A stretch of DNA of 64,000 nucleotides from assembly GCA_040954595.2 (NCBI GenBank), contig CM082589.2:9126894-9190893 (forward strand). The letters run 5' to 3'. Position numbers and translations under genes: made by a program. This stretch comes from Balanoglossus misakiensis. Lineage: Eukaryota; Animalia; Hemichordata. This document shows, piece by piece, positions 1-64,000 of this stretch. The notes beneath the pieces are model-generated. The model saw nothing but the letters and a program-made list of their open reading frames with translations. It ran no database searches and was not told where the DNA came from. The number at the start of each line of letters is the position of its first letter. Position 1 is the stretch's first letter.

Positions 1-209
1 TTTGGTAGATTTTCCGGATACCAAGATAAAGAAAACTTGAAGGTCTAATACACAAATATTTCTCAAATAATGTTGTCACATACTAGTGGAGATCCAAAAC
101 ACAAAACATGTAAGCCCTCTTATTTTTAAGGATACTATTTGTAGTAGGCAAAATAAGGAGGTGAAGTATAAGAACGCATTAAGTGTTTCAACATATCATG
201 ATAATGAAA

Positions 210-3200
210 ACTAAAAGGTCATCCCAAGGTTACCCAAAAATTTGTCAAAAATTTGGTCCCATACTGGTCCCAGCTTCCCTTCTGCCACTATTGGTCAGCG
301 TAAAATTTAATGTGGTAAGGTGTCTGACAACATGAGTAAAGCGGTATCTGTCCTGGATGCCGAGATTTGTAAAATTAGGTCAAAGTTCACAAAAAAATTG
401 CTCCAAAATATTTTGATGCCATACTGGTCCATGCCCAACTGAAACGGAACTGCTAGCTGTGTTGGTTAGCCTGGAATTAGGTATGTGCATAATTAATGAG
501 GTTAAGAAGGTGTCACAGATTAACCCAAAATTTAGCTTTTCATTTTTGTCCCATCCCTCAAAAAACAAAGGATGTAACTCCTGTAAAGGTCAGGTCAGGT
601 CACCCTAAATTTTGGCAAAAGATTGTGACCCCATATTGGTCCATGTTCAACAAAAACCAGACCTCTATTCCATTTGGTAGGCCTGGAATCAGGTATGCAC
701 GTAATTAATGAGTCAAGCAGGTGTCACAGGTGACCCCAAAATTTGCCTTTTAATTTTGATCCCATCCCTCGAAAGGACAAGGCTGTAGCTACTGTTGGTG
801 CCGAGATATGGTAAAGTAGGTTAAAAGTCACCCCGGTTCATCCAAAATTTGGGCAAAAACTTTTGAATTCAACAAAAACACACCTCTAGCCCTATTGGTT
901 CGCTTGGAATTATATATGTAAATAATTAATGGGGTAAATTGTGGGATTCGGTGAGGTGTTCCATCCCTCCAAATGCTAAGCCTGTACCTGCAGTGGATGC
1001 CAAGATATGAGAAAGTAGGTAAAAGGTCACTGAGGTCACCCAAAATTCTTTGACCAAATACTGGTCCATGTCCAAAAAAAACAAAAACTCTAGATCTATT
1101 TGTTCGTCTGTAATTAGGTATGCGCATACTTAATGAGTTAAGCAGGTGTCACAGGTGACCCAAAACTTTGGCTTTTCATTATGGCCCCATACCTCCAAAC
1201 GCCAAGGCTGTATCTGCTGTGGATGTCGAGATATGCAAAAGTAGGTCAAAGGTCACCCGAGGTCATCCAACATTTAGGCAAAATATTTTGACCCCATACT
1301 GATCCATGTCCAAAAAAAACAAACCTCTAGGTCATTTGGTTCATCTGTAATTAGGTATGCGCATATTTAATGAGGTCAGCAGAGGTCAAAGGGGTCATGA
1401 AAAGTAGCAAAAATTTTTGATCACATACAAAACCACATACATCAAAAACCAAACTTATAGCCCTATTGGTTAGCCTGGAATTAGATATGCAGAAAAATGA
1501 TGCGTCAAAAGTAGGTCAAAGGTCATTGCCAAAATTACCAAAATATTTATAGCTTATTCTTGTCATATGATGATTCATATCCATAAAAAGAATTTCTGTG
1601 CTATCAATTTTTAGGCTAGAAACGGAATTTTTACTTTTTAATCGTTGTTCACAAAATCCAATATGGCCGCCAAAATCTTCGACCAATCACACTGATCTTC
1701 GCAAACTTGATAGACATCTGTTTAATGACCACACACACCAAATCTTGTGACTCGGTTATCGCCGGTTCTTGAGAAGAAGATTTTTGTAATTTTACTAGGG
1801 TTTTTCGAAAATCCAATATGGCCGCCATAATCTTCGACCAATCACAATGATCTTCGCAAACTTGATAGACCTCAGTTTGGTGACCACATACCTCAAACCG
1901 CGTGACTCGGTTATCGCCGGTTCTGGAGAAGAAGATTTTTGAAAGTTTGACCAGATTTCAGAAAAACAACTGTAGCAAAAAAACTGCAACATTGACAGCA
2001 AAATATCCAATTACAAAAATGATGGGTAGAAGGTAGACTACCAGCACACCAAGTTTGAAGTCGATCTGACTTGTAGTTTCTGAGATCTGAGATTTGCATT
2101 TTTTCAGAAAATCTAATATGGCCGCCAGGTCACGTGACTAATTAAAAATTCAAGGGTACAATGCACATCTACTCAATGACCTTGACCACTGTAGCAAGTT
2201 TGAGAAGTGTACCTGCAGTGGTGTCTGAGATCTAGAGCGACAAAGAATTGACACAAGAATAAAGAAAGAAAGAAAGAAAGAAGAAAGAAGGAAAGACAGA
2301 AAAACCCCAACGAAACCAATAGGGCCCAAGCGCTGGTATGCGCTTGGGCCCTAAAAACCCCAACGAAACCAATAGGGCCCAAGCGCTTGCATGCGCTTGG
2401 GCCCTAAAAATTCCAACGAAACCAATACGGGCCCAAGCCTGGCTTGGCTTGGGCCCGTAATAATAAAGAAGAATTAAAGCTGCAAGCAGCATTGTCCGGG
2501 CCCAAGCTCTATTATCTGATCTGATAGTAGATATGCACATAATTAATGAGTAGAAACATAATGCTCTGTTTTATCCCATGAAATATCAAGGTTATATCTA
2601 TGTTTGGTGTTGATATAGTGTAAAGTAGGTCAAAGGTCTCCCAGGGGTCACCCACAATTTGGGCAGAAAATTTTGACCCATAATGGTCCATGTCCAACAA
2701 AAACCAGACCTCTAGCCCTTTTGGTTAGCCTGGAATTAGGTATGCACATAAATAATGAGTTAAGCAGGTGTCACAGGTGACCCAAAACTTTGGCTTTTCA
2801 TTATGGCCCCATACCTCCAAATGCCATGGCTGTATCTGCTGTGGATGTCGAGATATGCAAAAGTAGGTCAAAGGTCACCCAAGGTCACCCAACATTTGGG
2901 CAAAATATTTTGACCCCATACTGGTTCATGTATAACAAAAACAAAACCTCAAGGTCTATTGGTTCATCATTAATTAGGTATGTGCATATTTAATGAGGTC
3001 AGCAGAGGTCAAAGGGGTCATGAGAAGTAGCAAACTTTTTTGATCACATACAAATCCACATACATCAAAAACCAAACTTATAGCCCTATTGGTTAGCCTG
3101 GAATTAGATATGCAGAAAAATGATGCGTCAAAAGTAGGTCAAAGGTCATTGCCAAAATTACCAAAATATTTATAGCTTATTCTTGTCATATGATGATTCA

Positions 3201-6200
3201 TATCCATAAAAAGAATTTCTGTGCTATCAATTATTAGGCTAGAAAGGGAATTTTTACTTTTTAATCGTTTTTCACAAAATCCAATATGGCCGCCATAATC
3301 TTCGACCAATCACATTCATCTTCGCAAACTTGATAGACATCTGTTTAATGACCACACACACCAAATCTTGTGACTCGGTTATCGCCGGTTCTTGAGTAGA
3401 AGATTTTTCAAATTTTACTAGGGTTTTTCGAAAATCCAATATGGCCGCCATAATCTTGGACCAATCACTATGATCTTCGCAAACTTGATAGACATCAGTT
3501 AGGTGACCACATACCCCAAACCCCGTGTCTCGGTTATCACCGGTTCTGGAGAAGAAGATTTTTTAAATTTAGGCCAGATTTCAGAAAAAAAATTGTAGCA
3601 AAAAAACGGCAACTTTGTCAGCATAAATTCCAATTACAAAAATGATGGACAGAAGGTAGTCTACCAGCATGCCAAATTTGAAGTCGATCTGACTTGTAGT
3701 TTCTGAGATTTGAGATTTGCATTTTTTCAGAAAATCCAAGATGGCCGCCATGTCACGTGACTAATTAAGTATTCACAAGTCACTGCACATCTACTCATTG
3801 ACCTTGACCTCTGTAGCAAGTTTGAGAACTGTACCTGCAGCGGTGTTTGAGATCTAGAGCGATAAAGAATGGAACCAAGAATAAAGAAAGAATTAAAGCT
3901 GCGAGCAGCATTGTCGGGCCCAAGCGCTGATCTTGAATTATATATGCACAGTATGAATGAGAAGAAACAGAATTTTCTATCTGATGTATTATCACCATTT
4001 GGTGTATTATGTAATACACCAAACATTTGGGCAAAATTTATTGACCCATACTGTTCCATGTCCAACAAAAACTAAAACTCTAGTTCTATTGGTTCGCCTG
4101 TAATTAGGTATGTGCATATTTAATGAGGTCAGCAGGTGTCACAGGTGACTCAAAAATGTGGCTTTACATTTTGGTCCCATCCTACCAAATGCCATGGCTG
4201 TATCTGCTCTGGATGCTGAGATATGCGAAAGTAGGTCAAAGGTCACCAGAGGTCACCCAACATTTGGGCAAAAAATTTTGATCCCATACTGGTCCATGTC
4301 CAACAAAAACCAAACCTCTAGCTCTATTGGTTCGCCTGTAATTAGCTATGCACATAATTAATGAGGTCAGCAGAGGTCAAAGGGGTCATGAAAAGTAGCA
4401 AAATATTTTGTTCACACACTAATCCACATTCATCAAAAACCAAACGTCTAGCCCTATAGGTTAGCCTGGAATTAGATATGCAGAAATAATAATGCGTGAT
4501 AAGTAGGTCAAAGGTCATGTGAAAAATCGCCAAAAAATTGTAACATATTTTAGTCACATGACGATTGATATCCATAAAAAGAATTTGTATGCTATCAATT
4601 TTTAGACTAGAAAAAGGAATTTCAATTTTTCACTGCTTTTTACAAAATCCAATATGGCCGCCATAATCTTCGACCAATCACAATGCTCTTTGCAAACTTG
4701 ATAGACATCAGTGTAGTGACCATACTCCCCGAATCTTGCAACTCAGTAATCTCCCGTTCTGGAGAAGAAGATTTTTGGAGTTTAACTATGGTTTTTCGAA
4801 AATCCAATATGGCCGCCATAATCTTCGACCAATCACAATGATCTTCGCAAACTTGATAGACATCAGTTAGGTGACCACATACCCCAAACCCCGTGTCTCG
4901 GTTATCACCAGTTCTGGAGAAGAAGATTTTTGAAATTTAAGCCAGATTTCACAAAAAAAATTGTAGCAAAAAAACTGCAACATTGACAGCAAAATTTCCA
5001 ATTACAAAAATGATGGGCAGAAGGTAGTCTACCTGCATGCCAAATTTGAAGTCGATCTGACTTGTAGTTTCTGAGATCTGAGATTTGCATTTTTTCAGAA
5101 AATCCAATATGGCCGCCAGGTCACGTGACTAATTAAGTATTCACAAGTCACTGCACATCTACTCATTGACCTTGACCACTGTGGCAAGTTTGAGCAGTGT
5201 ACCTGCAGTAGTTTCTGAGATTTAGTTGGCCGAAGAATTGACACAAGAATAAAGAAAGAAAGAAAGAAAGCAAGCAAGAAAGAAAAATTCCAACGAAACC
5301 AATAGGGCCCAAGCGCTTGCGTGCGCTTGGGCCCTAAAGAAAGAAAGAAAGACAGAATTAAAGCTGCAAGCAGCATTGTCCGGGCCCAAGCTCTATTATC
5401 TGATCTGATAGTAGATATGCACATAATTAATGAGTAGAAACATAATGCTCTGTTTTATCCCATGAAATATCAAGGTTATATCTATGTTTGGTGTTGATAT
5501 AGTGTAAAGTAGGTCAAAGGTCTCCCAGGGGTCACCCACAATTTGGGCAGAAAATTTTGACCCATAATGGTCCATGTCCAACAAAAACCAGACCTCTAGC
5601 CCTTTTGGTTAGCCTGGAATTAGGTATGCACATAAATAATGAGTTAAGCAGGTGTCACAGGTGACCCAAAACTTTGGCTTTTCATTATGGCCCCATACCT
5701 CCAAACGCCATGGCTGTATCTGCTGTGGATGTCGAGATATGCAAAAGTAGGTCAAAGGTCACCCAAGGTCACCCAACATTTGGGCAAAATATTTTGACCC
5801 CATACTGGTTCATGTATAACAAAAACAAAACCTCAAGGTCTATTGGTTCATCATTAATTAGGTATGTGCATATTTAATGAGGTCAGCAGAGGTCAAAGGG
5901 GTCATGAGAAGTAGCAAACTTTTTTGATCACATACAAATCCACATACATCAAAAACCAAACTTATAGCCCTATTGGTTAGCCTGGAATTAGATATGCAGA
6001 AAAATGATGCGTCAAAAGTAGGTCAAAGGTCATTGCCAAAATTACCAAAATATTTATAGCTTATTCTTGTCATATGATGATTCATATCCATAAAAAGAAT
6101 TTCTGTGCTATCAATTATTAGGCTAGAAAGGGAATTTTTACTTTTTAATCGTTTTTCACAAAATCCAATATGGCCGCCATAATCTTCGACCAATCACATT

Positions 6201-9200
6201 CATCTTCGCAAACTTGATAGACATCTGTTTAATGACCACACACACCAAATCTTGTGACTCGGTTATCGCCGGTTCTTGAGTAGAAGATTTTTCAAATTTT
6301 ACTAGGGTTTTTCGAAAATCCAATATGGCCGCCATAATCTTGGACCAATCACTATGATCTTCGCAAACTTGATAGACATCAGTTAGGTGACCACATACCC
6401 CAAACCCCGTGTCCCGGTTATCACCGGTTCTGGAGAAGAAGATTTTTTAAATTTAGGCCAGATTTCAGAAAAAAAATTGTAGCAAAAAAACGGCAACTTT
6501 GTCAGCATAAATTCCAATTACAAAAATGATGGACAGAAGGTAGTCTACCAGCATGCCAAATTTGAAGTCGATCTGACTTGTAGTTTCTGAGATTTGAGAT
6601 TTGCATTTTTTCAGAAAATCCAAGATGGCCGCCATGTCACGTGACTAATTAAGTATTCACAAGTCACTGCACATCTACTCATTGACCTTGACCTCTGTAG
6701 CAAGTTTGAGAACTGTACCTGCAGCGGTGTTTGAGATCTAGAGCGATAAAGAATGGAACCAAGAATAAAGAAAGAAAGAAAGAAAGAAAGACAGAATTAA
6801 AGCTGCGAGCAGCATTGTCGGGCCCAAGCGCTGATCTTGAATTATATATGCACAGTATGAATGAGAAGAAACAGAATTTTTTATCGGATGTATTATCTCA
6901 TGACATAACAAGGATGTGTGTATTTTTGCTGCTGAAATAGGGTGAAGTAGGTCAAAGGTCACCTGAGGTCACCCACAATTTGGGCAATTTTTTTTACCCA
7001 TACTGGTCCATGTCCAACAAAAACCAAAACTCTAGCTCTATTGGTTCGCCTGTAATTAGGTATGTGCATATTTAATGAGGTCAGCAGATGTTACAGGTGA
7101 CCCAAAAATGTGGCTTTACATTTTGGTCCCATCCTACCAAATGCCATGGCTGTATCTGCTCTGGATGCTGAGATATGCGAAAGTAGGTCAAAGGTCACCA
7201 GAGGTCACCCAACATTTGGGCAAAAAATTTTGATCCCATACTGGTCCATGTCCAACAAAAACCAAACCTCTAGCTCTATTGGTTCGCCTGTAATTAGCTA
7301 TGCACATAATTAATGAGGTCAGCAGAGGTCAAAGGGGTCATGAAAAGTAGCAAAATATTTTGATCACACACTAATCCATATTCATCAAAAACCAAACGTC
7401 TAGCCCTATAGGTTAGCCTGGAATTAGATATGCAGAAATAATAATGCGTGATAAGTAGGTCAAAGGTCATGTGAAAAATCGCCAAAAAATTGTATAATAT
7501 TTTAGTCACATGACGATTGATATCCATAAAAAGAATTTGTATGCTATCAATTTTTAGACTAGAAAAAGGAATTTCAATTTTTCACTGCTTTTTACAAAAT
7601 CCAATATGGCCGCCATAATCTTCGACCAATCACAATGCTCTTTGCAAACTTGATAGACATCAGTGTAGTGACCATACTCCCCGAATCTTGCAACTCAGTC
7701 ATTTCCCGTTCTGGAGAAGAAGATTTTTGGAGTTTAACTATGGTTTTTCGAAAATCCAATATGGCCGCCATAATCTTCGACCAATCACAATGATCTTCGC
7801 AAACTTGATAGACATCAGTTAGGTGACCACATACCCCAAACCCCGTGTCTCGGTTATCACCGGTTCTGGAGAAGAAGATTTTTGCAATTTAAGCCAGATT
7901 TCAGAAAAAAAATTGTAGCAAAAAAACTGCAACATTGACAGCAAAATTTCCAATTACAAAAATGATGGGTAGAAGATAGTCTACCTGCATGCCAAATTTG
8001 AAGTCGATCTGACTTGTAGTTTCTGAGATCTGAGATTTGCATTTTTTCAGAAAATCCAATATGGCCGCCAGGTCACGTGACTAATTAAGTATTCACAAGT
8101 CACTGCACATCTACTCATTGACCTTGACCACTGTAGCAAGTTTGAGAAGTGTACCTGCAGTAGTTTCAGAGATCTCGTTGGCCGAAGAATTGACACAAGA
8201 ATAAAGAAAGAAAGAAAGAAAGAAAGAAAGAAAAATTCCAACGAAACCAATAGGGCCCAAGCGCTTGCTTGCGCTTGGGCCCTAAAAACCCCAGCGAAAC
8301 CAATACGGGCCCAAGCCTGGCTTGGCTTGGGCCCGTAATTAAAGCTGCAAGCAGCATTGTCCGGGCCCAAGCTCTATTATCTGACCTGATTATTAGATAT
8401 GCACATAATTAATGAGTAGAAACATAATGCTGTGTTTTATCCCATAAAATATCAAGGTTATATCTATGTTTGGTGCTGATATAGTGTTAAGTAGGTCAAA
8501 GGTCAACCAGGGGTCACCCACAAATTGGGCAGAATATTTTGACCCACAGTGGTCCATGTCCAACAAAAACCAGACCTCTAGCCCTTTTGGTTAGCCTAGA
8601 ATTAGGTATGCACATAAATAATGAGGTCAGCAGAGGTCACAGGTGACCCAAAACTTTGGCTTTTCATTATGGCCCCATATCTCCAAATGCCAAGGCTGTA
8701 CCTGCTTTGGATGCCGAGATATGCAAAAGTAGGTCAAAGGTCACCCGAGGTCACCCAACATTTGGGCAAAATATTTTGACCCCATACTGATCCATGTCCA
8801 AAAAAACCCAAACCTCTAGGTCTATTGGTTAATCTGTAATTAGGTATGCGCATATTTAATGAGGTCAGCAGAGGTCAAAGGGGTCATGAAAAGTAGCAAA
8901 AATTTTTGTTCACATACAAATCCACATACATCAAAAACCAAACTTATAGCCCTATTGGTTAGCCTGGAATTAGATATGCAGAAAAATGATGCGTCAAAAG
9001 TAGGTCAAAGGTCATTGCCAAAATTACCAAAATATTTATAGCTTATACTTGTCATATGATGATTCATATCCATTAAAAGAATTTCTGTGCTATCAATTTT
9101 TAGGCTAGAAATGGAATTTTTACTTTTTAATCGTTTTTCACAAAATCCAATATGGCCGCCATAATCTTCGACCAATCACATTCAACTTCGCAAACTTGAT

Positions 9201-12200
9201 AGACATCTGTTTAATAACCACACACACCAAATCTTGTGACTCGGTTATCGCCGGTTCTTGAGAAGAAGATTTTTGAAATTTTACTAGGGTTTTTCGAAAA
9301 TCCAATATGGCCGCCATAATCTTGGACCAATCACAATGATCTTCGCAAACTTGATAGACATCAGTTAGGTGACCACATACCCCAAACCCCGTGTCTCGGT
9401 TATCACCGGTTCTGGAGAAGAAGATTTTTGAAATTTAAGCCAGATTTCAGAAAAAAAATTGTAGCAAAAAAACTGCAACTTTGTCAGCATAATTTCCAAT
9501 TACAAAAATGACGGGCAGAAGGTAGTCTACCAGCATGCCAAATTTGAAGCCGCTCTGACTTGTAGTTTCTGAGATCTGAGATTTGCATTTTTTCAGAAAA
9601 TCCAATATGGCCGCCATGTCATGTGACTAATTAAGTATTCACAAGTCACTGCACATCTACTCATTAACCTTGACCACTGTAGCAAGTTTGAGAACTGTAC
9701 CTGCAGTGGTGTCTGAGATCTAGAGCGATAAAGAATGGAACCAAGAATAAAGAAAGAAAGAAAGAAAGAAAGACAGAATTAAAGCTGCAAGCAGCATTGT
9801 CCGGGCCCAAGCTCTATTATCTGATCTGATATTAGATATGCACATAATTAATGAGTAGAAAAATAATGCTGTTTTATCCCATGAAATATCAAGGTTATAT
9901 CTATGTTTGGTGCTGTTTAAGTGTTAAGTAGGTCAAAGGTCATCTGAGGTCATCCAAAATTTGGGCAGAAAATTTTGACCCATAGTGGTCCGTGTCCAAC
10001 AAAAACCAGACCTCTAGCCCTTTTGGTTAGCCTAAAATTAGGTATGCACATAATTAATGAGTTAAGCAGGTGTCACAGGTGACCTAAAACGTTGGCTTTT
10101 CATTATGGCCCCATACCTCCAAACGCCAAGGCTGTATATGCTGTGGATGTCGAGATACGCAAAAGTAGGTCAAAGGTCACCCGAGATCACCCAACATTTG
10201 GGCAAAATATTTTGACCCCATACTGGTCCATGTATAACAAAAACAAAACCTCTAGGTCTATTGGTTCATCTGTAATTAGGTATGTGCATATTTAATGAGG
10301 TCAGGAGAGGTCAAAGGGGTCATGAAAAGTAGCAAAATTTTTGGATCACATACAAATCCACATACATCAAAAACCAAACTTATAGCCCTATTGGTTAGCC
10401 TAGAATTAGATATGCAGAAAAATCATGCGTCAAAAGTAGGTCAAAGGTCATTGCCAAAATTACCAAAATATTTATAGCTTATTCTTGGCATATGATGATT
10501 CATATCCATAAAAATAATTTCTGTGCTATCAATTTTTAGGCTAGAAAAGGAATTTTTACTTTTTAATCGTTTTTCACAAAATCCAATATGGCCGCCATAA
10601 TCTTTGACCAATCACATTCCCCTTCGCAAACTTGATAGACATATGTTTAATGACCACACACACCAAATCTTGTGACTCAGTTATCGCCGGTTCTTGAGAA
10701 GAAGATTTTTGAAATTTTACTAGGGTTTTTCGAAAATCCAATATGGCCGCCATAATCTTCGACCAATCACAATGATCTTCGCAAACTTGATAGACCTCAG
10801 CTTGGTGACCACATACCCCAAACCGCGTGACTCGGTTATCGCCGGTTCTGGAGAAGAAGATTTTTGAAATTATGACCAGATTTCAGAAAAACAACTGTAG
10901 CAAAAAAACTGCAACATTGACAGCAAAATATCCAATTACAAAAATGATGGGCAGAAGGTACTCTACCAGCACACCAAATCTGAAGTAAATCTGACTTGTA
11001 GTTTCTGAGATCTGAGATTTGCATTTTTTCAGAAAAACCAATATGGCCGCCATGTCACGTGACTAATTAAGTATTCACAAGTCACTGCACATCTACTCAT
11101 TGACCTTGACCACTGTAGCAAGTTTGAGAACTGTACCTGCAGCGGTGTCTGAGATCTAGAGTGATAAAGAATGGAACCAAGAATAATTAAAGCTGCAAGC
11201 AGCATTGTCGGGCCCAAGCGCTGATCTTGAATTATATATGCACAGTATGAATGAGAAAAACAGAATTTTCTATCGTATGTATTATCTGATGACATAACAA
11301 GGATGTGTGTATTTTTGCTGCTGAAATAGGGTGAAGTAGGTCAAAGGTCACCAGAGGTCACGCAACATTTGGGCAAAAAATTTTGATCCCATACTGGTCC
11401 ATGTCCAACAAAAAACAAAACTCTAGCTCTATTGGTTCGCCTGTAATTAGGTATGTGCATATTTAATGAGGTCAGCAGGTGTCACAGGTGACTCAAAAAT
11501 GTGGCTTTACATTTTGGTCCCATCCTACCAAATGCCATGGCTGTATCTGCTCTGGATGCTGAGATATGCGAAAGTAGGTCAAAGGTCACCAGAGGTCACG
11601 CAACATTTGGGCAAAAATTTTTGATCTCATACAGGTCTGTGTCCAACAAAAACCAAACCTCTAGCTCTATTGGTTCGCCTGTAATTAGCTATGCACATAA
11701 TTAATGAGGTCAGCAGAGGTCAAAGGGGTCATGAAAAGTAGCAAAATATTTTGATCACACACTAATCCACATTCATCAAAAACCAAACGTCTAGCCCTAT
11801 AGGTTAGCCTGGAATTAGATATGCAGAAATACTAACGCGTGATAAGTAGGTCAAAGGTCATGTGAAAAATCGCCAAAAAATTGTAACATATTTTAGTCAC
11901 ATGACGATTGATATCCATAAAAAGAATTTGTATGCTATCAATTTTTAGACTAGAAAAAGGAATTTCAATTTTTCACTGCTTTTTACAAAATCCAATATGG
12001 CCGCCATAATCTTCGACCAATCACAATGCTCTTTGCAAACTTGATAGACATCAGTGTAGTGACCATACTCCCCGAATCTTGCGACTCAGTCATCGCCCGT
12101 TCTGGAGAAGAAGATTTTTGGAGTTTAACTATGGTTTTTCTAAAATCCAAATTGGCCGCCATAATCTTCGACCAATCACAATGATCTTCGCAAACTTGAT

Positions 12201-14205
12201 AGACATCAGTTAGGTGACCACATACCCCAAACCCCGTGTCTCGGTTATCACTGGTTCTGGAGAAGAAGATTTTTGAAATTTAAGCCAGATTTCAGAAAAA
12301 AAATTGTAGCAAAAAAACTGCAACATTGACAGCAAAATTTCCAATTACAAAAATGATGGGTAGAAGGTAGTCTACCTGCATGCCAAATTTGAAGTCGATC
12401 TGACTTGTAGTTTCTGAGATCTGAGATTTGATTTTTTTCAGAAAATCCAATATGGCCGCCAGGTCACGTGACTAATTAATTATTCACAAGTCACTGCACA
12501 TCTACTCATTGACCTTGACCACTGTAGCAAGTTTGAGAAGTGTACCTGCAGTAGTTTCAGAGATCTCGTTGGCCGAAGAAATTGACACAAGAAAAAAGAA
12601 AGAAAGAAAAACCCCAACGAAACCAATAGGGCCCAAGCGCTTGCGTGCGCTTGGGCCCTAAAGAAAGAAAGAAAGAAAGAAAGACAGAAAAACCCCAGCG
12701 AAACCAATACGGGCCCAAGCCTGGCTTGGCTTGGGCCCGTAAAAACCCCAGCGAAACCAATACGGGCCCAAGCCTGGCTTGGCTTGGGCCCGTAATTAAA
12801 GCTGCAAGCAGCATTGTCCGGGCCCAAGCTCTATTATCTGATCTGATATTAGATATGCACATAATTAATGAGTAGAAACATAATGCTCTGTTTTATCCCA
12901 TGAAATATCAAGGTTATATCTATGTTTGGTGTTGATATAGTGTAAAGTAGGTCAAAGGTCTCCCAGGGGTCACCCACAATTTGGGCAGAAAATTTTGACC
13001 CATAGTGGTCCATGTCCAACAAAAACCAGACCTCTAGCCCTTTTGGTTAGCCTGGAATTAGGTATGCACATAAATAATGAGTTAAGCAGGTGTCACAGGT
13101 GACCCAAAACTTTGGCTTTTCATTTTGGCCCCATACCTCCAAACGCCAAGGCTGTATCTGCTGTGGATGTCGAGATATGCAAAAGTAGGTCAAAGGTCAC
13201 CCAAGGTCACCCAACATTTGGGCAAAATATTTTGACCCCATACTGGTTCATGTATAACAAAAACAAAACCTCAAGGTCTATTGGTTCATCATTAATTAGG
13301 TATGTGCATATTTAATGAGGTCAGCAGAGGTCAAAGGGGTCATGAGAAGTAGCAAAATTTTTTGATCACATACAAATCCACATACATCAAAAACCAAACT
13401 TATAGCCCTATTGGTTAGCCTGGAATTAGATATGCAGAAAAATGATGCGTCAAAAGTAGGTCAAAGGTCATTGCCAAAATTACCAAAATATTTATAGCTT
13501 ATTCTTGTCATATGCTGATTCATATCCATAAAAAGAATTTTTGTGCTATCAATTATTAGGCTAGAAAGGGAATTTTTACTTTTTAATCGTTTTTCACAAA
13601 ATCCAATATGGCCGCCATAATCTTCGACCAATCACATTCATCTTCGCAAACTTGATAGACATCTGTTTAATGACCACACACACCAAATCTTGTGACTCGG
13701 TTATCGCCGGTTCTTGAGTAGAAGATTTTTCAAATTTTACTAAGGTTTTTCGTAAATCCAATATGGCCGCCATAATCTTGGACCAATCACTATGATCTTC
13801 GCAAACTTGATAGACATCAGTTAGGTGACCACATACCCCAAACCCCGTGTCTCGGTTATCACCGGTTCTGGAGAAGAAGATTTTTGAAATTTAGGCCAGA
13901 TTTCAGAAAAAAAATTGTAGCAAAAAAACGGCAACTTTGTCAGCATAATTTCCAATTACAAAAATGATGGGCAGAAGGTAGTCTACCAGCATGCCAAATT
14001 TGAAGTCGATCTGACTTGCAGTTTCTGAGATCTGAGATTTGCATTTTTTCAGAAAATCCAAGATGGCCGCCATGTCACGTGACTAATTAAGTATTCACAA
14101 GTCACTGCACATCTACTCATTGACCTTGACCACTGTAGCAAGTTTGAGAACTGTACCTGCAGCGGTGTTTGAGATCTAGAGCGATAAAGAATGGAACCAA
14201 GAATA

Positions 14206-14237
<32 letters not shown>

Positions 14238-14400
14238 CAGAAAAACCCCAGCGAAACCAATACGGGCCCAAGCCTGGCTTGGCTTGGGCCCGTAAAAACC
14301 CCAGCGAAACCAATACGGGCCCAAGCCTGGCTTGGCTTGGGCCCGTAAATATTCCAACAATACCAATAGGGGCACAAGCCCGATAGGCTTGTGCCCCTAA
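210..14400 (-). mobile_element. Tandem array (~9 units) of Helentron-associated non-autonomous elements (HINE/DINE-1/pearl-like architecture), satellite-like
   Basis: Junction motif AATTAAAGCTGC(A/G)AGCAGCATTGTC at 2472, 3891, 5356, 6795, 8337, 9777, 11185, 12794 (period ~1.41-1.61 kb). On the minus strand a full unit reads: GGGCCCAAGC..GCTTGGGCCC hairpin, (TTTC)n microsatellite, internal ~145 bp and ~200 bp subrepeats, subterminal GCTTGGGCCC, small palindrome GCTGC-TT-GCAGC, then TTT. This is the known HINE layout. No coding capacity. Confidence 0.8.
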
Positions 14401-15363
14401 TTAAGAGCTCTTAGATTCTATCTTGGTGTACATAGATTTGCACCTACTGCAGCAGTGGTTGGAGACACTGGCTGGATATCGTCAAAAACTAGGCATTATG
14501 TTAACATGGCTAGACTTTGGAATAGGTTGGTCAAAATGGACGAACAAAGATTGTGTAAGCGTATTTTCATGTGGGATAATTCGTTATGCATAAATAATTG
14601 GAGTTTTGAAATGAATGAAATTTTTAATTCTGTGGACATTGATGTACTAGAAAATGGGGGAATTTGTGACATTGATCACTTAAAAGAAAAGCTCCATGCT
14701 GATACAATTGCTTCTTGGTCAAACAATATTATTAACATTCCAAAACTGCGTATTTATAGACATTTTAAAACGTGCTATGGAAAAGAATCATATCTTTCAT
14801 GTATTCTGGATCGTAGTAAACGTTCTTTCCTAGCTCAACTCAGATTAGGAATTTTGCCATTACGAGTAGAAACAGGCAGATTTAGAGGAGAAGCTTTGAA
14901 TGATAGAATTTGTATATTTTGTTCAGAGAATGCAGTGGAAGACGAATTTCATTTTCTTTTGCACTGTACCTTATATACTGAATATCGAGAGCATTTATTT
15001 GATATTACCAGTAAGCATTTTTCAGAGTTCCAAGATTTGTCAGAAATAGAGAAACTAAAACTGCTCCTCAATGAAATGAGTCGAAGCACATCAAAATTTA
15101 TTGCTAAAGCTTATTGGAAACGGCAGTCTGTACTCTACGAAGTACGCTGACAACCTACATTTTTTTGTCTGCAATTTCTGTGCGAGATTTTTCAGATACC
15201 TGTGTAGTTTTTACTTCATTTTTGTGTGTGTGTATCATGAACAGCAACTCAGATGAATATGTATTTCTTTTTGTTTAAAGTGACTAATAAGCCCGTTGTG
15301 GCTTGGTGTTGAAAAAACACTAGTCACTATAATAAAAATTATCTATCTATTATCTATCTATCT
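14401..15363 (+). mobile_element. 5'-truncated non-LTR retrotransposon (RTE-X-like) 3' end
   Basis: The reading frame from 14401 (RALRFYLGVHRFAPTAAVVGDTGW...) continues into ORF 14455-15150 with LRLGILPLRVETGRF and the C-terminal knuckle CIFC-x5-EDEFHFLLHC typical of LINE ORF2 ends. Followed by a 3' UTR, AATAAA and a (TATC)n tail. Clade assignment is from motif recall. Confidence 0.8.
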
Positions 15364-15367
15364 ACAG

Positions 15368-15741
15368 GATGGAGTCACCCCTTTGAATGATGCAGCAGGG
15401 TTTGGTGGTGAAGGCTGTGTCAGATTGTTATTGGAACACAAAGCTGATGTTACCATACAAACCCAGGTAAATACCAACTTGACTTCTGCAGGTTAATCTA
15501 TCAGTATGGAATGATTTATTCATTTATTTTTTGTTTGTTTGTTTGTTTGTTTGTTTGTTTGTTTTTTGTTTAAGGAAAATTACACATTACGTTTAATTTT
15601 TGTGACATTGTTCTCATGCTCCTCCTTCATTACTTACAGTGGGGAGACACCCCTTTGCACTCTGCAGCAAGGAGGGATGTTGGTGAAGGCCGTGTCAGAT
15701 TGTTATTGGAACACAAAGCTGATGTAACCATACAAAACAAG
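15368..15741 (+). CDS. Two single-ankyrin-repeat exons (15368-15466, 15640-15741)
   Basis: AG/GT-bounded, phase 0-0, 99 and 102 bp: DGVTPLNDAAGFGGEGCVRLLLEHKADVTIQTQ and WGDTPLHSAARRDVGEGRVRLLLEHKADVTIQNK. Both fit the GxTPLHxAA...LLLxxxAD ankyrin consensus. Confidence 0.85.
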
Positions 15742-17099
15742 GTAAATACCAACCTGACTTCTGCAGGTAAATTCTAAAAGTATGAGCTTTCTCAATAGTG
15801 CCATTTCCTCTGTAGTTTTCTTAGTAAATTGTGTCTGGGATACAATGTATATATTTGTCCATTGCCCTTTGAATCAAAACTACTCCCTCCATTGGTCAGG
15901 TGTTGTACAGATAGACTGATGACAGTCCATGCCAATCCTATCACAGAACGTATCAGATAGGGTGATTGTCTGTCGGCCTCCAGCATCTGCCAACTCCTGT
16001 CTGGTACCTAATACAATTCATCATAAGGAGGTGCCATATAATTTGTCACTGTCCTTTGAATCAAAACTACTTCCTCTCGGCCACGTGTTGTCCAGACACA
16101 GGCAAGTATTGATTCATTATGGTGATGTGATTGTCTCTCCTATATCTGAGACATTTGATCTCCACTGTGAGCAATTTGGAGTTATGAGAAAGGGGGATTG
16201 TCTCCAGCATCTGCCAAAAACTGTCTTGTTGAACATAAGGATGTTGTTGTTTATTGCATTGTTTATCATCAATCTTTTGTGGTTTAAATAATAATCTCAT
16301 TATTGGCACAGCGATTTCTGTCTGTCCTTCTGTAGACAGATTTTGTTCCACTCATATCTTGAGAGAAATTGAATCCAATGATATGAAATTTTGTATGTAG
16401 CATTGTTATGATAAGTTCTAGATCTGATAAGATTTTGGTGGGTATGGCTTATTAATAAATTCTCCTTTGCATATTTGTGTGTGGTCGAACGTTGATTCAC
16501 TACATACACATGTAGAATAACATAAACAGTGTCTTGTATCAAACATAATTAATGGAAAAAGGGAAGCGAGAGAGAGAGAGACTTTGTCCCTTTAATATTC
16601 AGGAGTTTACTTTTCTTGTATACGTACACTCTTATAACGATTGTAAATCTTGAGAATGGCTATCAAGTTGACAACCCTCGCACAAGTACATCATGTACAT
16701 AAACAAAAATAGTCTGGTTTGTGGAGCCTCCTCCCTTTTTTACATGAAGTACTTTCACAATATTTTTATGCAATCAGTCCACACTCATGCTCAGTTTTGT
16801 GTCAGAATTATAGTCATAGCAACATTTTGAGTAAGACTTTACCAGAAGAACTTGTTTTCATTGCGGCTCTGATTGGGGCCGTTTTAAACTGGGGTTTGTT
16901 TGGCAACTTTTAGGACCGAAAGACGGATGCGCAGCCATGGTCACATCACACATGTCAAGTTGGGGACTTGCTGGGGGCAGGGGTGCTTGTTGACGGTGCC
17001 GAGAGGAGTCGGCCAGTTTTAGCTTGTACTTTAGGCTGAATAGCACAGTGCCAACCCAATTTACCTTTTATAAACTTTATACAATATAATACATTTTAA

Positions 17100-18400
17100 C
17101 ATTAAATTGTTCAGTCGGATGATTTTTTTCATCATTCTGAGCAACACAGCGGCAGCATTTGGATTGCTCTTTCTCTTGGAAATAGCTCAAGCTTATAAAA
17201 CATGAGGTCTGTGCGGCTCCACTCCTCAGCTTCTCATCACTGTCTGTCACTTACCCAATCATTTCAAAGGGGGTGATCAAGATGGCCAGAACAGCCAGTT
17301 TTAACCAACCAGGTTCCAGAACCTGAGAGAAGGTGCTAAAAGCATGCAATAGATATATTGATGAGATAAACATTGGGAACAATAGGATTAAGGGAAGTGT
17401 GACTGGTCCAATCTGTTCTGTTTTAGTGTGGGGCACGGCTGGAATGGTTACACAAATGTCCTTTAAAGTTAGTGCTACTGTGGCTTTCAATGGTATCTCT
17501 TATGAAGAGTTTTGATAATTTTGTTTGTTCTTTATATTTCATGAAAAGAATGACTGCATTCATTGCATTTAATTTTGTTTGCCACACATTCCCATTGGCC
17601 ACAGTGTCCACTGAAGTCTTTCTTTGGTTATTAGACTTTTTGATGCAGTGCGATGGAGAAAGGGAATCAGTGTTAACTTTCTTTAGATGGATTTTTTTTT
17701 CGGTGAAATTCAAGTTTTTTTATTTAAACACTATTTCTACAAATAACTAGTGACACCATTGCACAACTCTACTTGATATTGTTGGACCACTCAGCAGAAA
17801 TTTATTTTAATGATGATTGATTTATCCCTTGTCACATACAATTTCTCTGTTATTTCCCCTTTGATCCACATCGTTCAGTCTGCACAGCTTGGCTACTTTG
17901 TGCTGAGAACAGTCTGATGCCCTCCTACAGGAAATAAACATAGTTTGGTTAGCTCAGATGTTTGATCTGTTTCCACATAAATCTCCACATATCTCAAATT
18001 TGTCATCATATTGGAGATGAGATGTGATTATTCAAAATTCTTCTGATAATTCTACTAAATGTCACTGTAGTTGTTTGCTAAATCTTCTTCTATATTGTGC
18101 AGGTTGCAAAAATAAATTGGTCCCATTCAGGAAATGTTCACTAACATCACATCACTGTCAGTTTTTTGATAGAAAATCATAAATAAAGTTCAGTTTAAAA
18201 TTGGTGTATTGGTTATCCGTAATGTTATCTGTTTTGCAAGTTGTCAAATTTGAGTTTGTTTGTGAATTATTTATAGTAACTTTTCTTTCTGTATCAACTG
18301 GCAGATATTTTGTCAGAATTCTTTTAGCTTGTTAAAATGCATGTATAAAACTGAATTACACATCTTGTGTGTAGAGTCGATACTGTTTCTGTTCAAATGC
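17100..18400 (-). mobile_element. Highly degenerate CR1/L2-like LINE ORF2 relic in the long ankyrin intron
   Basis: Broken minus-strand stretches loosely resemble APE endonuclease and pre-RT motifs (e.g. PVTLPLILLF). Many stops; boundaries approximate. Confidence 0.3.
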
Positions 18401-18550
18401 CATTTACTGTTGGTTAATATTATCCACAAGGGAGTTTGCGATTATTTGTCGTTTGTGTGTTTGTTCGATCGTTCATTTTAACAAAATAACCTCATGTTAC
18501 ATTTCATTTTTCTTTACATTCTCATCATGCTCCTCCTTCATTACTTACAG

Positions 18551-21500
18551 GATGGCGACACCCCTTTGCATTATGCAGTAAGAGGGTGTCGTGGTCAAGG
18601 CCTTGTCAGATTTTTATTGGAACACAAAGCTGATGTGACCATACCAAACAAGGTAAATACCAACATGACTTCTGCAGGTTAATTCTATCAATGCAGATAT
18701 ATTTATTCATTTGTTTGTGTCATTGTCTATTTGTTTGTTTGTTTGTTAGTTTGTTTGTTTGTTTAAGGAAATTTCACATTACATTTCAATTTTGTGACAT
18801 TATTCTCATGCTCTTCCTTCATTACTTACAGACAGGAGACACCCCTTTGCATTATGCGGCAAGGAGGGATGGTGGTGAAGGCCTTGTCAGATTGTTATTG
18901 GAACACAAAGCTGATGTGACCATACAAAACGAGGTAAATACCAACTTGACTTCTGCAGGTTAATTCTATCAATGCGGATATATTTATTCATTTTATTGTG
19001 TGTTTGTCTATTTGTTTGTTTGTTTGTTTCGTTAAGGAAATATCACATTATATTTCAATTTTGTGACATTATTCTCATGCTCCTCCTTCATTACTTACAG
19101 ACAGGAGACACCCCTTTGCATGATGCGGCAAGGAGGGATGGTGGTGAAGGCCTTGTCAGATTGTTATTGGAACACAAAGCTGATGCTAACATACAAAACA
19201 AGGTAAATACCAACCTGACTTCTGCAGGTTTATTCTATCAATGCGGATATATTTATTCATTTATTTGTTTGTTTGTTTGTTTGTTTGTTTGTTTAAGGAA
19301 ATATCACATTATATTTCAATTTTTGTGACATTATTCTCATGCTCCTCCTTCATTACTTACAGGATGGAGACACTCCTTTGCATTATGCAGCAAGGAGGGA
19401 TTGTGGTGAAGGCCTTGTCAGATTGTTATTGGAACACAAAGCTGATGCTAACATACAAAACAAGGTAAATACCAACCTGACTTCAGCAGGTTTATTCTAT
19501 CAATGCGGATATATTTATTCATTTATTTGTTTGTTTGTTTGTTTGTTTGTTTAAGGAAATTTCACATTATATTTCAATTTTTGTGACATTATTCTCATGC
19601 TCCTCCTTCATTACTTACAGGATGGAGACACCCCTTTGCATTATGCAGCAAGGTTTCGTGATGAAGGACATGTCAGATTGTTATTGGAACACAAAGCTGA
19701 TGCTAACATACAAAACAAGGTAAATACCAACCTGACTTCTATAGGTTAATTCTGAAAGTATTGAAATATTTTTTTGTTTTTTTTTGTTTAAGGAAATTTC
19801 ACATTATATTTCAATTTTTGTGACATTATTCTCATGCTCCTCCTTCATTACTTATAGGATGGAGACACTCCTTTGCATTATGCAGCAAGGGATGATGATG
19901 AAGGCCATGTCAGATTGTTATTGGAACACAAAGCTGATGTGACCATACAAAACAAGGTAAATACCAACCTGACTTCTGCAGGTTTATTCTATCAATGCGG
20001 ATATATTTATTCATTTATTTGGTTGTTTGTTTGTTTAAGGAAATTTCACATTATATTTCAATTTTTGTGACATTATTCTCATGCTCTTCCTTCATTACTT
20101 ACAGACAGGAGACACCCCTTTGCATTATGCGGCAAGGAGGGATGGTGGTGAAGGCCTTGTCAGATTGTTATTGGAACACAAAGCTGATGTGACCATACAA
20201 AACGAGGTAAATACCAACTTGACTTCTGCAGGTTAATTCTATCAATGCGGATATATTTATTCATTTTATTGTGTGTTTGTCTATTTGTTTGTTTGTTTGT
20301 TTCGTTAAGGAAATATCACATTATATTTCAATTTTGTGACATTATTCTCATGCTCCTCCTTTATTACTTACAGACAGGAGACACCCCTTTGCATGATGCG
20401 GCAAGGAGGGATGGTGGTGAAGGCCTTGTCAGATTGTTATTGGAACACAAAGCTGATGCTAACATACAAAACAAGGTAAATACCAACCTGACTTCTGCAG
20501 GTTTATTCTATCAATGCGGATATATTTATTCATTTATTTGTTTGTTTGTTTGTTTGTTTGTTTGTTTAAGGAAATTTCACATTATATTTCAATTTTTGTG
20601 ACATTATTCTCATGCTCCTCCTTCATTACTTACAGGATGGAGACACTCCTTTGCATTATGCAGCAAGGAGGGATTGTGGTGAAGGCCTTGTCAGATTGTT
20701 ATTGGAACACAAAGCTGATGCTAACATACAAAACAAGGTAAATACCAACCTGACTTCAGCAGGTTTATTCTATCAATGCGGATATATTTATTCATTTATT
20801 TGTTTGTTTGTTTGTTTGTTTGTTTAAGGAAATTTCACATTAGATTTCAATTTTTGTGACATTATTCTCATGCTCCTCCTTCATTACTTACAGGATGGAG
20901 ACACCCCTTTGCATTATGCAGCAAGGTTTCGTGATGAAGGACGTGTCAGATTGTTATTGGAACACAAAGCTGATGCTAACATACAAAACAAGGTAAATAC
21001 CAACCTGACTTCTATAGGTTAATTCTGAAAGTATTGAAATATTTTTTTGTTTTTTTTGTTTAAGGAAATTTCACATTATATTTCAATTTTTGTGACATTA
21101 TTCTCATGCTCCTCCTTCATTACTTATAGGATGGAGACACTCCTTTGCATTATGCAGCAAGGGATGATGATGAAGGCCATGTCAGATTGTTATTGGAACA
21201 CAAAGCTGATGTGACCATACAAAACAAGGTAAATACCAACCTGACTTCTGCAGGTTTATTCTATCAATGCGGATATATTTATTCATTTATTTGGTTGTTT
21301 GTTTGTTTAAGGAAATTTCACATTATATTTCAATTTTTGTGACATTATTTTCATGCTCCTCCTTCATTACCTACAGGATGGAGACACTCCTTCGCATGAT
21401 GCAGCAAGGAGGGATGGTGTTGACGGCCTTGTCAGATTGTTATTGGAACACAAAGCTGATGCTAACATACAAAACAAGGTAAATACCAACCTGACTTCAG

Positions 21501-21970
21501 CAGGTTTATTCTATCATTGCGGATATATTTATTCATTTATTTGTTTGTTTGTTTGTTTAAGGAAATTTCACATTATATTTCAATTTTTGTGACATTATTC
21601 TCATGCTCCTCCTTCATTACTTACAGGATGGAGACACTCCTTTGCATTATGCAGCAAGGAGGGATGGTGGTGAAGGGCTTGTTAGATTGTTATTGGAACA
21701 CAAAGCTGACGCTAACATACAAAACAAGGTAAATACCAACCTGACTTCTGCAGGTTAATTCTGAAAGTATTGAAAGATTTTTTTGTTTTTGTTTTTGTTT
21801 AAGGAAATTTCACATTATATTTCAATTTTTGTGACATTATTCTCATGCTCCTCCTTCATTACTTACAGGATGGAGACACTCCTTTGCATTATGCAGCAAG
21901 GAGGGTTGGTGGTGAAGGCCTTGTCAGATTGTTATTGGAACACAAAGCTGATGTTAACATACAAAACAAG
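18551..21970 (+). repeat. Array of 14 tandem exon+intron units (~235-280 bp), each exon one ankyrin repeat
   Basis: Exons 18551-18652, 18832-18933, 19101-19202, 19363-19464, 19621-19719, 19858-19956, 20105-20206, 20374-20475, 20636-20737, 20894-20992, 21130-21228, 21377-21478, 21627-21728, 21869-21970. All are 99 or 102 bp and phase 0-0. Introns are near-identical: GTAAATACCAAC...(TTTG)n...CATTACTTACAG. A degenerate further exon starts at 22148. Confidence 0.95.
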
Positions 21971-23784
21971 GTAAATACAAACCTGACTTCTGCAGGTTTA
22001 TTCTATCAATGCCGATATATTTATTCATTTGTTTGTTTGTTTGTTTGTTTGTTTATTTGTTTGTTTGTTTGTTTGTTTGTATAAGAAAACACATTTCATT
22101 TCAATTTTTGTGACATTGTTCTCATGCTCTTCCTTCATGACTTACAGAAAGGAGACCCCTTGGATTTTGCAGCATATGTCATATAATTTTGTCATTGTCC
22201 TTTGAATCAAAACTGCTCACTCTGTCAGGTCAGGTGTTATACAGGCAGGTGTGGAAACGATTTGCATTCCTTTCTTTCTTTCTTTGTTAATCAATCAATT
22301 GTTGTTCTATTCATTGATCATCACCCCCCCTGTATCATGAACATTACAAGGCAATGCATTGAATTCAGCTCTTCCAGCTAGTGGCCGCACTTGCTTGATT
22401 TCCTGCGTGTGTCTCTGGGGATGAAAAGAATGCATATGCGTCTTTTCCTAATTTGCATATTTTGAATGGGTGTTCCAACGTGAGTAACCGTTCATTTGAC
22501 TTCCAGCTCGCATCGAATACACACGTTAGGGACTGTTCAGTTTTTACGGCTGGGGGGGGGGGGGGCAAGTTTGGGTCATCGATTTTCAAAATCAGGCCGA
22601 CCCCCCCTTCACCGAGGACCAAAAAATGATAACCCCCCCCTTTGACAGACCCAAAATATGATGACACCCCCCCCCTCCCGCTGAAAACATTCGCCGTGCT
22701 GATCCTATGTACACTGTATGCAATAAAGGGAATGAGGCTCCTCACACCTCAATTATAAATTTCTTAAAGTAATTGAAGTATATATAATAGTATATCGTTG
22801 CAATAAAAAATCTATGAACAAAATAAAATGACAAGTCAATACAATAGAAAATTTAAGAAAACTTTGTAAAATACGGTGCTCAAAGTTGCATTCGAATGAA
22901 CTCTAAAGCAAATTAACTCAATGTTAGGCAGGACAAATTTTAATTTGGCCACTCCACTCAAAGTAAACATCGGGGGTAGGGTGGGTAGAAGTCTGCCGTG
23001 GTACACTAGACAAACCAGCGAATAAATGATATGTGGCGAAGAGTGGAAGGGGAGGGGTGTGCGAGGGGGTGTCCCCCTCCCACATAAGAAAATTTTGTAA
23101 AATATGTAGCTCAAAGTTGCATTTTTATGAACTCAAAAGCAAATTATCTCAGTGTTTGGGAGGACCTAAAATTTGACTTATAGGTGTGCGTGCCTCAATC
23201 ATCTGATGCATGTATTCATCTATGAAAATTTGTGATCCATTTTCAGAACGGAGTGACTCCTTGTCAAGAGGCAGGAAGGAAGGCTGGGCGGGGTGCAGGC
23301 ACCAATATTGCAAGAGCCTTTGTGGAATATCATTTTGACAATGAGAAAGTATATCAGGCAAGTATTGAGTTAGATTTAAAAGGGCAAGGTTACTCACTTT
23401 TGATAAAACAGTGAAATTGTGTCAGTTACCGACCACCTCTATATAGTGGCCACTTTGTTACAGTCCCTGTGCAGTTAACATGGGCAATTATTGACTTGTA
23501 TATACAGGCCACCTGTCTATTAAGGCCAATTTAGGAAAGTCACTCTGACTGGCCAATTTGGACTGTGAGATTTGGCTGTATTTCAGTTATTTACCAATTG
23601 GCTCTTTCTGTTGTTCTAAAAGATGCTCATTGACCAGTTTTATAAAGCTTACCGGCAACTCACACCTGACACATGGATATTTAAATCCATTTATTTTTTA
23701 CCAAAATTATTTAACAATAGTGTCCATAATATGCATGGTGTGGTATAATTGTCATAATCCTGTACTTTACAGCTAGTTCATTTA

Positions 23785-23927
23785 AGCAATAAAACACCCC
23801 CAGCCATGGTGTACCACTCGATTTTGACCAGTTCACGACAAATACGCAGGAGCGATAGCGAGTGCGTATATGGAGTTGAACTGGTCAAAATCGAGTGGTA
23901 TACCATGGCTGGGGGTGTTTTATTGCT
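23785..23927. repeat. Long hairpin (51-bp arms) of a dispersed non-autonomous element; inverted second copy at 33910-34051
   Basis: AGCAATAAAACACCCCCAGCCATGGTGTACCACTCGATTTTGACCAGTTCA ... TGAACTGGTCAAAATCGAGTGGTATACCATGGCTGGGGGTGTTTTATTGCT (1 mismatch). Confidence 0.85.
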
Positions 23928-24915
23928 ATTATATTATGCCAGTATATTGAAACTTTGCATAAAACATTTTAAAAAGGCATTTTCTTTGACTATGATATAT
24001 GACTATGGTATATGGCTAATATATCACAGTCACGTGTCATGTCTCGACCAATAAAATAGCGTGATTTACACCATCAATATACTGGTATAATATAATCAAT
24101 CATATATGTTCTGTTTTCATCAATGAAAATACAGGCAGTTATAAACTCAGTGTATGACAGAGATGACAAAAGAGACCTGATCAACCATCATAAGGTACGT
24201 CGTAATGTTGATAATAAATGGCTATGAAAACATATCATATCACTAGTGTATTTGAATTTATCTTCTATATTTATAACATGGAAAACATAAAACCAGACTG
24301 TCATATAAATTTTTAACTACATGCTTATTCTATTGTGCCAGCTAGGAATGCATTAAAGGGACATTACCTATAACTTTTGGCTTTATTTCCAGATTTTTTT
24401 CCTTTTGTGTACAAAATGCAATTTCATGTTCTTCTCCAAACTGCATGCTAATATGCCCAGTACTCAACTTGTGTATATTTCCCATCTCTGTAACAACCAT
24501 TGTTATTGTTGACTCATGAATTCTAGTCCGGACTTCAATTCAAATTTTGCAAAATAACAATGTTGAATATACACAAAGAGTACACAACTATCGAGGTATG
24601 CGTCACAAAGAGATGGCAAACTTATGCAAATAGAAGTTATGGAAAAAATATGTTAAATTTGGCAGCTCATGAGGCTTTAACTATGCATTATTTCTATAGT
24701 GTTAATGATAGCTTCCACATCATAAGCACATCATAATAGTGTAGTTAACAATGTAAATTATATTTTTGATACTAGCGTTTTTATCAATATCTTTTCTGAA
24801 GCAAAATGTTATGTGACTTCTGTGAAGGCATGGTGTTTAATTGAAAGGCATGCAAATTGAGTGTAAAAATTCCCAATATATATAACACATAACATATCTG
24901 TTCAAATTCTGACAG

Positions 24916-26714
24916 GTGTTTTCCCGCCAAAAAGAATTCACAGCACTCATGAGACAACCTGGTGTCAAACGTAATACTACAAAGATTGTGTTAGCTGGAT
25001 ACGGTGGGAATGGCAAAACTACACTCAAAGAATCATTGCAGCGGGTGTGTAGAAATCTTTGATTATGAATGCCAATTATTGCTGTTTTTGAGGAGTGAAG
25101 GATTTGTGCAAATATTAAAGTTTTCATGAAGACTACATTTCAGTGGAAATCAGGGTACATATTTTGTTGACCAGCCAATTCTCCAAATATTTTATATTAT
25201 TACAATATGATTGGCATTAATCCAGCTTGCTGATTGGCCCGAGTCGCGGTTTATATCCTCAACGAGAAGACCTGAACCCTGAACAGTGAATAACTAAAAA
25301 ATAACCGAAATGGGACACATAGAACAGAACGCCTCGCCTCGCTCAGTGATTATTTCCCGCCAAATATGCTAAGTTTCACCTGGGAGGTCTTATATCCGGA
25401 ATCAAATACTCTCGCTTGCCGTTTATAAGTTTACAACCTCTAAATTATGAGAAAATCATCATTTATGTTCATATATTACAATGCAGAACTTTGTGCAAGC
25501 AAAATTGACTCGACGGTCAGAAGAGAAAGCACCTTTACCAGGGAACATGCAGTACACACCAACACCCGGCATAGATGTAGCCACATTATCCATACCCAAG
25601 ATTGGCAAGTTCAGTGTGTGGGACTTTGCGGGACAAACAGAATACTATGTCACACATAATATGTTCCTAAGGGTCGAGAATGCAGTGGTTTTATTGGTCT
25701 TCAAAATGGCTGAGGACAAGCAGGATGTAGTTTGGACACCAAGAAAACTTATGCAACAGCAGAGACAAGAGGTGGGTCGTTGTTTTTTTGTTACTGATGA
25801 TAAGTGATATTAATACTTTGAGCAATTATGGAATAAAGGTAAAGATGAAACTCAGAAAGGGCACAGTGCATATATTACAATATTTTTTTTATTACTAAGC
25901 AGTGCATCAGTGAATTAGGTGGTGCAATATTGTGAATGAAATTAAAGTAAAGATGAATGGCACAGTATATATATTTGTGAAACATTTATCTCTTTTTGTT
26001 TTTATCCAGATTTAGGGACTGATTGAATATAATATGATTGATGACTTTATATTCTTCTTCATGTCTTTCTTTAATAGGTGACATCATGGCTTGCATTCCT
26101 TAAGGCAATCATACCACAAGATATGGATGAGGGTGGGAGTAAACCAAAAGTGATATTGATTGGAAGCAAGGCTGATTTGTTGAAAGCTGAACACAAGAAA
26201 GAAGGTATGTTCAGTACATGTTTAGATAAAAGGTGACAAGAGCGAGGGTATTCACACAATTGGGAGCCTGGTGTGGGAGTACACTCAATCTGATTAAAAC
26301 CAGATGTAGTGTTGGGCGCTGTCTTTACCTTTGCTGATTCTTGGCTGTTCTGTTCGAAAGGGACACCCATACTACATCTGAACCTATGCAAAAGGAGATC
26401 TCATTACTATTCAACATTTTACCTATTCAGACAGTGTGATTGATGTAGAATTTCACCGGATGCTTTCAAAAAATACAAAACAGCACCAAAGTGGCCTCTT
26501 CTGTGTACATGTCCATACTTTGTAAATAAAAATCTATCAAGAGATCATTACTTTTTTCTTGATAGCTGAATTGGTGATGAGGGAAATACTCCAGACAGCT
26601 CAGAAGACCTTTGGCAAATACCTGAATATTCTTGATGAGACATTCATACTGAATTGTCACAACTCGCAGCATAATGATATGCACAGATTGCGTGAATGTC
26701 TACGAAGTGCAAAG
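24916..26714 (+). CDS. ROC GTPase domain exons of the Roco gene
   Basis: P-loop KIVLAGYGGNGKTT (24916-25044), switch I TPGID and G3 VWDFAGQTEYY (25487-25771), G4-like LIGSKAD (26078-26204). Splice phases join without stops. Confidence 0.92.
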
Positions 26715-26935
26715 GTATGGTTTTATAGATATTCTGCAATATGTGACTGGATTGAACATGTTAATTCATTAGGGCCATATTTGACAAAGGCATGCTTTAC
26801 ATCACCTTAATACTCTCATGTAATGCATAGAGTCCAAGAAAGCCAACTATCAGATAGTAATAACTGAACTCTTATCAGTGGGAAATAAGTCAAGGTTGTA
26901 TACTTTTGACTTACCGGGTATCAGAACTGTCTAAA

Positions 26936-27633
26936 AGGGCGTTCTCACTGGCACGTTTACACTGGTGCTACATCGGTGTAGATTTGACATCGACGGAAAA
27001 AAACAAGTGAGAACGCTTTACACCGGTGTTGGGCCGGTGTTAATTTGCGACAGCGATGGGTGGTGGGTCAGGGCCAGTGCTGGGCCAGCACTCCGACGCA
27101 AATAATCAGTGAGAACGCAAAGATAAACAAACACCGTTCAAAAGCGCCACCCTGCAGTGACTTTTGGGTATGTTTATTAGGTATAGCCCATTGTCTTTGG
27201 TCAGTTTCCATTGTTAAGTCAATCACACTGGACGCGAGTGGTTTTCAAACCATTCGCAGTTTGCCAGGTCTGCAACACTTCAGTCTGCTACCAACTTTCA
27301 GAAGGTTCTCTCGATCACCAAAAAGCCGAGGCATTTTCCATTTATGGATTAACATTCATTTACTTCTAAACATTATCAAAACTGTCACAAAGTCGTCTAG
27401 AACGTATATGCAGGTATATAAACTGCAACATGTTGCTGTAATGTCCTCGACATCCTCAATTTTGTTAGTTGCCGTGTTGCTAAACATGGCCATTTAGACG
27501 GTGTTTATTTCAAAACAGTGGCCAAAAGTTTAGTGTGTGGACGCAAGGAGATTCTGTGGGCTAATCCCCTGTGTTTGCAGAGAGTAAACACTGGCATAAC
27601 ACCGGTGTCCAAACTTTTAGTGAGAACAAGACT
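26936..27633. mobile_element. PIF/Harbinger-like MITE
   Basis: Left end GGGCGTTCTCACT, right end AGTGAGAAC, internal repeats of AGTGAGAAC and ACCGGTGT. TSD not clean. Confidence 0.4.
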
Positions 27634-28029
27634 TTAAATAATGGGCTGTGTCTGTAAAGGGTGAATATCACTGTTGCCAGTATTGTTCGAGTTGCTTTTC
27701 TGAATGTTCATTTCACCAAACAACAGTATTATGGGGGTCATCGTTAAGACGTTTTTGAAACATCTCAGATGAAATACTGGCGTAAATTATCATGTGTGAA
27801 TGGTTTAAGTGGTCCTGAAACGTCTCAGATTTGAGACGGCTTTGGTCAGACCTGAGCCAGTGTAAGGATTAACACCTCTCCGCAACCCATTGTTTGTGTG
27901 TGTGTACACAAGGCGACTTAAAGGATTAATGCTCTGTGTTTACTATTGGCAAATAGTGTCTATAAAATGTTTTGAATTTTACCCTGTCTGGACATGAACC
28001 TGGTATATGTCGCTGTGTTAATGTTACAG

Positions 28030-30471
28030 AGAGAAGAATACATACCAAAGTTGTGTGCTAAGATACTTGATGGAAGAAGCAAATGGATTGTGAGCAGTTT
28101 CCCGGTCATCAAATGGAAAACATATATAGAAAGAGTGAAAGAGTTGGATCGTTTCATTGATGAAGAGTTTCTAAAGAAAGCTACGAGATACCTTTACTAC
28201 CTTGGGGAGGTAAGAAATCATTGCTGAAGACATTACCCCACTTGATCAGTAGGTTAAGAAATCTATGGAGGATACTGTAAAACAGGTTATTTCGCGAGCA
28301 ATAAATTTTCATGAAATATGCGAGAGCCCCCAAAAATGTGAAAATACAAAAGTCGCATAAAATGTTTTTTTTCTTAGATAACAATGCAGTTAGTGAAATA
28401 CGAGAAAGCCAAAATTAATCCATGCATAACAGTTGCTTCTTTTGATATCGCGAAAATTTCCTGTCGCGAAAAGAACCCGTTTTACAGTATGAAGTCATAC
28501 TACAAGAAAATGTTCTCGCAAAGTTTGGAGAAAGTACAGTACTGCAATTATGTTTATCACAGAACAATTACTGATGAAACCTTTCCAAAGACCAACAGGA
28601 GTTCTGAAAGTTTTCTAGAAATTCTTTAAAACCTATCAATGTCAGGGTTCATCAAAAATAGAGGGCATCATTGACTTGAACATATAAACCATGGGATATG
28701 AAAAGCAAGTACTAATACAGAAACCAGAAATAACGCTGGAAAATTTGTTGACAGGGGGTGTGCTTGTGTCAACCGTTAAGTGCACTCTTTGTTTGATCAT
28801 GATTAGTGTCATACAAATTTAACCCTTAAGAGGGATCTGGGGGTGAAAGGCTTGACAGAGCCTTTTGCTGAGGATCTAGACAGGGATTCAAGACTGAGAA
28901 AAAATAACAGAAAAGGCCCTCTGCTATAAACATGTTTTTGTGGTCCATGTGTGTCACTAGTGTGGGTATAGCCCTGACATTGTTCCTAAATCACCAGTGG
29001 CAATATTGTGGCGTTGATGAGTTTTTTTTCGATCACTATAGCTGAGATGGTTTGGCCAGGCAAGGCTAGACTTGGCCTGGGTTTCGCGGTTTCCCTATGT
29101 ATGATCAGCCATGCACACATCTACATACTGGTATGTGTGTCACTAAGATATATGCACAATTTCATTTGAATAAATGTCTCAAAACATAAGTATTTTTCCC
29201 CATTGTTTATTCACAGATGCTCCAAATCGAGAGTACCCTACCAGATTCAGATGACGTCATTGTTCTTGATCCCCAATGGTTATGTTCTAGAATATTCGGT
29301 CCCATGCTGGCTCCTGAAATATTTGAGCAGTTTGCAAACCGCTTGCCGCGGAAGTCCTTACATATGAGAAGCGAAATTGAGGAAGTTTTCCATGGTCTGG
29401 CAGATATTGATTTGCTCATAAATCTTCTCAAAGAGTTTGACCTTCTCTACGAGGTCATTTCTGAATCCAATACTGTAACTGGGTATGTAATACCTGGGTT
29501 GTTGGACACAGATATGCCTGCAAATCAGTGGAAACAGGATGCTACTAATTTACTATGGCAGACGGTTCCAATGCAGAGATGATGCTGATAGTTTCTCGCC
29601 AGGATTTTTCCCCCGACTTCACGCCCGAATAGAATGCCATTTCCGAAAGATCAACCAACAAACAAGTGGTATATGGAAAAATGGCATCAAAGTGTGTCAC
29701 AATGCAGAAGGCTTGGTGTATATGACAAAAGGTTGGAGAGCTATCCATGTTTGTGTTAGAGCAGAGAAAGAAGAGGAAATCGGCGAATGCTACAAATTAT
29801 TAGAGACAATAACTGATATTGTTTATGAAGTGTTAGAGATCTGCTGTCCTGGTACAAGACTTGACATCCACGTGTTGAGTTCAGATTCTCTTCGAAACCA
29901 TCGCAACCTTGAAGATGTCACATTCTATACATTGAAGCAAATTCGGGAAGCAGAAGAGAGGAATGAGAAGGTGTACAACGAGGAGATGGTGATTTCAGAA
30001 GCAGCTACTGACTTGCTTTGTGCTGGGTATGATACAACCATCCTCCGACACAGTGGATATGAAAGTGATGTCAAGTGGATGCTGAAGGATGCCCTCAAGA
30101 TATTTTCTAATATCATGGATATCATCCGTTTATCCGGCAATGACTACAGGGCTATGGCAGACTTGATGGGGATCCCTCGCATGGAGGTGGATTCATGGCA
30201 ATACAGTGCATTGATTCAATCCCCCACACAACATGCTTTATCTGTTTGGTCCAAGGGCTGTGGAGGACAACAACGTGCAGGCCAACAGCCAACTGCAGAT
30301 AAGAAATTCTGTAAGAGCAATTTTTCCAACCTGGTTAAAATTCTTGAGCAAGAAAGTTGTGATGTCTACGCTGCCAGAGAAGAAATACATGAGATGTTCC
30401 GAAAACTTGGTGTGTCAGCTGATCATCATGATGTTGAAGATGACATGGCTCATCTACATCTAACGTCCTAA
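28030..30471 (+). CDS. COR domain and C-terminal death domain exons (28030-28209; 29217-30471)
   Basis: DAPK-type COR motifs YLYYLGE, IVLDPQWLC, YYGRRFQC, FSPGFFPRL, IWKNGI; death-fold-like GNDYRAMADLMGI...SPTQHALSVW. The frame changes near 29545 between ORFs 29217-29582 and 29539-30471. Confidence 0.85.
28275..28487. mobile_element. Tc1/mariner-type MITE with TA target duplication; further copies at ~60049-60253 and partial ~62560-62604
   Basis: TA|CTGTAAAACAGGTT ... AACCCGTTTTACAG|TA; internal sequence shared with the 60 kb copy. Confidence 0.75.
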
Positions 30472-33400
30472 GATGATGACATCAACATCTCTGAAGCAGA
30501 CCATTGTGACGTCAGTATATCAATTTCTGATTAGTATGGCAAATGATGGCAGTATTTCCATGGAACTTGTTGCAATGTCTGAGAAATTTAACTGAGTAAC
30601 GTAATGTGCGTGTGCAAGGAAAAGGTTCCGTACACACATACTGTTATAAGCCCTGCAGAGAAATCAAAGCCAATACACCAAACCACCCTCCACCATTACT
30701 GTCTTCTCAATAACCAGGCTGTACAACGAGGAGATGGTGATTGCAGAAACAGCTACCAACAGGTGACACAACTAAAGATAAATGAATGGAATCTGTGACA
30801 TAGATCTAGAATGAGATAACAGAAAGTGAATTACCCAAATACAGTACAAGACCATCCTGCAGATACTGACCTATTTGAAGTGTATGTAATGGTTAATTAC
30901 AAATTAAATCACTCTAAGGAACATGATGTCATGTCAGCTTCACAGGATGGAGACACATGCAAATAAAGTGAGTCAATTACAATTATGAGAAAGTGACTAC
31001 TAAGAAATTGTCATGTTGAGTTTACAAACTGCAGCTAATGACATCAATGACCATTATAGCAAAATAAAGTTGATTTTTTTTAAAATTCTAGTGATTTTTG
31101 TGATTTGTTGCAACATTTTTTATTCAAATTATTGTTTTCACCAAAAAGCTGTACAGTAATATTTTTAATCCTGATCATCAATATCTTCATTAGAAACATT
31201 ACTTTTGTTTGTTGACAGATTTAGGAAATTCACTCATGTTCACAATGATTTTGTGTAATGTTCTGGACTTCGGTTTTGATGTGTACTATTTCCCAAAAGC
31301 AAATGACTACCCAAGAATATGCAATTTAAGAGAGGTTGTCATACACTTCTTGCTTTCAATTACATTGAACACACTCTCAACATCTTTTTTCTATGTACAC
31401 AAGTTGTCACTTCAAGATCATTCATATTAGGATTGAGAAACTATTTTCTTAATTTTGAATTATAAACTAATACAGACATCACCATTCACATTTTGCAGAC
31501 ATGCTATTTAGGTGGTCGACATATCTTTATATTTTTAGTATTAAAATGTGGGAAGAGTCACTTTGAAAACAGAAAAAAATTTGCTTTCTCAAAAATAAAA
31601 ATACTTCAAATTTTCTCAATACACATTGAATGGTGGCCATCTTGATTTTAAAATTTGAATCAGTTTCGCTTTATCATTCAAAATTATGCCTGTTTAAAGG
31701 ATATAAGAGTAAAAATCTCGCCAAAATGAATAAACGGTAGAGACCGATTATTCATTTTGACGAGTGTTTTACTCTCGTGTCTACAAGTGAGATGGAAGTT
31801 GTGGGTGGTCGAACGTTGATTCACTATATATCCACAGTCTTGTATCAAACATAATTAACAGAAAAATGGCAGCGAGAGAGAGATTTTGTCCCTTTAAATG
31901 TTATTCCATGTATGACCTCATCTTGGATATGAATATTATCTGTTACCAATCCTTGCAATGTAGTTTCCATAACTGCAGTTTTACAGCTCTTTTTCATGAG
32001 GACTTGAGAAATGAATTATTTACTGCTTCTTCACAGCCAGAAAGATTCTTTATAGGTATTTAAAATCCTTGATGTGTTCAAAATAAATCTGTTACTTTTG
32101 CAATCTTTTGTGTATATGTGTGTCCATTGTTAGCATCCGCCCACCCCCCCCCCCCCCACCCCCCGAGTTGAACACGGGCTGCCAAATTATTGCAATACAA
32201 GACATGAACTATTCCTACTTGCTTCTCATGTTTGGTTTTAATGTGCACCTTCAAAATCAGTCATATTCTCCTCAATACAACTTTAGATTATTCTTGCTTA
32301 AAACAAAGAATACAGATTAATTATTCATCGTAAAAATTTGAATGACAAAAAATGTCTCAAATTTGAAATTCAAAATGGCGCTATAACTCCATGGTGAACA
32401 TTGTTTATTTTTTTATGAAACCAAGGTGATGAAAATCATTTTTTTCAAATAGACTTCATATACACTTTAATACAAAAACATGGAAGAGATTGGAGGACTG
32501 ATTTTTGTGAAAATAACCAACTTAATGAATTTTTTTTCACTCAACTACTGGAAAGTAAGCTGGGCTTTGATTGGTTGCTGACTGAGACAAATGTGTAGAT
32601 AACCAATCACAACACAGCTACCTTCATGATTGAGCATGTAGAAAGTGTAGTCTCCCTCAGAAATCGCCCAAAACATCGCTATTAATGCGAGCAGAGGATA
32701 GCATGTATGAACTTTGACATGAAATTGGTAGTTACCCTGGTTACGACGTTGATTTGTGACTGGTACACTTTCCACCCTTTGAAGAAAGAAAAAAAGAAAC
32801 AAGTTCTTTTCTGTGCAACACTTCAGAGTCACAAGTGATTTTCATCAAGAGAAACTTCTATCAGGCAAATTTTACTTGAAATGTTTGAAGAATTGGCACT
32901 GGGTTGATTTTATTTTGGAGTGAGTTAAGTACTCAGGGAGTCATCATTTGGTATCCCCAGGGGGGTCTAGATGCTGTTTTCTGGGGGGAGAGACAATTCA
33001 TTCCAGTGGAATGTGACACTTAGGAAATAAATAGACCATAGCACCAAAAAGAACAATTTCAGAATAAAATCCCTCATAACAGATCAGCTCACAATCAGAA
33101 TGCAGATAAGTATATGAGATAAGAGAAATTCCAACAAATGTCTTCATATTTGACTTCCAGTCCAACTTGAGTGGAAATGGCATAAACTTCAATGATTTTG
33201 TGCCCTTGAGCAAGGCACTTTTTATTCCCATTGATCTGGGGGGACTGACTTTGTATAGATGATTGTTCTAGTCATCCTATCCTAGGTAGACAACATTTCT
33301 GTGTTTGATATGGATGAATTAAATAAATAAAAAACTGCATCGTTAGCCATTTTTGAATGCTGCTAAATAATAAATATATCCAGAATTTGATAAAACAATT

Positions 33401-33909
33401 CTATTTGAAATCCATTGTTTTCTTTGGCAATATATGACAATAATTTTGTCGCAAATATATAAATGGTATATATACAGTATTATATTATATCATGCTACCG
33501 TCCGCAATTCTGATTGGACGAGAGCTCAATCCAGCGATGCTAAAATACTCATAATGCACTGCTGGCAGAGCTAAAACGGGCCCCTGCTGAACTAGCATAT
33601 GGCAGCAAAAACCACAGTTGCGCGTGTTTAAACCAAATAAATAAAACAACAATACTGTTGAATTAACGGACGTTTTATTTTGGAATTGCTCTGTGGAAAT
33701 ATTTTTCACTTTGCCACGCGCGATGCCCGTCTTGTCACTTTTTGGCGTCTGCTTCATGTTTAATGCTCGATCCCGGCTGGATCCCGGCCGCTCGTGTTTA
33801 CATTCATCGTCGCCATGTTGGTTCACGATCGTAATTTCTCTTTATGCCGCCGTTTCGGTAAGAAAATGACACTGATATGCCTCAAAAACAATTGTTGATA
33901 TAATATAAT

Positions 33910-34051
33910 AGCAATAAAACACCCCAGCCATGGTATACCACTCGATTTTGACCAGTTCAACTCCTTATACGCACTCGCTATCGCTCGTGCGTATATGTCG
34001 TGAACTGGTCAAAATCTCGTGGTATACCATGGCTGGGGATGTTTTATTGCT
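33910..34051. repeat. Second copy of the long-hairpin element, inverted relative to 23785-23927
   Basis: Same arms; the loop is the reverse complement of the first copy's loop. Confidence 0.85.
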
Positions 34052-34569
34052 TAATTAACTTGGTTTTTGTAGCAACTGATATTAGCAACGTTTTCATGAA
34101 TTAACGAAGAAAAATATAGTTTTGAAGTTCTCAGGAATACACCCAAATTATGTATACATGAACACTGTCCAAATAGACTATGGTTCTCAAAATCCCAAAT
34201 TGATGCTTTTAAGGGAGGCTTCAGTAATTACAGCCGTGGGTTGGGGGAAGTTGGTGACGGTCCATCATGTAAATGTGACAGACAGCATTCCTGTATGGCT
34301 AGGGAAGGATGTGTGTTGCTATGACAACACCTCCCTTAATCAGCACATGCACAGGCACATTGACCTATACATAAGAGCGAACCCAGTATTCAAACTACTT
34401 GAAAGTACTGTTTAAACAGCCAAACTTTTTACATACAAGGAATACGGTAATGTTTGGTTTGTAAAAAGTAGTTCATACTCAATCCTTTTCTGGGCACTTT
34501 TAATTTGTCTTCTTGCTCGCCTCCTTAAAACTTTCAGAGACTTCAATTCAACAGAAAATTCTTTCACCA

Positions 34570-35030
34570 TTTGCAGCAGTAAGTCTGCGGACTATTTCAA
34601 ACAACTTACCATAAAATACCCACCTTGGGAGTGGACGGATTGACAAGAAGAAGTGTTTATCACCATCAAGAACTGACTAATGAGTGATACAATCATGGCA
34701 TACTTCGATCCGAAGAAAGAAACCGAAATAGTTGTAGATGCCAGCCCAGTAGGTTTATAGCAGCCATGTTAACCCAGAAAAGCAAAAGCGACGCGTCGAC
34801 GACGCACCACGAGTTCTGTGCTACGGAAGCAGATCACTCACACCAGTCAAACAACGATATTTTCAAACACAAAGACAGGCCTTTGACGTTGTATGGGCAT
34901 GCGAACGATTCCACTTGTATGTATATGGTCAGAAATTCACCATTGTGACAGACCACAAGCCGTTGGTCCACATATACAACAATCCAATTTCGAAACCACC
35001 TGCCAGAATCGAACGTTGGGCACTGAAGCC
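34570..35030 (+). mobile_element. Ty3/Gypsy pol relic (RT connection-RNase H)
   Basis: Translates, with stops and frameshifts, to PWEWTD*QEEVF...MAYFDPKKETEIVVDASPVGL and VWACERFHLYVYGQKFTIVTDHKPL...PPARIERWALK. Confidence 0.88.
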
Positions 35031-37256
35031 GTCGGCACAGAAATTAACAAGAAGAAGAAGAAGAAGAAAATGAGCACGAGTTAAACGTCTATAAAATTTA
35101 CAGCTTGTTGAAATTAGGAAGGTTACTTTTCAATATCAGTAGCGCGATACGAAACAAACAACCCTCTATATACCGATAAGAAGTTGTTACCATGGTGATA
35201 GAATAAACATCTGTAAGACTGAGATCTGTCAATTATTTTTTTCATTCATGCATAAGAAATAGATCACTAATCGAAAAATTAAAATTAAATCTTAATACTT
35301 AACAACAGGGTTCGGCCTTAATGTCAAAATTACTCTATTCTATAAATAGCTCTCAACGGTTAGATTTTTTGAAAGTAAATTCTTGCTGATGGTTGGAATA
35401 CTTAATTTTCAATCTCAGATTCTGTGAAAATATTACAAAATAATACAGGATAAAGTCGATGGCGTTTTAATTGTCACTAATGCATTCTATACGTCCCCTG
35501 GAGGTAACCCAGGGAGATTCCTGAAAGAACCAGGGATGGTGTCCCATTGTGAAGGTTGTCTATGGGAGGAAACTGATGGGCAGGCCTAGGGCTTTAGTTT
35601 TCCAGCTGAAAAATTAATGCGTTTCGTGTTTATTTATCTGTGATGTGCCTAAAGTACCCCAAACCTTCCGTTTCTAATGTCAACTTGTCGTCATATTTCA
35701 TTTTTCTAAAATTGTGAAAAGAACACAAAACAATTTAAATTTGCTTCTCCAAGAACATTTTACTTCTGTTCTACAAAATAAAGGGGAAAAAATGTGTCAT
35801 TTGTCTGTCGATGTTTAAAGGGGCAATTTTCAATCCCTGGTTTTCGCATTAGTAGGTGCTCCTCCTAGTCAAACATTAGGCTAGTTGCGATGTTTAACTT
35901 ACAGTACGTTAAAAACACACTCCAATCACAACAGTTTACCACCATAGCTAATCCTCTAAAGGGTGCTAGGTATTACAGATAACGATAACGTGCCATGGTC
36001 TAGCTGCACACGAGTACAGTATAGACTGTTTACGGTCAACTGGAAAGCAAGAGGCCGATCGCTCTAACCACTTCGACGCTCAATTCTCCCAAGCAATTGT
36101 GATTGGAGGCGCAGCCGGCAGCATGCAAAACAGTCATCCTGCATGCATGACCGGCTACCGTACCACGCGTTGGTCAATCCACTTGCGCACGGCTGGGGCG
36201 GCTCGGCACAGGCCTGTCTATAATTTTCCTATCAACTTGAGAGCGGATCGCTACTCAAAATAGGCGTTGAAATGTATGAATTCGCGATCATCAAGTTTAC
36301 AGATCGACATCGATACAAACCCAGTTCAAGCTAGACTGATCCCCGGAAATGAACGATGCGAAAATGTCCGCATTGTTTTAATAGCTGACAATCGCGATCG
36401 TGGCGTCGGTAATTTTTGAAGGGAGCTCAGATGCTTGTCGAAAATTCCACATGAAAGGAATACAAGTCGAATTACCAAAACTATAAATGATTGGCAGCAT
36501 GTCTTGATACTTGGTGCGTCATGATTTGCAGGTAGAAAGTCCTATCTATTGCTATTGCGACATGGGCCTATAGGCGCGGCTATATGCACTCGTGAAGCTG
36601 TCACGCCCGTGTACAGCAGCACGCACGCTCAGGCACAGTTACGTTAGCATTCAAATATCCAGATGACGGGCAACTTCAATAGCGTGGAGGCATTATACCT
36701 GATACATGGTACGTGTCTGGCGGTTTTTAAAATAAAAACATACTCGGAAAAATCTTTTACTGAATGGCGAAATATTGCTTGCCCGTCACTTGGAAATGAC
36801 AACGCCGTGGGTCACATGGCCAGATCACGTGATTGATAGTAAAACAATTCTTTGACTGACTTTCTGCGTTTCCGTACGTTTCGATATTTCATCAAATCCG
36901 GGCATCACTGAAGTCAAGAGTCCGTTTAAGGTTTTTTTAAGAGACGACATTATTGTACATATTATAATGCGATACATCTTTATTTTTGGCAGTTTTCTTT
37001 GAGTGGTGATTGTTTTTGACAAAAATGAATGGTACATTAAAATAACACCAAAGTCATATCCTCGGGTGTGTAGTGTACGTCTTTATTCACTTTTATATGT
37101 GAGTATGTGTGCCTGTGTAATGATTTGTGCATTTCTTTTTATTTTTTTATTACGAAGTGTTTTGGTGATTACGGTAGTTCTCTTTTTGAAGGATGTGGTG
37201 GCCCTGATAAGGGCCGTTTGGTATGTGTATGCACTAGAGCATACGTCTCTGGGTTT

Positions 37257-40200
37257 CTACAGAGAGGCACTAAAAACTTCTTCGACAAAACGCCTCCACA
37301 CAATGGTCCTCCAACGACTTGTTTTTTCCGTCAATTCCCTGCGCTCAGACCTCCTCCAGTACTGCCTTCCTCGCCGACTCCTCCTGGTATTGGTTGACGG
37401 CCGGTCTACATTCTCATTCTGGAAATTAGACAGTGTTCAAGTAACAGTTTCAATAAACTGCGAAACTAACACCACTTTCGCTTCTGCGTCATATTTTATT
37501 GTTTTGTCAGTGATAAGCTTGCACAGAAACATTGTAAATTATCATGGGGAACACATGAACACACTCGGAAATAAAATAAAACTTACCCAGTCCAGACAGG
37601 TGAGATCACTCCTAAATTTATAGGAGTTTTTTTAATGGGATGCGCAACATTGTTGAAGCTCTCAACATAGTGTGTGTCTTTACACTAGAATGGAAAATAA
37701 AATAAAATCTTTACAAAGAGTAGAGACTTTGGTTTTCCATAATCGTGTCTGCATATAGCTGACAAAAACTACAGCATAATCTCGGTACAAGAAAGCCTGA
37801 GAGAAATACTGCTATGCTCTATCTGCTGCATGGTGGTGTTCAAACACTTCACATTGTAACTACATGTACCTGTATTCTGAAATCGTGTTTCAAGCTAAAC
37901 ATTGTCATTCAATACACATAGCTAAGCACACCTTCATTTACCTCATGCTATGTAATACTTAAAAAACTCACATCAACATAATTATCTGGCTTCTTGTACA
38001 GCTGCGTCTTTCTAACATCATGCCTCAGGAGGTCAGCTGCTTTCGATTGCCTGATTGGGCGGAACGATGCTTCGTAATTCGCGCTATTCCGACACCTCGA
38101 TTTTGGGTCACACCCAGCGTGATTATCCTACAGATCGAAAAGATAACATGTACCGTCTATTTGATGGAAATTAAGAAGCACAGTCACGGTTTTGTCCTGA
38201 TGTTGGCATCCACAGATAACTTTAAAAGAATGTGTGATGGCGATGGTTACATTTTCAACTATTTTATTTAATCAAAAAAGTTAATTTTGTTTCATTCAAA
38301 GGTAATTACCTGATAATGAGCGACAATATTGTCTAATTTTTTTCGGATTAGCGCCGCTGCTTCGGTTCGTGCCCGGGTTGTGTTGCCATTGTCCAGAAGG
38401 TGTTGTTTTGCCCGTGTCATGGCCCAGTAGCAATGTGTCTTTACATTGTCCCCTGTGGAGAGGTGAACACATATTTGAATTTGTAATAATTGTTATCACA
38501 AACGAAATGGCTTTACGTTTAATATCTCCATTTTCAAAGCTGCATAAGAGAAAAAAAATATTCAACGCATAAAACTGAACATGAAACAGAAACTCGTAAC
38601 CACAGATACCTGACCAAAAGTGAAAACTTAACTGCGATTGAGAAAACATAAAATGTGTGTGATTTTACCTCTATCTGCAAGTTCAGGGTGCCAGGTTACG
38701 TTCATGTTTCGTTGTGTCCCCGTGGTTACTCGTTTCATCTCTCGGCCTATTGCCTTGGTAACTGTAAAATAAAAACAAGCATTGATGTTACAGCGCCTCG
38801 CCCACGTGTACACGATGAAACAGAATCAATTAATGGTGCCTGGATTGATGCAACTCTGCCTTGAAAACAAACCTGAATACACATATTCACTTTCAAATTA
38901 TAAGTTTACAGATGATCAAAATTCGTCAGCTAAAAATGTATGTGACGTCCTTATGTACATGTACTAAATTGGAGTGTTTTTGCTGCTAAACCTTCCCCTG
39001 TCAAGTAAGAATGAAGCCTTACCATGCCATGTGTCGTTGCTGCTGATTGTATCTGGCCTTTCCTCTCGCAGGAATTTGTTTACAGACGCGTTGTTGTCGT
39101 GGCCATGAACTAAAATTGGAACCCCTGTAAATGTAATCATTTGCAATAGCCGGTTGTCAGTGTGACATATTTTCTTGCATAGAATTATAATTATCGTTTT
39201 ATATGTGGTCCATGTACATGCCTAAAGTTTTGTAAAAACATTTAGCAAGGATTTTACTGATACCGATGGGAAAGCACCGTGTTAATACTATGTTTTACCT
39301 TTTTCATCAGCCCAATTATAAAATCGCCTGATCCCAACCATCTCGTGTCTTTGGGAACACGGGTCATCGTGCTTCCTGACCAACTTCTTATGGATGCACT
39401 TATGGGTTCTAAAACAAAGACAAATAGTTACAAATAAAGTTAGTCGAATTTAATCCAAAATTGCCATATATTACAATAACAGTATACGTCAAAGCATGTG
39501 GCATGTCAGTTCGGAGAAGTAGTGTTGATGCCAAACACAATACTCACTGTCAACAGAAATAGCGATGCGATTGAGTGCGTGTAAGGGTAACACATTACCA
39601 TACATATAACCATCATTGCCATAGAGATGAAAAGTTGTTACATACATGTCACCAAGTACAACTATGTCAGAGTTTTGTGCATTCTTTCGTGTACCGTGTC
39701 GTGCATCGCTCATATTTTCAATCCCCAGCTTAATGGTGCGGTCTTCCGATGCGATTTCCTGAAATTGGATTCAAAAACAAAATGTATTAGGCCTATATGA
39801 ACACGCGGATAAAATGTGGCATGATAAAAATATCAAATAACATTTATTTAGTTGTTTTTGGGTGGTGAAATGTCATACCTCGTTTAATGCATCATCCATG
39901 GATTTGACCGCTTCATTGTGGATAGTTTGTCGGTACTTCTCAAAAACTGAATAAAAAAAAACAGACAGACGAGAAATATTAGTGATGATTTGCCTACTTT
40001 ATATGCCAGCACAGTCATGGGGTGACTGTGATGATGGTCGACAGTTAATACATTTGGGAAAAAAAATTGTCTTGACATGTCTTTATATGCTGCAGTCATG
40101 TCTGTAACTCCATGGTCATACAATATATTGAAACAGTCTGAGAATCAATGTAAGTTGACCACACTAAAAGTAGGACTGATCACAAATAAATATAAAACTA

Positions 40201-41008
40201 GATAGTTTCAGCTATAAAAAAAGTGTAAGCTTACATTTCGTTCTATACTTGTCCTTCAACGACCCCATATTTGCACCGCTGGTTACAGTGTCATAAGTCC
40301 GCGTCCGTACGCCAGCTGACAACAACCCGTGTAACAATCTGTTGGATAATGTTCATAGCATTTCAAAGTTACGACGCGAGAGCATATTACATTGACGTAT
40401 TCTGGGTAAATAAAAGATGAAAAAACAATATAAGTCCGTATCGTACAATGTCACTGTATTTACACTTACCTGTAGTTGACGAGTAGTCTCCCGTTCGGTA
40501 AATACAGCGAAGAATTCCAATTGAATCCATGACCTTCCTCGCACTTGAAACTGACCCTCCCCGGGTGGCCCATCATAGTCGTGCGCTTTGAGGCAAGAGT
40601 TCCTCGACATGCTCCGGAGTGTGATTCGACAGTTTTTACGAGGTTCTGGACAGAGAGGGTCGTTGTCAAATACATCTGGTCATCAGTCCGTTCTATTGGA
40701 CACCTCTGGTACACGGGTTTGTGGAAAGCACCTTCTTCTGGTTCGTCACGCATACCACCATCGCCGTTCGTTTTGTGACTCGTCAGGAAGAAATCAAGTA
40801 CCGTTGATAACACGTCAAAATTTGTTGCCCTACCCTCCTTCATCAGAGTTCGAAGCTTTGAAATTTTACGTTGAATTGCTGTCTTATCTTCAGTAGTTGG
40901 GGCAACAAAATCAACATTTCCGCGGACAGTGTTATCCCGCACCCGACGTATGTGACGATCCCTGATTGCTTCCCTAGTCATGGAAGGACAAATCTCTGAA
41001 CCCGGCAT
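37257..41008 (-). pseudogene. Intron-rich Kolobok-family (KolobokP-like) DDE transposase, 10 exons, one frameshifted
   Basis: Exons 41008-40470, 40338-40235, 39946-39879, 39758-39646, 39408-39299, 39124-39023, 38761-38669, 38452-38310, 38127-37972, 37684-37587 and terminal 37418-37257 (10 introns, all GT-AG, phases compatible; 11 segments counting the terminal exon). Motifs SDARHG, HDNNASV, NDTWH, KTHCYWAM, HYQDNHAGC, YVESFNN, LDW|NENVDRP. Exon 37684-37587 is 98 bp, so out of frame. Confidence 0.8.
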
Positions 41009-41262
41009 GTTTAAAAAAAACTCGAAAAATTAAAAAAATGTTGACTGAAAATCTAAAAATATATCAAATTGTAAATAAAGAAAAACTGCAAATGTTTAGT
41101 TTTTTTAATTTTTTGTTGGTATTTTAAAAATGTTTTCCTGTTTTTTGGTTACTTTTTCATGAATATGCGAATTAGATATTACATATTCATGAGCACACAC
41201 GCATTGCCGAGCATAGGTGGTTTCCAAGGCTTCAGCCTCGTGGTTGCGTGGTTTCATGTGTG

Positions 41263-41989
41263 CATGGAGGTACTAGAGAGAAGGAGCGAGGACGGATTTT
41301 AAGCGGATTAACTCCCTTTCTTCTGAAGTGTGATAAGCTTCTTAAGTCTTTGTGTTTTTGTGTTGAAAGCGTCCTTTGAACCCACTGTGCGTTACCGCCG
41401 ATTTTACAGTTAGGTTTGCAAGATCTACGGGGTAATATTTCTATGATATTAAAAACACTATGCGCACATCGCGTACTACATATGCGTGGTGACTTTTATT
41501 TACATCTAGGGGTGAAGTTTACGCATCACCACTACCGGAAACGTGTCAGGCGGACGTCTTGGAAGACTTGTGGCGTTATTTTTCTTCTTTGTACAACCAA
41601 AAAGCATGATTTTGAAATGTATATTTTGAGTTTTTCGCAAACTTCCGCAAAAAACAATAAGTTCTTAGGTTTTCTTTGAAAACCAATCTTCCCGATGCAA
41701 GTATTTTTGTTCGCGTGGGATGGTGTGGGATGCCCGATAGTCACCATTGTAATTGCTAGTGCAGAGACTTTTGGCACAGCAGTTTGATCTGGTTGAATAT
41801 GCTAAATGTAAATCATGGAGACACGCCGCCAGCTATAATTTGTTTATCTACGCAAGCGCACAGCTTTTATGAACGCCTATCAGGTGATGAAAGGATGAGA
41901 TCCTAATGATATCTGCAAACAGATTAAGACGCACATGGGGTTTATAGGAAACAATAGCGTCCTCGCTCCTTCTCTCTAGTACCTCCATG
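41263..41989. mobile_element. MITE with perfect 32-bp TIRs and 7-bp TSD (P-element-like termini)
   Basis: CATGGAGGTACTAGAGAGAAGGAGCGAGGACG (41263-41294) is the exact reverse complement of 41958-41989. ATGTGTG is duplicated at 41256-41262 and 41990-41996. Confidence 0.9.
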
Positions 41990-42005
41990 ATGTGTGGGCG
42001 GGCGT

Positions 42006-42073
42006 GGACCGAAACGGCGAGGTTTTGACGAAAATTCGGCAAAAAAATGTCAAAAATCTCCCCGTTTCGGTCC
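42006..42073. repeat. 12-bp inverted repeat pair abutting TTAA; candidate 5' terminus of the Kolobok element
   Basis: GGACCGAAACGG (42006-42017) ... CCGTTTCGGTCC (42062-42073), then TTAA (42074-42077). Confidence 0.55.
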
Positions 42074-43858
42074 TTAAATGTGCCCAAAGCTCATAACACA
42101 TTCAGAAAACGACGTTTGCGAGCGAATGGACAGAAGTAAAATAGTCTATGGTATCGCGACAGACATGTGCATCGTGTGGGCGGTACGCGGTACATCCGAT
42201 TCATGTTGTTTTAGTCGATGCCTTCATTTCCTGCCAACGTAATCGTCGGTGTAAGACTGCTTTTTACGGTAAACTGTACAATGAAGGTAAGTTCTTATCA
42301 GCTATTTTCGGATTGCATGTGATGCGAGTTTCGTTCGGTACGTGCGATCGATAGTATGGCATGCAGAGGACGGCCTAAGTATAATCTCATTCTGGGTCAT
42401 AGCTGTGGTGTTTTCTGGCAATTTTTGTCTGACATTTTGCGGGCAATTTTCTGATCGACACGGAAAAAGAGTCCGTAAAAAGGAAAAGTACAATTAGCCA
42501 GAAAACACCTCAGCTGCAGCTATGGACCCACGCCACGCACAGTCTGACTTGGGCGGGAAAAACTTGTTTGTAACATTTTCCTGTGCAACTAGGCCATATG
42601 TTAATTACTTGTTTGTTAAGTCTTGTAACACTCCTTTGTCTCAATTTATTGTGTAGCACACTGTTTCCAGTCTCCTTGTATTAATAAAGTGCAGGTGCAG
42701 GTGGTGTTTACAATGTGAGATTTGAACATTGCCAGGTTGGGGGTTGAAACCAAAGGGTCCCATTATTTTGGGAGAAGTGGTTCAACAACATTGTCAAGAA
42801 ATGTGCATTTTTATGAGTGACAAATATAGATGATTGCCTTTCCATCAAAATTCAAAACTACAAAGTTATTGTTTATTAAACTGACATATAACATTAGTAT
42901 ACGATATATTAAGAAAATGTCTGTGACAACATCAAGCAGAAAATTGAAAGTCTCAGCCACAGTTACAAGATTGGTTGTGACCACAGCCTGAACACAGACA
43001 TACAAATGCCATGCATTTGGTACTAAATTTTGGTAGCAAATGACAAGGAAAGAACATCTGATTTGGAAGTAAATTATACAATGCAAACATTTGGATAAAT
43101 TATTTACAGTAAATTAAACCACAACAAAATGAACTTAAATTCACCAAAGTTAACAATATCTTGTATATTTACTCTGCATCAGAAGTCACAAAAATCTCCA
43201 TGTCATTAGAAAAATATTCCATATTTCTGAATGTACGTGTAGTGTACAAAATATGTCCACACTGAGTAATCAAATTGCATGCACATACAGCTGGAAATAC
43301 TTCACCTCTCAGTTATAATCAATATTCCAGCGTTTCAAAAAATGTGTTGCCATTTTTGTTTGTTTGTACAATTTCAATATACGTTTATTTCTCTTGTAAT
43401 CTTCCAAATTTGGTGCACAACCCCCATGATTTATGCAATATTCTTGTTCCCACTCTTTGATTGACAGCTTGGCTATTCTGTATGATTTCATCAGCTTTGT
43501 TCCTACTTTCACCTTAGCTTCTATATATTCATTTATTAACTTCATATCATTGGGAAGGGCCTTCAAAGAATTTCGTGATTTATCAAATTATTTGACTTCT
43601 TTTGTCTCTCCAAGGACAAATATCAGACTGTCCATCGTGGTTGAAGAAGTATCACTAACTTTACTCTGAGATTGATGACTCTTCATGTGTGGCTGTTATC
43701 TTTGCTGTTGATTTGGCAACTTATGATACTTGACTTGCCTGAATGAAAACAAGAAAACAACATTAAGGTTTAACAGCAATAATAATGAGTTTTTCTTAAA
43801 GTGATTTCCTTTTGTGCCACTTAAACTGACCTGGGGTTCCACAAGGTCAACATGAAAT

Positions 43859-44312
43859 ATTGAACACCTATTGCCTGGCCATGAGGGCCATAGCGGCCGT
43901 TTATTACACCCGAGGGGCTGTGAGTTACGAGAATCATATGCTATTTCCCGAGGCCGCAGGCCTCGGGAAATAGCATCTGATTCTGGTAACTCACAGTCAC
44001 GAGGGGGTAAAAACGGCTGCTATGGCCCGAATATAGGCCAGGCTATAGGTGTTTTATAATAAACCTCATGCTAACAGCTGGGAAAATCTTGCAATTTTTT
44101 CTTGAGGCTGGCAGACGACATCTTCAGTGGTGGCCATTGTGTCAGACGACGCGACGCTGATTGACGTGACCGAGTCTGCGCACTCACGCGGGTCACGTGA
44201 CCGGTTTATATTTTTTCTGCTATTTCCCTAGCGGTTCATAGTCGATTCTATTTTCCTATCACGTGACGGATTCTGGCGAATCACGGCACAGTATTAGCAT
44301 GAGGTATATTAT
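43859..44312. mobile_element. Hairpin-type non-autonomous element inside an intron of the transposase-like gene
   Basis: ~200 bp near-palindrome at 43859-44060 centred on CCGAGGCCGCAGGCCTCGG, plus a second IR pair ATAAACCTCATGCTAA...TTAGCATGAGGTATAT. Confidence 0.65.
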
Positions 44313-45962
44313 AAATGTACATATATGTGGGTGTGTCATGTTTCATATCTTTTCCCACTCACACACATTTATCTTTCCTTTCTAAAATAAAATTGAAATG
44401 ACTATCTCCTGCACTGTGACATAATTATGTGTTTGGAATGTGGGCTTGCAGATTTATTTGGGGATGGGGGGGGGGGGGGAGGAAATAAGAATGAGTGGAA
44501 CCTTGAAATGAACAATCCCATACATGGTAACTTCACTATAGTAATAGTTACCTTCTTGAGTGCAGCAATTTTCCATACCATTGACTTCCATCCTTTCTGC
44601 TTCAACTGTCTCCTCAGTGTGCTCTGTTTCCAAATCACAGTCTGTCATGTTGATGTCTTCCCCTGTACTATGCTGTGTCTGTCTTGTATCTTCTATTGGT
44701 ATACTGCAACGGGTCTCCTCAGCATTGCTACCATGTAATGTTATGTTCCTTTCAGGTACACTTGTCGGCTCGATGTCATTCATGTCCATGGTGATATCAG
44801 GGCAAGTATATCATCTTCTACTGAGAGGATGTGTTCATGGGAACCAGGATTAATCAACAAGTCATGGTCATCATCATCTACACCAATTGGATGCTCTGGA
44901 ATTTCCTCGGATTCTATAAGGTAGTATAAAATATTGACATTTTTTTGTAGTGCTTGTATTATATAGTGTTATTTCAAAATTTATTACTGTGATAGACTAA
45001 TCATAATTCAAAAATACTTTCAAAAGTTCATTTAACTAAGCCGTTCCAGCCAGTATTTATGTCACTCCATTTTGCTAAATCAGGCGAGAAGCAACACATT
45101 TCGCCCATTAGATATACTTTCATTGAATTCATGTGGTATTGAAAGTTGAACATGGCTGGGTATATATAGGTCAATTAATTTTGACAGGCTGAAGTGAAAG
45201 AAATTCATATTTTTGAAAGTAATGTTTCCCCCAAAATTATATGCATACAGATGAAGTCACTTATTTGGTTTGACTGTGATGTAATATGCTCTTACGTCTG
45301 CTATCATCTTGAAAGCCTGTGACAGTGAGGCTACCACTTCTTTCATCATTGCTGTCATAGAGCTTTATCTTGTGGATTGGTAAAGCAATTGCTTCACTTC
45401 TTACTCTGTCCACACAATCTTACCAACACCTGTTGATATCACATTGTACCTTTTGCAGAGATTATGACCGCTGCAGATGAGGTCCTGGTTCCTATAGAAA
45501 TAAACAGGTAAGGAGATTGATCAAACATTCTTTATATAACAGTTTACACACAACACCAATGGCTAATGTAAGTACTATAATCTTGGACAATTTTTACAAT
45601 ATAATTTTCCAAAATAAATAAGGATTTGCATGCTGTTAAAGGGACAAAGTCTCTCTCTCTCGCTGCCCTTTCCCCATTAATATTATGTTTCATTCAAGAC
45701 ACTGTTTATGTTAATGTACATGTGGATATATACTGAATGAACATTCAACCACACACACCTTCCATCCCGCTTGTAGACACGAGAGTGAAAAACCTTGCCA
45801 AAATGAACAATCGGTCTCTACCATTTATTCATTTTGGGCGAGTTTTTACTCTCATATACAAGCATGGTGGAACTTGTGTGTGGTTGAAAGTTCATTCACT
45901 ACATATACACATGTACATTAACATAAATGGTGTTTTGTATCAAACACAAAAAGAAAAAGGGC

Positions 45963-46110
45963 AATCAATCAATCAATCAAAACAAACATTTATAAAGCGC
46001 CAGAATCAATAACAATGTTATTTCCAAAGGCGCTGAAAGTATAACATCAGTGTTCGTAGGCTTTGAGAAATAGAAATGTCTTGAGTTTTTGTTTGAGGGC
46101 AGCGAGTAAG
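45963..46110 (-). mobile_element. L2-type LINE extreme 3' end, interrupting a TTAA-MITE that starts at 45640
   Basis: Minus strand KQKLKTFLFLKAY, an AGCGCC...GGCGCT stem-loop and a (TTGA)n tail. Confidence 0.6.
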
Positions 46111-49100
46111 AGACTTTTTTAGAAAGCCATAAAAAATGTGGGATATCCGAGAATAGTTCTATTATTTGTAAAAATGGAGGTTGCTCGTCACAAAAAATAA
46201 CAGAACCTGCTTGACAGAAAAGTTCCATGAAAAAGACAGGGCATGTATAGATGTAATTTTTGATGCTTTGATACTATATTTTAGATTAGTTTTTCCTGTC
46301 CCAAAACACCATGCAATCTGTTGTATTATGTCTGCATATAATCAACAGTAATTGTTATTGAAAAGAAATAAAAGTGTGAGTTAAAATATTTGGGACTAAA
46401 TTGCACTGCAGATACCTTGAAATCATCCTGGGTATCAGAGTTAAAAACTCTATTGCTTCCTCATGTCTCTGCCACAATGCACCTTCTCCTGGCAGCACGA
46501 AATCTGCAATCCTTTCATAGTGGCTTTGCAGTAGTGTTGGTCGTCGCAGTATTTCGTCCTCAGGGATTACTGTATTCTGACGTTTTGGGAGCTGCTTTCC
46601 AATTTTGCTAATTTCAGATTCTATAATTTGTGATGGATCTCTTTCTTTTGTCATCTCTTCTTCTGCACCTAGACGTATCATGGCATTACCTATGATACCA
46701 CCTGGATGCTTGGAGGAAGTTGTTTTCGTCACTCTCCGTATTCGATTGAAAACTCGCTCCTGGTTTTCAGCATTTGTTGACCTCAGAGAAACCAATCTCA
46801 GTTGATCAGGTAGATGGACGGTGATATTATGGAAATACCGCCCGAACATCTTTCGTTTGGTAAGTTTCTTTGGCTTCTCAAATACCCTTTTGCACAATAT
46901 TCCATGCAAAAATACAGTGTTATACAATCGCAGAATCAGTCGTAGGCATCTGTCATTGTCATGGTTATAAGCAGTTTCGCTTATATCAGCAAGCGTGTCA
47001 ATAAGCTGACCATGCTCAGTATTTATGTTGTTCTCGTGAAGATACTGGGACACCAGAAGGATAGCTTTGCGTGCATCGCATCCCCGAATTTCGTCTTTAC
47101 CACCATATGTTGCCTGAATAAAGTTCTGTAACTTTACTGCTTCTTCTTTATCCTTGGTTTGTGCTGGAATTTCTTCTAACACATTGTGGATGTGTCCCTT
47201 CAGGTCATGGAGTGGCTCTGATGGCAAAATTTCATATGCAGAGCAGTTTATTTCAGCAAGATTATATTCTGGAGTGAGATGGAGCAGTGCTGGTACTCTC
47301 TGCATACCATGTAAAATTTCAGAGAGTTTAGATTGTAAGTCTGGCTTCTTTAATCCTTCGGTTTCTTCACCCCTAGCATCAAGCTCTCTCCTAAGGTCGG
47401 CCACTGTTAAGTTGGCAAATGGATGGGGAGTTTGCCGTGACCATACTGGGCTGCCCTTGATTAACAAGTTACGTTTCTCATCTATTGACAGATATTTCAG
47501 ATGGTAACATGCAGACAGATCATCATGTCTTCTTGACTCTATTCCACAGATGCACTGGTAGTGACCTCCTTTCTGGTGCCAATCCTCAAACTCCTGTGCC
47601 GGTCCATCGCCATGAAAAAATCGGTGGACATCTGTGTATTCCCTGGAACCTTCGTCGGATGTTATTGGTCCTGTTGCACATTTTAGATCTTCTACTCTGG
47701 TTTCAACATATGACAGCTGATCAACGTCATTGGAGTTGGATCGTCCCATTATATATAGATGTGGCTTCTCAACAAGCGAGTCAACGTTTACTTTTTTTCC
47801 GTGTTTCTCCAAGTACTCCTCATTTGTCAGATATGTTGCCGCGTCGTATATCCAGCTCACCATGAAGACAATGTGGGAATGGTTGCCTACAGTACTGTGG
47901 TCATGCCATATTTTGAAGTGCCGTGAGTGATGTAGTCTTTTTAATTTACTGCGCATTTCATCGATGGTTTCTCCTTCTTTCAACTCGTGTATTCTTTGTA
48001 GCTCATCCCTTATTTCTTTTTCTTCTAGGTTTTGGTAATGACCGTCGTCATACCCATAAACATGGCTTCTCAGAACACCAAGCTTAATTTGTCTGTCAAG
48101 CTCTCGTTTTCGGATTGTCTGTAAGTTTATTTTTCTAGCGTAGATTGTATAAGTTTCTTCTTTTAATTTGCCATCTTTTCCAATGGTCATCTTTTGGAAC
48201 TCTTTTGGTGCTATTAATTCACCGATGTCGATTTCGCCACTTCTTATTTTTGTTTTCAATATTTCTTGCAGGGCTCTTGCTGGTCGGTGTTGAGGAAGTG
48301 ACACCTCCCCCCAAGACCTTTCAATGTTTTACGGCGTACTCTTCTGACAAAATCTCGACCTTGAACCTTCTTATTGATATTGAACTTGTCAGTGTCGATG
48401 CCAGCTGAGGTTGCATACTCTTTCAGTATTTGGCCACCATTTGCAGCTGTTAGCCCGTACTTTCTCGCAAGGCTACTCCAGTTGACCTCCTTGCCAGCAT
48501 CATAATTGGAAAGTTCATTAACAAATGAGCTTTTGTCCCATTCAACAGACTCTGTTTTTCAACATGGTCTTTTGGTGTCAGCTTGTTGAGGGATTCTAGT
48601 TGTAGACGGCGATTTACTCGCTTCTTGGCAGAATCGGTAGACTCAAAGTCAACAGACCGTCAACATGATTCGTAGCAAGCAAATGACTGACCGGATCCTA
48701 GGATTGTTTTTAAATCTCCGTCATTTTTAGCGTGGGATTTTTCGATGCTTTGCTTGACATTAGTATAAAGTGCTCGTCTGTCTTTCTTTTTCTGTTCTTT
48801 GCTGATTTTTGTCTGTAGCTTGAACCCCGGAACTTTGAGAAGCGCTTCACTGAAAGGTGTTGAGTACACTTTATTGTATGACTCCTCTACTCGCTGATAT
48901 AGCTGTCCGGCAGTTCTTACGGCAGATTTAAGAGGGACAGTCAGCTTTGTCTCATGTGGATTTTGGAGTTGTTGCATCTCTCCCATTGCATCTTTAATTA
49001 CCTCAACAGTCGAGAAGGAAAGACTTTTGATATGTTTCTGATAGTACTTGTTCAAAAGCAGAACATCAACATTGCTACTTTGGCACTCTTGACAGTCAAG

Positions 49101-52100
49101 TGCTGTGTGTAGGATTTGCCTTGATAAAGGCAGTTTTTGCCAACTAGTTGCAGAAAAATGCTGGAGAAATACTGACATTTTTCCTGTTGGAATTCAACCA
49201 TTGAACTGAAGCACTTAGTGTTTTCTCAAATCGTGGCAGTTTAAATTTAAACTGGTAACTTGCATATTTCTGCTGTTAGCCAGGATATCATGATATTTGG
49301 CATACCTTTGTCCAATGGATATGTTGTAAACAGGCATAAATCTTGATGTATTTTCAGCCTTTTCCTGAGTAGACTTTTCGGAATTAGAAAGCTCTTTTGT
49401 TGCTCTTGCAGCTATGGCCATAAAATAACCACAAAATGCCATGATGACATGCCAACTGAACAAGTGCATACCTCCAAATAACAGCTGAAGGGATCGTCTG
49501 CTGCAATTTGAATATGGCGCCAATTTTACATGAACGAAGGAAAAGTTGAACTTTGACCTTTCAAGACGCACTATTTTGATGGGGTAAAATGAAAACCATG
49601 TACTCACCAGATTGAAGTTGAAATAAAGGTTTATTTTCCTCATATAATGTTGTCATGGCTTGTTAAATAAATGAATGAGTGACAGTAATTACTATTTGTG
49701 GCTAAAAATCATCCCAAACTGATTGGGAATTATGTATGTTCACGATTTTCTGAACTGTAGCGACACTAAAATGATCGTGAACGCGGGCGGGCGCTAATGG
49801 TAGCGTCCATGTCAGTTGCTAGGATACGCGTATACGATCAGCTGATTTTACCCACAATGCATCACGCCAACTAAGGCATTATCTAATGGCGCCCCTGGAC
49901 GAGCGTCCCAGGGTAAGGATAATTTACGAGGCGGAAAATACGAAAAATCCACCGCTAAACAGCTTTATTTTCTGACACCTCTGGTCGTAATCGAAGGTTA
50001 ACATGTTCGCCCATTTCAAGATTACGATACTGTGTTTGAAAACGAAGTTAATGATTCAGCATAACCCTATAAATGTTGGAATTTTGGCTGCCGGTCAATG
50101 GGTAGTCGATAATCTACATCGTCAAAATATTATGGCAGCGAAATACACTACAGTATGGGTCCTATCAGAGAAAGTTGACGGGTCATAAGGTGAAACTAAA
50201 AAATAATAATGGGATTGTGAGCATCTAGCGGTGGATTTCTTTTAAGAATATCATTTTCGACCCCAAAAATGCCACTTTTTGTCACATGATAATAGTTTTG
50301 GAGGTTTTCTCGGAAATGTCTCATTTTATTTGCTTGTCTTGAACATGAATTACATCAACTGATCGGCTGGTGTGGTTACAATTGTTTATTATGCTCGATT
50401 AACGTATTCTGTCTGTCGATAGAGGGCGCCCTTGTGTGGGCCCACGCCTTAACGTACACGAGAATGGCGTTCCACCGGAAGTATCACCATGGTTGCCTAC
50501 TTACTTCACAATTTCATTTTTATAGATCGATCGCCAAAAATTGAGATAATCCGAATTATTTTATACGTAATCATAATTTACGCGTACAAGTGTCGTTTGT
50601 TGTTCCGAACGTATGTTCCACACGTATGCCACGTCACGTGACAAGGACGTTAGCCAATCACATGAAGCAACATCTGCATGATACTATCGAATCAGAGCGC
50701 GAGCTCAAATGGATTTGGAGAGACATCTTGACCGCGTCTCTGAAAAGCCAAAGGTCATTGTTTAAATGATAAAAAGGATTTAGCAAAGTTCACATCAAAA
50801 TAGAGGAAAAATATTCACCTATCTATTATGTTGTTGATTGATTCATTCCAAGGTGTACATTAAGAACTGTCCCTCATTTGACTTAATAATCCAAATTACA
50901 CAAACAATAAACGCATAAATTTTATTGTTATTAATGAAAATACTGGTAGAGTTGATAAGCTGAATACTGGACATTTAAGCATATCTCAATTTGCAAATAT
51001 AGAACTTGAAGTGAACATAGTATCAATACCCAAACAACATGACAATCATGCACCCTTTTTTAAAACTCTAGACCAAGGTAAAATAATTGCCTGAACATTT
51101 TTCATCAGATCCCTTCTATATTTCCAAACACTTCTTGAACACAAATCCAAAATCCAATGGTCACATAATCTAATCCAAACACACCCTTCAAATAAATCTA
51201 TGTCATATAATCCAATCAAAGCACATATTTCAAATACATTTACATCCAACAATTGCCAGGAAAATGTGGAATTGAAAGCCTCTAGAGCTGCCACTTTTTA
51301 GCATTAATTTCCAACTTAAATTAGTCCATCTAAATAAGCTTACTTAGGTATACATGAACACCTTATCGATGCCCGATTATGACTGCATGTTGCAATTTGA
51401 ACACTTTTGTATTAAAACGGTGCCGCACCCATTTCATCAGCCTCCATACAAACAGTACGCAGCTATCGTGGTATGCGTCGCCAAAAGATGACAAACTGAT
51501 GCAAATGCAAGTAATATGGCTTAAGTTGAGGATTTAGAGGATAGGGAATATATTTGAAGTATTTTATTGTTGAAAAATGTGAAATTTGGCAGCTATACAG
51601 GCTTTAATAGACAGGCATTGAAATGACTTTACAAACAAATTTTTCTTGAATGTTTAAGACAGACAGAATCAACCCACAGTCAGCCTAAAATATATAAACT
51701 ATTACAAAATGTTAATTAAATGGAAAATTTTGAAAAAATTTGCTTGGCCACTCATTTGATTGCATTTTTTCCATTTCATATTTTAGGCATGGTATATCAA
51801 TATAATTTGTTGTGTTGTGTATATATTATGCTTGAAAACCAATTGACGGAAATATTAATTTAGAATAATGGTTATATTTTGAGAAATCACAAAGATTTCT
51901 ACATCACTCCCACATCATTGGTTGCTTAGCAACAGACATTCACCCTCCAAGCAAATTAATATCCTTTGAGAAGTATCATGTGGAGAGGATCATGCAGTCA
52001 CATAATCTTTGATTTGTACCATCCACCATTTCATTGTAGGCTTTATCATAAAGGTGTTGTTTGGATTTCTGGCAGTTTGTAAGGTGATATGAGAAATGCA

Positions 52101-52999
52101 TTCCTTTCTGGCAAAAGACAAGAACGTGTACTGCAAATTAATAGCTGGAATCATGATGATGATGATGATGATGATAATAAATATTATTTTTTTTAAAACA
52201 ATATTTTGAAAATAACTGTAAAAGAGATCGCCCACCCTCTCTCTCGTATACAGGAGTGACGTCGTAAAGACACACAGCTCTGCCCAGCATAGCTATGGAC
52301 TTATACGCTGTTTGGGTCAACGCTGCTCTCCGTCCCCACAGCTATGGAGCCATCCATAGGAAAATCCGTTGGGTGCGGAGCAAAATGATACACACCGATT
52401 TTCAAACAATAAACTACATGAACATGTACATAATGTTGTCAGAAATAAAGATCGAACGAAAATTTCACAAATGGGAACCTACTTGACGTGTTTGTCGCCG
52501 AATCGTAAACGTCGTTAATGCAGCGCCGTAAAACTGGTGACCCTCCCATACAAACATAGACGTTCGCCTTCATTTAAGTCATGTGATCAACACGTGACAC
52601 GTGTTTTACTATGCCAAGCAGAGCTACATGGTGCCTGCAATCTGCATGTGGCTAAAACGGCACATATTCTAAGTTGTGCGTTTAATGTATCAGTAGAACA
52701 ATACCTTCATTTTGCAGCTGTGTTGTTTTCATGTTCGCGGAAAACTTCTTTGCCACCATCGGTTTAAAACCACTGTATCAGGTGAATCTCAATTTTTAAG
52801 AGCGATACTTCAAACATGCAGCACTGTTTACAAATCGGGGTCAAAGGTTATATAAGAATAACCATGTACAGTTGGTATTTTTCGGATGTACCTCTGGCCA
52901 TGGCCTTGGTCTATACGTTGTTCTTGACAACATATATTTTTAAAGATTTTGGTTTACTGAATTACATCTATAGCTTATAGTGATGGCTGTTTACCTAAT

Positions 53000-53667
53000 A
53001 ATTATTTTAACAACGCCAACTTAGCTGGCGCTGGATCGAGGGTACAGGACTATCCTAGGTCAAGGGTCAATCGTGAATGTTTAGGTCGCGAATCAGCTGA
53101 TCTTTTACAACAGCGTGTTACGCCCCTTTTTTAAATTTCTCATGAGTGGAGACGTCAGTGAAAGAACATATTTCGGATAATGGAGCATTCTTGGCAGTGT
53201 TTTCAAAGGGTTTCGCAACCTTTCTACATGGGACGTGGCGGCGCTTGGCAGAACTTTGCGAGGTGGTCGTCATCACAGGTCGCACTGTAGTTGAGAGAGA
53301 GAGCCATGACACTGACAAAGCCGGGTGAGTGATTGAGATCCTGGATCAGTTGCCGTCACTCAGATCACTAGACATTCTCTCTCATTAGGGTTTAGCTACG
53401 GTGTTGCCACGGGACCTACGACGTTTTATCGTGACGTCGGTGTTGCCCCGACCGGCCAGGGAAGTATATCAGATATGATGAGTCCGGTGATGACTTGGCT
53501 TTATGGCAGTCGCTGTGCCTGTCGATAAAGGAAAGGAACATGAGTACGACGCGCCGCCAGTGTGATTAGCATCGCTTGGAGCAAGACTAGATGACAGACA
53601 TCGCCAGGGTCGTTGGCAAGACCTTGGCGGGCAGAGATGTGTGACACAGGTCCTCCTACAGGTAAGC
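53000..53667 (+). promoter_or_regulatory. CpG-rich region ending in a strong splice donor; possible first exon/promoter
   Basis: Locally CpG-dense; CAG|GTAAGC donor at 53661/53662 and GG|GTGAGT at ~53325. No recognisable protein. Confidence 0.3.
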
Positions 53668-54917
53668 CAGTCTTAATTCTTTTACATGCTTTTCAGAGTC
53701 AGCTTTTTGAGATGGTGAGATCTCTGTCGTGTGGTTTCTCTGTGTGACCTTTAGCTCTGCATACAGCCGGGAACACACAGACCTGTACGCAGAGCTATGT
53801 GACCTTCTGAGTCATATAATAATGTCACATTTAGTACTACATTATCTCTATGGAAACACAGCTAGGGGGAGGGTGGGGGGGGGGGGGGTTCTATGCTGGT
53901 TTCCCCCATCATAGACCCACCCGTGACCCCCACCACAAAAATCTGTAGTGAAACAACAGCCAAACCAGTGCACTATATCACAGTCCCTCTATTGCATACT
54001 GTGACTGTATAAGCTAAAAAATAAGACATTCACTTTTTGAAATAAACATTTCTCTGTTAATTATCTCTGAAAGCTTGATATAGGAGAACATTTCGGTTAC
54101 TTCAATGTCACCATTGTTTTCACTACTATCACGTAACAAGCAATTTAAATTACCTTCGAAAAAACAGTATGCTCTATGTTTTTTTGTTAACGCTTTGAGA
54201 TGTCTGGCTCAAATCTGTGTGAATGCAAGCTGTCATAACTATTGTACAAAGTAGTGTCTCATTTTTTTTTAAAGCAACTAGCTTGATTTTTAAAATGAAA
54301 AAAACTTCTGATAGACTAGGAATAGTAGGATTTATTCACTGCTCCAGAAGTTTTCTGAATTACAATGCACTTAACGGGACATTAGCTGTAACTTTTAGCT
54401 TTAATTGATGTACATATATTTTTGTTCTGAGTATCAATGGGAATTTCTTGTTCTACTCCAAACAGCATGCTAATATACCCATTTATACTTCACTTGTCAA
54501 CATAGCCCGTGAATGTGTAATGTTATCATTCACAGTTTTTTACTACTGTTACGTAAATATGCAACATGTCTAAAAAATATGTTTTTATAGAATATATGTA
54601 TTTATTTATAGTAAAATGTTTTTGGTGACATTTAAATATTTAGTGGATGGTATTTTATACATCAATTGTGGGTTTCAACATATTGTTGGGAGTAGCACAA
54701 GAATCTTAAGTGGCCACATAGAATTAATTTTCAACCTCCAGTAAAACCTGTCAAAACCAAACCCTGTCTAATCTGGAAACCTGTCTATACTGAACACCTT
54801 TTCAGTACCTTCGACATAGAATCACATGTTAAAAGAACCTTTACAAACTGGAAATGTCTGTAAACTGAACAATTTCTTCAGTGCCTTCAGTGTTCGGTTC
54901 AGACAGGTTTTACTGTA

Positions 54918-55380
54918 TTTAATTTCTCACACTCCTGGCCGCTGGGAGTGTGGGATAGGATATCCCCGACGAGTGTGAGAAATACGATCTCAGGTCCTTG
55001 GGAGTGTGAGATTCTATTATTCTCAAACTCTCACTGAATCGAAAGCTGTATATGACGCGAGCGCTGATTGGTTGACAAAGAGTTCTTTCTCTTCGCGCAC
55101 TAAATGTTATCCAATGGCGCGATGTGTATTACAGGCACAGAACTATAACGTGCCCCCAGACGACAGTTCCAGAGTCATTTATTCAATGTTTTAACGAATT
55201 TGGCTAATTTGTGACCGTGTGAGAAAAATAATCTCACACACCAAGGACCTGGGATCGTATTTCTCACACTCGTCGGGGATATTTTGTCCCACACGAGCCG
55301 CAGGCGAGTGTGGGACAGAAAATCCCCAACTCTTGTGACAAATACGATCCCAGGTCCCTGGGAGTGTGAGATTCTATTAA
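54918..55380. mobile_element. Hairpin-type non-autonomous element
   Basis: Repeated TCTCACAC/GTGTGAGA inverted units and a palindrome centred on CACACGAGCCGCAGGCGAGTGTG (~55290-55312). Confidence 0.6.
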
Positions 55381-56576
55381 TCCCAAATGTCATAGCAGCT
55401 GCCCCTTTAAAACAATTTCTTTAAAAAATGTGTTTCTAATAGATTTGGTCAGGTTGAAAAGTATGTCACATACTGTTTTCACTGAACACTGATGTGGTTG
55501 CAATTTTATTGACACAAATTGAATCACACTATGCATCACATTAGACTTAGGGGTAAATCATTTTATATTTAGGAGAGTGCAGTTTAGTTTCTACTCTGCC
55601 TATTCTCTGATGTTTTTTCTTTACTATTTGGCAGAGGCAAAATGCAGACTAGTTATGGAAGTGTTCCTAAGTAACCATGCATCAATTATTTCTATTAATC
55701 TAAGCACAACATGTAAAATATAAATCAACCAGGTAGACTCATGTCTCCCCCTACAGTAATGGTGACAATTCCTATCATAGTACCCAACTTACTCAAGTAA
55801 ACACACTTAATGTTAGCAAACAGTCCTATAGATATAGCCTGGTCCCCTGTCCCATTCCTGCTGCTGGTAGTGACAGCAGGGTTAGAAAGTGGGCAGAGAA
55901 CAAGAGTATCTTACAGGCCTCTTTCATGACCCCTGTGTGACCTTACATCCTGGTGATTTGTTGGTTTGACATCATTCATCATTCAATGTTGAACAGCTAT
56001 TCTTTTCTAACAGGCAATGTTCACCAGTTTTGTTCAAGGATGAGAAAAAATGCATTGATTCAATAGCATGGTTGGTAAACTCGAAATTGTATACTCACAC
56101 ACCGACAAAAAGCCAGGATGTAGAGGTCAAAAGGGGTCATAAAAGTGGCATGATATAGCACAGTTGCCAGTGGTGTAATGTTTATATGAACTGTGCAACT
56201 TCATTCATATTTCTTAGTGGCAGCAATGTTATTATAAATATAAACTGACATCTGAAATCACTTTGCGATGTCGAAATTCAGTGGGAAGAAACAAACGCCA
56301 AAAGTTACCACATTTTATACTGACACTTATTTGTTTTGTACAGTTTACCCTATGGATCCAGCTATTATAGGAATAGGTGCAATAATTGTAGCTTTGGTGG
56401 GCTGGTTGATCGCTTATGGGCTTGATCAATCATCCCATCTAGGCTACAATTATTGCAGATATCATAGGAAGGGCACATTGGGAACCCCCCCCCCTCACAC
56501 ACACACACACACACACAATTTGGGCGACAACACAATATATATATGATGCAGTCTACAAGTTGCACCCAAATATCTT

Positions 56577-57440
56577 TAGGTCCCATTTGTACATACTGGT
56601 GGTACCTTATGAGATCGGTTGCGTCTGTATGGATGTATGTCCGTTCACATCAAAAACTTGAAAACCGCTGAGCATATAACCTCGATATTAGGTGTGCAGA
56701 TGCAGGCAGGGCTGTAGATGGGAGTTTGTTCAAATGAAGTTGTTGGGAAAAACGTAAATTTGGCCAAAACTCAGAAACTCAACAACCACTGGTCATATTG
56801 ATTTGAAAATTGGTATGCATGTACCTTATATTAACCTCACACAGTTGTGTATGTTTTGAACTAATAGTTTGAATTTTCTATAATTTATGTATTTTTTTTG
56901 TCTTTTTCCACATTTTTGGTAAAAAATCTACTTTTCTGGAATTGATGATCTGACTTCTTTGAAATTTAGTATGGGGCTTCATATAGGTGATGTGAGTTAT
57001 CAAAGTTTTGTTTAAATTTGCTGCAAAATTTGCAAATTTATAATTTTGGTGCAAATTTTGCCTTTTTGATCAATTTTTTTTCTGTAAAACCACTTGTCAG
57101 ATTGCTTTGAAATTTGGTAGGCATAGAGATGTGTGTTTGTCAAATCAACTTGTAGAATTCAATAGTATATTTTTGGGGTGATTTTTGCCATTTTTGGTCA
57201 AAACTCTTTCTCAGAACCCTCTACCCCATTGCTTTGAAATTTGATTTGAAGGTTCCATGGTGAGTTGTCATGATGATTTACAAAACCTATGATGAAAGTG
57301 TCAATGTTTTGTGGGGGCAATGTCTTGTATTTTGGGGGTATATTTACCAATTTTGATAAAAAATTATATTTCTCAGAAAGTGTACACTGTATGGCTGATT
57401 TCTATAAATTTGACTTGTAAGTTAATGGGATTGGCTTCTT
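56577..57440 (+). mobile_element. HINE-like element; related copy on - strand at ~59232-59784
   Basis: Starts TTAGGTCCCATT, hairpin, then GTCTGTATGGATGTATG microsatellite. The 59.7 kb copy has the reverse-complement terminus AATGGGACCTAA and (CATA/CATC)n. Confidence 0.55.
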
Positions 57441-58581
57441 TAGAATTATTATGAAATCATATCATAGGTAATTTGGAATTTCTACTGGGCTTGCGCTTGA
57501 TATTTTATTTTTTACGCGCAGTGCACGCAAAGAGCCAATTTTTTTTCGTGAAATTGTATTTGAATTACGTGCAACAAAATAGCGATAGACAAGCAGGCTT
57601 TCAGATAAACATACTTGAATGAGTTCTACCTTCATGTCTAGATGGCCCAACACAAAAAATATCATTTAGAATGTAGCGAATAAAGTACATAAACATCATG
57701 AAAGAGACTGTGTACAGTGGTCCCCCCCCCAATACGTATTAGTACAGACAAGGTATGGAATTCTTGTGTTATATCATCAAGGAAAATGACCCAGAAGCCC
57801 TACTTGCTTTGTTATATCTAATGGCTTCTGTGTGCATAAATTATAGCCCCGACACGTGTCAAGTTTGTGGCCTAGGTTACCGCACGTACATCACTGTGCG
57901 TCCTGCTACAGCATACAAGCGCGCGTACGCGTACATGTGTACAGGGCGCCTGACCGGCCAACCTTGACAAGGCGCCCCAGATAGCCTCGCCCGCTGTTAT
58001 CTTTCAATGGATTTTTTTTGCGCGCATGTGACAAAATATTTGCCCGCACACATTGTAGTTTTGCGTTATTTAGTGTTATTTTAAATGGGTGTCACACCGA
58101 TTTAATCAGCCTCCATTCAAAGAGTACACAACAGTCGTGTTATGCATTAGCAAAAGATGATAAACTGATGCGGATACAATCAATATATCTTAATGGTGAT
58201 GATTGTAAAGCAGAAGGGTAATTGTCATTAGTATCATACATGCAGAGCCTGTATTTGCCACTTTCTATTGTTCTCACCAAATTTAGTGTAATAACCCTCT
58301 AATTTTAAAGAACACTAATTATGGAAGCCCATTAACCCTTTCACAACCAAGGTTCAGTCCAAACCCATTGTTTTCTATGAAAATGTTTGACCTGTATAGA
58401 AGGAACTTGGGGTGAAAGGGTTAAAGGGACAAAGTCGCTCTTTTTGACTTTTGACTCACTTGCTTTTATTAGAGGTTCCTACCTTTAAATGTTTCATAAA
58501 ATGTTTAATCAAATCTGTCTACAATCAGAGTAGACGTTGTTTACATATACCTTTTGTTAAATGATTGTTGTTGTATTTCAG

Positions 58582-61500
58582 ATTGTTGTCAGGAGCAGGT
58601 GAGAAATATGGTATGATTTCTGAAGGTCTGAGTACTGCATTGCAGTTATTTGACGATATGAAGAGTTTACGATATTCAAGGTAATTATGGTAAAATTCTG
58701 AGTTTCAAGATCATTCTCTACATATGGCCCTGACTTTTTTTGGTGGTTTATCTGTTTTTGTAAAGCTCACCATGTCAACCAGGAAATGATTCCATACAGA
58801 CAGTGGAGTACAACTGACATGTGAAGTACATTGAAACCTGCCTAGGAAGGACACCTCTGGGACCACAAAATGTGTCCTTAATAGAGAGGTGTCCTTAAAG
58901 GGACAAATTCTCTCTCTCGCTGCCCCTTTTCCATGAATTAGGTTTGTTACAGGGCACCATTTCTGTTATTCTACATGTGGATATATAGTGAATCAATGTT
59001 TCACCACACACAACTTCAACCCTGCTTGTAGCCACCAGAGTGATAAAAAACACACGCCAATAATCGGTCTCTATCATTTATTCATTTTATGCGAGTTTTT
59101 ATGCTCATATCATTCAAGTGGGATGGAAATTGTGTATGGTTGAACGTTCATTAACTACATATACACATGTACATTAATATAAAATGTCTCTTGTATCAAA
59201 CATAATGGAAAAAATCGCGTCAAGGACACAGTGGTCCCATTGAGGGAATACACAAGAAAAAGTCTACACCGGAGTACATGGCGATATACTGACAGACACA
59301 CACACACACACACACACACACTTAGCAAGAGATCAATGGGCAAACACTGACTGACCGGTGACCCATGAGCTGCCAATGGCATATGTACTATACATACACT
59401 AAATAGAACAGCTGGCCTCTTTAAAACTTAGCCAGTTATGTAATCATTCAGGAATTTCCTGTGTATATAAACAACTCAATAAGTAAATACACACCACTTC
59501 GCAAAGCAATCTGACCAGTAGTTCTTGAGTTACTGAGTTTTGACTAAATTCACATTTTTCCAGCTAATTTGCATATTTTTGGCAACGACAACTTCATTTG
59601 AACAAACTCCCATTTACAGCCCAGCCTGCATCTGCACACCAAATATCAAGGTGATACACAAAGTGGTTTTCAAGTTTTTGATGTGGACGGACATACATCC
59701 ATACATCCATCCATACATACATACATACAGACGCAACCAATCCCATAAGGTCCCATGGTATATAGGCCTATACCAATGGGACCTAAAAAGGGCAGCGAGA
59801 GAGAGAATTTGTCCCTTTAACAGAAATGTGCATGTAATATTCTATTCAAACCATTACTCTTGTCTTGAACAATCTTTCCTTAATAGAGAGGTGTCCTGAT
59901 TAGAGAGATGTCTGTATTAATTGACAGGTTTCACTGTATTATCAACATTTTCAGTTTCATAATCCTTCTGGATGTCTTTGTCAGAAAATTTTGACAGCAG
60001 CCAAAACTTTCTCTGCCATACTTACAATAAGAGAAAGCTTGCACCTGTGTGTAAAACGGGTTATTTTCGCAAGCAATTAATTTTTGCGAAATAGGCGAGA
60101 GCCAACAAAATGTGAAAATAAAAAGTTGCGTAAAATGTTTTTCGGAGATAAAGATGCAATGAAATACAAGAACATGAAAATTAATCCTCGCATAACAGTT
60201 GCCTCTTTTAATATCGCGAAAATTTCCTGTCACGAAAATAATCCGTTTTACAGTAATATTGAAGGTCAGAATGCTTTTGATGAGAGAACAATACACCAGT
60301 TGCAAAGTATCTTGACTAACATAAAAATGATGGTATTTTCTGAAGAAGATATATTCTCGCAGTTGGTGTTTTGTTTCCTCATCAAAAGCATTCTGACCTT
60401 CAATATTATTCTGTTGAGCTATACATGCAATCTAGTCTGATCAGAGATGATTATATCATCGACAATAGATCCTGGATACTAAAAGAGCATAAAATGACTG
60501 CGACAGATACCTTGTTAGTTGTAACAGGTGTGAAATAAGAATTTGGATAACGCTGACAATATTTTGGCTATTTTTTGGGGGGGGGGGGGGGGGTGGAGCA
60601 ATAAGTGATTTTGAAACCCCATGTAACACCTGTCTTACCATTAATATGACTGCATTTATGGTACCATAAGGAATGTTGACAAAATGACTGGGGAACCCTG
60701 GTTACATTACCCTGATCACCACAATGGTTCAGTCCAACTGCATTGTTTTCTATGTTAAGGTTGGAGCTCTGAAGAGGAAGTTGGGGTGGAAGGGTTAAAA
60801 AAAACACTGACTGACAATACTGCCAATAACAAAATATTGTTTTATCTTCTCTTTGTATACAGCGCACCAATATAGAAACATTGTATATTGATCTGAACTC
60901 TCCTCCATATCCTTTGCCAAGTCAAGGTAGTATTAATTACAGTGGATTTACTGCAGAATAATTGGCTGCCATGTTGGGTGAGGTAAGTAAGCGATGTAAA
61001 ACATTTCATACAACACTGCATACTAACAATAGTCATATCAACCTGACAAGGGAAGATGAAAAAAAACACTAAGCCCCTTTGAACAGCTGTATTTTCTTGG
61101 AATCTGGTTTTATAATAAACTTTGATTGATTGAAATGTGTTTTACATCTAAATGCATTGTTTTGGGAACATTTTCTAGTATGTATGTGATTATTAAATTG
61201 AACTTGTATATTTGCTGGGGCAACTAAATTTTCAGTAAAGATGAGGAATGCCCAATGTTCGGATTGTCTTCAAAAAGATGACAACAACTCAAGTCTCAAA
61301 AACTCTTTTGTTTTAAAGTTTGAATTGTAGTTGTCGCATCATTAACGACTTCACATGTGAATGCCAAATTTCGATTCTTAGCAAATGTTGTATTTTCACA
61401 GAGAGGAGTCCATTTCTCAATCATATCACCCCGCAAACTGCCTGAACTCCAAAAACTTAACTTCAAAGCATATGGTGAAGTACAGATGGTACCAATGAAG

Positions 61501-63490
61501 GATTATGCGGCTGATCCACACCACATGATACTTCTCAAAGGTTATCAACTTGCTGGTAGGTATCTGTTGCTACGCAAATATTTGCAATCATACCATGATC
61601 TAGATTCTAAAGTTCACTGGTCAAATATATAACTTGTTTACATGGTCATTTACAACCAATTCATCATTTTGTGGTTTGTTAAGATTTTCATTACTCTAAA
61701 TTGGTACTTCAATAAAATGGTTGTAATATATTTATTAATATTTATTACACATCACGTATTATTATGCGCTCCTGGTTGGCTAATACTAAATATGACAGAA
61801 ATTCATGACCTGTGCACACGATCTGAGGCTTATGGAAGTTATTGTCGCGAGTGATGCAGTGTATTCTGTTGCAGTACTTTCACAAGCCAGCCTATTATTC
61901 CCCATCATTTCAATGCCTGGCCAATTAATTACACATCCTCCTGAAAATTGTTCGAAGGTGGGCAATCAATTTCCATGGTTACATCCTGGATGAAACACTG
62001 GTACAGGTTCAAGACAAGTTTAGTGACATTGTGTGAATCCGCAGCAGAATTTCACATAAACTGTATAATCCTCCATTTTTGTAATGATTGTGTTTCAGAA
62101 AAATCTGTGTCAAGTGGTGATACAAAAGAGGTTGCCATAGTGAAACCTACAACCATATTAACCACTTCAGTGTCTACAACCACTACCACAACACAGCCAC
62201 TGAAACCTGCAAACAGTTACCATGGTTACAGGGCCTAGCTCTGGTATGACCTCAAATCCTCTCAAATCAACTGTTGGAAGTTCATCTCCAGGTAAAGTCT
62301 CCAGTGTTGCTTCCCAGCCATTGTCAAATTAAGTCCACACACAATTAGACCACCAAGTGTAGTGTGAGATATAGTAGAATTATTAAGAGTATTGCCGTGT
62401 TGATCTTCAGTACAATATGAGTTAAAGTTATATAGCACTTTGTGATCAGAAACTGACTCAACCAAGTCAACCCCAGATGCAGGGCCAAGGTAGAGGATAT
62501 TGGTGCAGTTAGTGAAATATGAGAATGCAAAATTTAAGTGTAGCGTAACAGCTGTCTCCTTTGATATGCGAACATTTCCTGTCACAGAAATTTCCCGTTT
62601 TACAGTATATAAATAAATCAACTAGATATTTTTACTGCAGGTGCCACACCAAGTCATCTGTCACCTGGACAACCAAGTCAAATTGGAAGTCCGTCTCCAC
62701 AACATCTGTCATCCTCTCAACAGAAACTGAGTCAGTCCCAGATGCAGGGCCAAGGTCAAAGGTCATCAATGCCTTTTGCCCAGCCTACCAGTTTACCAAA
62801 CCAACCAGTATCCACTGTCACAGCAAACAGGACACAACAACCCAATGTGACTGTTTCAAGTATCCCCATGAGACAATTTTGTCCATCCAGGTACAGTTGT
62901 GGTCTACCTTCTACTTTATGAGATTCAAATTAGCTGTTTCTAGTTACCCATCCTGTGAATTGAAAGCTTTTTATGACTGTTTCACATAGCCTTGTGTTAC
63001 CATTTTCTATACAGTAAACTATTGTTTCAAAACACATTCAAAACGTCTGTTTTGGTTGCTAGAAACCCACTCTGTGAATGCAAAGACTCTTTTGGATAAT
63101 GCCAGAGACTCAGTGATCAATTTCAATTTTTAATGAGATTTAATGTTGATAAGCTCTAATGTGGGTATGTGTGTTGAAAATAGGACTTTGAGAGTTGCAA
63201 GCTCAACATCGAATCAAAAATTGAAGTCATGAATTTAAAACGGGGTTTTGAATACTGGCCTTGATAATGCTTCATATTAACTAGGTTTGTTACTCTTTTT
63301 GGACAGGCAACTTCACCACCAAAGATGACTTCCCAGCATGCACCAGCTGCTGCACTGAAAGCCACAGAGGGTGTCATGCAAATGGTAAATGCTAGTCAGT
63401 TCAGTAAGATGCCACCAATTGCTGCTGTGAATTCTATCAACTCACAGCCACAGCAGAGATGGCCAGGTACAGATTCACAGCCACAAAGAG
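58582..63490 (+). pseudogene. MED25: Mediator subunit 25 (MED25)-like unprocessed pseudogene, partial
   Basis: Exon 58582-58680 GAGEKYGMISEGLSTALQLFDD; exon 60863-60982 I*KHCILI/NSPPYPLP...FTAE*LAAMLGE; exon 61402-61555 RGVHFSIISPRKLP...DPHHMILLKG. These match MED25 vWA-domain motifs (EGLSTALQLFDD, CNSPPY, FSIVSPRKLP, DPRHMVL). Low-complexity S/T/P/Q exons follow at 62099-62291, 62641-62890, 63307-63490. Confidence 0.85.
58899..59816. mobile_element. TTAA-targeting (Kolobok/T2-type) MITE, complete copy; partial copies ending 16591 and 31893, starting 45640, and ~63700-64000
   Basis: TTAA|AGGGACAAATTCTCTCTCTCGCTGCCC ... GGGCAGCGAGAGAGAGAATTTGTCCCT|TTAA, a 27-bp TIR. Confidence 0.88.
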
Positions 63491-64000
63491 GTAGGTACAG
63501 TCAAACCTGTCTATACTGGCCAGTCAAGGGACTTCCAAAACTGACATTTATAGACAGGTGGCTTCTATAGACAGGTCAATAAATGTGCAATGTACATGTA
63601 CATGAAATGAAACAAAGTTGCCACTACATAGAGGTTGCAACAAACACATAGTTGACTGTCATATATGTTATGTTGCCATGGCAGTCATTTACCATGAGTT
63701 CGATTATACATTGCCAAAACCGGAGGAAACAAATATTCAAGTTCCCCTTTTCATATTCTCCATCAATGGTATAATACGCCAGTGTCATGACCACACACAA
63801 CTTCCACCCTGCTTGTAGCCACGAGAGTGAAAAAAAACCTCACCAATATGAACAATCGGTCTCTATCATTTATTCATTTTGGGCGAGTTCTTATGCTCAT
63901 ATCATTAAAGCGGGATGGAAATTGTGTATGGTTGAACATTCATTCACTACATATACATATGTACATTAATATAAAATGTCTCTTGTATCAAACATAATGG

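Follow-up and report, generated by a model that had tools for sequence, protein, structure and literature searches.

A candidate germline-diversified ankyrin-ROC-COR-death gene in the hemichordate Balanoglossus misakiensis

Introduction

The question addressed here is how invertebrate deuterostomes diversify their intracellular sensors. The 64-kb stretch of Balanoglossus misakiensis DNA analysed here (the window) carries a 6.6-kb array of ankyrin exons upstream of exons for a ROC GTPase, COR and a death fold, and its diagnostic exons offer a concrete and cheap test. Is this a receptor gene with diversified repeats, and by which route would the diversity arise? In the literature covered, which lies mostly outside subscription journals, no account of a hemichordate ankyrin-ROCO family or of its exon arrays was found. 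The family is not mentioned in the main text and one supplement of an immune challenge study in acorn worms (Tassia 2023, PMC10210618). What is said below of cited papers refers to the portions of them that were available.

Results

The ankyrin exon array

The array (15368-21970, + strand; Table 1) consists of 16 exons which each encode one repeat, ankyrin and not LRR. Each of the 16 is flanked by an AG acceptor and a GTAAAT donor, is in phase 0-0 and contains no stop, and all 32 splice sites are retained. Five are 99 nt and 11 are 102 nt long, giving units of 33 or 34 residues. The number of exons, their phase and their two lengths are as the preliminary description of this DNA had them. Exon 4 matches Pfam Ank (E 1.5e-9). 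The introns are homologous to one another and 137-179 nt long, except that exons 2 and 3 are separated by 2809 nt. It had also been claimed that any subset of these exons could be skipped, duplicated or reordered in frame. The symmetric phases do make skipping and duplication in frame possible; reordering has to be given up, since to our knowledge ordinary splicing cannot achieve it.

Neither a start exon nor an N-cap exon was found within the window, and the 5' end of the gene lies outside it. Reverse-strand copies of the ankyrin exons are absent from the 64 kb, which hold one relic on the same strand. Directly upstream of the exon 1 acceptor a likely LINE fragment occupies the place of the array's usual intron. 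Its label is tentative and is helped by an Atlas lead in which 60% of a cluster carries zf-RVT (score 0.92); Pfam gave no match to the fragment. A 14.4-kb tandem array also lies upstream of the ankyrin exons.

Table 1. Coordinates of the features in the window
Feature	Position	Strand	Remarks
LINE 3' fragment, likely	14401..15362	+	249-codon ORF 14401-15147, then TATC-type tail
Ankyrin exon 1	15368..15466	+	99 nt; TPLH changed to TPLN
Ankyrin exon 2	15640..15741	+	102 nt
Ankyrin exon 3	18551..18652	+	102 nt
Five-exon block, tandem duplication	18790..21334	+	period 1273/1272 bp; 4 mismatches, 1 indel
Ankyrin exon 4	18832..18933	+	102 nt; identical to exon 9
Ankyrin exon 5	19101..19202	+	102 nt; identical to exon 10
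Ankyrin exon 6	19363..19464	+	102 nt; identical to exon 11
Ankyrin exon 7	19621..19719	+	99 nt; 1 change from exon 12
Ankyrin exon 8	19858..19956	+	99 nt; identical to exon 13
Ankyrin exon 9	20105..20206	+	102 nt
Ankyrin exon 10	20374..20475	+	102 nt
Ankyrin exon 11	20636..20737	+	102 nt
Ankyrin exon 12	20894..20992	+	99 nt
Ankyrin exon 13	21130..21228	+	99 nt
Ankyrin exon 14	21377..21478	+	102 nt; TPLH changed to TPSH
Ankyrin exon 15	21627..21728	+	102 nt
Ankyrin exon 16	21869..21970	+	102 nt
Relic 17th ankyrin exon	22148..22186	+	array-type acceptor retained; truncated; in-frame stop after 12 codons
C-cap exon	23247..23357	+	111 nt; best fit a GC-AG donor
Linker exon	24135..24194	+	60 nt
ROC exon, P-loop intact	24916..25044	+	129 nt; matches 43 aa absent from P. 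flava P0016/P0006 isoform X2
ROC exon, switch I and II	25487..25771	+	285 nt
ROC exon, G4 region	26078..26204	+	127 nt
ROC end exon	26566..26714	+	149 nt; with G4 exon, 92 aa absent from P0015/P0005 isoform X2
COR-A exon	28030..28209	+	180 nt
Last exon	29217..30471	+	COR-A to 29546; COR-B ~29548-30036; death domain ~30061-30417; TAA 30469-30471
Frameshift site and premature TGA	29547..29582	+	TGA 29580-29582 in the assembled sequence

Recent duplication and mosaic repeats

Exons 4-8 and 9-13 are 99.7% identical copies, so that the array holds only 12 distinct repeat peptides, with a mean identity of 80%. By our own measure, which is not T-REKS, the mean pairwise repeat identity is 0.86 for exons 4-16 and 0.82 for all 16, which places exons 4-16 within the fungal-NLR type, defined by repeats that are 85% or more identical across 100 aa or more. 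The repeats are also mosaic. Among 20 informative sites 85 of the 190 pairs are incompatible, neighbouring sites less often than others (p=0.014), and this points to conversion or unequal crossing-over. The nearest neighbour of each repeat is found in its own protein, both for the window (12/12) and for the relative P0017 (15/15). Copy-number change and conversion were two of the routes of diversification proposed earlier; the block duplication bears out the former, and the mosaic repeats speak for the latter or for unequal crossing-over in its stead.

Selection on the repeats

Substitution counts show purification of the repeat framework: at positions 20-29 a single replacement (23.8 sites) stands against 13 silent changes (22.8 sites; p=0.001). 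Replacements concentrate at positions 13-19 (p=0.001), and their pattern follows the variability in the independent repeats of P0015 (Spearman 0.50, p=0.003). Compared with silent sites, the excess at positions 13-19 falls short of significance (ratio 1.6, p=0.26-0.35); it passes only against pooled silent and intron sites (ratio 2.4-3.3, p=0.025-0.004), a comparison for which the region was picked after viewing the data and in which the introns may be constrained. A set of high-entropy sites taken from P0015 gave p=0.08-0.32. Across the repeats pN/pS is 0.73, no different from 1 (p=0.38), and a dN/dS above 1 in the repeats was not significant in the site counts. The stretch at positions 13-19 is a G-rich trinucleotide-like run.

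The term "DARPin-like library" used earlier overstates the case, given 12 repeats of 80% mean identity in which the positions that we take to be diversified in DARPin libraries (2, 3, 5, 13, 14 and 33) carry the same residues in 5 of 16 repeats. Enrichment of change at these positions gives p=0.026 for all 16 exons and p=0.36 for nine core units, values which vary with the placement of the extra residue in the 34-aa repeats. Set against such a library, the framework is fixed and most change falls at positions 14-19; positions 15-19 are presumably the turn between the helices and not the canonical concave face.

The ROC-COR-death exons and the frameshift

Eight exons downstream of the array encode the C-cap, ROC, COR-A, COR-B and the death fold. 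The order is the one described earlier; the frame is not intact, being broken in the last exon at 29547. Of the domains for which a HMMER search had been suggested, Pfam Ank and Roc (E 2.2e-8) are found, with P-loop and switch motifs of ROC aligning intact. COR follows directly after ROC with both halves below the curated cut-off (COR-A E 8.7e-4, COR-B E 4.8e-6), and the Death match is weak (E 0.072). By fold COR-B, out of frame as assembled, aligns to the C. tepidum COR (VIA Z 13.7, rmsd 2.5, 138 aligned) and the death domain to that of MyD88 (Z 11.7, rmsd 3.1, 104 aligned) and to many other death domains. The top 10 Foldseek hits are all death domains, none at E<=0.001. A NACHT or NB-ARC ATPase is absent; the NTPase is the ROC GTPase, with a weak P-loop-level match to NB-ARC (E 0.077).

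At 29547 the assembled sequence has 1 nt where 10/10 aligned homologues have two residues. This leads to the TGA at 29580 and removes COR-B and the death domain from the assembled frame. The out-of-frame sequence for these domains is conserved and open for 307 codons, and the ROC-to-death part deviates at 15 of 197 conserved columns (homologue range 2-48). We consider the frameshifted copy to be probably a freshly broken allele; that the frameshift is an assembly error has a smaller, still appreciable, chance.

Dead gene, splicing library or decoy

The alternative that survives best, which we nevertheless find unlikely, is that of a pseudogene whose most recent exon duplications reflect neutral turnover of tandem repeats without effect on a receptor. 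The frameshift, the likely LINE at the exon 1 acceptor, the 14.4-kb array upstream, the relic exon 17, the altered TPLH in exons 1 and 14 and the pN/pS of 0.73 agree with it, and that no stop has arisen says little, the chance of none in 46 changes being 0.10; yet the 3.9 kb of spliced sequence carries a single lesion, the GTPase motifs and 32/32 ankyrin splice sites are retained, and the framework is purified (p=0.001-0.003). It follows that a loss of function, if any, is recent, and that the array mostly grew under selection.

A third proposed route was combinatorial splicing, by which cells would use varying subsets of the 16 exons to obtain a library of ankyrin receptors from one gene. This we regard as doubtful indeed. 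Every ankyrin exon is symmetric with near-identical splice signals, but in repeat proteins it is common for an exon to cover entire repeat units (Schaper 2014, PMC3995336), and symmetry by itself therefore does not indicate splicing. Alternative splicing of repeat exons has been reported in brown-algal ROCOs (Teng 2024, PMC11378527) and in human NLRP3 (Hoss 2019, PMC6642158), although in NLRP3 a single skipped exon dominates and yields an inactive form. Only 12 distinct repeats, 80% identical, would be available to such a library. The ankyrin content is unchanged in 3/3 RefSeq isoform pairs of relatives (P0015/P0005, P0016/P0006, P0025/P0017), a weak comparison because short reads resolve near-identical arrays poorly. 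The three pairs differ in ROC exons or at the N-terminus, and two of them skip ROC exons whose borders equal those of the window.

Use of the truncated ankyrin-ROC-COR-A product as a decoy or brake on paralogues seems very improbable to us. The premature stop sits in the last exon, and such stops usually escape nonsense-mediated decay. Relatives have annotated in-frame isoforms without GTPase exons, and the C. tepidum Roco dimerises via the C-terminal half of COR (Civiero 2014, PMC4104024). The 307 open and conserved out-of-frame codons, on the other hand, suit an error or a lesion of very recent date and not an old selected truncation.

Kinase and family

No kinase match was found in the window, as had been described, or in 10/10 relatives scanned; the nearest relatives have a kinase-less ankyrin-ROC-COR-death architecture. 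There are 13 matches, 12 from P. flava and 1 from Saccoglossus. P0001, P0015 and P0016 begin with Met and an ankyrin N-cap, and the nearest relatives share 55-60% identity with the window gene. A tree of the ROC-COR-death part (18 rows, midpoint root, kinase-bearing DAPK1 left out) groups it with seven P. flava paralogues (support 100/99). The gene is nested among kinase-less Ptychodera "DAPK1-like" proteins, within a large invertebrate ankyrin-ROC-COR family.

The wider family comprises 254 clusters at E<=1e-30. Among the 145 profile matches listed, 65 have at least two ankyrins, six of these with a kinase, and 59 are ankyrin-bearing with no kinase detected, so the architecture is no one-off. 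Ten matches that were looked up by name come from Glandiceps, Saccoglossus, Asterias, Branchiostoma, Amphiura and Anneissia. The tails include Death, CARD, GT4-conflict (glycosyltransferase) and TIR; many paralogues and swapped C-terminal effectors support the view that the family bears the hallmarks of conflict genes. Near-identical repeat arrays occur in 5/59 kinase-less against 0/6 kinase-bearing matches listed, and also in P0003 and P0017. An ordinary DAPK1 with kinase exons upstream of the window, suggested by the common domain order and by a 5' end beyond the window, is the least credible alternative, since the nearest relatives (55-60% identity) have no kinase, the best kinase-bearing match reaches 262.6 bits against more than 1000, and none of the six kinase-bearing matches listed has near-identical repeats.

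Discussion

A model for the gene

We lean to the view that this is a germline-diversified, kinase-less ankyrin-ROC-COR-death ROCO whose intact allele is likely a cytosolic innate sensor, the assembled copy being frameshifted. Unequal crossing-over and conversion in the germline have likely multiplied and mixed the 16 one-repeat exons in recent times. The ankyrin solenoid would bind a foreign or modified-self protein, and, in the manner of other ROCO proteins, binding would shift the GTP cycle of ROC and the state of the COR-mediated dimer. Once clustered, the death domains might recruit death-domain adaptors and so set off cell death or signalling through NF-kB. As the main source of diversity we expect alleles and paralogues that differ from one another (birth and death), and not splicing. 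We infer that an immune function of the gene is likely.

A bolder reading, to which we give little credence, is that deuterostome invertebrates have a family of ankyrin-ROCO-death receptors with a hypermutable exon-cassette array as the binding end. Haplotypes would then vary in the number and order of repeats, diversifying selection would act on the variable loops, and exon skipping would make cells differ further from one another. If true, animals would have a counterpart, so far undescribed, of the ROCO shuffling of brown algae and the repeat turnover of fungal NLRs, and would have it at the base of the lineage in which adaptive immunity evolved. Should haplotypes differ in exon number and order, animals would be linked to the brown-algal and fungal regime of diversification; should they not, the array is a neat example of exons amplified recently within a birth-and-death gene family.

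Comparison with known systems

Brown-algal LRR-ROC-COR genes (PMC3341825, PMC11378527) likewise place a ROCO switch behind a one-repeat-per-exon array, with recent exon turnover, inactivated spare exons and many broken loci; in Ectocarpus half of the ROCO loci are disrupted (Zambounis 2012, PMC3341825). They differ in having LRRs in phase 2 and no death domain, whereas the window gene has ankyrins in phase 0. Their spare exons occur on the reverse strand, while the window has one relic and no reverse-strand copy, and for them both splice variants and positive selection acting on the concave face are reported (PMC3341825, PMC11378527).

Fungal NLRs share near-identical ankyrin repeats, with 7 to >16 copies and recombination between repeats; such repeats make up only 0.8% in metazoans (Dyrka 2014, PMC4986451). 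In the fungal genes a NACHT or NB-ARC ATPase is combined with C-terminal repeats of demonstrated number polymorphism (PMC4986451); in the window gene the repeats lie N-terminal to a ROC GTPase, each in its own exon, and are read from one haplotype. Trichoplax ROCOs and prokaryotic AP-GTPase conflict systems are similar in combining expanded kinase-less ROC-COR proteins with repeat sensors and with effectors that vary between death folds and enzymes (Civiero 2014, PMC4104024; Kaur 2021, PMC8195603). Their sensors are TPR or LRR, and the available portions of these papers describe no ankyrin exon array. DAPK1 has the same domain order but starts with a kinase, and its repeats are diverged and fixed; the window gene is a member of a separate clade, which has expanded.

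Closest are the kinase-less "DAPK1-like" models of Ptychodera flava (XP_070546803.1, XP_070546714.1, XP_070550397.1, XP_070581709.1), Saccoglossus (XP_006815029.1) and Glandiceps (XP_077996865.1), automatic annotations known in the ankyrin part from proteins alone. They have the same ankyrin-ROC-COR-death-like order, and in the last exon the closest are 55-60% identical to the window gene. The borders of the ROC exons are shared, and the ankyrin repeats number 2-19, some within one gene being nearly identical. The window gene differs from them in its own repeat lineage, its 33/34-residue units and its frameshift. For this family "DAPK1-like" is a misleading database name.

Exon structure of the ankyrin array

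A motif scan of the window detected 16 ankyrin exons. Each is bounded by an AG acceptor and a GTAAAT donor, measures 99 or 102 nt in phase 0-0, contains no stop and encodes one ankyrin repeat. The preliminary description had claimed such single-repeat exons, and they are confirmed in 16/16 cases; Pfam Ank matches exon 4 with an E-value of 1.5e-9. The regularity of the array is far above what is expected by chance, and the cassette array is a real feature. Among animal ankyrin genes, 99-nt exons with a single repeat are a common layout.

The introns of the array are short and mutually homologous, and the copied unit is therefore exon plus intron. Exons 4-8 and 9-13 are tandem copies of one 1273-bp block with 4 mismatches and 1 indel, so that only 12 distinct repeats are present, with a mean identity of 80%. 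It is possible that this duplication is a false joining of two alleles. A broken 17th ankyrin exon is also found.

A second donor-like site (AG/GT) is located 25 nt past the ankyrin donor in 16/16 introns and would shift the frame if used; that of exon 2 matches the first donor in quality (CAG/GTAAAT). Exons 4, 5, 9 and 10 have an extra CAG acceptor 4 nt inside the exon.

Features of the window and their positions
Feature	Position	Strand	Remarks
Tandem repeat	1-14400		1.45-kb unit repeated about 10 times head to tail, copies 84-96% identical; every unit contains a 155-bp doublet, 53-bp repeats and an AAAG tract
Ankyrin exons 1-16	15368-21970	+
Broken 17th ankyrin exon	begins at 22148		acceptor retained
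Intron following the C-cap exon	23357-24135		best fit is a GC donor (CAG/GCAAGT)
Last exon	29217-30471
Frameshift	29547
TGA	29580
37-bp stretch of the last coding exon	29972-30008		recurs in the 3' flank at 30720-30756, 35/37 identical
Open frame, 657 codons	46358-48328	-	SAP domain (Pfam E 4.1e-5); likely belongs to a mobile element
Dispersed palindromic elements	23782-23937; 33900-34054		likely MITEs
Dispersed palindromic elements	31694-31897; 45636-45949; 58895-59208		likely MITEs

The ROC-COR-death exons and the frameshift

Eight exons beyond the array, found by tblastn with relatives and with their splice signals checked, encode the C-cap, linker, ROC and COR. The spliced sequence is 3913 nt long with a stop at codon 1008. 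At the frameshift in the last exon the window has one base where 10/10 aligned homologues have two residues; the frame therefore ends at the TGA, short of COR-B and the death domain. The order previously described, with ankyrin exons upstream of ROC-COR-death, is correct; as assembled, COR-B and death are not in frame with the rest.

The distal frame of the last exon has a predicted fold with a pLDDT of 86. The predicted COR-B aligns to the C. tepidum COR (Z 13.7, rmsd 2.5, 138 residues) and the predicted death domain to MyD88 (Z 11.7, rmsd 3.1, 104 residues), with Pelle, p105, FADD and others next. When the death domain was folded separately the best 10 Foldseek rows were all death domains (10/10), and zero matches with this domain alone reached E≤0.001.

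The frameshift is the sole lesion found in the spliced gene, and in the ROC-to-death part 15 of 197 conserved columns deviate, the range among homologues being 2-48. It may be a fresh mutation or else an assembly error. An intron bypassing it was rejected, as it would remove the conserved IPGLL and following residues found in the aligned homologues.

A family of ankyrin-ROC-COR proteins

A search with the last exon gave 13 matches, every one a “DAPK1-like” model of a hemichordate, either Ptychodera flava (12) or Saccoglossus (1), with a top identity of 60%. In an 18-row tree of the ROC-COR-death part the gene groups with seven P. flava proteins (support 100/99), which makes an acorn worm its probable origin. 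In a profile search, 254 clusters passed E≤1e-30. Among the 145 new matches listed 65 have at least 2 ankyrins, and a kinase is present in 6 of these 65, though part of the kinase-less matches may be fragments. Ten matches which were looked up come from acorn worms, starfish, amphioxus, brittle star and crinoid, and leads from the Atlas are ankyrin-Roc clusters of similar size in arthropods, molluscs and sponges. With relatives in so many taxa, the ankyrin-ROC-COR architecture is widespread and the window's gene is one member. Scanning metagenomes with an alignment of the relatives gave 149 pattern matches, of which zero were relatives.

Domain families were examined for 43 of the 145 matches, the longer, high-scoring ones, taking the best 5 families per protein; Death, CARD, TIR and a conflict-type glycosyltransferase are among the tails found. 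Combinations of ROC-COR with TIR or death domains are also shown for Aplysia (PMC9334734). In the homologous proteins P0049, P0045, P0046, P0048 and P0077 the tails after ROC-COR are GT4-conflict glycosyltransferase, CARD + Death, CARD and TIR; P0046 and P0048, like the homologue P0044, are from an amphioxus hybrid assembly.

No start exon, N-cap exon or kinase was found within the 64-kb window, in accordance with the earlier claim for the kinase exon, and a kinase is absent in 10/10 relatives scanned (calls based on Pfam and phmmer). Three relatives start with Met and an ankyrin N-cap. An N-cap match of the homologue P0001 at 58150 (E 0.03) lies downstream of the gene and was judged to be due to chance.

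Evolution of the repeats

The nearest neighbour of each distinct window repeat, by nearest-neighbour scores, is another window repeat (12/12), and likewise it is found inside the own protein for Glandiceps P0017 (15/15) and P. flava P0009 (7/7); the arrays have therefore undergone expansion or homogenisation separately in each gene. Among the matches listed, 5 of 59 kinase-less versus 0 of 6 kinase-bearing proteins have near-identical arrays, which are small numbers. In nine distinct units all four combinations are present at 85 of 190 informative-site pairs and neighbouring sites conflict less (p=0.014), as is typical when unequal crossing-over or conversion acts within units. The block duplication and these mosaic sites fit the proposal that exon copy-number change or conversion diversifies the gene.

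Positions 20-29 of the repeat are purified, with 1 replacement per 23.8 sites against 13 silent changes per 22.8 (p=0.001), and replacements are concentrated at positions 13-19 (p=0.001) and track the variability of the independent repeats of P. flava P0015 (rho 0.50, p=0.003). Overall pN/pS is 0.73 (p=0.38). At positions 13-19 the rate is 1.6-fold the silent rate (p=0.26-0.35), and the excess reaches p=0.004-0.025 only against silent plus intron sites, for a region picked post hoc. The repeats show a fixed framework and a free, perhaps selected, loop region.

The positions varied in DARPins (2, 3, 5, 13, 14 and 33) are enriched when all 16 exons are used (p=0.026) and show no enrichment in the nine core units (p=0.36). 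With 12 distinct repeats of 80% mean identity, the natural DARPin-like library suggested before is overstated, and a broad library is not apparent from the data. Two homologues, P0051 and P0057, resemble natural DARPin-like variation more closely than the window's gene does: their near-identical ankyrin repeats, of which 21 and 12 were detected, vary, by eye, chiefly at the hairpin and first helix.

Splicing

The exon phases permit in-frame skipping of any subset of ankyrin exons, a trait which Schaper (2014, PMC3995336) ascribes to many repeat-protein genes. Ankyrin content is unchanged in 3/3 RefSeq isoform pairs compared, and this speaks weakly against ankyrin-exon splicing; other isoform sets in the family are the trio P0046, P0184, P0185 and the pair P0042, P0178. 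In the P. flava pair P0016/P0006 one isoform is without the 43-residue P-loop exon, and in P0015/P0005 one lacks two ROC exons further on (92 residues); the borders match those of the window's exons in both. The third pair (P0025/P0017) differs at the N-terminus. This is a hint that the GTPase is the part spliced variably, and judged from sequence such in-frame isoforms would be GTPase-dead.

Possible mechanism and known systems

The gene product is a ROCO protein, not an NLR. By analogy with ROCO proteins (Civiero 2014, PMC4104024) and AP-GTPase conflict systems (Kaur 2021, PMC8195603), the product of an intact allele would probably capture a ligand on its ankyrin solenoid, and this would alter the nucleotide state of ROC and the dimer state of COR and lead death domains to cluster and recruit adaptors. 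A birth-and-death immune family is consistent with the size of the family, its exchanged effectors, the turnover of repeats and the broken copy. In a term search, the main text and one supplement of an acorn-worm immune-challenge study do not mention the family (PMC10210618). That polymorphic, selected and spliced cassette receptors exist throughout the deuterostome invertebrates we regard as unlikely.

Our literature search yielded no treatment of the hemichordate ankyrin-ROCO family or its exon arrays, though the brown-algal, Trichoplax and Kaur supplements may list ankyrin-ROC-COR-death architectures; extracts of PMC11514114 and PMC5135030 contain nothing on ankyrin exon layout. An animal sensor with known repeat-exon splicing is NLRP3 (Hoss 2019, PMC6642158). 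In how it works, the gene resembles the brown-algal ROCOs with one LRR per exon (Teng 2024, PMC11378527) and the fungal NLRs that have near-identical ankyrin repeats (Dyrka 2014, PMC4986451). Half of the Ectocarpus ROCO loci are disrupted according to Zambounis (2012, PMC3341825), as is the frameshifted copy assembled in the window.

Flanking sequences

The 14.4-kb tandem repeat looks non-coding and probably sits within an intron of the gene, and a likely LINE fragment adjoins the acceptor of exon 1 on its upstream side.

Follow-up and report, generated by a model that had tools for sequence, protein, structure and literature searches.

We found that the look-alike ankyrin exons in a 64,000-nucleotide stretch of Balanoglossus misakiensis DNA (hereafter the window) precede a Roc-COR region, and that the gene they belong to is, by its predicted domains, a ROCO gene: its Roc sequence passes the Pfam cut-off and COR comes directly after Roc. 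Our preferred reading, to which we give a probability of about 0.5, is that the array forms the N-terminal part of an ankyrin-Roc-COR gene whose units duplicate and recombine, with helix 2 of the repeat held fixed and the loop between helices 1 and 2, together with positions 3 and 10, kept diverse by selection. Between introns that are nearly identical, unequal crossing-over and conversion would alter the number and order of repeats while keeping the frame, and selection would favour new loop residues on the predicted ligand-sensing surface. The ligand bound by the ankyrin solenoid might then be a variable one, non-self or damage-derived, and its binding might switch the Roc-COR GTPase and a predicted death-like domain. 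We regard the gene context of the array as a more valuable result than the claim about its variation.

The array consists of 16 stop-free exons of 99 or 102 nt, each encoding one ankyrin repeat, with AG/GT ends and phase 0-0 in all 16 (Table 1). An earlier note on this DNA had counted 16 ankyrin exons, and we recovered all of them, 14 inside 18551–21970 and two upstream; it had missed the host ROCO gene and the 1273-bp duplication of five units. The two array exons that we scanned matched Pfam Ank (E 4e-10 and 6e-10). Within the main array, ten exons encode 34 residues and four encode 33, and the introns, 137–179 nt long, carry a TTTG microsatellite. Pairs of exons are on average 83% identical in amino acids within the 14 and 81% within the 16. 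Exons 4–8 and their introns recur as exons 9–13 with eight differences in 1273 columns (99.4% alike), the sole exonic one being H/R at position 19; the tandem duplication is recent. Because of this recurrence the 16 exons are not independent, and 12 of them are distinct.

Table 1. Predicted exons and neighbouring features, in window coordinates.
Feature	Position	Strand	Remarks
Retrotransposon-like fragment	14401..15360	+	249-aa ORF
Ankyrin exon 1	15368..15466	+	33 aa
Ankyrin exon 2	15640..15741	+	34 aa
Main array, ankyrin exons 3–16	18551..21970	+	phase 0-0
Tandem duplication of five exon-intron units	18832..21376	+	18832–20104 and 20105–21376
Relic 17th exon	22149..22190	+	standard acceptor, degenerate start of the repeat, premature stop; sequence inspected
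Capping-repeat-like exon	23247..23348	+	weak tblastn to relatives, E 0.02–0.12; AG/GT, in frame
Linker exon	24135..24194	+	tblastn E about 0.01; AG/GT
Roc P-loop exon	24916..25044	+	about 62% identity to relatives; AG/GT
Roc exon with G3 motif	25487..25771	+	Pfam Roc E 2e-8, 34.8 bits, cut-off 27
Roc exon	26078..26204	+	tblastn with relatives; AG/GT
Roc/COR junction exon	26566..26714	+	tblastn with relatives; AG/GT
COR exon	28030..28209	+	tblastn with relatives; AG/GT
Last exon: COR-A, COR-B, death-like tail	29217..30471	+	two frames

A short element 3' of the relic 17th exon (22182–22244) recurs behind exon 2, at 15848–15910 and, in a second copy spotted by eye, at about 16036–16100; its presence in both places suggests that the two upstream exons were copied from the array end in an older duplication. 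Compared with the standard unit, the 55 bases upstream of exon 2 differ at 8 positions and those upstream of exon 1 at 34. Here the simple-repeat tail of a retrotransposon-like fragment, which we take from its look to be a LINE, adjoins the exon 1 acceptor and takes the place of the usual upstream intron; the fragment's ORF had no Pfam match. One contig of run X1 with exon-1-type alleles continues into 55 nt of standard upstream intron, so the retroelement appears private to the window copy. Directly upstream of the gene, 1058–14400 holds about nine tandem copies of a 1.4–1.5-kb unit, 85–99% alike, that contains 155-bp and 53-bp sub-repeats. Elsewhere in the window, an intronless 657-aa ORF with a SAP-domain match (E 4e-5) lies on the minus strand at 46355–48328 beside another minus-strand ORF at 48660–49193, the pair probably being a DNA transposon or virus-like element.

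The units of the array have exchanged sequence. The four-gamete test fails in 84 of 378 informative site pairs, with at least four recombination events across units 4–15, and by this measure the units are mosaics. The introns include two old types that differ strongly about 30–57 nt behind the donor. The earlier note had described a framework, introns and silent sites that barely change. For the ten-codon framework this is accurate (three changes among 14 exons, one of them non-synonymous), but the introns carry 30 changes on 120 aligned sites (0.25, with microsatellite and splice dinucleotides excluded) and silent sites of the exons change more often (10 on 22.0 sites, 0.45) than non-synonymous ones (23 on 80.0, 0.29).

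To place the amino-acid changes, we numbered residues by the standard 33-residue ankyrin consensus (as given in the accessible part of PMC4308713), in which each exon begins at position 3. An AlphaFold model of a stretch of a Ptychodera flava relative, built without an alignment (mean pLDDT 71) and used for secondary structure and the ankyrin fold, puts helix 1 at 7–13, the turn at 14–16 and helix 2 at 17–25. With these borders, the hypervariable 'segment after AAR' of the earlier note is the inter-helix turn, and its 'residue after EG' lies in helix 2, at position 19. Every variant residue listed there is present in the exons; the note had omitted a V/A-T/N pair at positions 30–31, which varies too.

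Variation peaks at 14–19, the turn between the helices and the start of helix 2. Among 30 extra residues in the 16 exons (inserted codon excluded), 12 fall at the DARPin-type positions 2, 3, 5, 10, 13, 14 and 33, 11 at 15–19, one at 20–29 and six elsewhere, the V/A-T/N pair at 30–31 among them. Judged by the general ankyrin fold, positions 15–19 would rim the concave face rather than form its centre. Contrary to what had been proposed, variation is not confined to the binding face; the proposed analogy to DARPins is apt for positions 3, 10 and 14, but the hot spot at 14–19 is mostly fixed framework in designed libraries. In the 14 exons, the best four-codon window holds 10 of 23 amino-acid changes (scan p=0.003) and the best seven-codon window 13 of 23 (p=0.003), and an overall dispersion test of these changes was not significant (p=0.17). 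The loop has nine haplotypes among 14 units, where other segments have three to seven, and its 24 nt require no fewer than 12 events with any gap counted once.

Selection was measured by counting the distinct alleles at each site, a tally that the duplicated units leave unchanged. In the 14 exons, loop positions 13–19 carry 13 non-synonymous alleles on 18.4 sites versus 40 on 142 neutral sites (p=0.006), and positions 20–29 carry one on 24.0 sites (p=0.013). A further test of 20–29 gave one seen versus 5.5–11.3 expected (p 0.002–0.03), supporting purifying selection on what is predicted to be helix 2. Corrected for composition and set against introns, either alone or pooled with silent sites, the loop ratio is 2.1–2.2 for 13–19 and 2.8–2.9 for 13a–17, values that splicing constraint on the introns may inflate. 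With exon silent sites as the only reference the ratio is 1.05–1.44 (p 0.35–0.58). Substitution density in the loop is two- to threefold that of introns but about equal to that of exon silent sites. A neutral null that included gene conversion (seven settings) gave p 0.018–0.033 for the fixed window 13–19, 0.004–0.010 for 13a–17 and 0.10–0.23 for the best window anywhere. No single codon passed Bonferroni correction in the 14 exons. The positions randomised in the original DARPin set (2, 3, 5, 13, 14 and 33), taken a priori, carry 8 on 17.7 sites with the inserted codon included (p=0.16; composition-corrected p 0.07–0.08).

Site models, run as a custom implementation of M1a versus M2a, were not significant for the 14 exons (p=0.33) but gave p=0.024 for the 16, with omega 2.8 and sites 3, 10, 14, 15, 16, 19, 30 and 31. 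A faster pipeline returned statistics of 6.99 (16 exons) and 2.20. In simulations with no selection, kept only if they held 32–60 extra alleles, values of at least 7.0 arose in 1 of 39 runs with no conversion (39 of 76 retained), 3 of 72 with moderate conversion (72 of 130) and 7 of 31 with heavy conversion (31 of 44). The site-model result appears marginal once gene conversion is simulated. We consider diversifying selection on the loop and on positions 3 and 10 an evenly balanced proposition on these sequence comparisons. As for the earlier picture of diversifying selection acting against concerted evolution, exchange between units is borne out and selection is suggestive only.

A serious competitor, somewhat short of an even chance, is relaxed constraint combined with local mutation, in which the loop would tolerate change and vary neutrally, purifying selection would hold the helices and conversion would hold the rest. 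The loop has slippage-prone, G-rich triplets next to the 3-bp indel, and CpG codons. Several alleles can be explained by mechanisms that the sequences themselves suggest. Triplet slippage would account for the extra codon, which duplicates the one beside it, and for the D/G changes, which copy triplets; CpG decay for the R/H/C alleles at position 19, all CpG transitions; and a four-base repeat at the acceptor for the T allele at position 3, which repeats the final four bases of the intron. The loop ratio near 1 against silent sites and the best-window result fit this account, as does a 24-nt intron window with 12 extra alleles, equal to the 12 of the loop window (units 4–16). In the introns, transitions at G/C occur roughly five times as often as other changes, and relaxed selection among young repeats is described as general (in the accessible part of PMC5120217). 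Slippage, however, does not give many of the loop alleles (F, C, V, R and Q), which need point changes. At codons 14, 15, 16 and 19, all 12 extra alleles fall at codon positions 1–2 and none at position 3, and the loop excess persists after composition correction.

In runs X1 and X2, codons 5, 10, 13a and 17 show additional alleles and codons 6, 15 and 16 silent ones, with none listed at 20–29; the two runs are not independent evidence, as they come from one sample, possibly the source animal. We kept the X1–X3 variant table out of the rates because a cut-off of 1% makes it roughly fivefold more permissive in the loop and because 7 of 17 common window variants are absent from it.

Downstream of the array lie eight exons, for a cap-like repeat and a linker followed by Roc, COR and a death-like tail. 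The Roc sequence contains P-loop and G3 motifs, the P-loop giving a weak cross-match to NB-ARC (E 0.058). In the last exon, separate pieces match COR-A (E 9e-4) and COR-B (E 5e-6), both under the Pfam cut-off, with identity of 40–60% to relatives that bear COR, and the tail matches Death at E 0.072 and 13.7 bits against a cut-off of 22.6; the capping-repeat-like exon had no Pfam match. Searches for 5' exons in the window by tblastn with four relatives and with a profile of six N-termini found none, and there was no kinase domain among the window ORFs examined. Just past the stop, at 30720–30756, 37 bp of the last coding exon (29972–30008) occur a second time.

The window copy is probably a damaged allele or gene copy, and any selection would therefore have acted on intact relatives. 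Its last exon has a frameshift near 29547, giving a first stop at residue 466 of the 762 encoded by the downstream exons. At this point the main contigs of X1 and X2 are five bases longer and keep the frame whole; over 23200–30600 they share alleles about 1% off the window, a distance so small that the damage is recent. Could the exon pattern itself be largely drift after inactivation, laid over older variation? We think this unlikely. The frameshift, the retroelement at the exon 1 acceptor, the missing 5' exons, the altered TPLH residues of exons 1 and 14 and an overall exon ratio of 1.05–1.13 versus introns are what such drift would leave, but all 16 exons have intact splice sites, no stop or frameshift and a 3-bp indel as their only length change. 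Positions 20–29 show their deficit of changes, and X1 and X2 share the TPLH variants seen in exons 1 and 14.

That the five-unit duplicate is a product of assembly, which would make the repeat count and some variants unreliable, is very improbable: the blocks are nearly identical, no listed contig covers one whole exon-intron unit and 7 of 17 common window variants are unlisted for X1–X3 (either the sample arrays differ or the variant table is incomplete), but the blocks do differ at eight columns, the other 10 of 17 variants are listed, and tests that count distinct alleles are unaffected by the duplicate.

The X1 contigs that cover the Roc-COR region have depths of 842–1210, versus mostly 23–56 for contigs from other loci. 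This hints at 20–40 gene copies or at uneven coverage, depth not being a copy number; a reading of the contigs as 'hundreds of units' was withdrawn pending depth calibration. Run X3 is recorded as 'DNA?' and is not on record as RNA, yet in two of its contigs, from related copies, one ankyrin exon runs straight into the next at these boundaries, which supports the exon model for those copies. X3 gave no cover on the Roc exons and only sparse matches, at 93–96%, to the last exon. A loose end in X3 (window 21800–22020) implies a repeat loop three residues longer than in the 33-residue type.

Three word-index searches, which reach only close relatives, returned 20 relatives, all from hemichordates: 18 from P. 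flava and one each from Saccoglossus and Glandiceps. Thirteen matched at 40–60% identity (12 P. flava, one Saccoglossus), and the Glandiceps sequence came from a further search. Many of the 20 contain ankyrin arrays, their database names are mostly 'DAPK1-like', and none has a kinase domain in its Pfam list. As predicted proteins, they form an expanded hemichordate ankyrin-Roc-COR family with many paralogues. We compared per-position variability with repeats of four relatives (16 of P0005, 4 of P0003, 3 of P0009 with irregular ones dropped, and 13 of P0014), those of the Glandiceps protein P0014 being split into its two alternating types. The window profile correlates with three of the five resulting sets (rho 0.46–0.58, p<0.01) and not with the other two; shared tolerance alone would also predict such a correlation. 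Each of the two P0014 types varies mainly at 5, 10, 13 and 14, and 22 of 39 extra residues in this array fall at DARPin-type positions, making it, from its sequence, a cleaner DARPin-like case than the window gene.

A broader reading, which we hold as a rather doubtful extension, is that acorn worms possess an amplified family of intracellular ankyrin-ROCO sensors with a CDR-like inter-helix loop, an animal counterpart to brown-algal ROCO receptors, their exon-sized modules turning over quickly between gene copies; the contig depths would fit 20–40 such copies in one animal. It would have, no less tentatively, a loop varying in both sequence and length, with repeats of 33, 34 and apparently 36 residues (the last from one X3 contig). 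Equally speculative is its further part, that this loop is a diversified surface not mainly used by DARPin libraries or fungal NLRs. If selection is confirmed, this would be a candidate family of germline-diversified intracellular sensors in hemichordates, with an input domain of ROCO proteins open to testing and, for protein engineering, a natural case of a varied inter-helix turn. If it is not confirmed, the array would be a clean case of concerted evolution and slippage mimicking a hypervariable site.

Several known systems invite comparison with this gene. DAPK1, with ankyrin, Roc, COR and death domains, has a similar domain order, but a kinase is absent from the window ORFs examined and from the relatives' Pfam lists, and the hemichordate genes are a multi-copy family with variable repeat number; on present evidence the window gene is not a DAPK1 orthologue. 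Expansions of ROCO genes in animals are described for Trichoplax (PMC4104024) and lineage-specific expansions of death-domain immune genes for hemichordates (PMC8195603), in the accessible text of each, with further background in parts of PMC8683736 and PMC8229355. In the literature searched, most subscription papers being outside its scope, we found no report of an ankyrin-ROCO exon array in an animal.

Designed ankyrin libraries share with the window exons a fixed framework and variable positions 3, 10 and 14. The ANK-N5C library (PMC4308713) randomises 2, 3, 5, 10, 13 and 33; in the window 5, 13 and 33 are nearly fixed, whereas 15–19, fixed in the ANK-N5C consensus, vary.

Among natural systems, fungal NLRs with highly conserved ANK repeats, such as Podospora Pa_3_8560 (Dyrka et al., 2014; accessible part of PMC4986451), share with the window near-identical ankyrin repeats, exchange between repeats, few variable positions and a nucleotide-binding switch. 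Their switch is NACHT or NB-ARC instead of Roc-COR, and the window repeats are N-terminal and split by introns homogenised along with them. The fungal cut-off was 85% internal identity over 100 aa, compared with a mean identity of 83% in the window, although the metrics differ. With one exception, the selected sites reported in that text lie in the inner helix and beta-hairpin.

The brown-algal LRR-ROCO genes, in which 72-nt, phase-2 repeat exons are shuffled (Zambounis et al., 2012, PMC3341825; Teng et al., 2024, PMC11378527; both in their accessible parts), have in common with the window gene a Roc-COR core preceded by one repeat per exon, inactivated repeat exons, pseudogenes, an expanded family and variable residues proposed as a ligand face. 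The window gene differs in being from an animal, in having ankyrin rather than LRR repeats on 99/102-nt phase-0 exons and a death-like tail, and in its hot spot, which sits in the inter-helix turn and varies in length. Positive selection at the ligand face is reported as significant in the algal genes and is marginal in the window array; alternative splicing of repeat exons is established there, and the only sequences bearing on it here are short contigs with exon-to-exon joins. By analogy, the window array would work like the brown-algal ROCO and fungal NLR arrays while belonging to neither, as its repeat type differs from the one and its switch from the other, and it is likely to be a parallel of these repeat arrays in animals.
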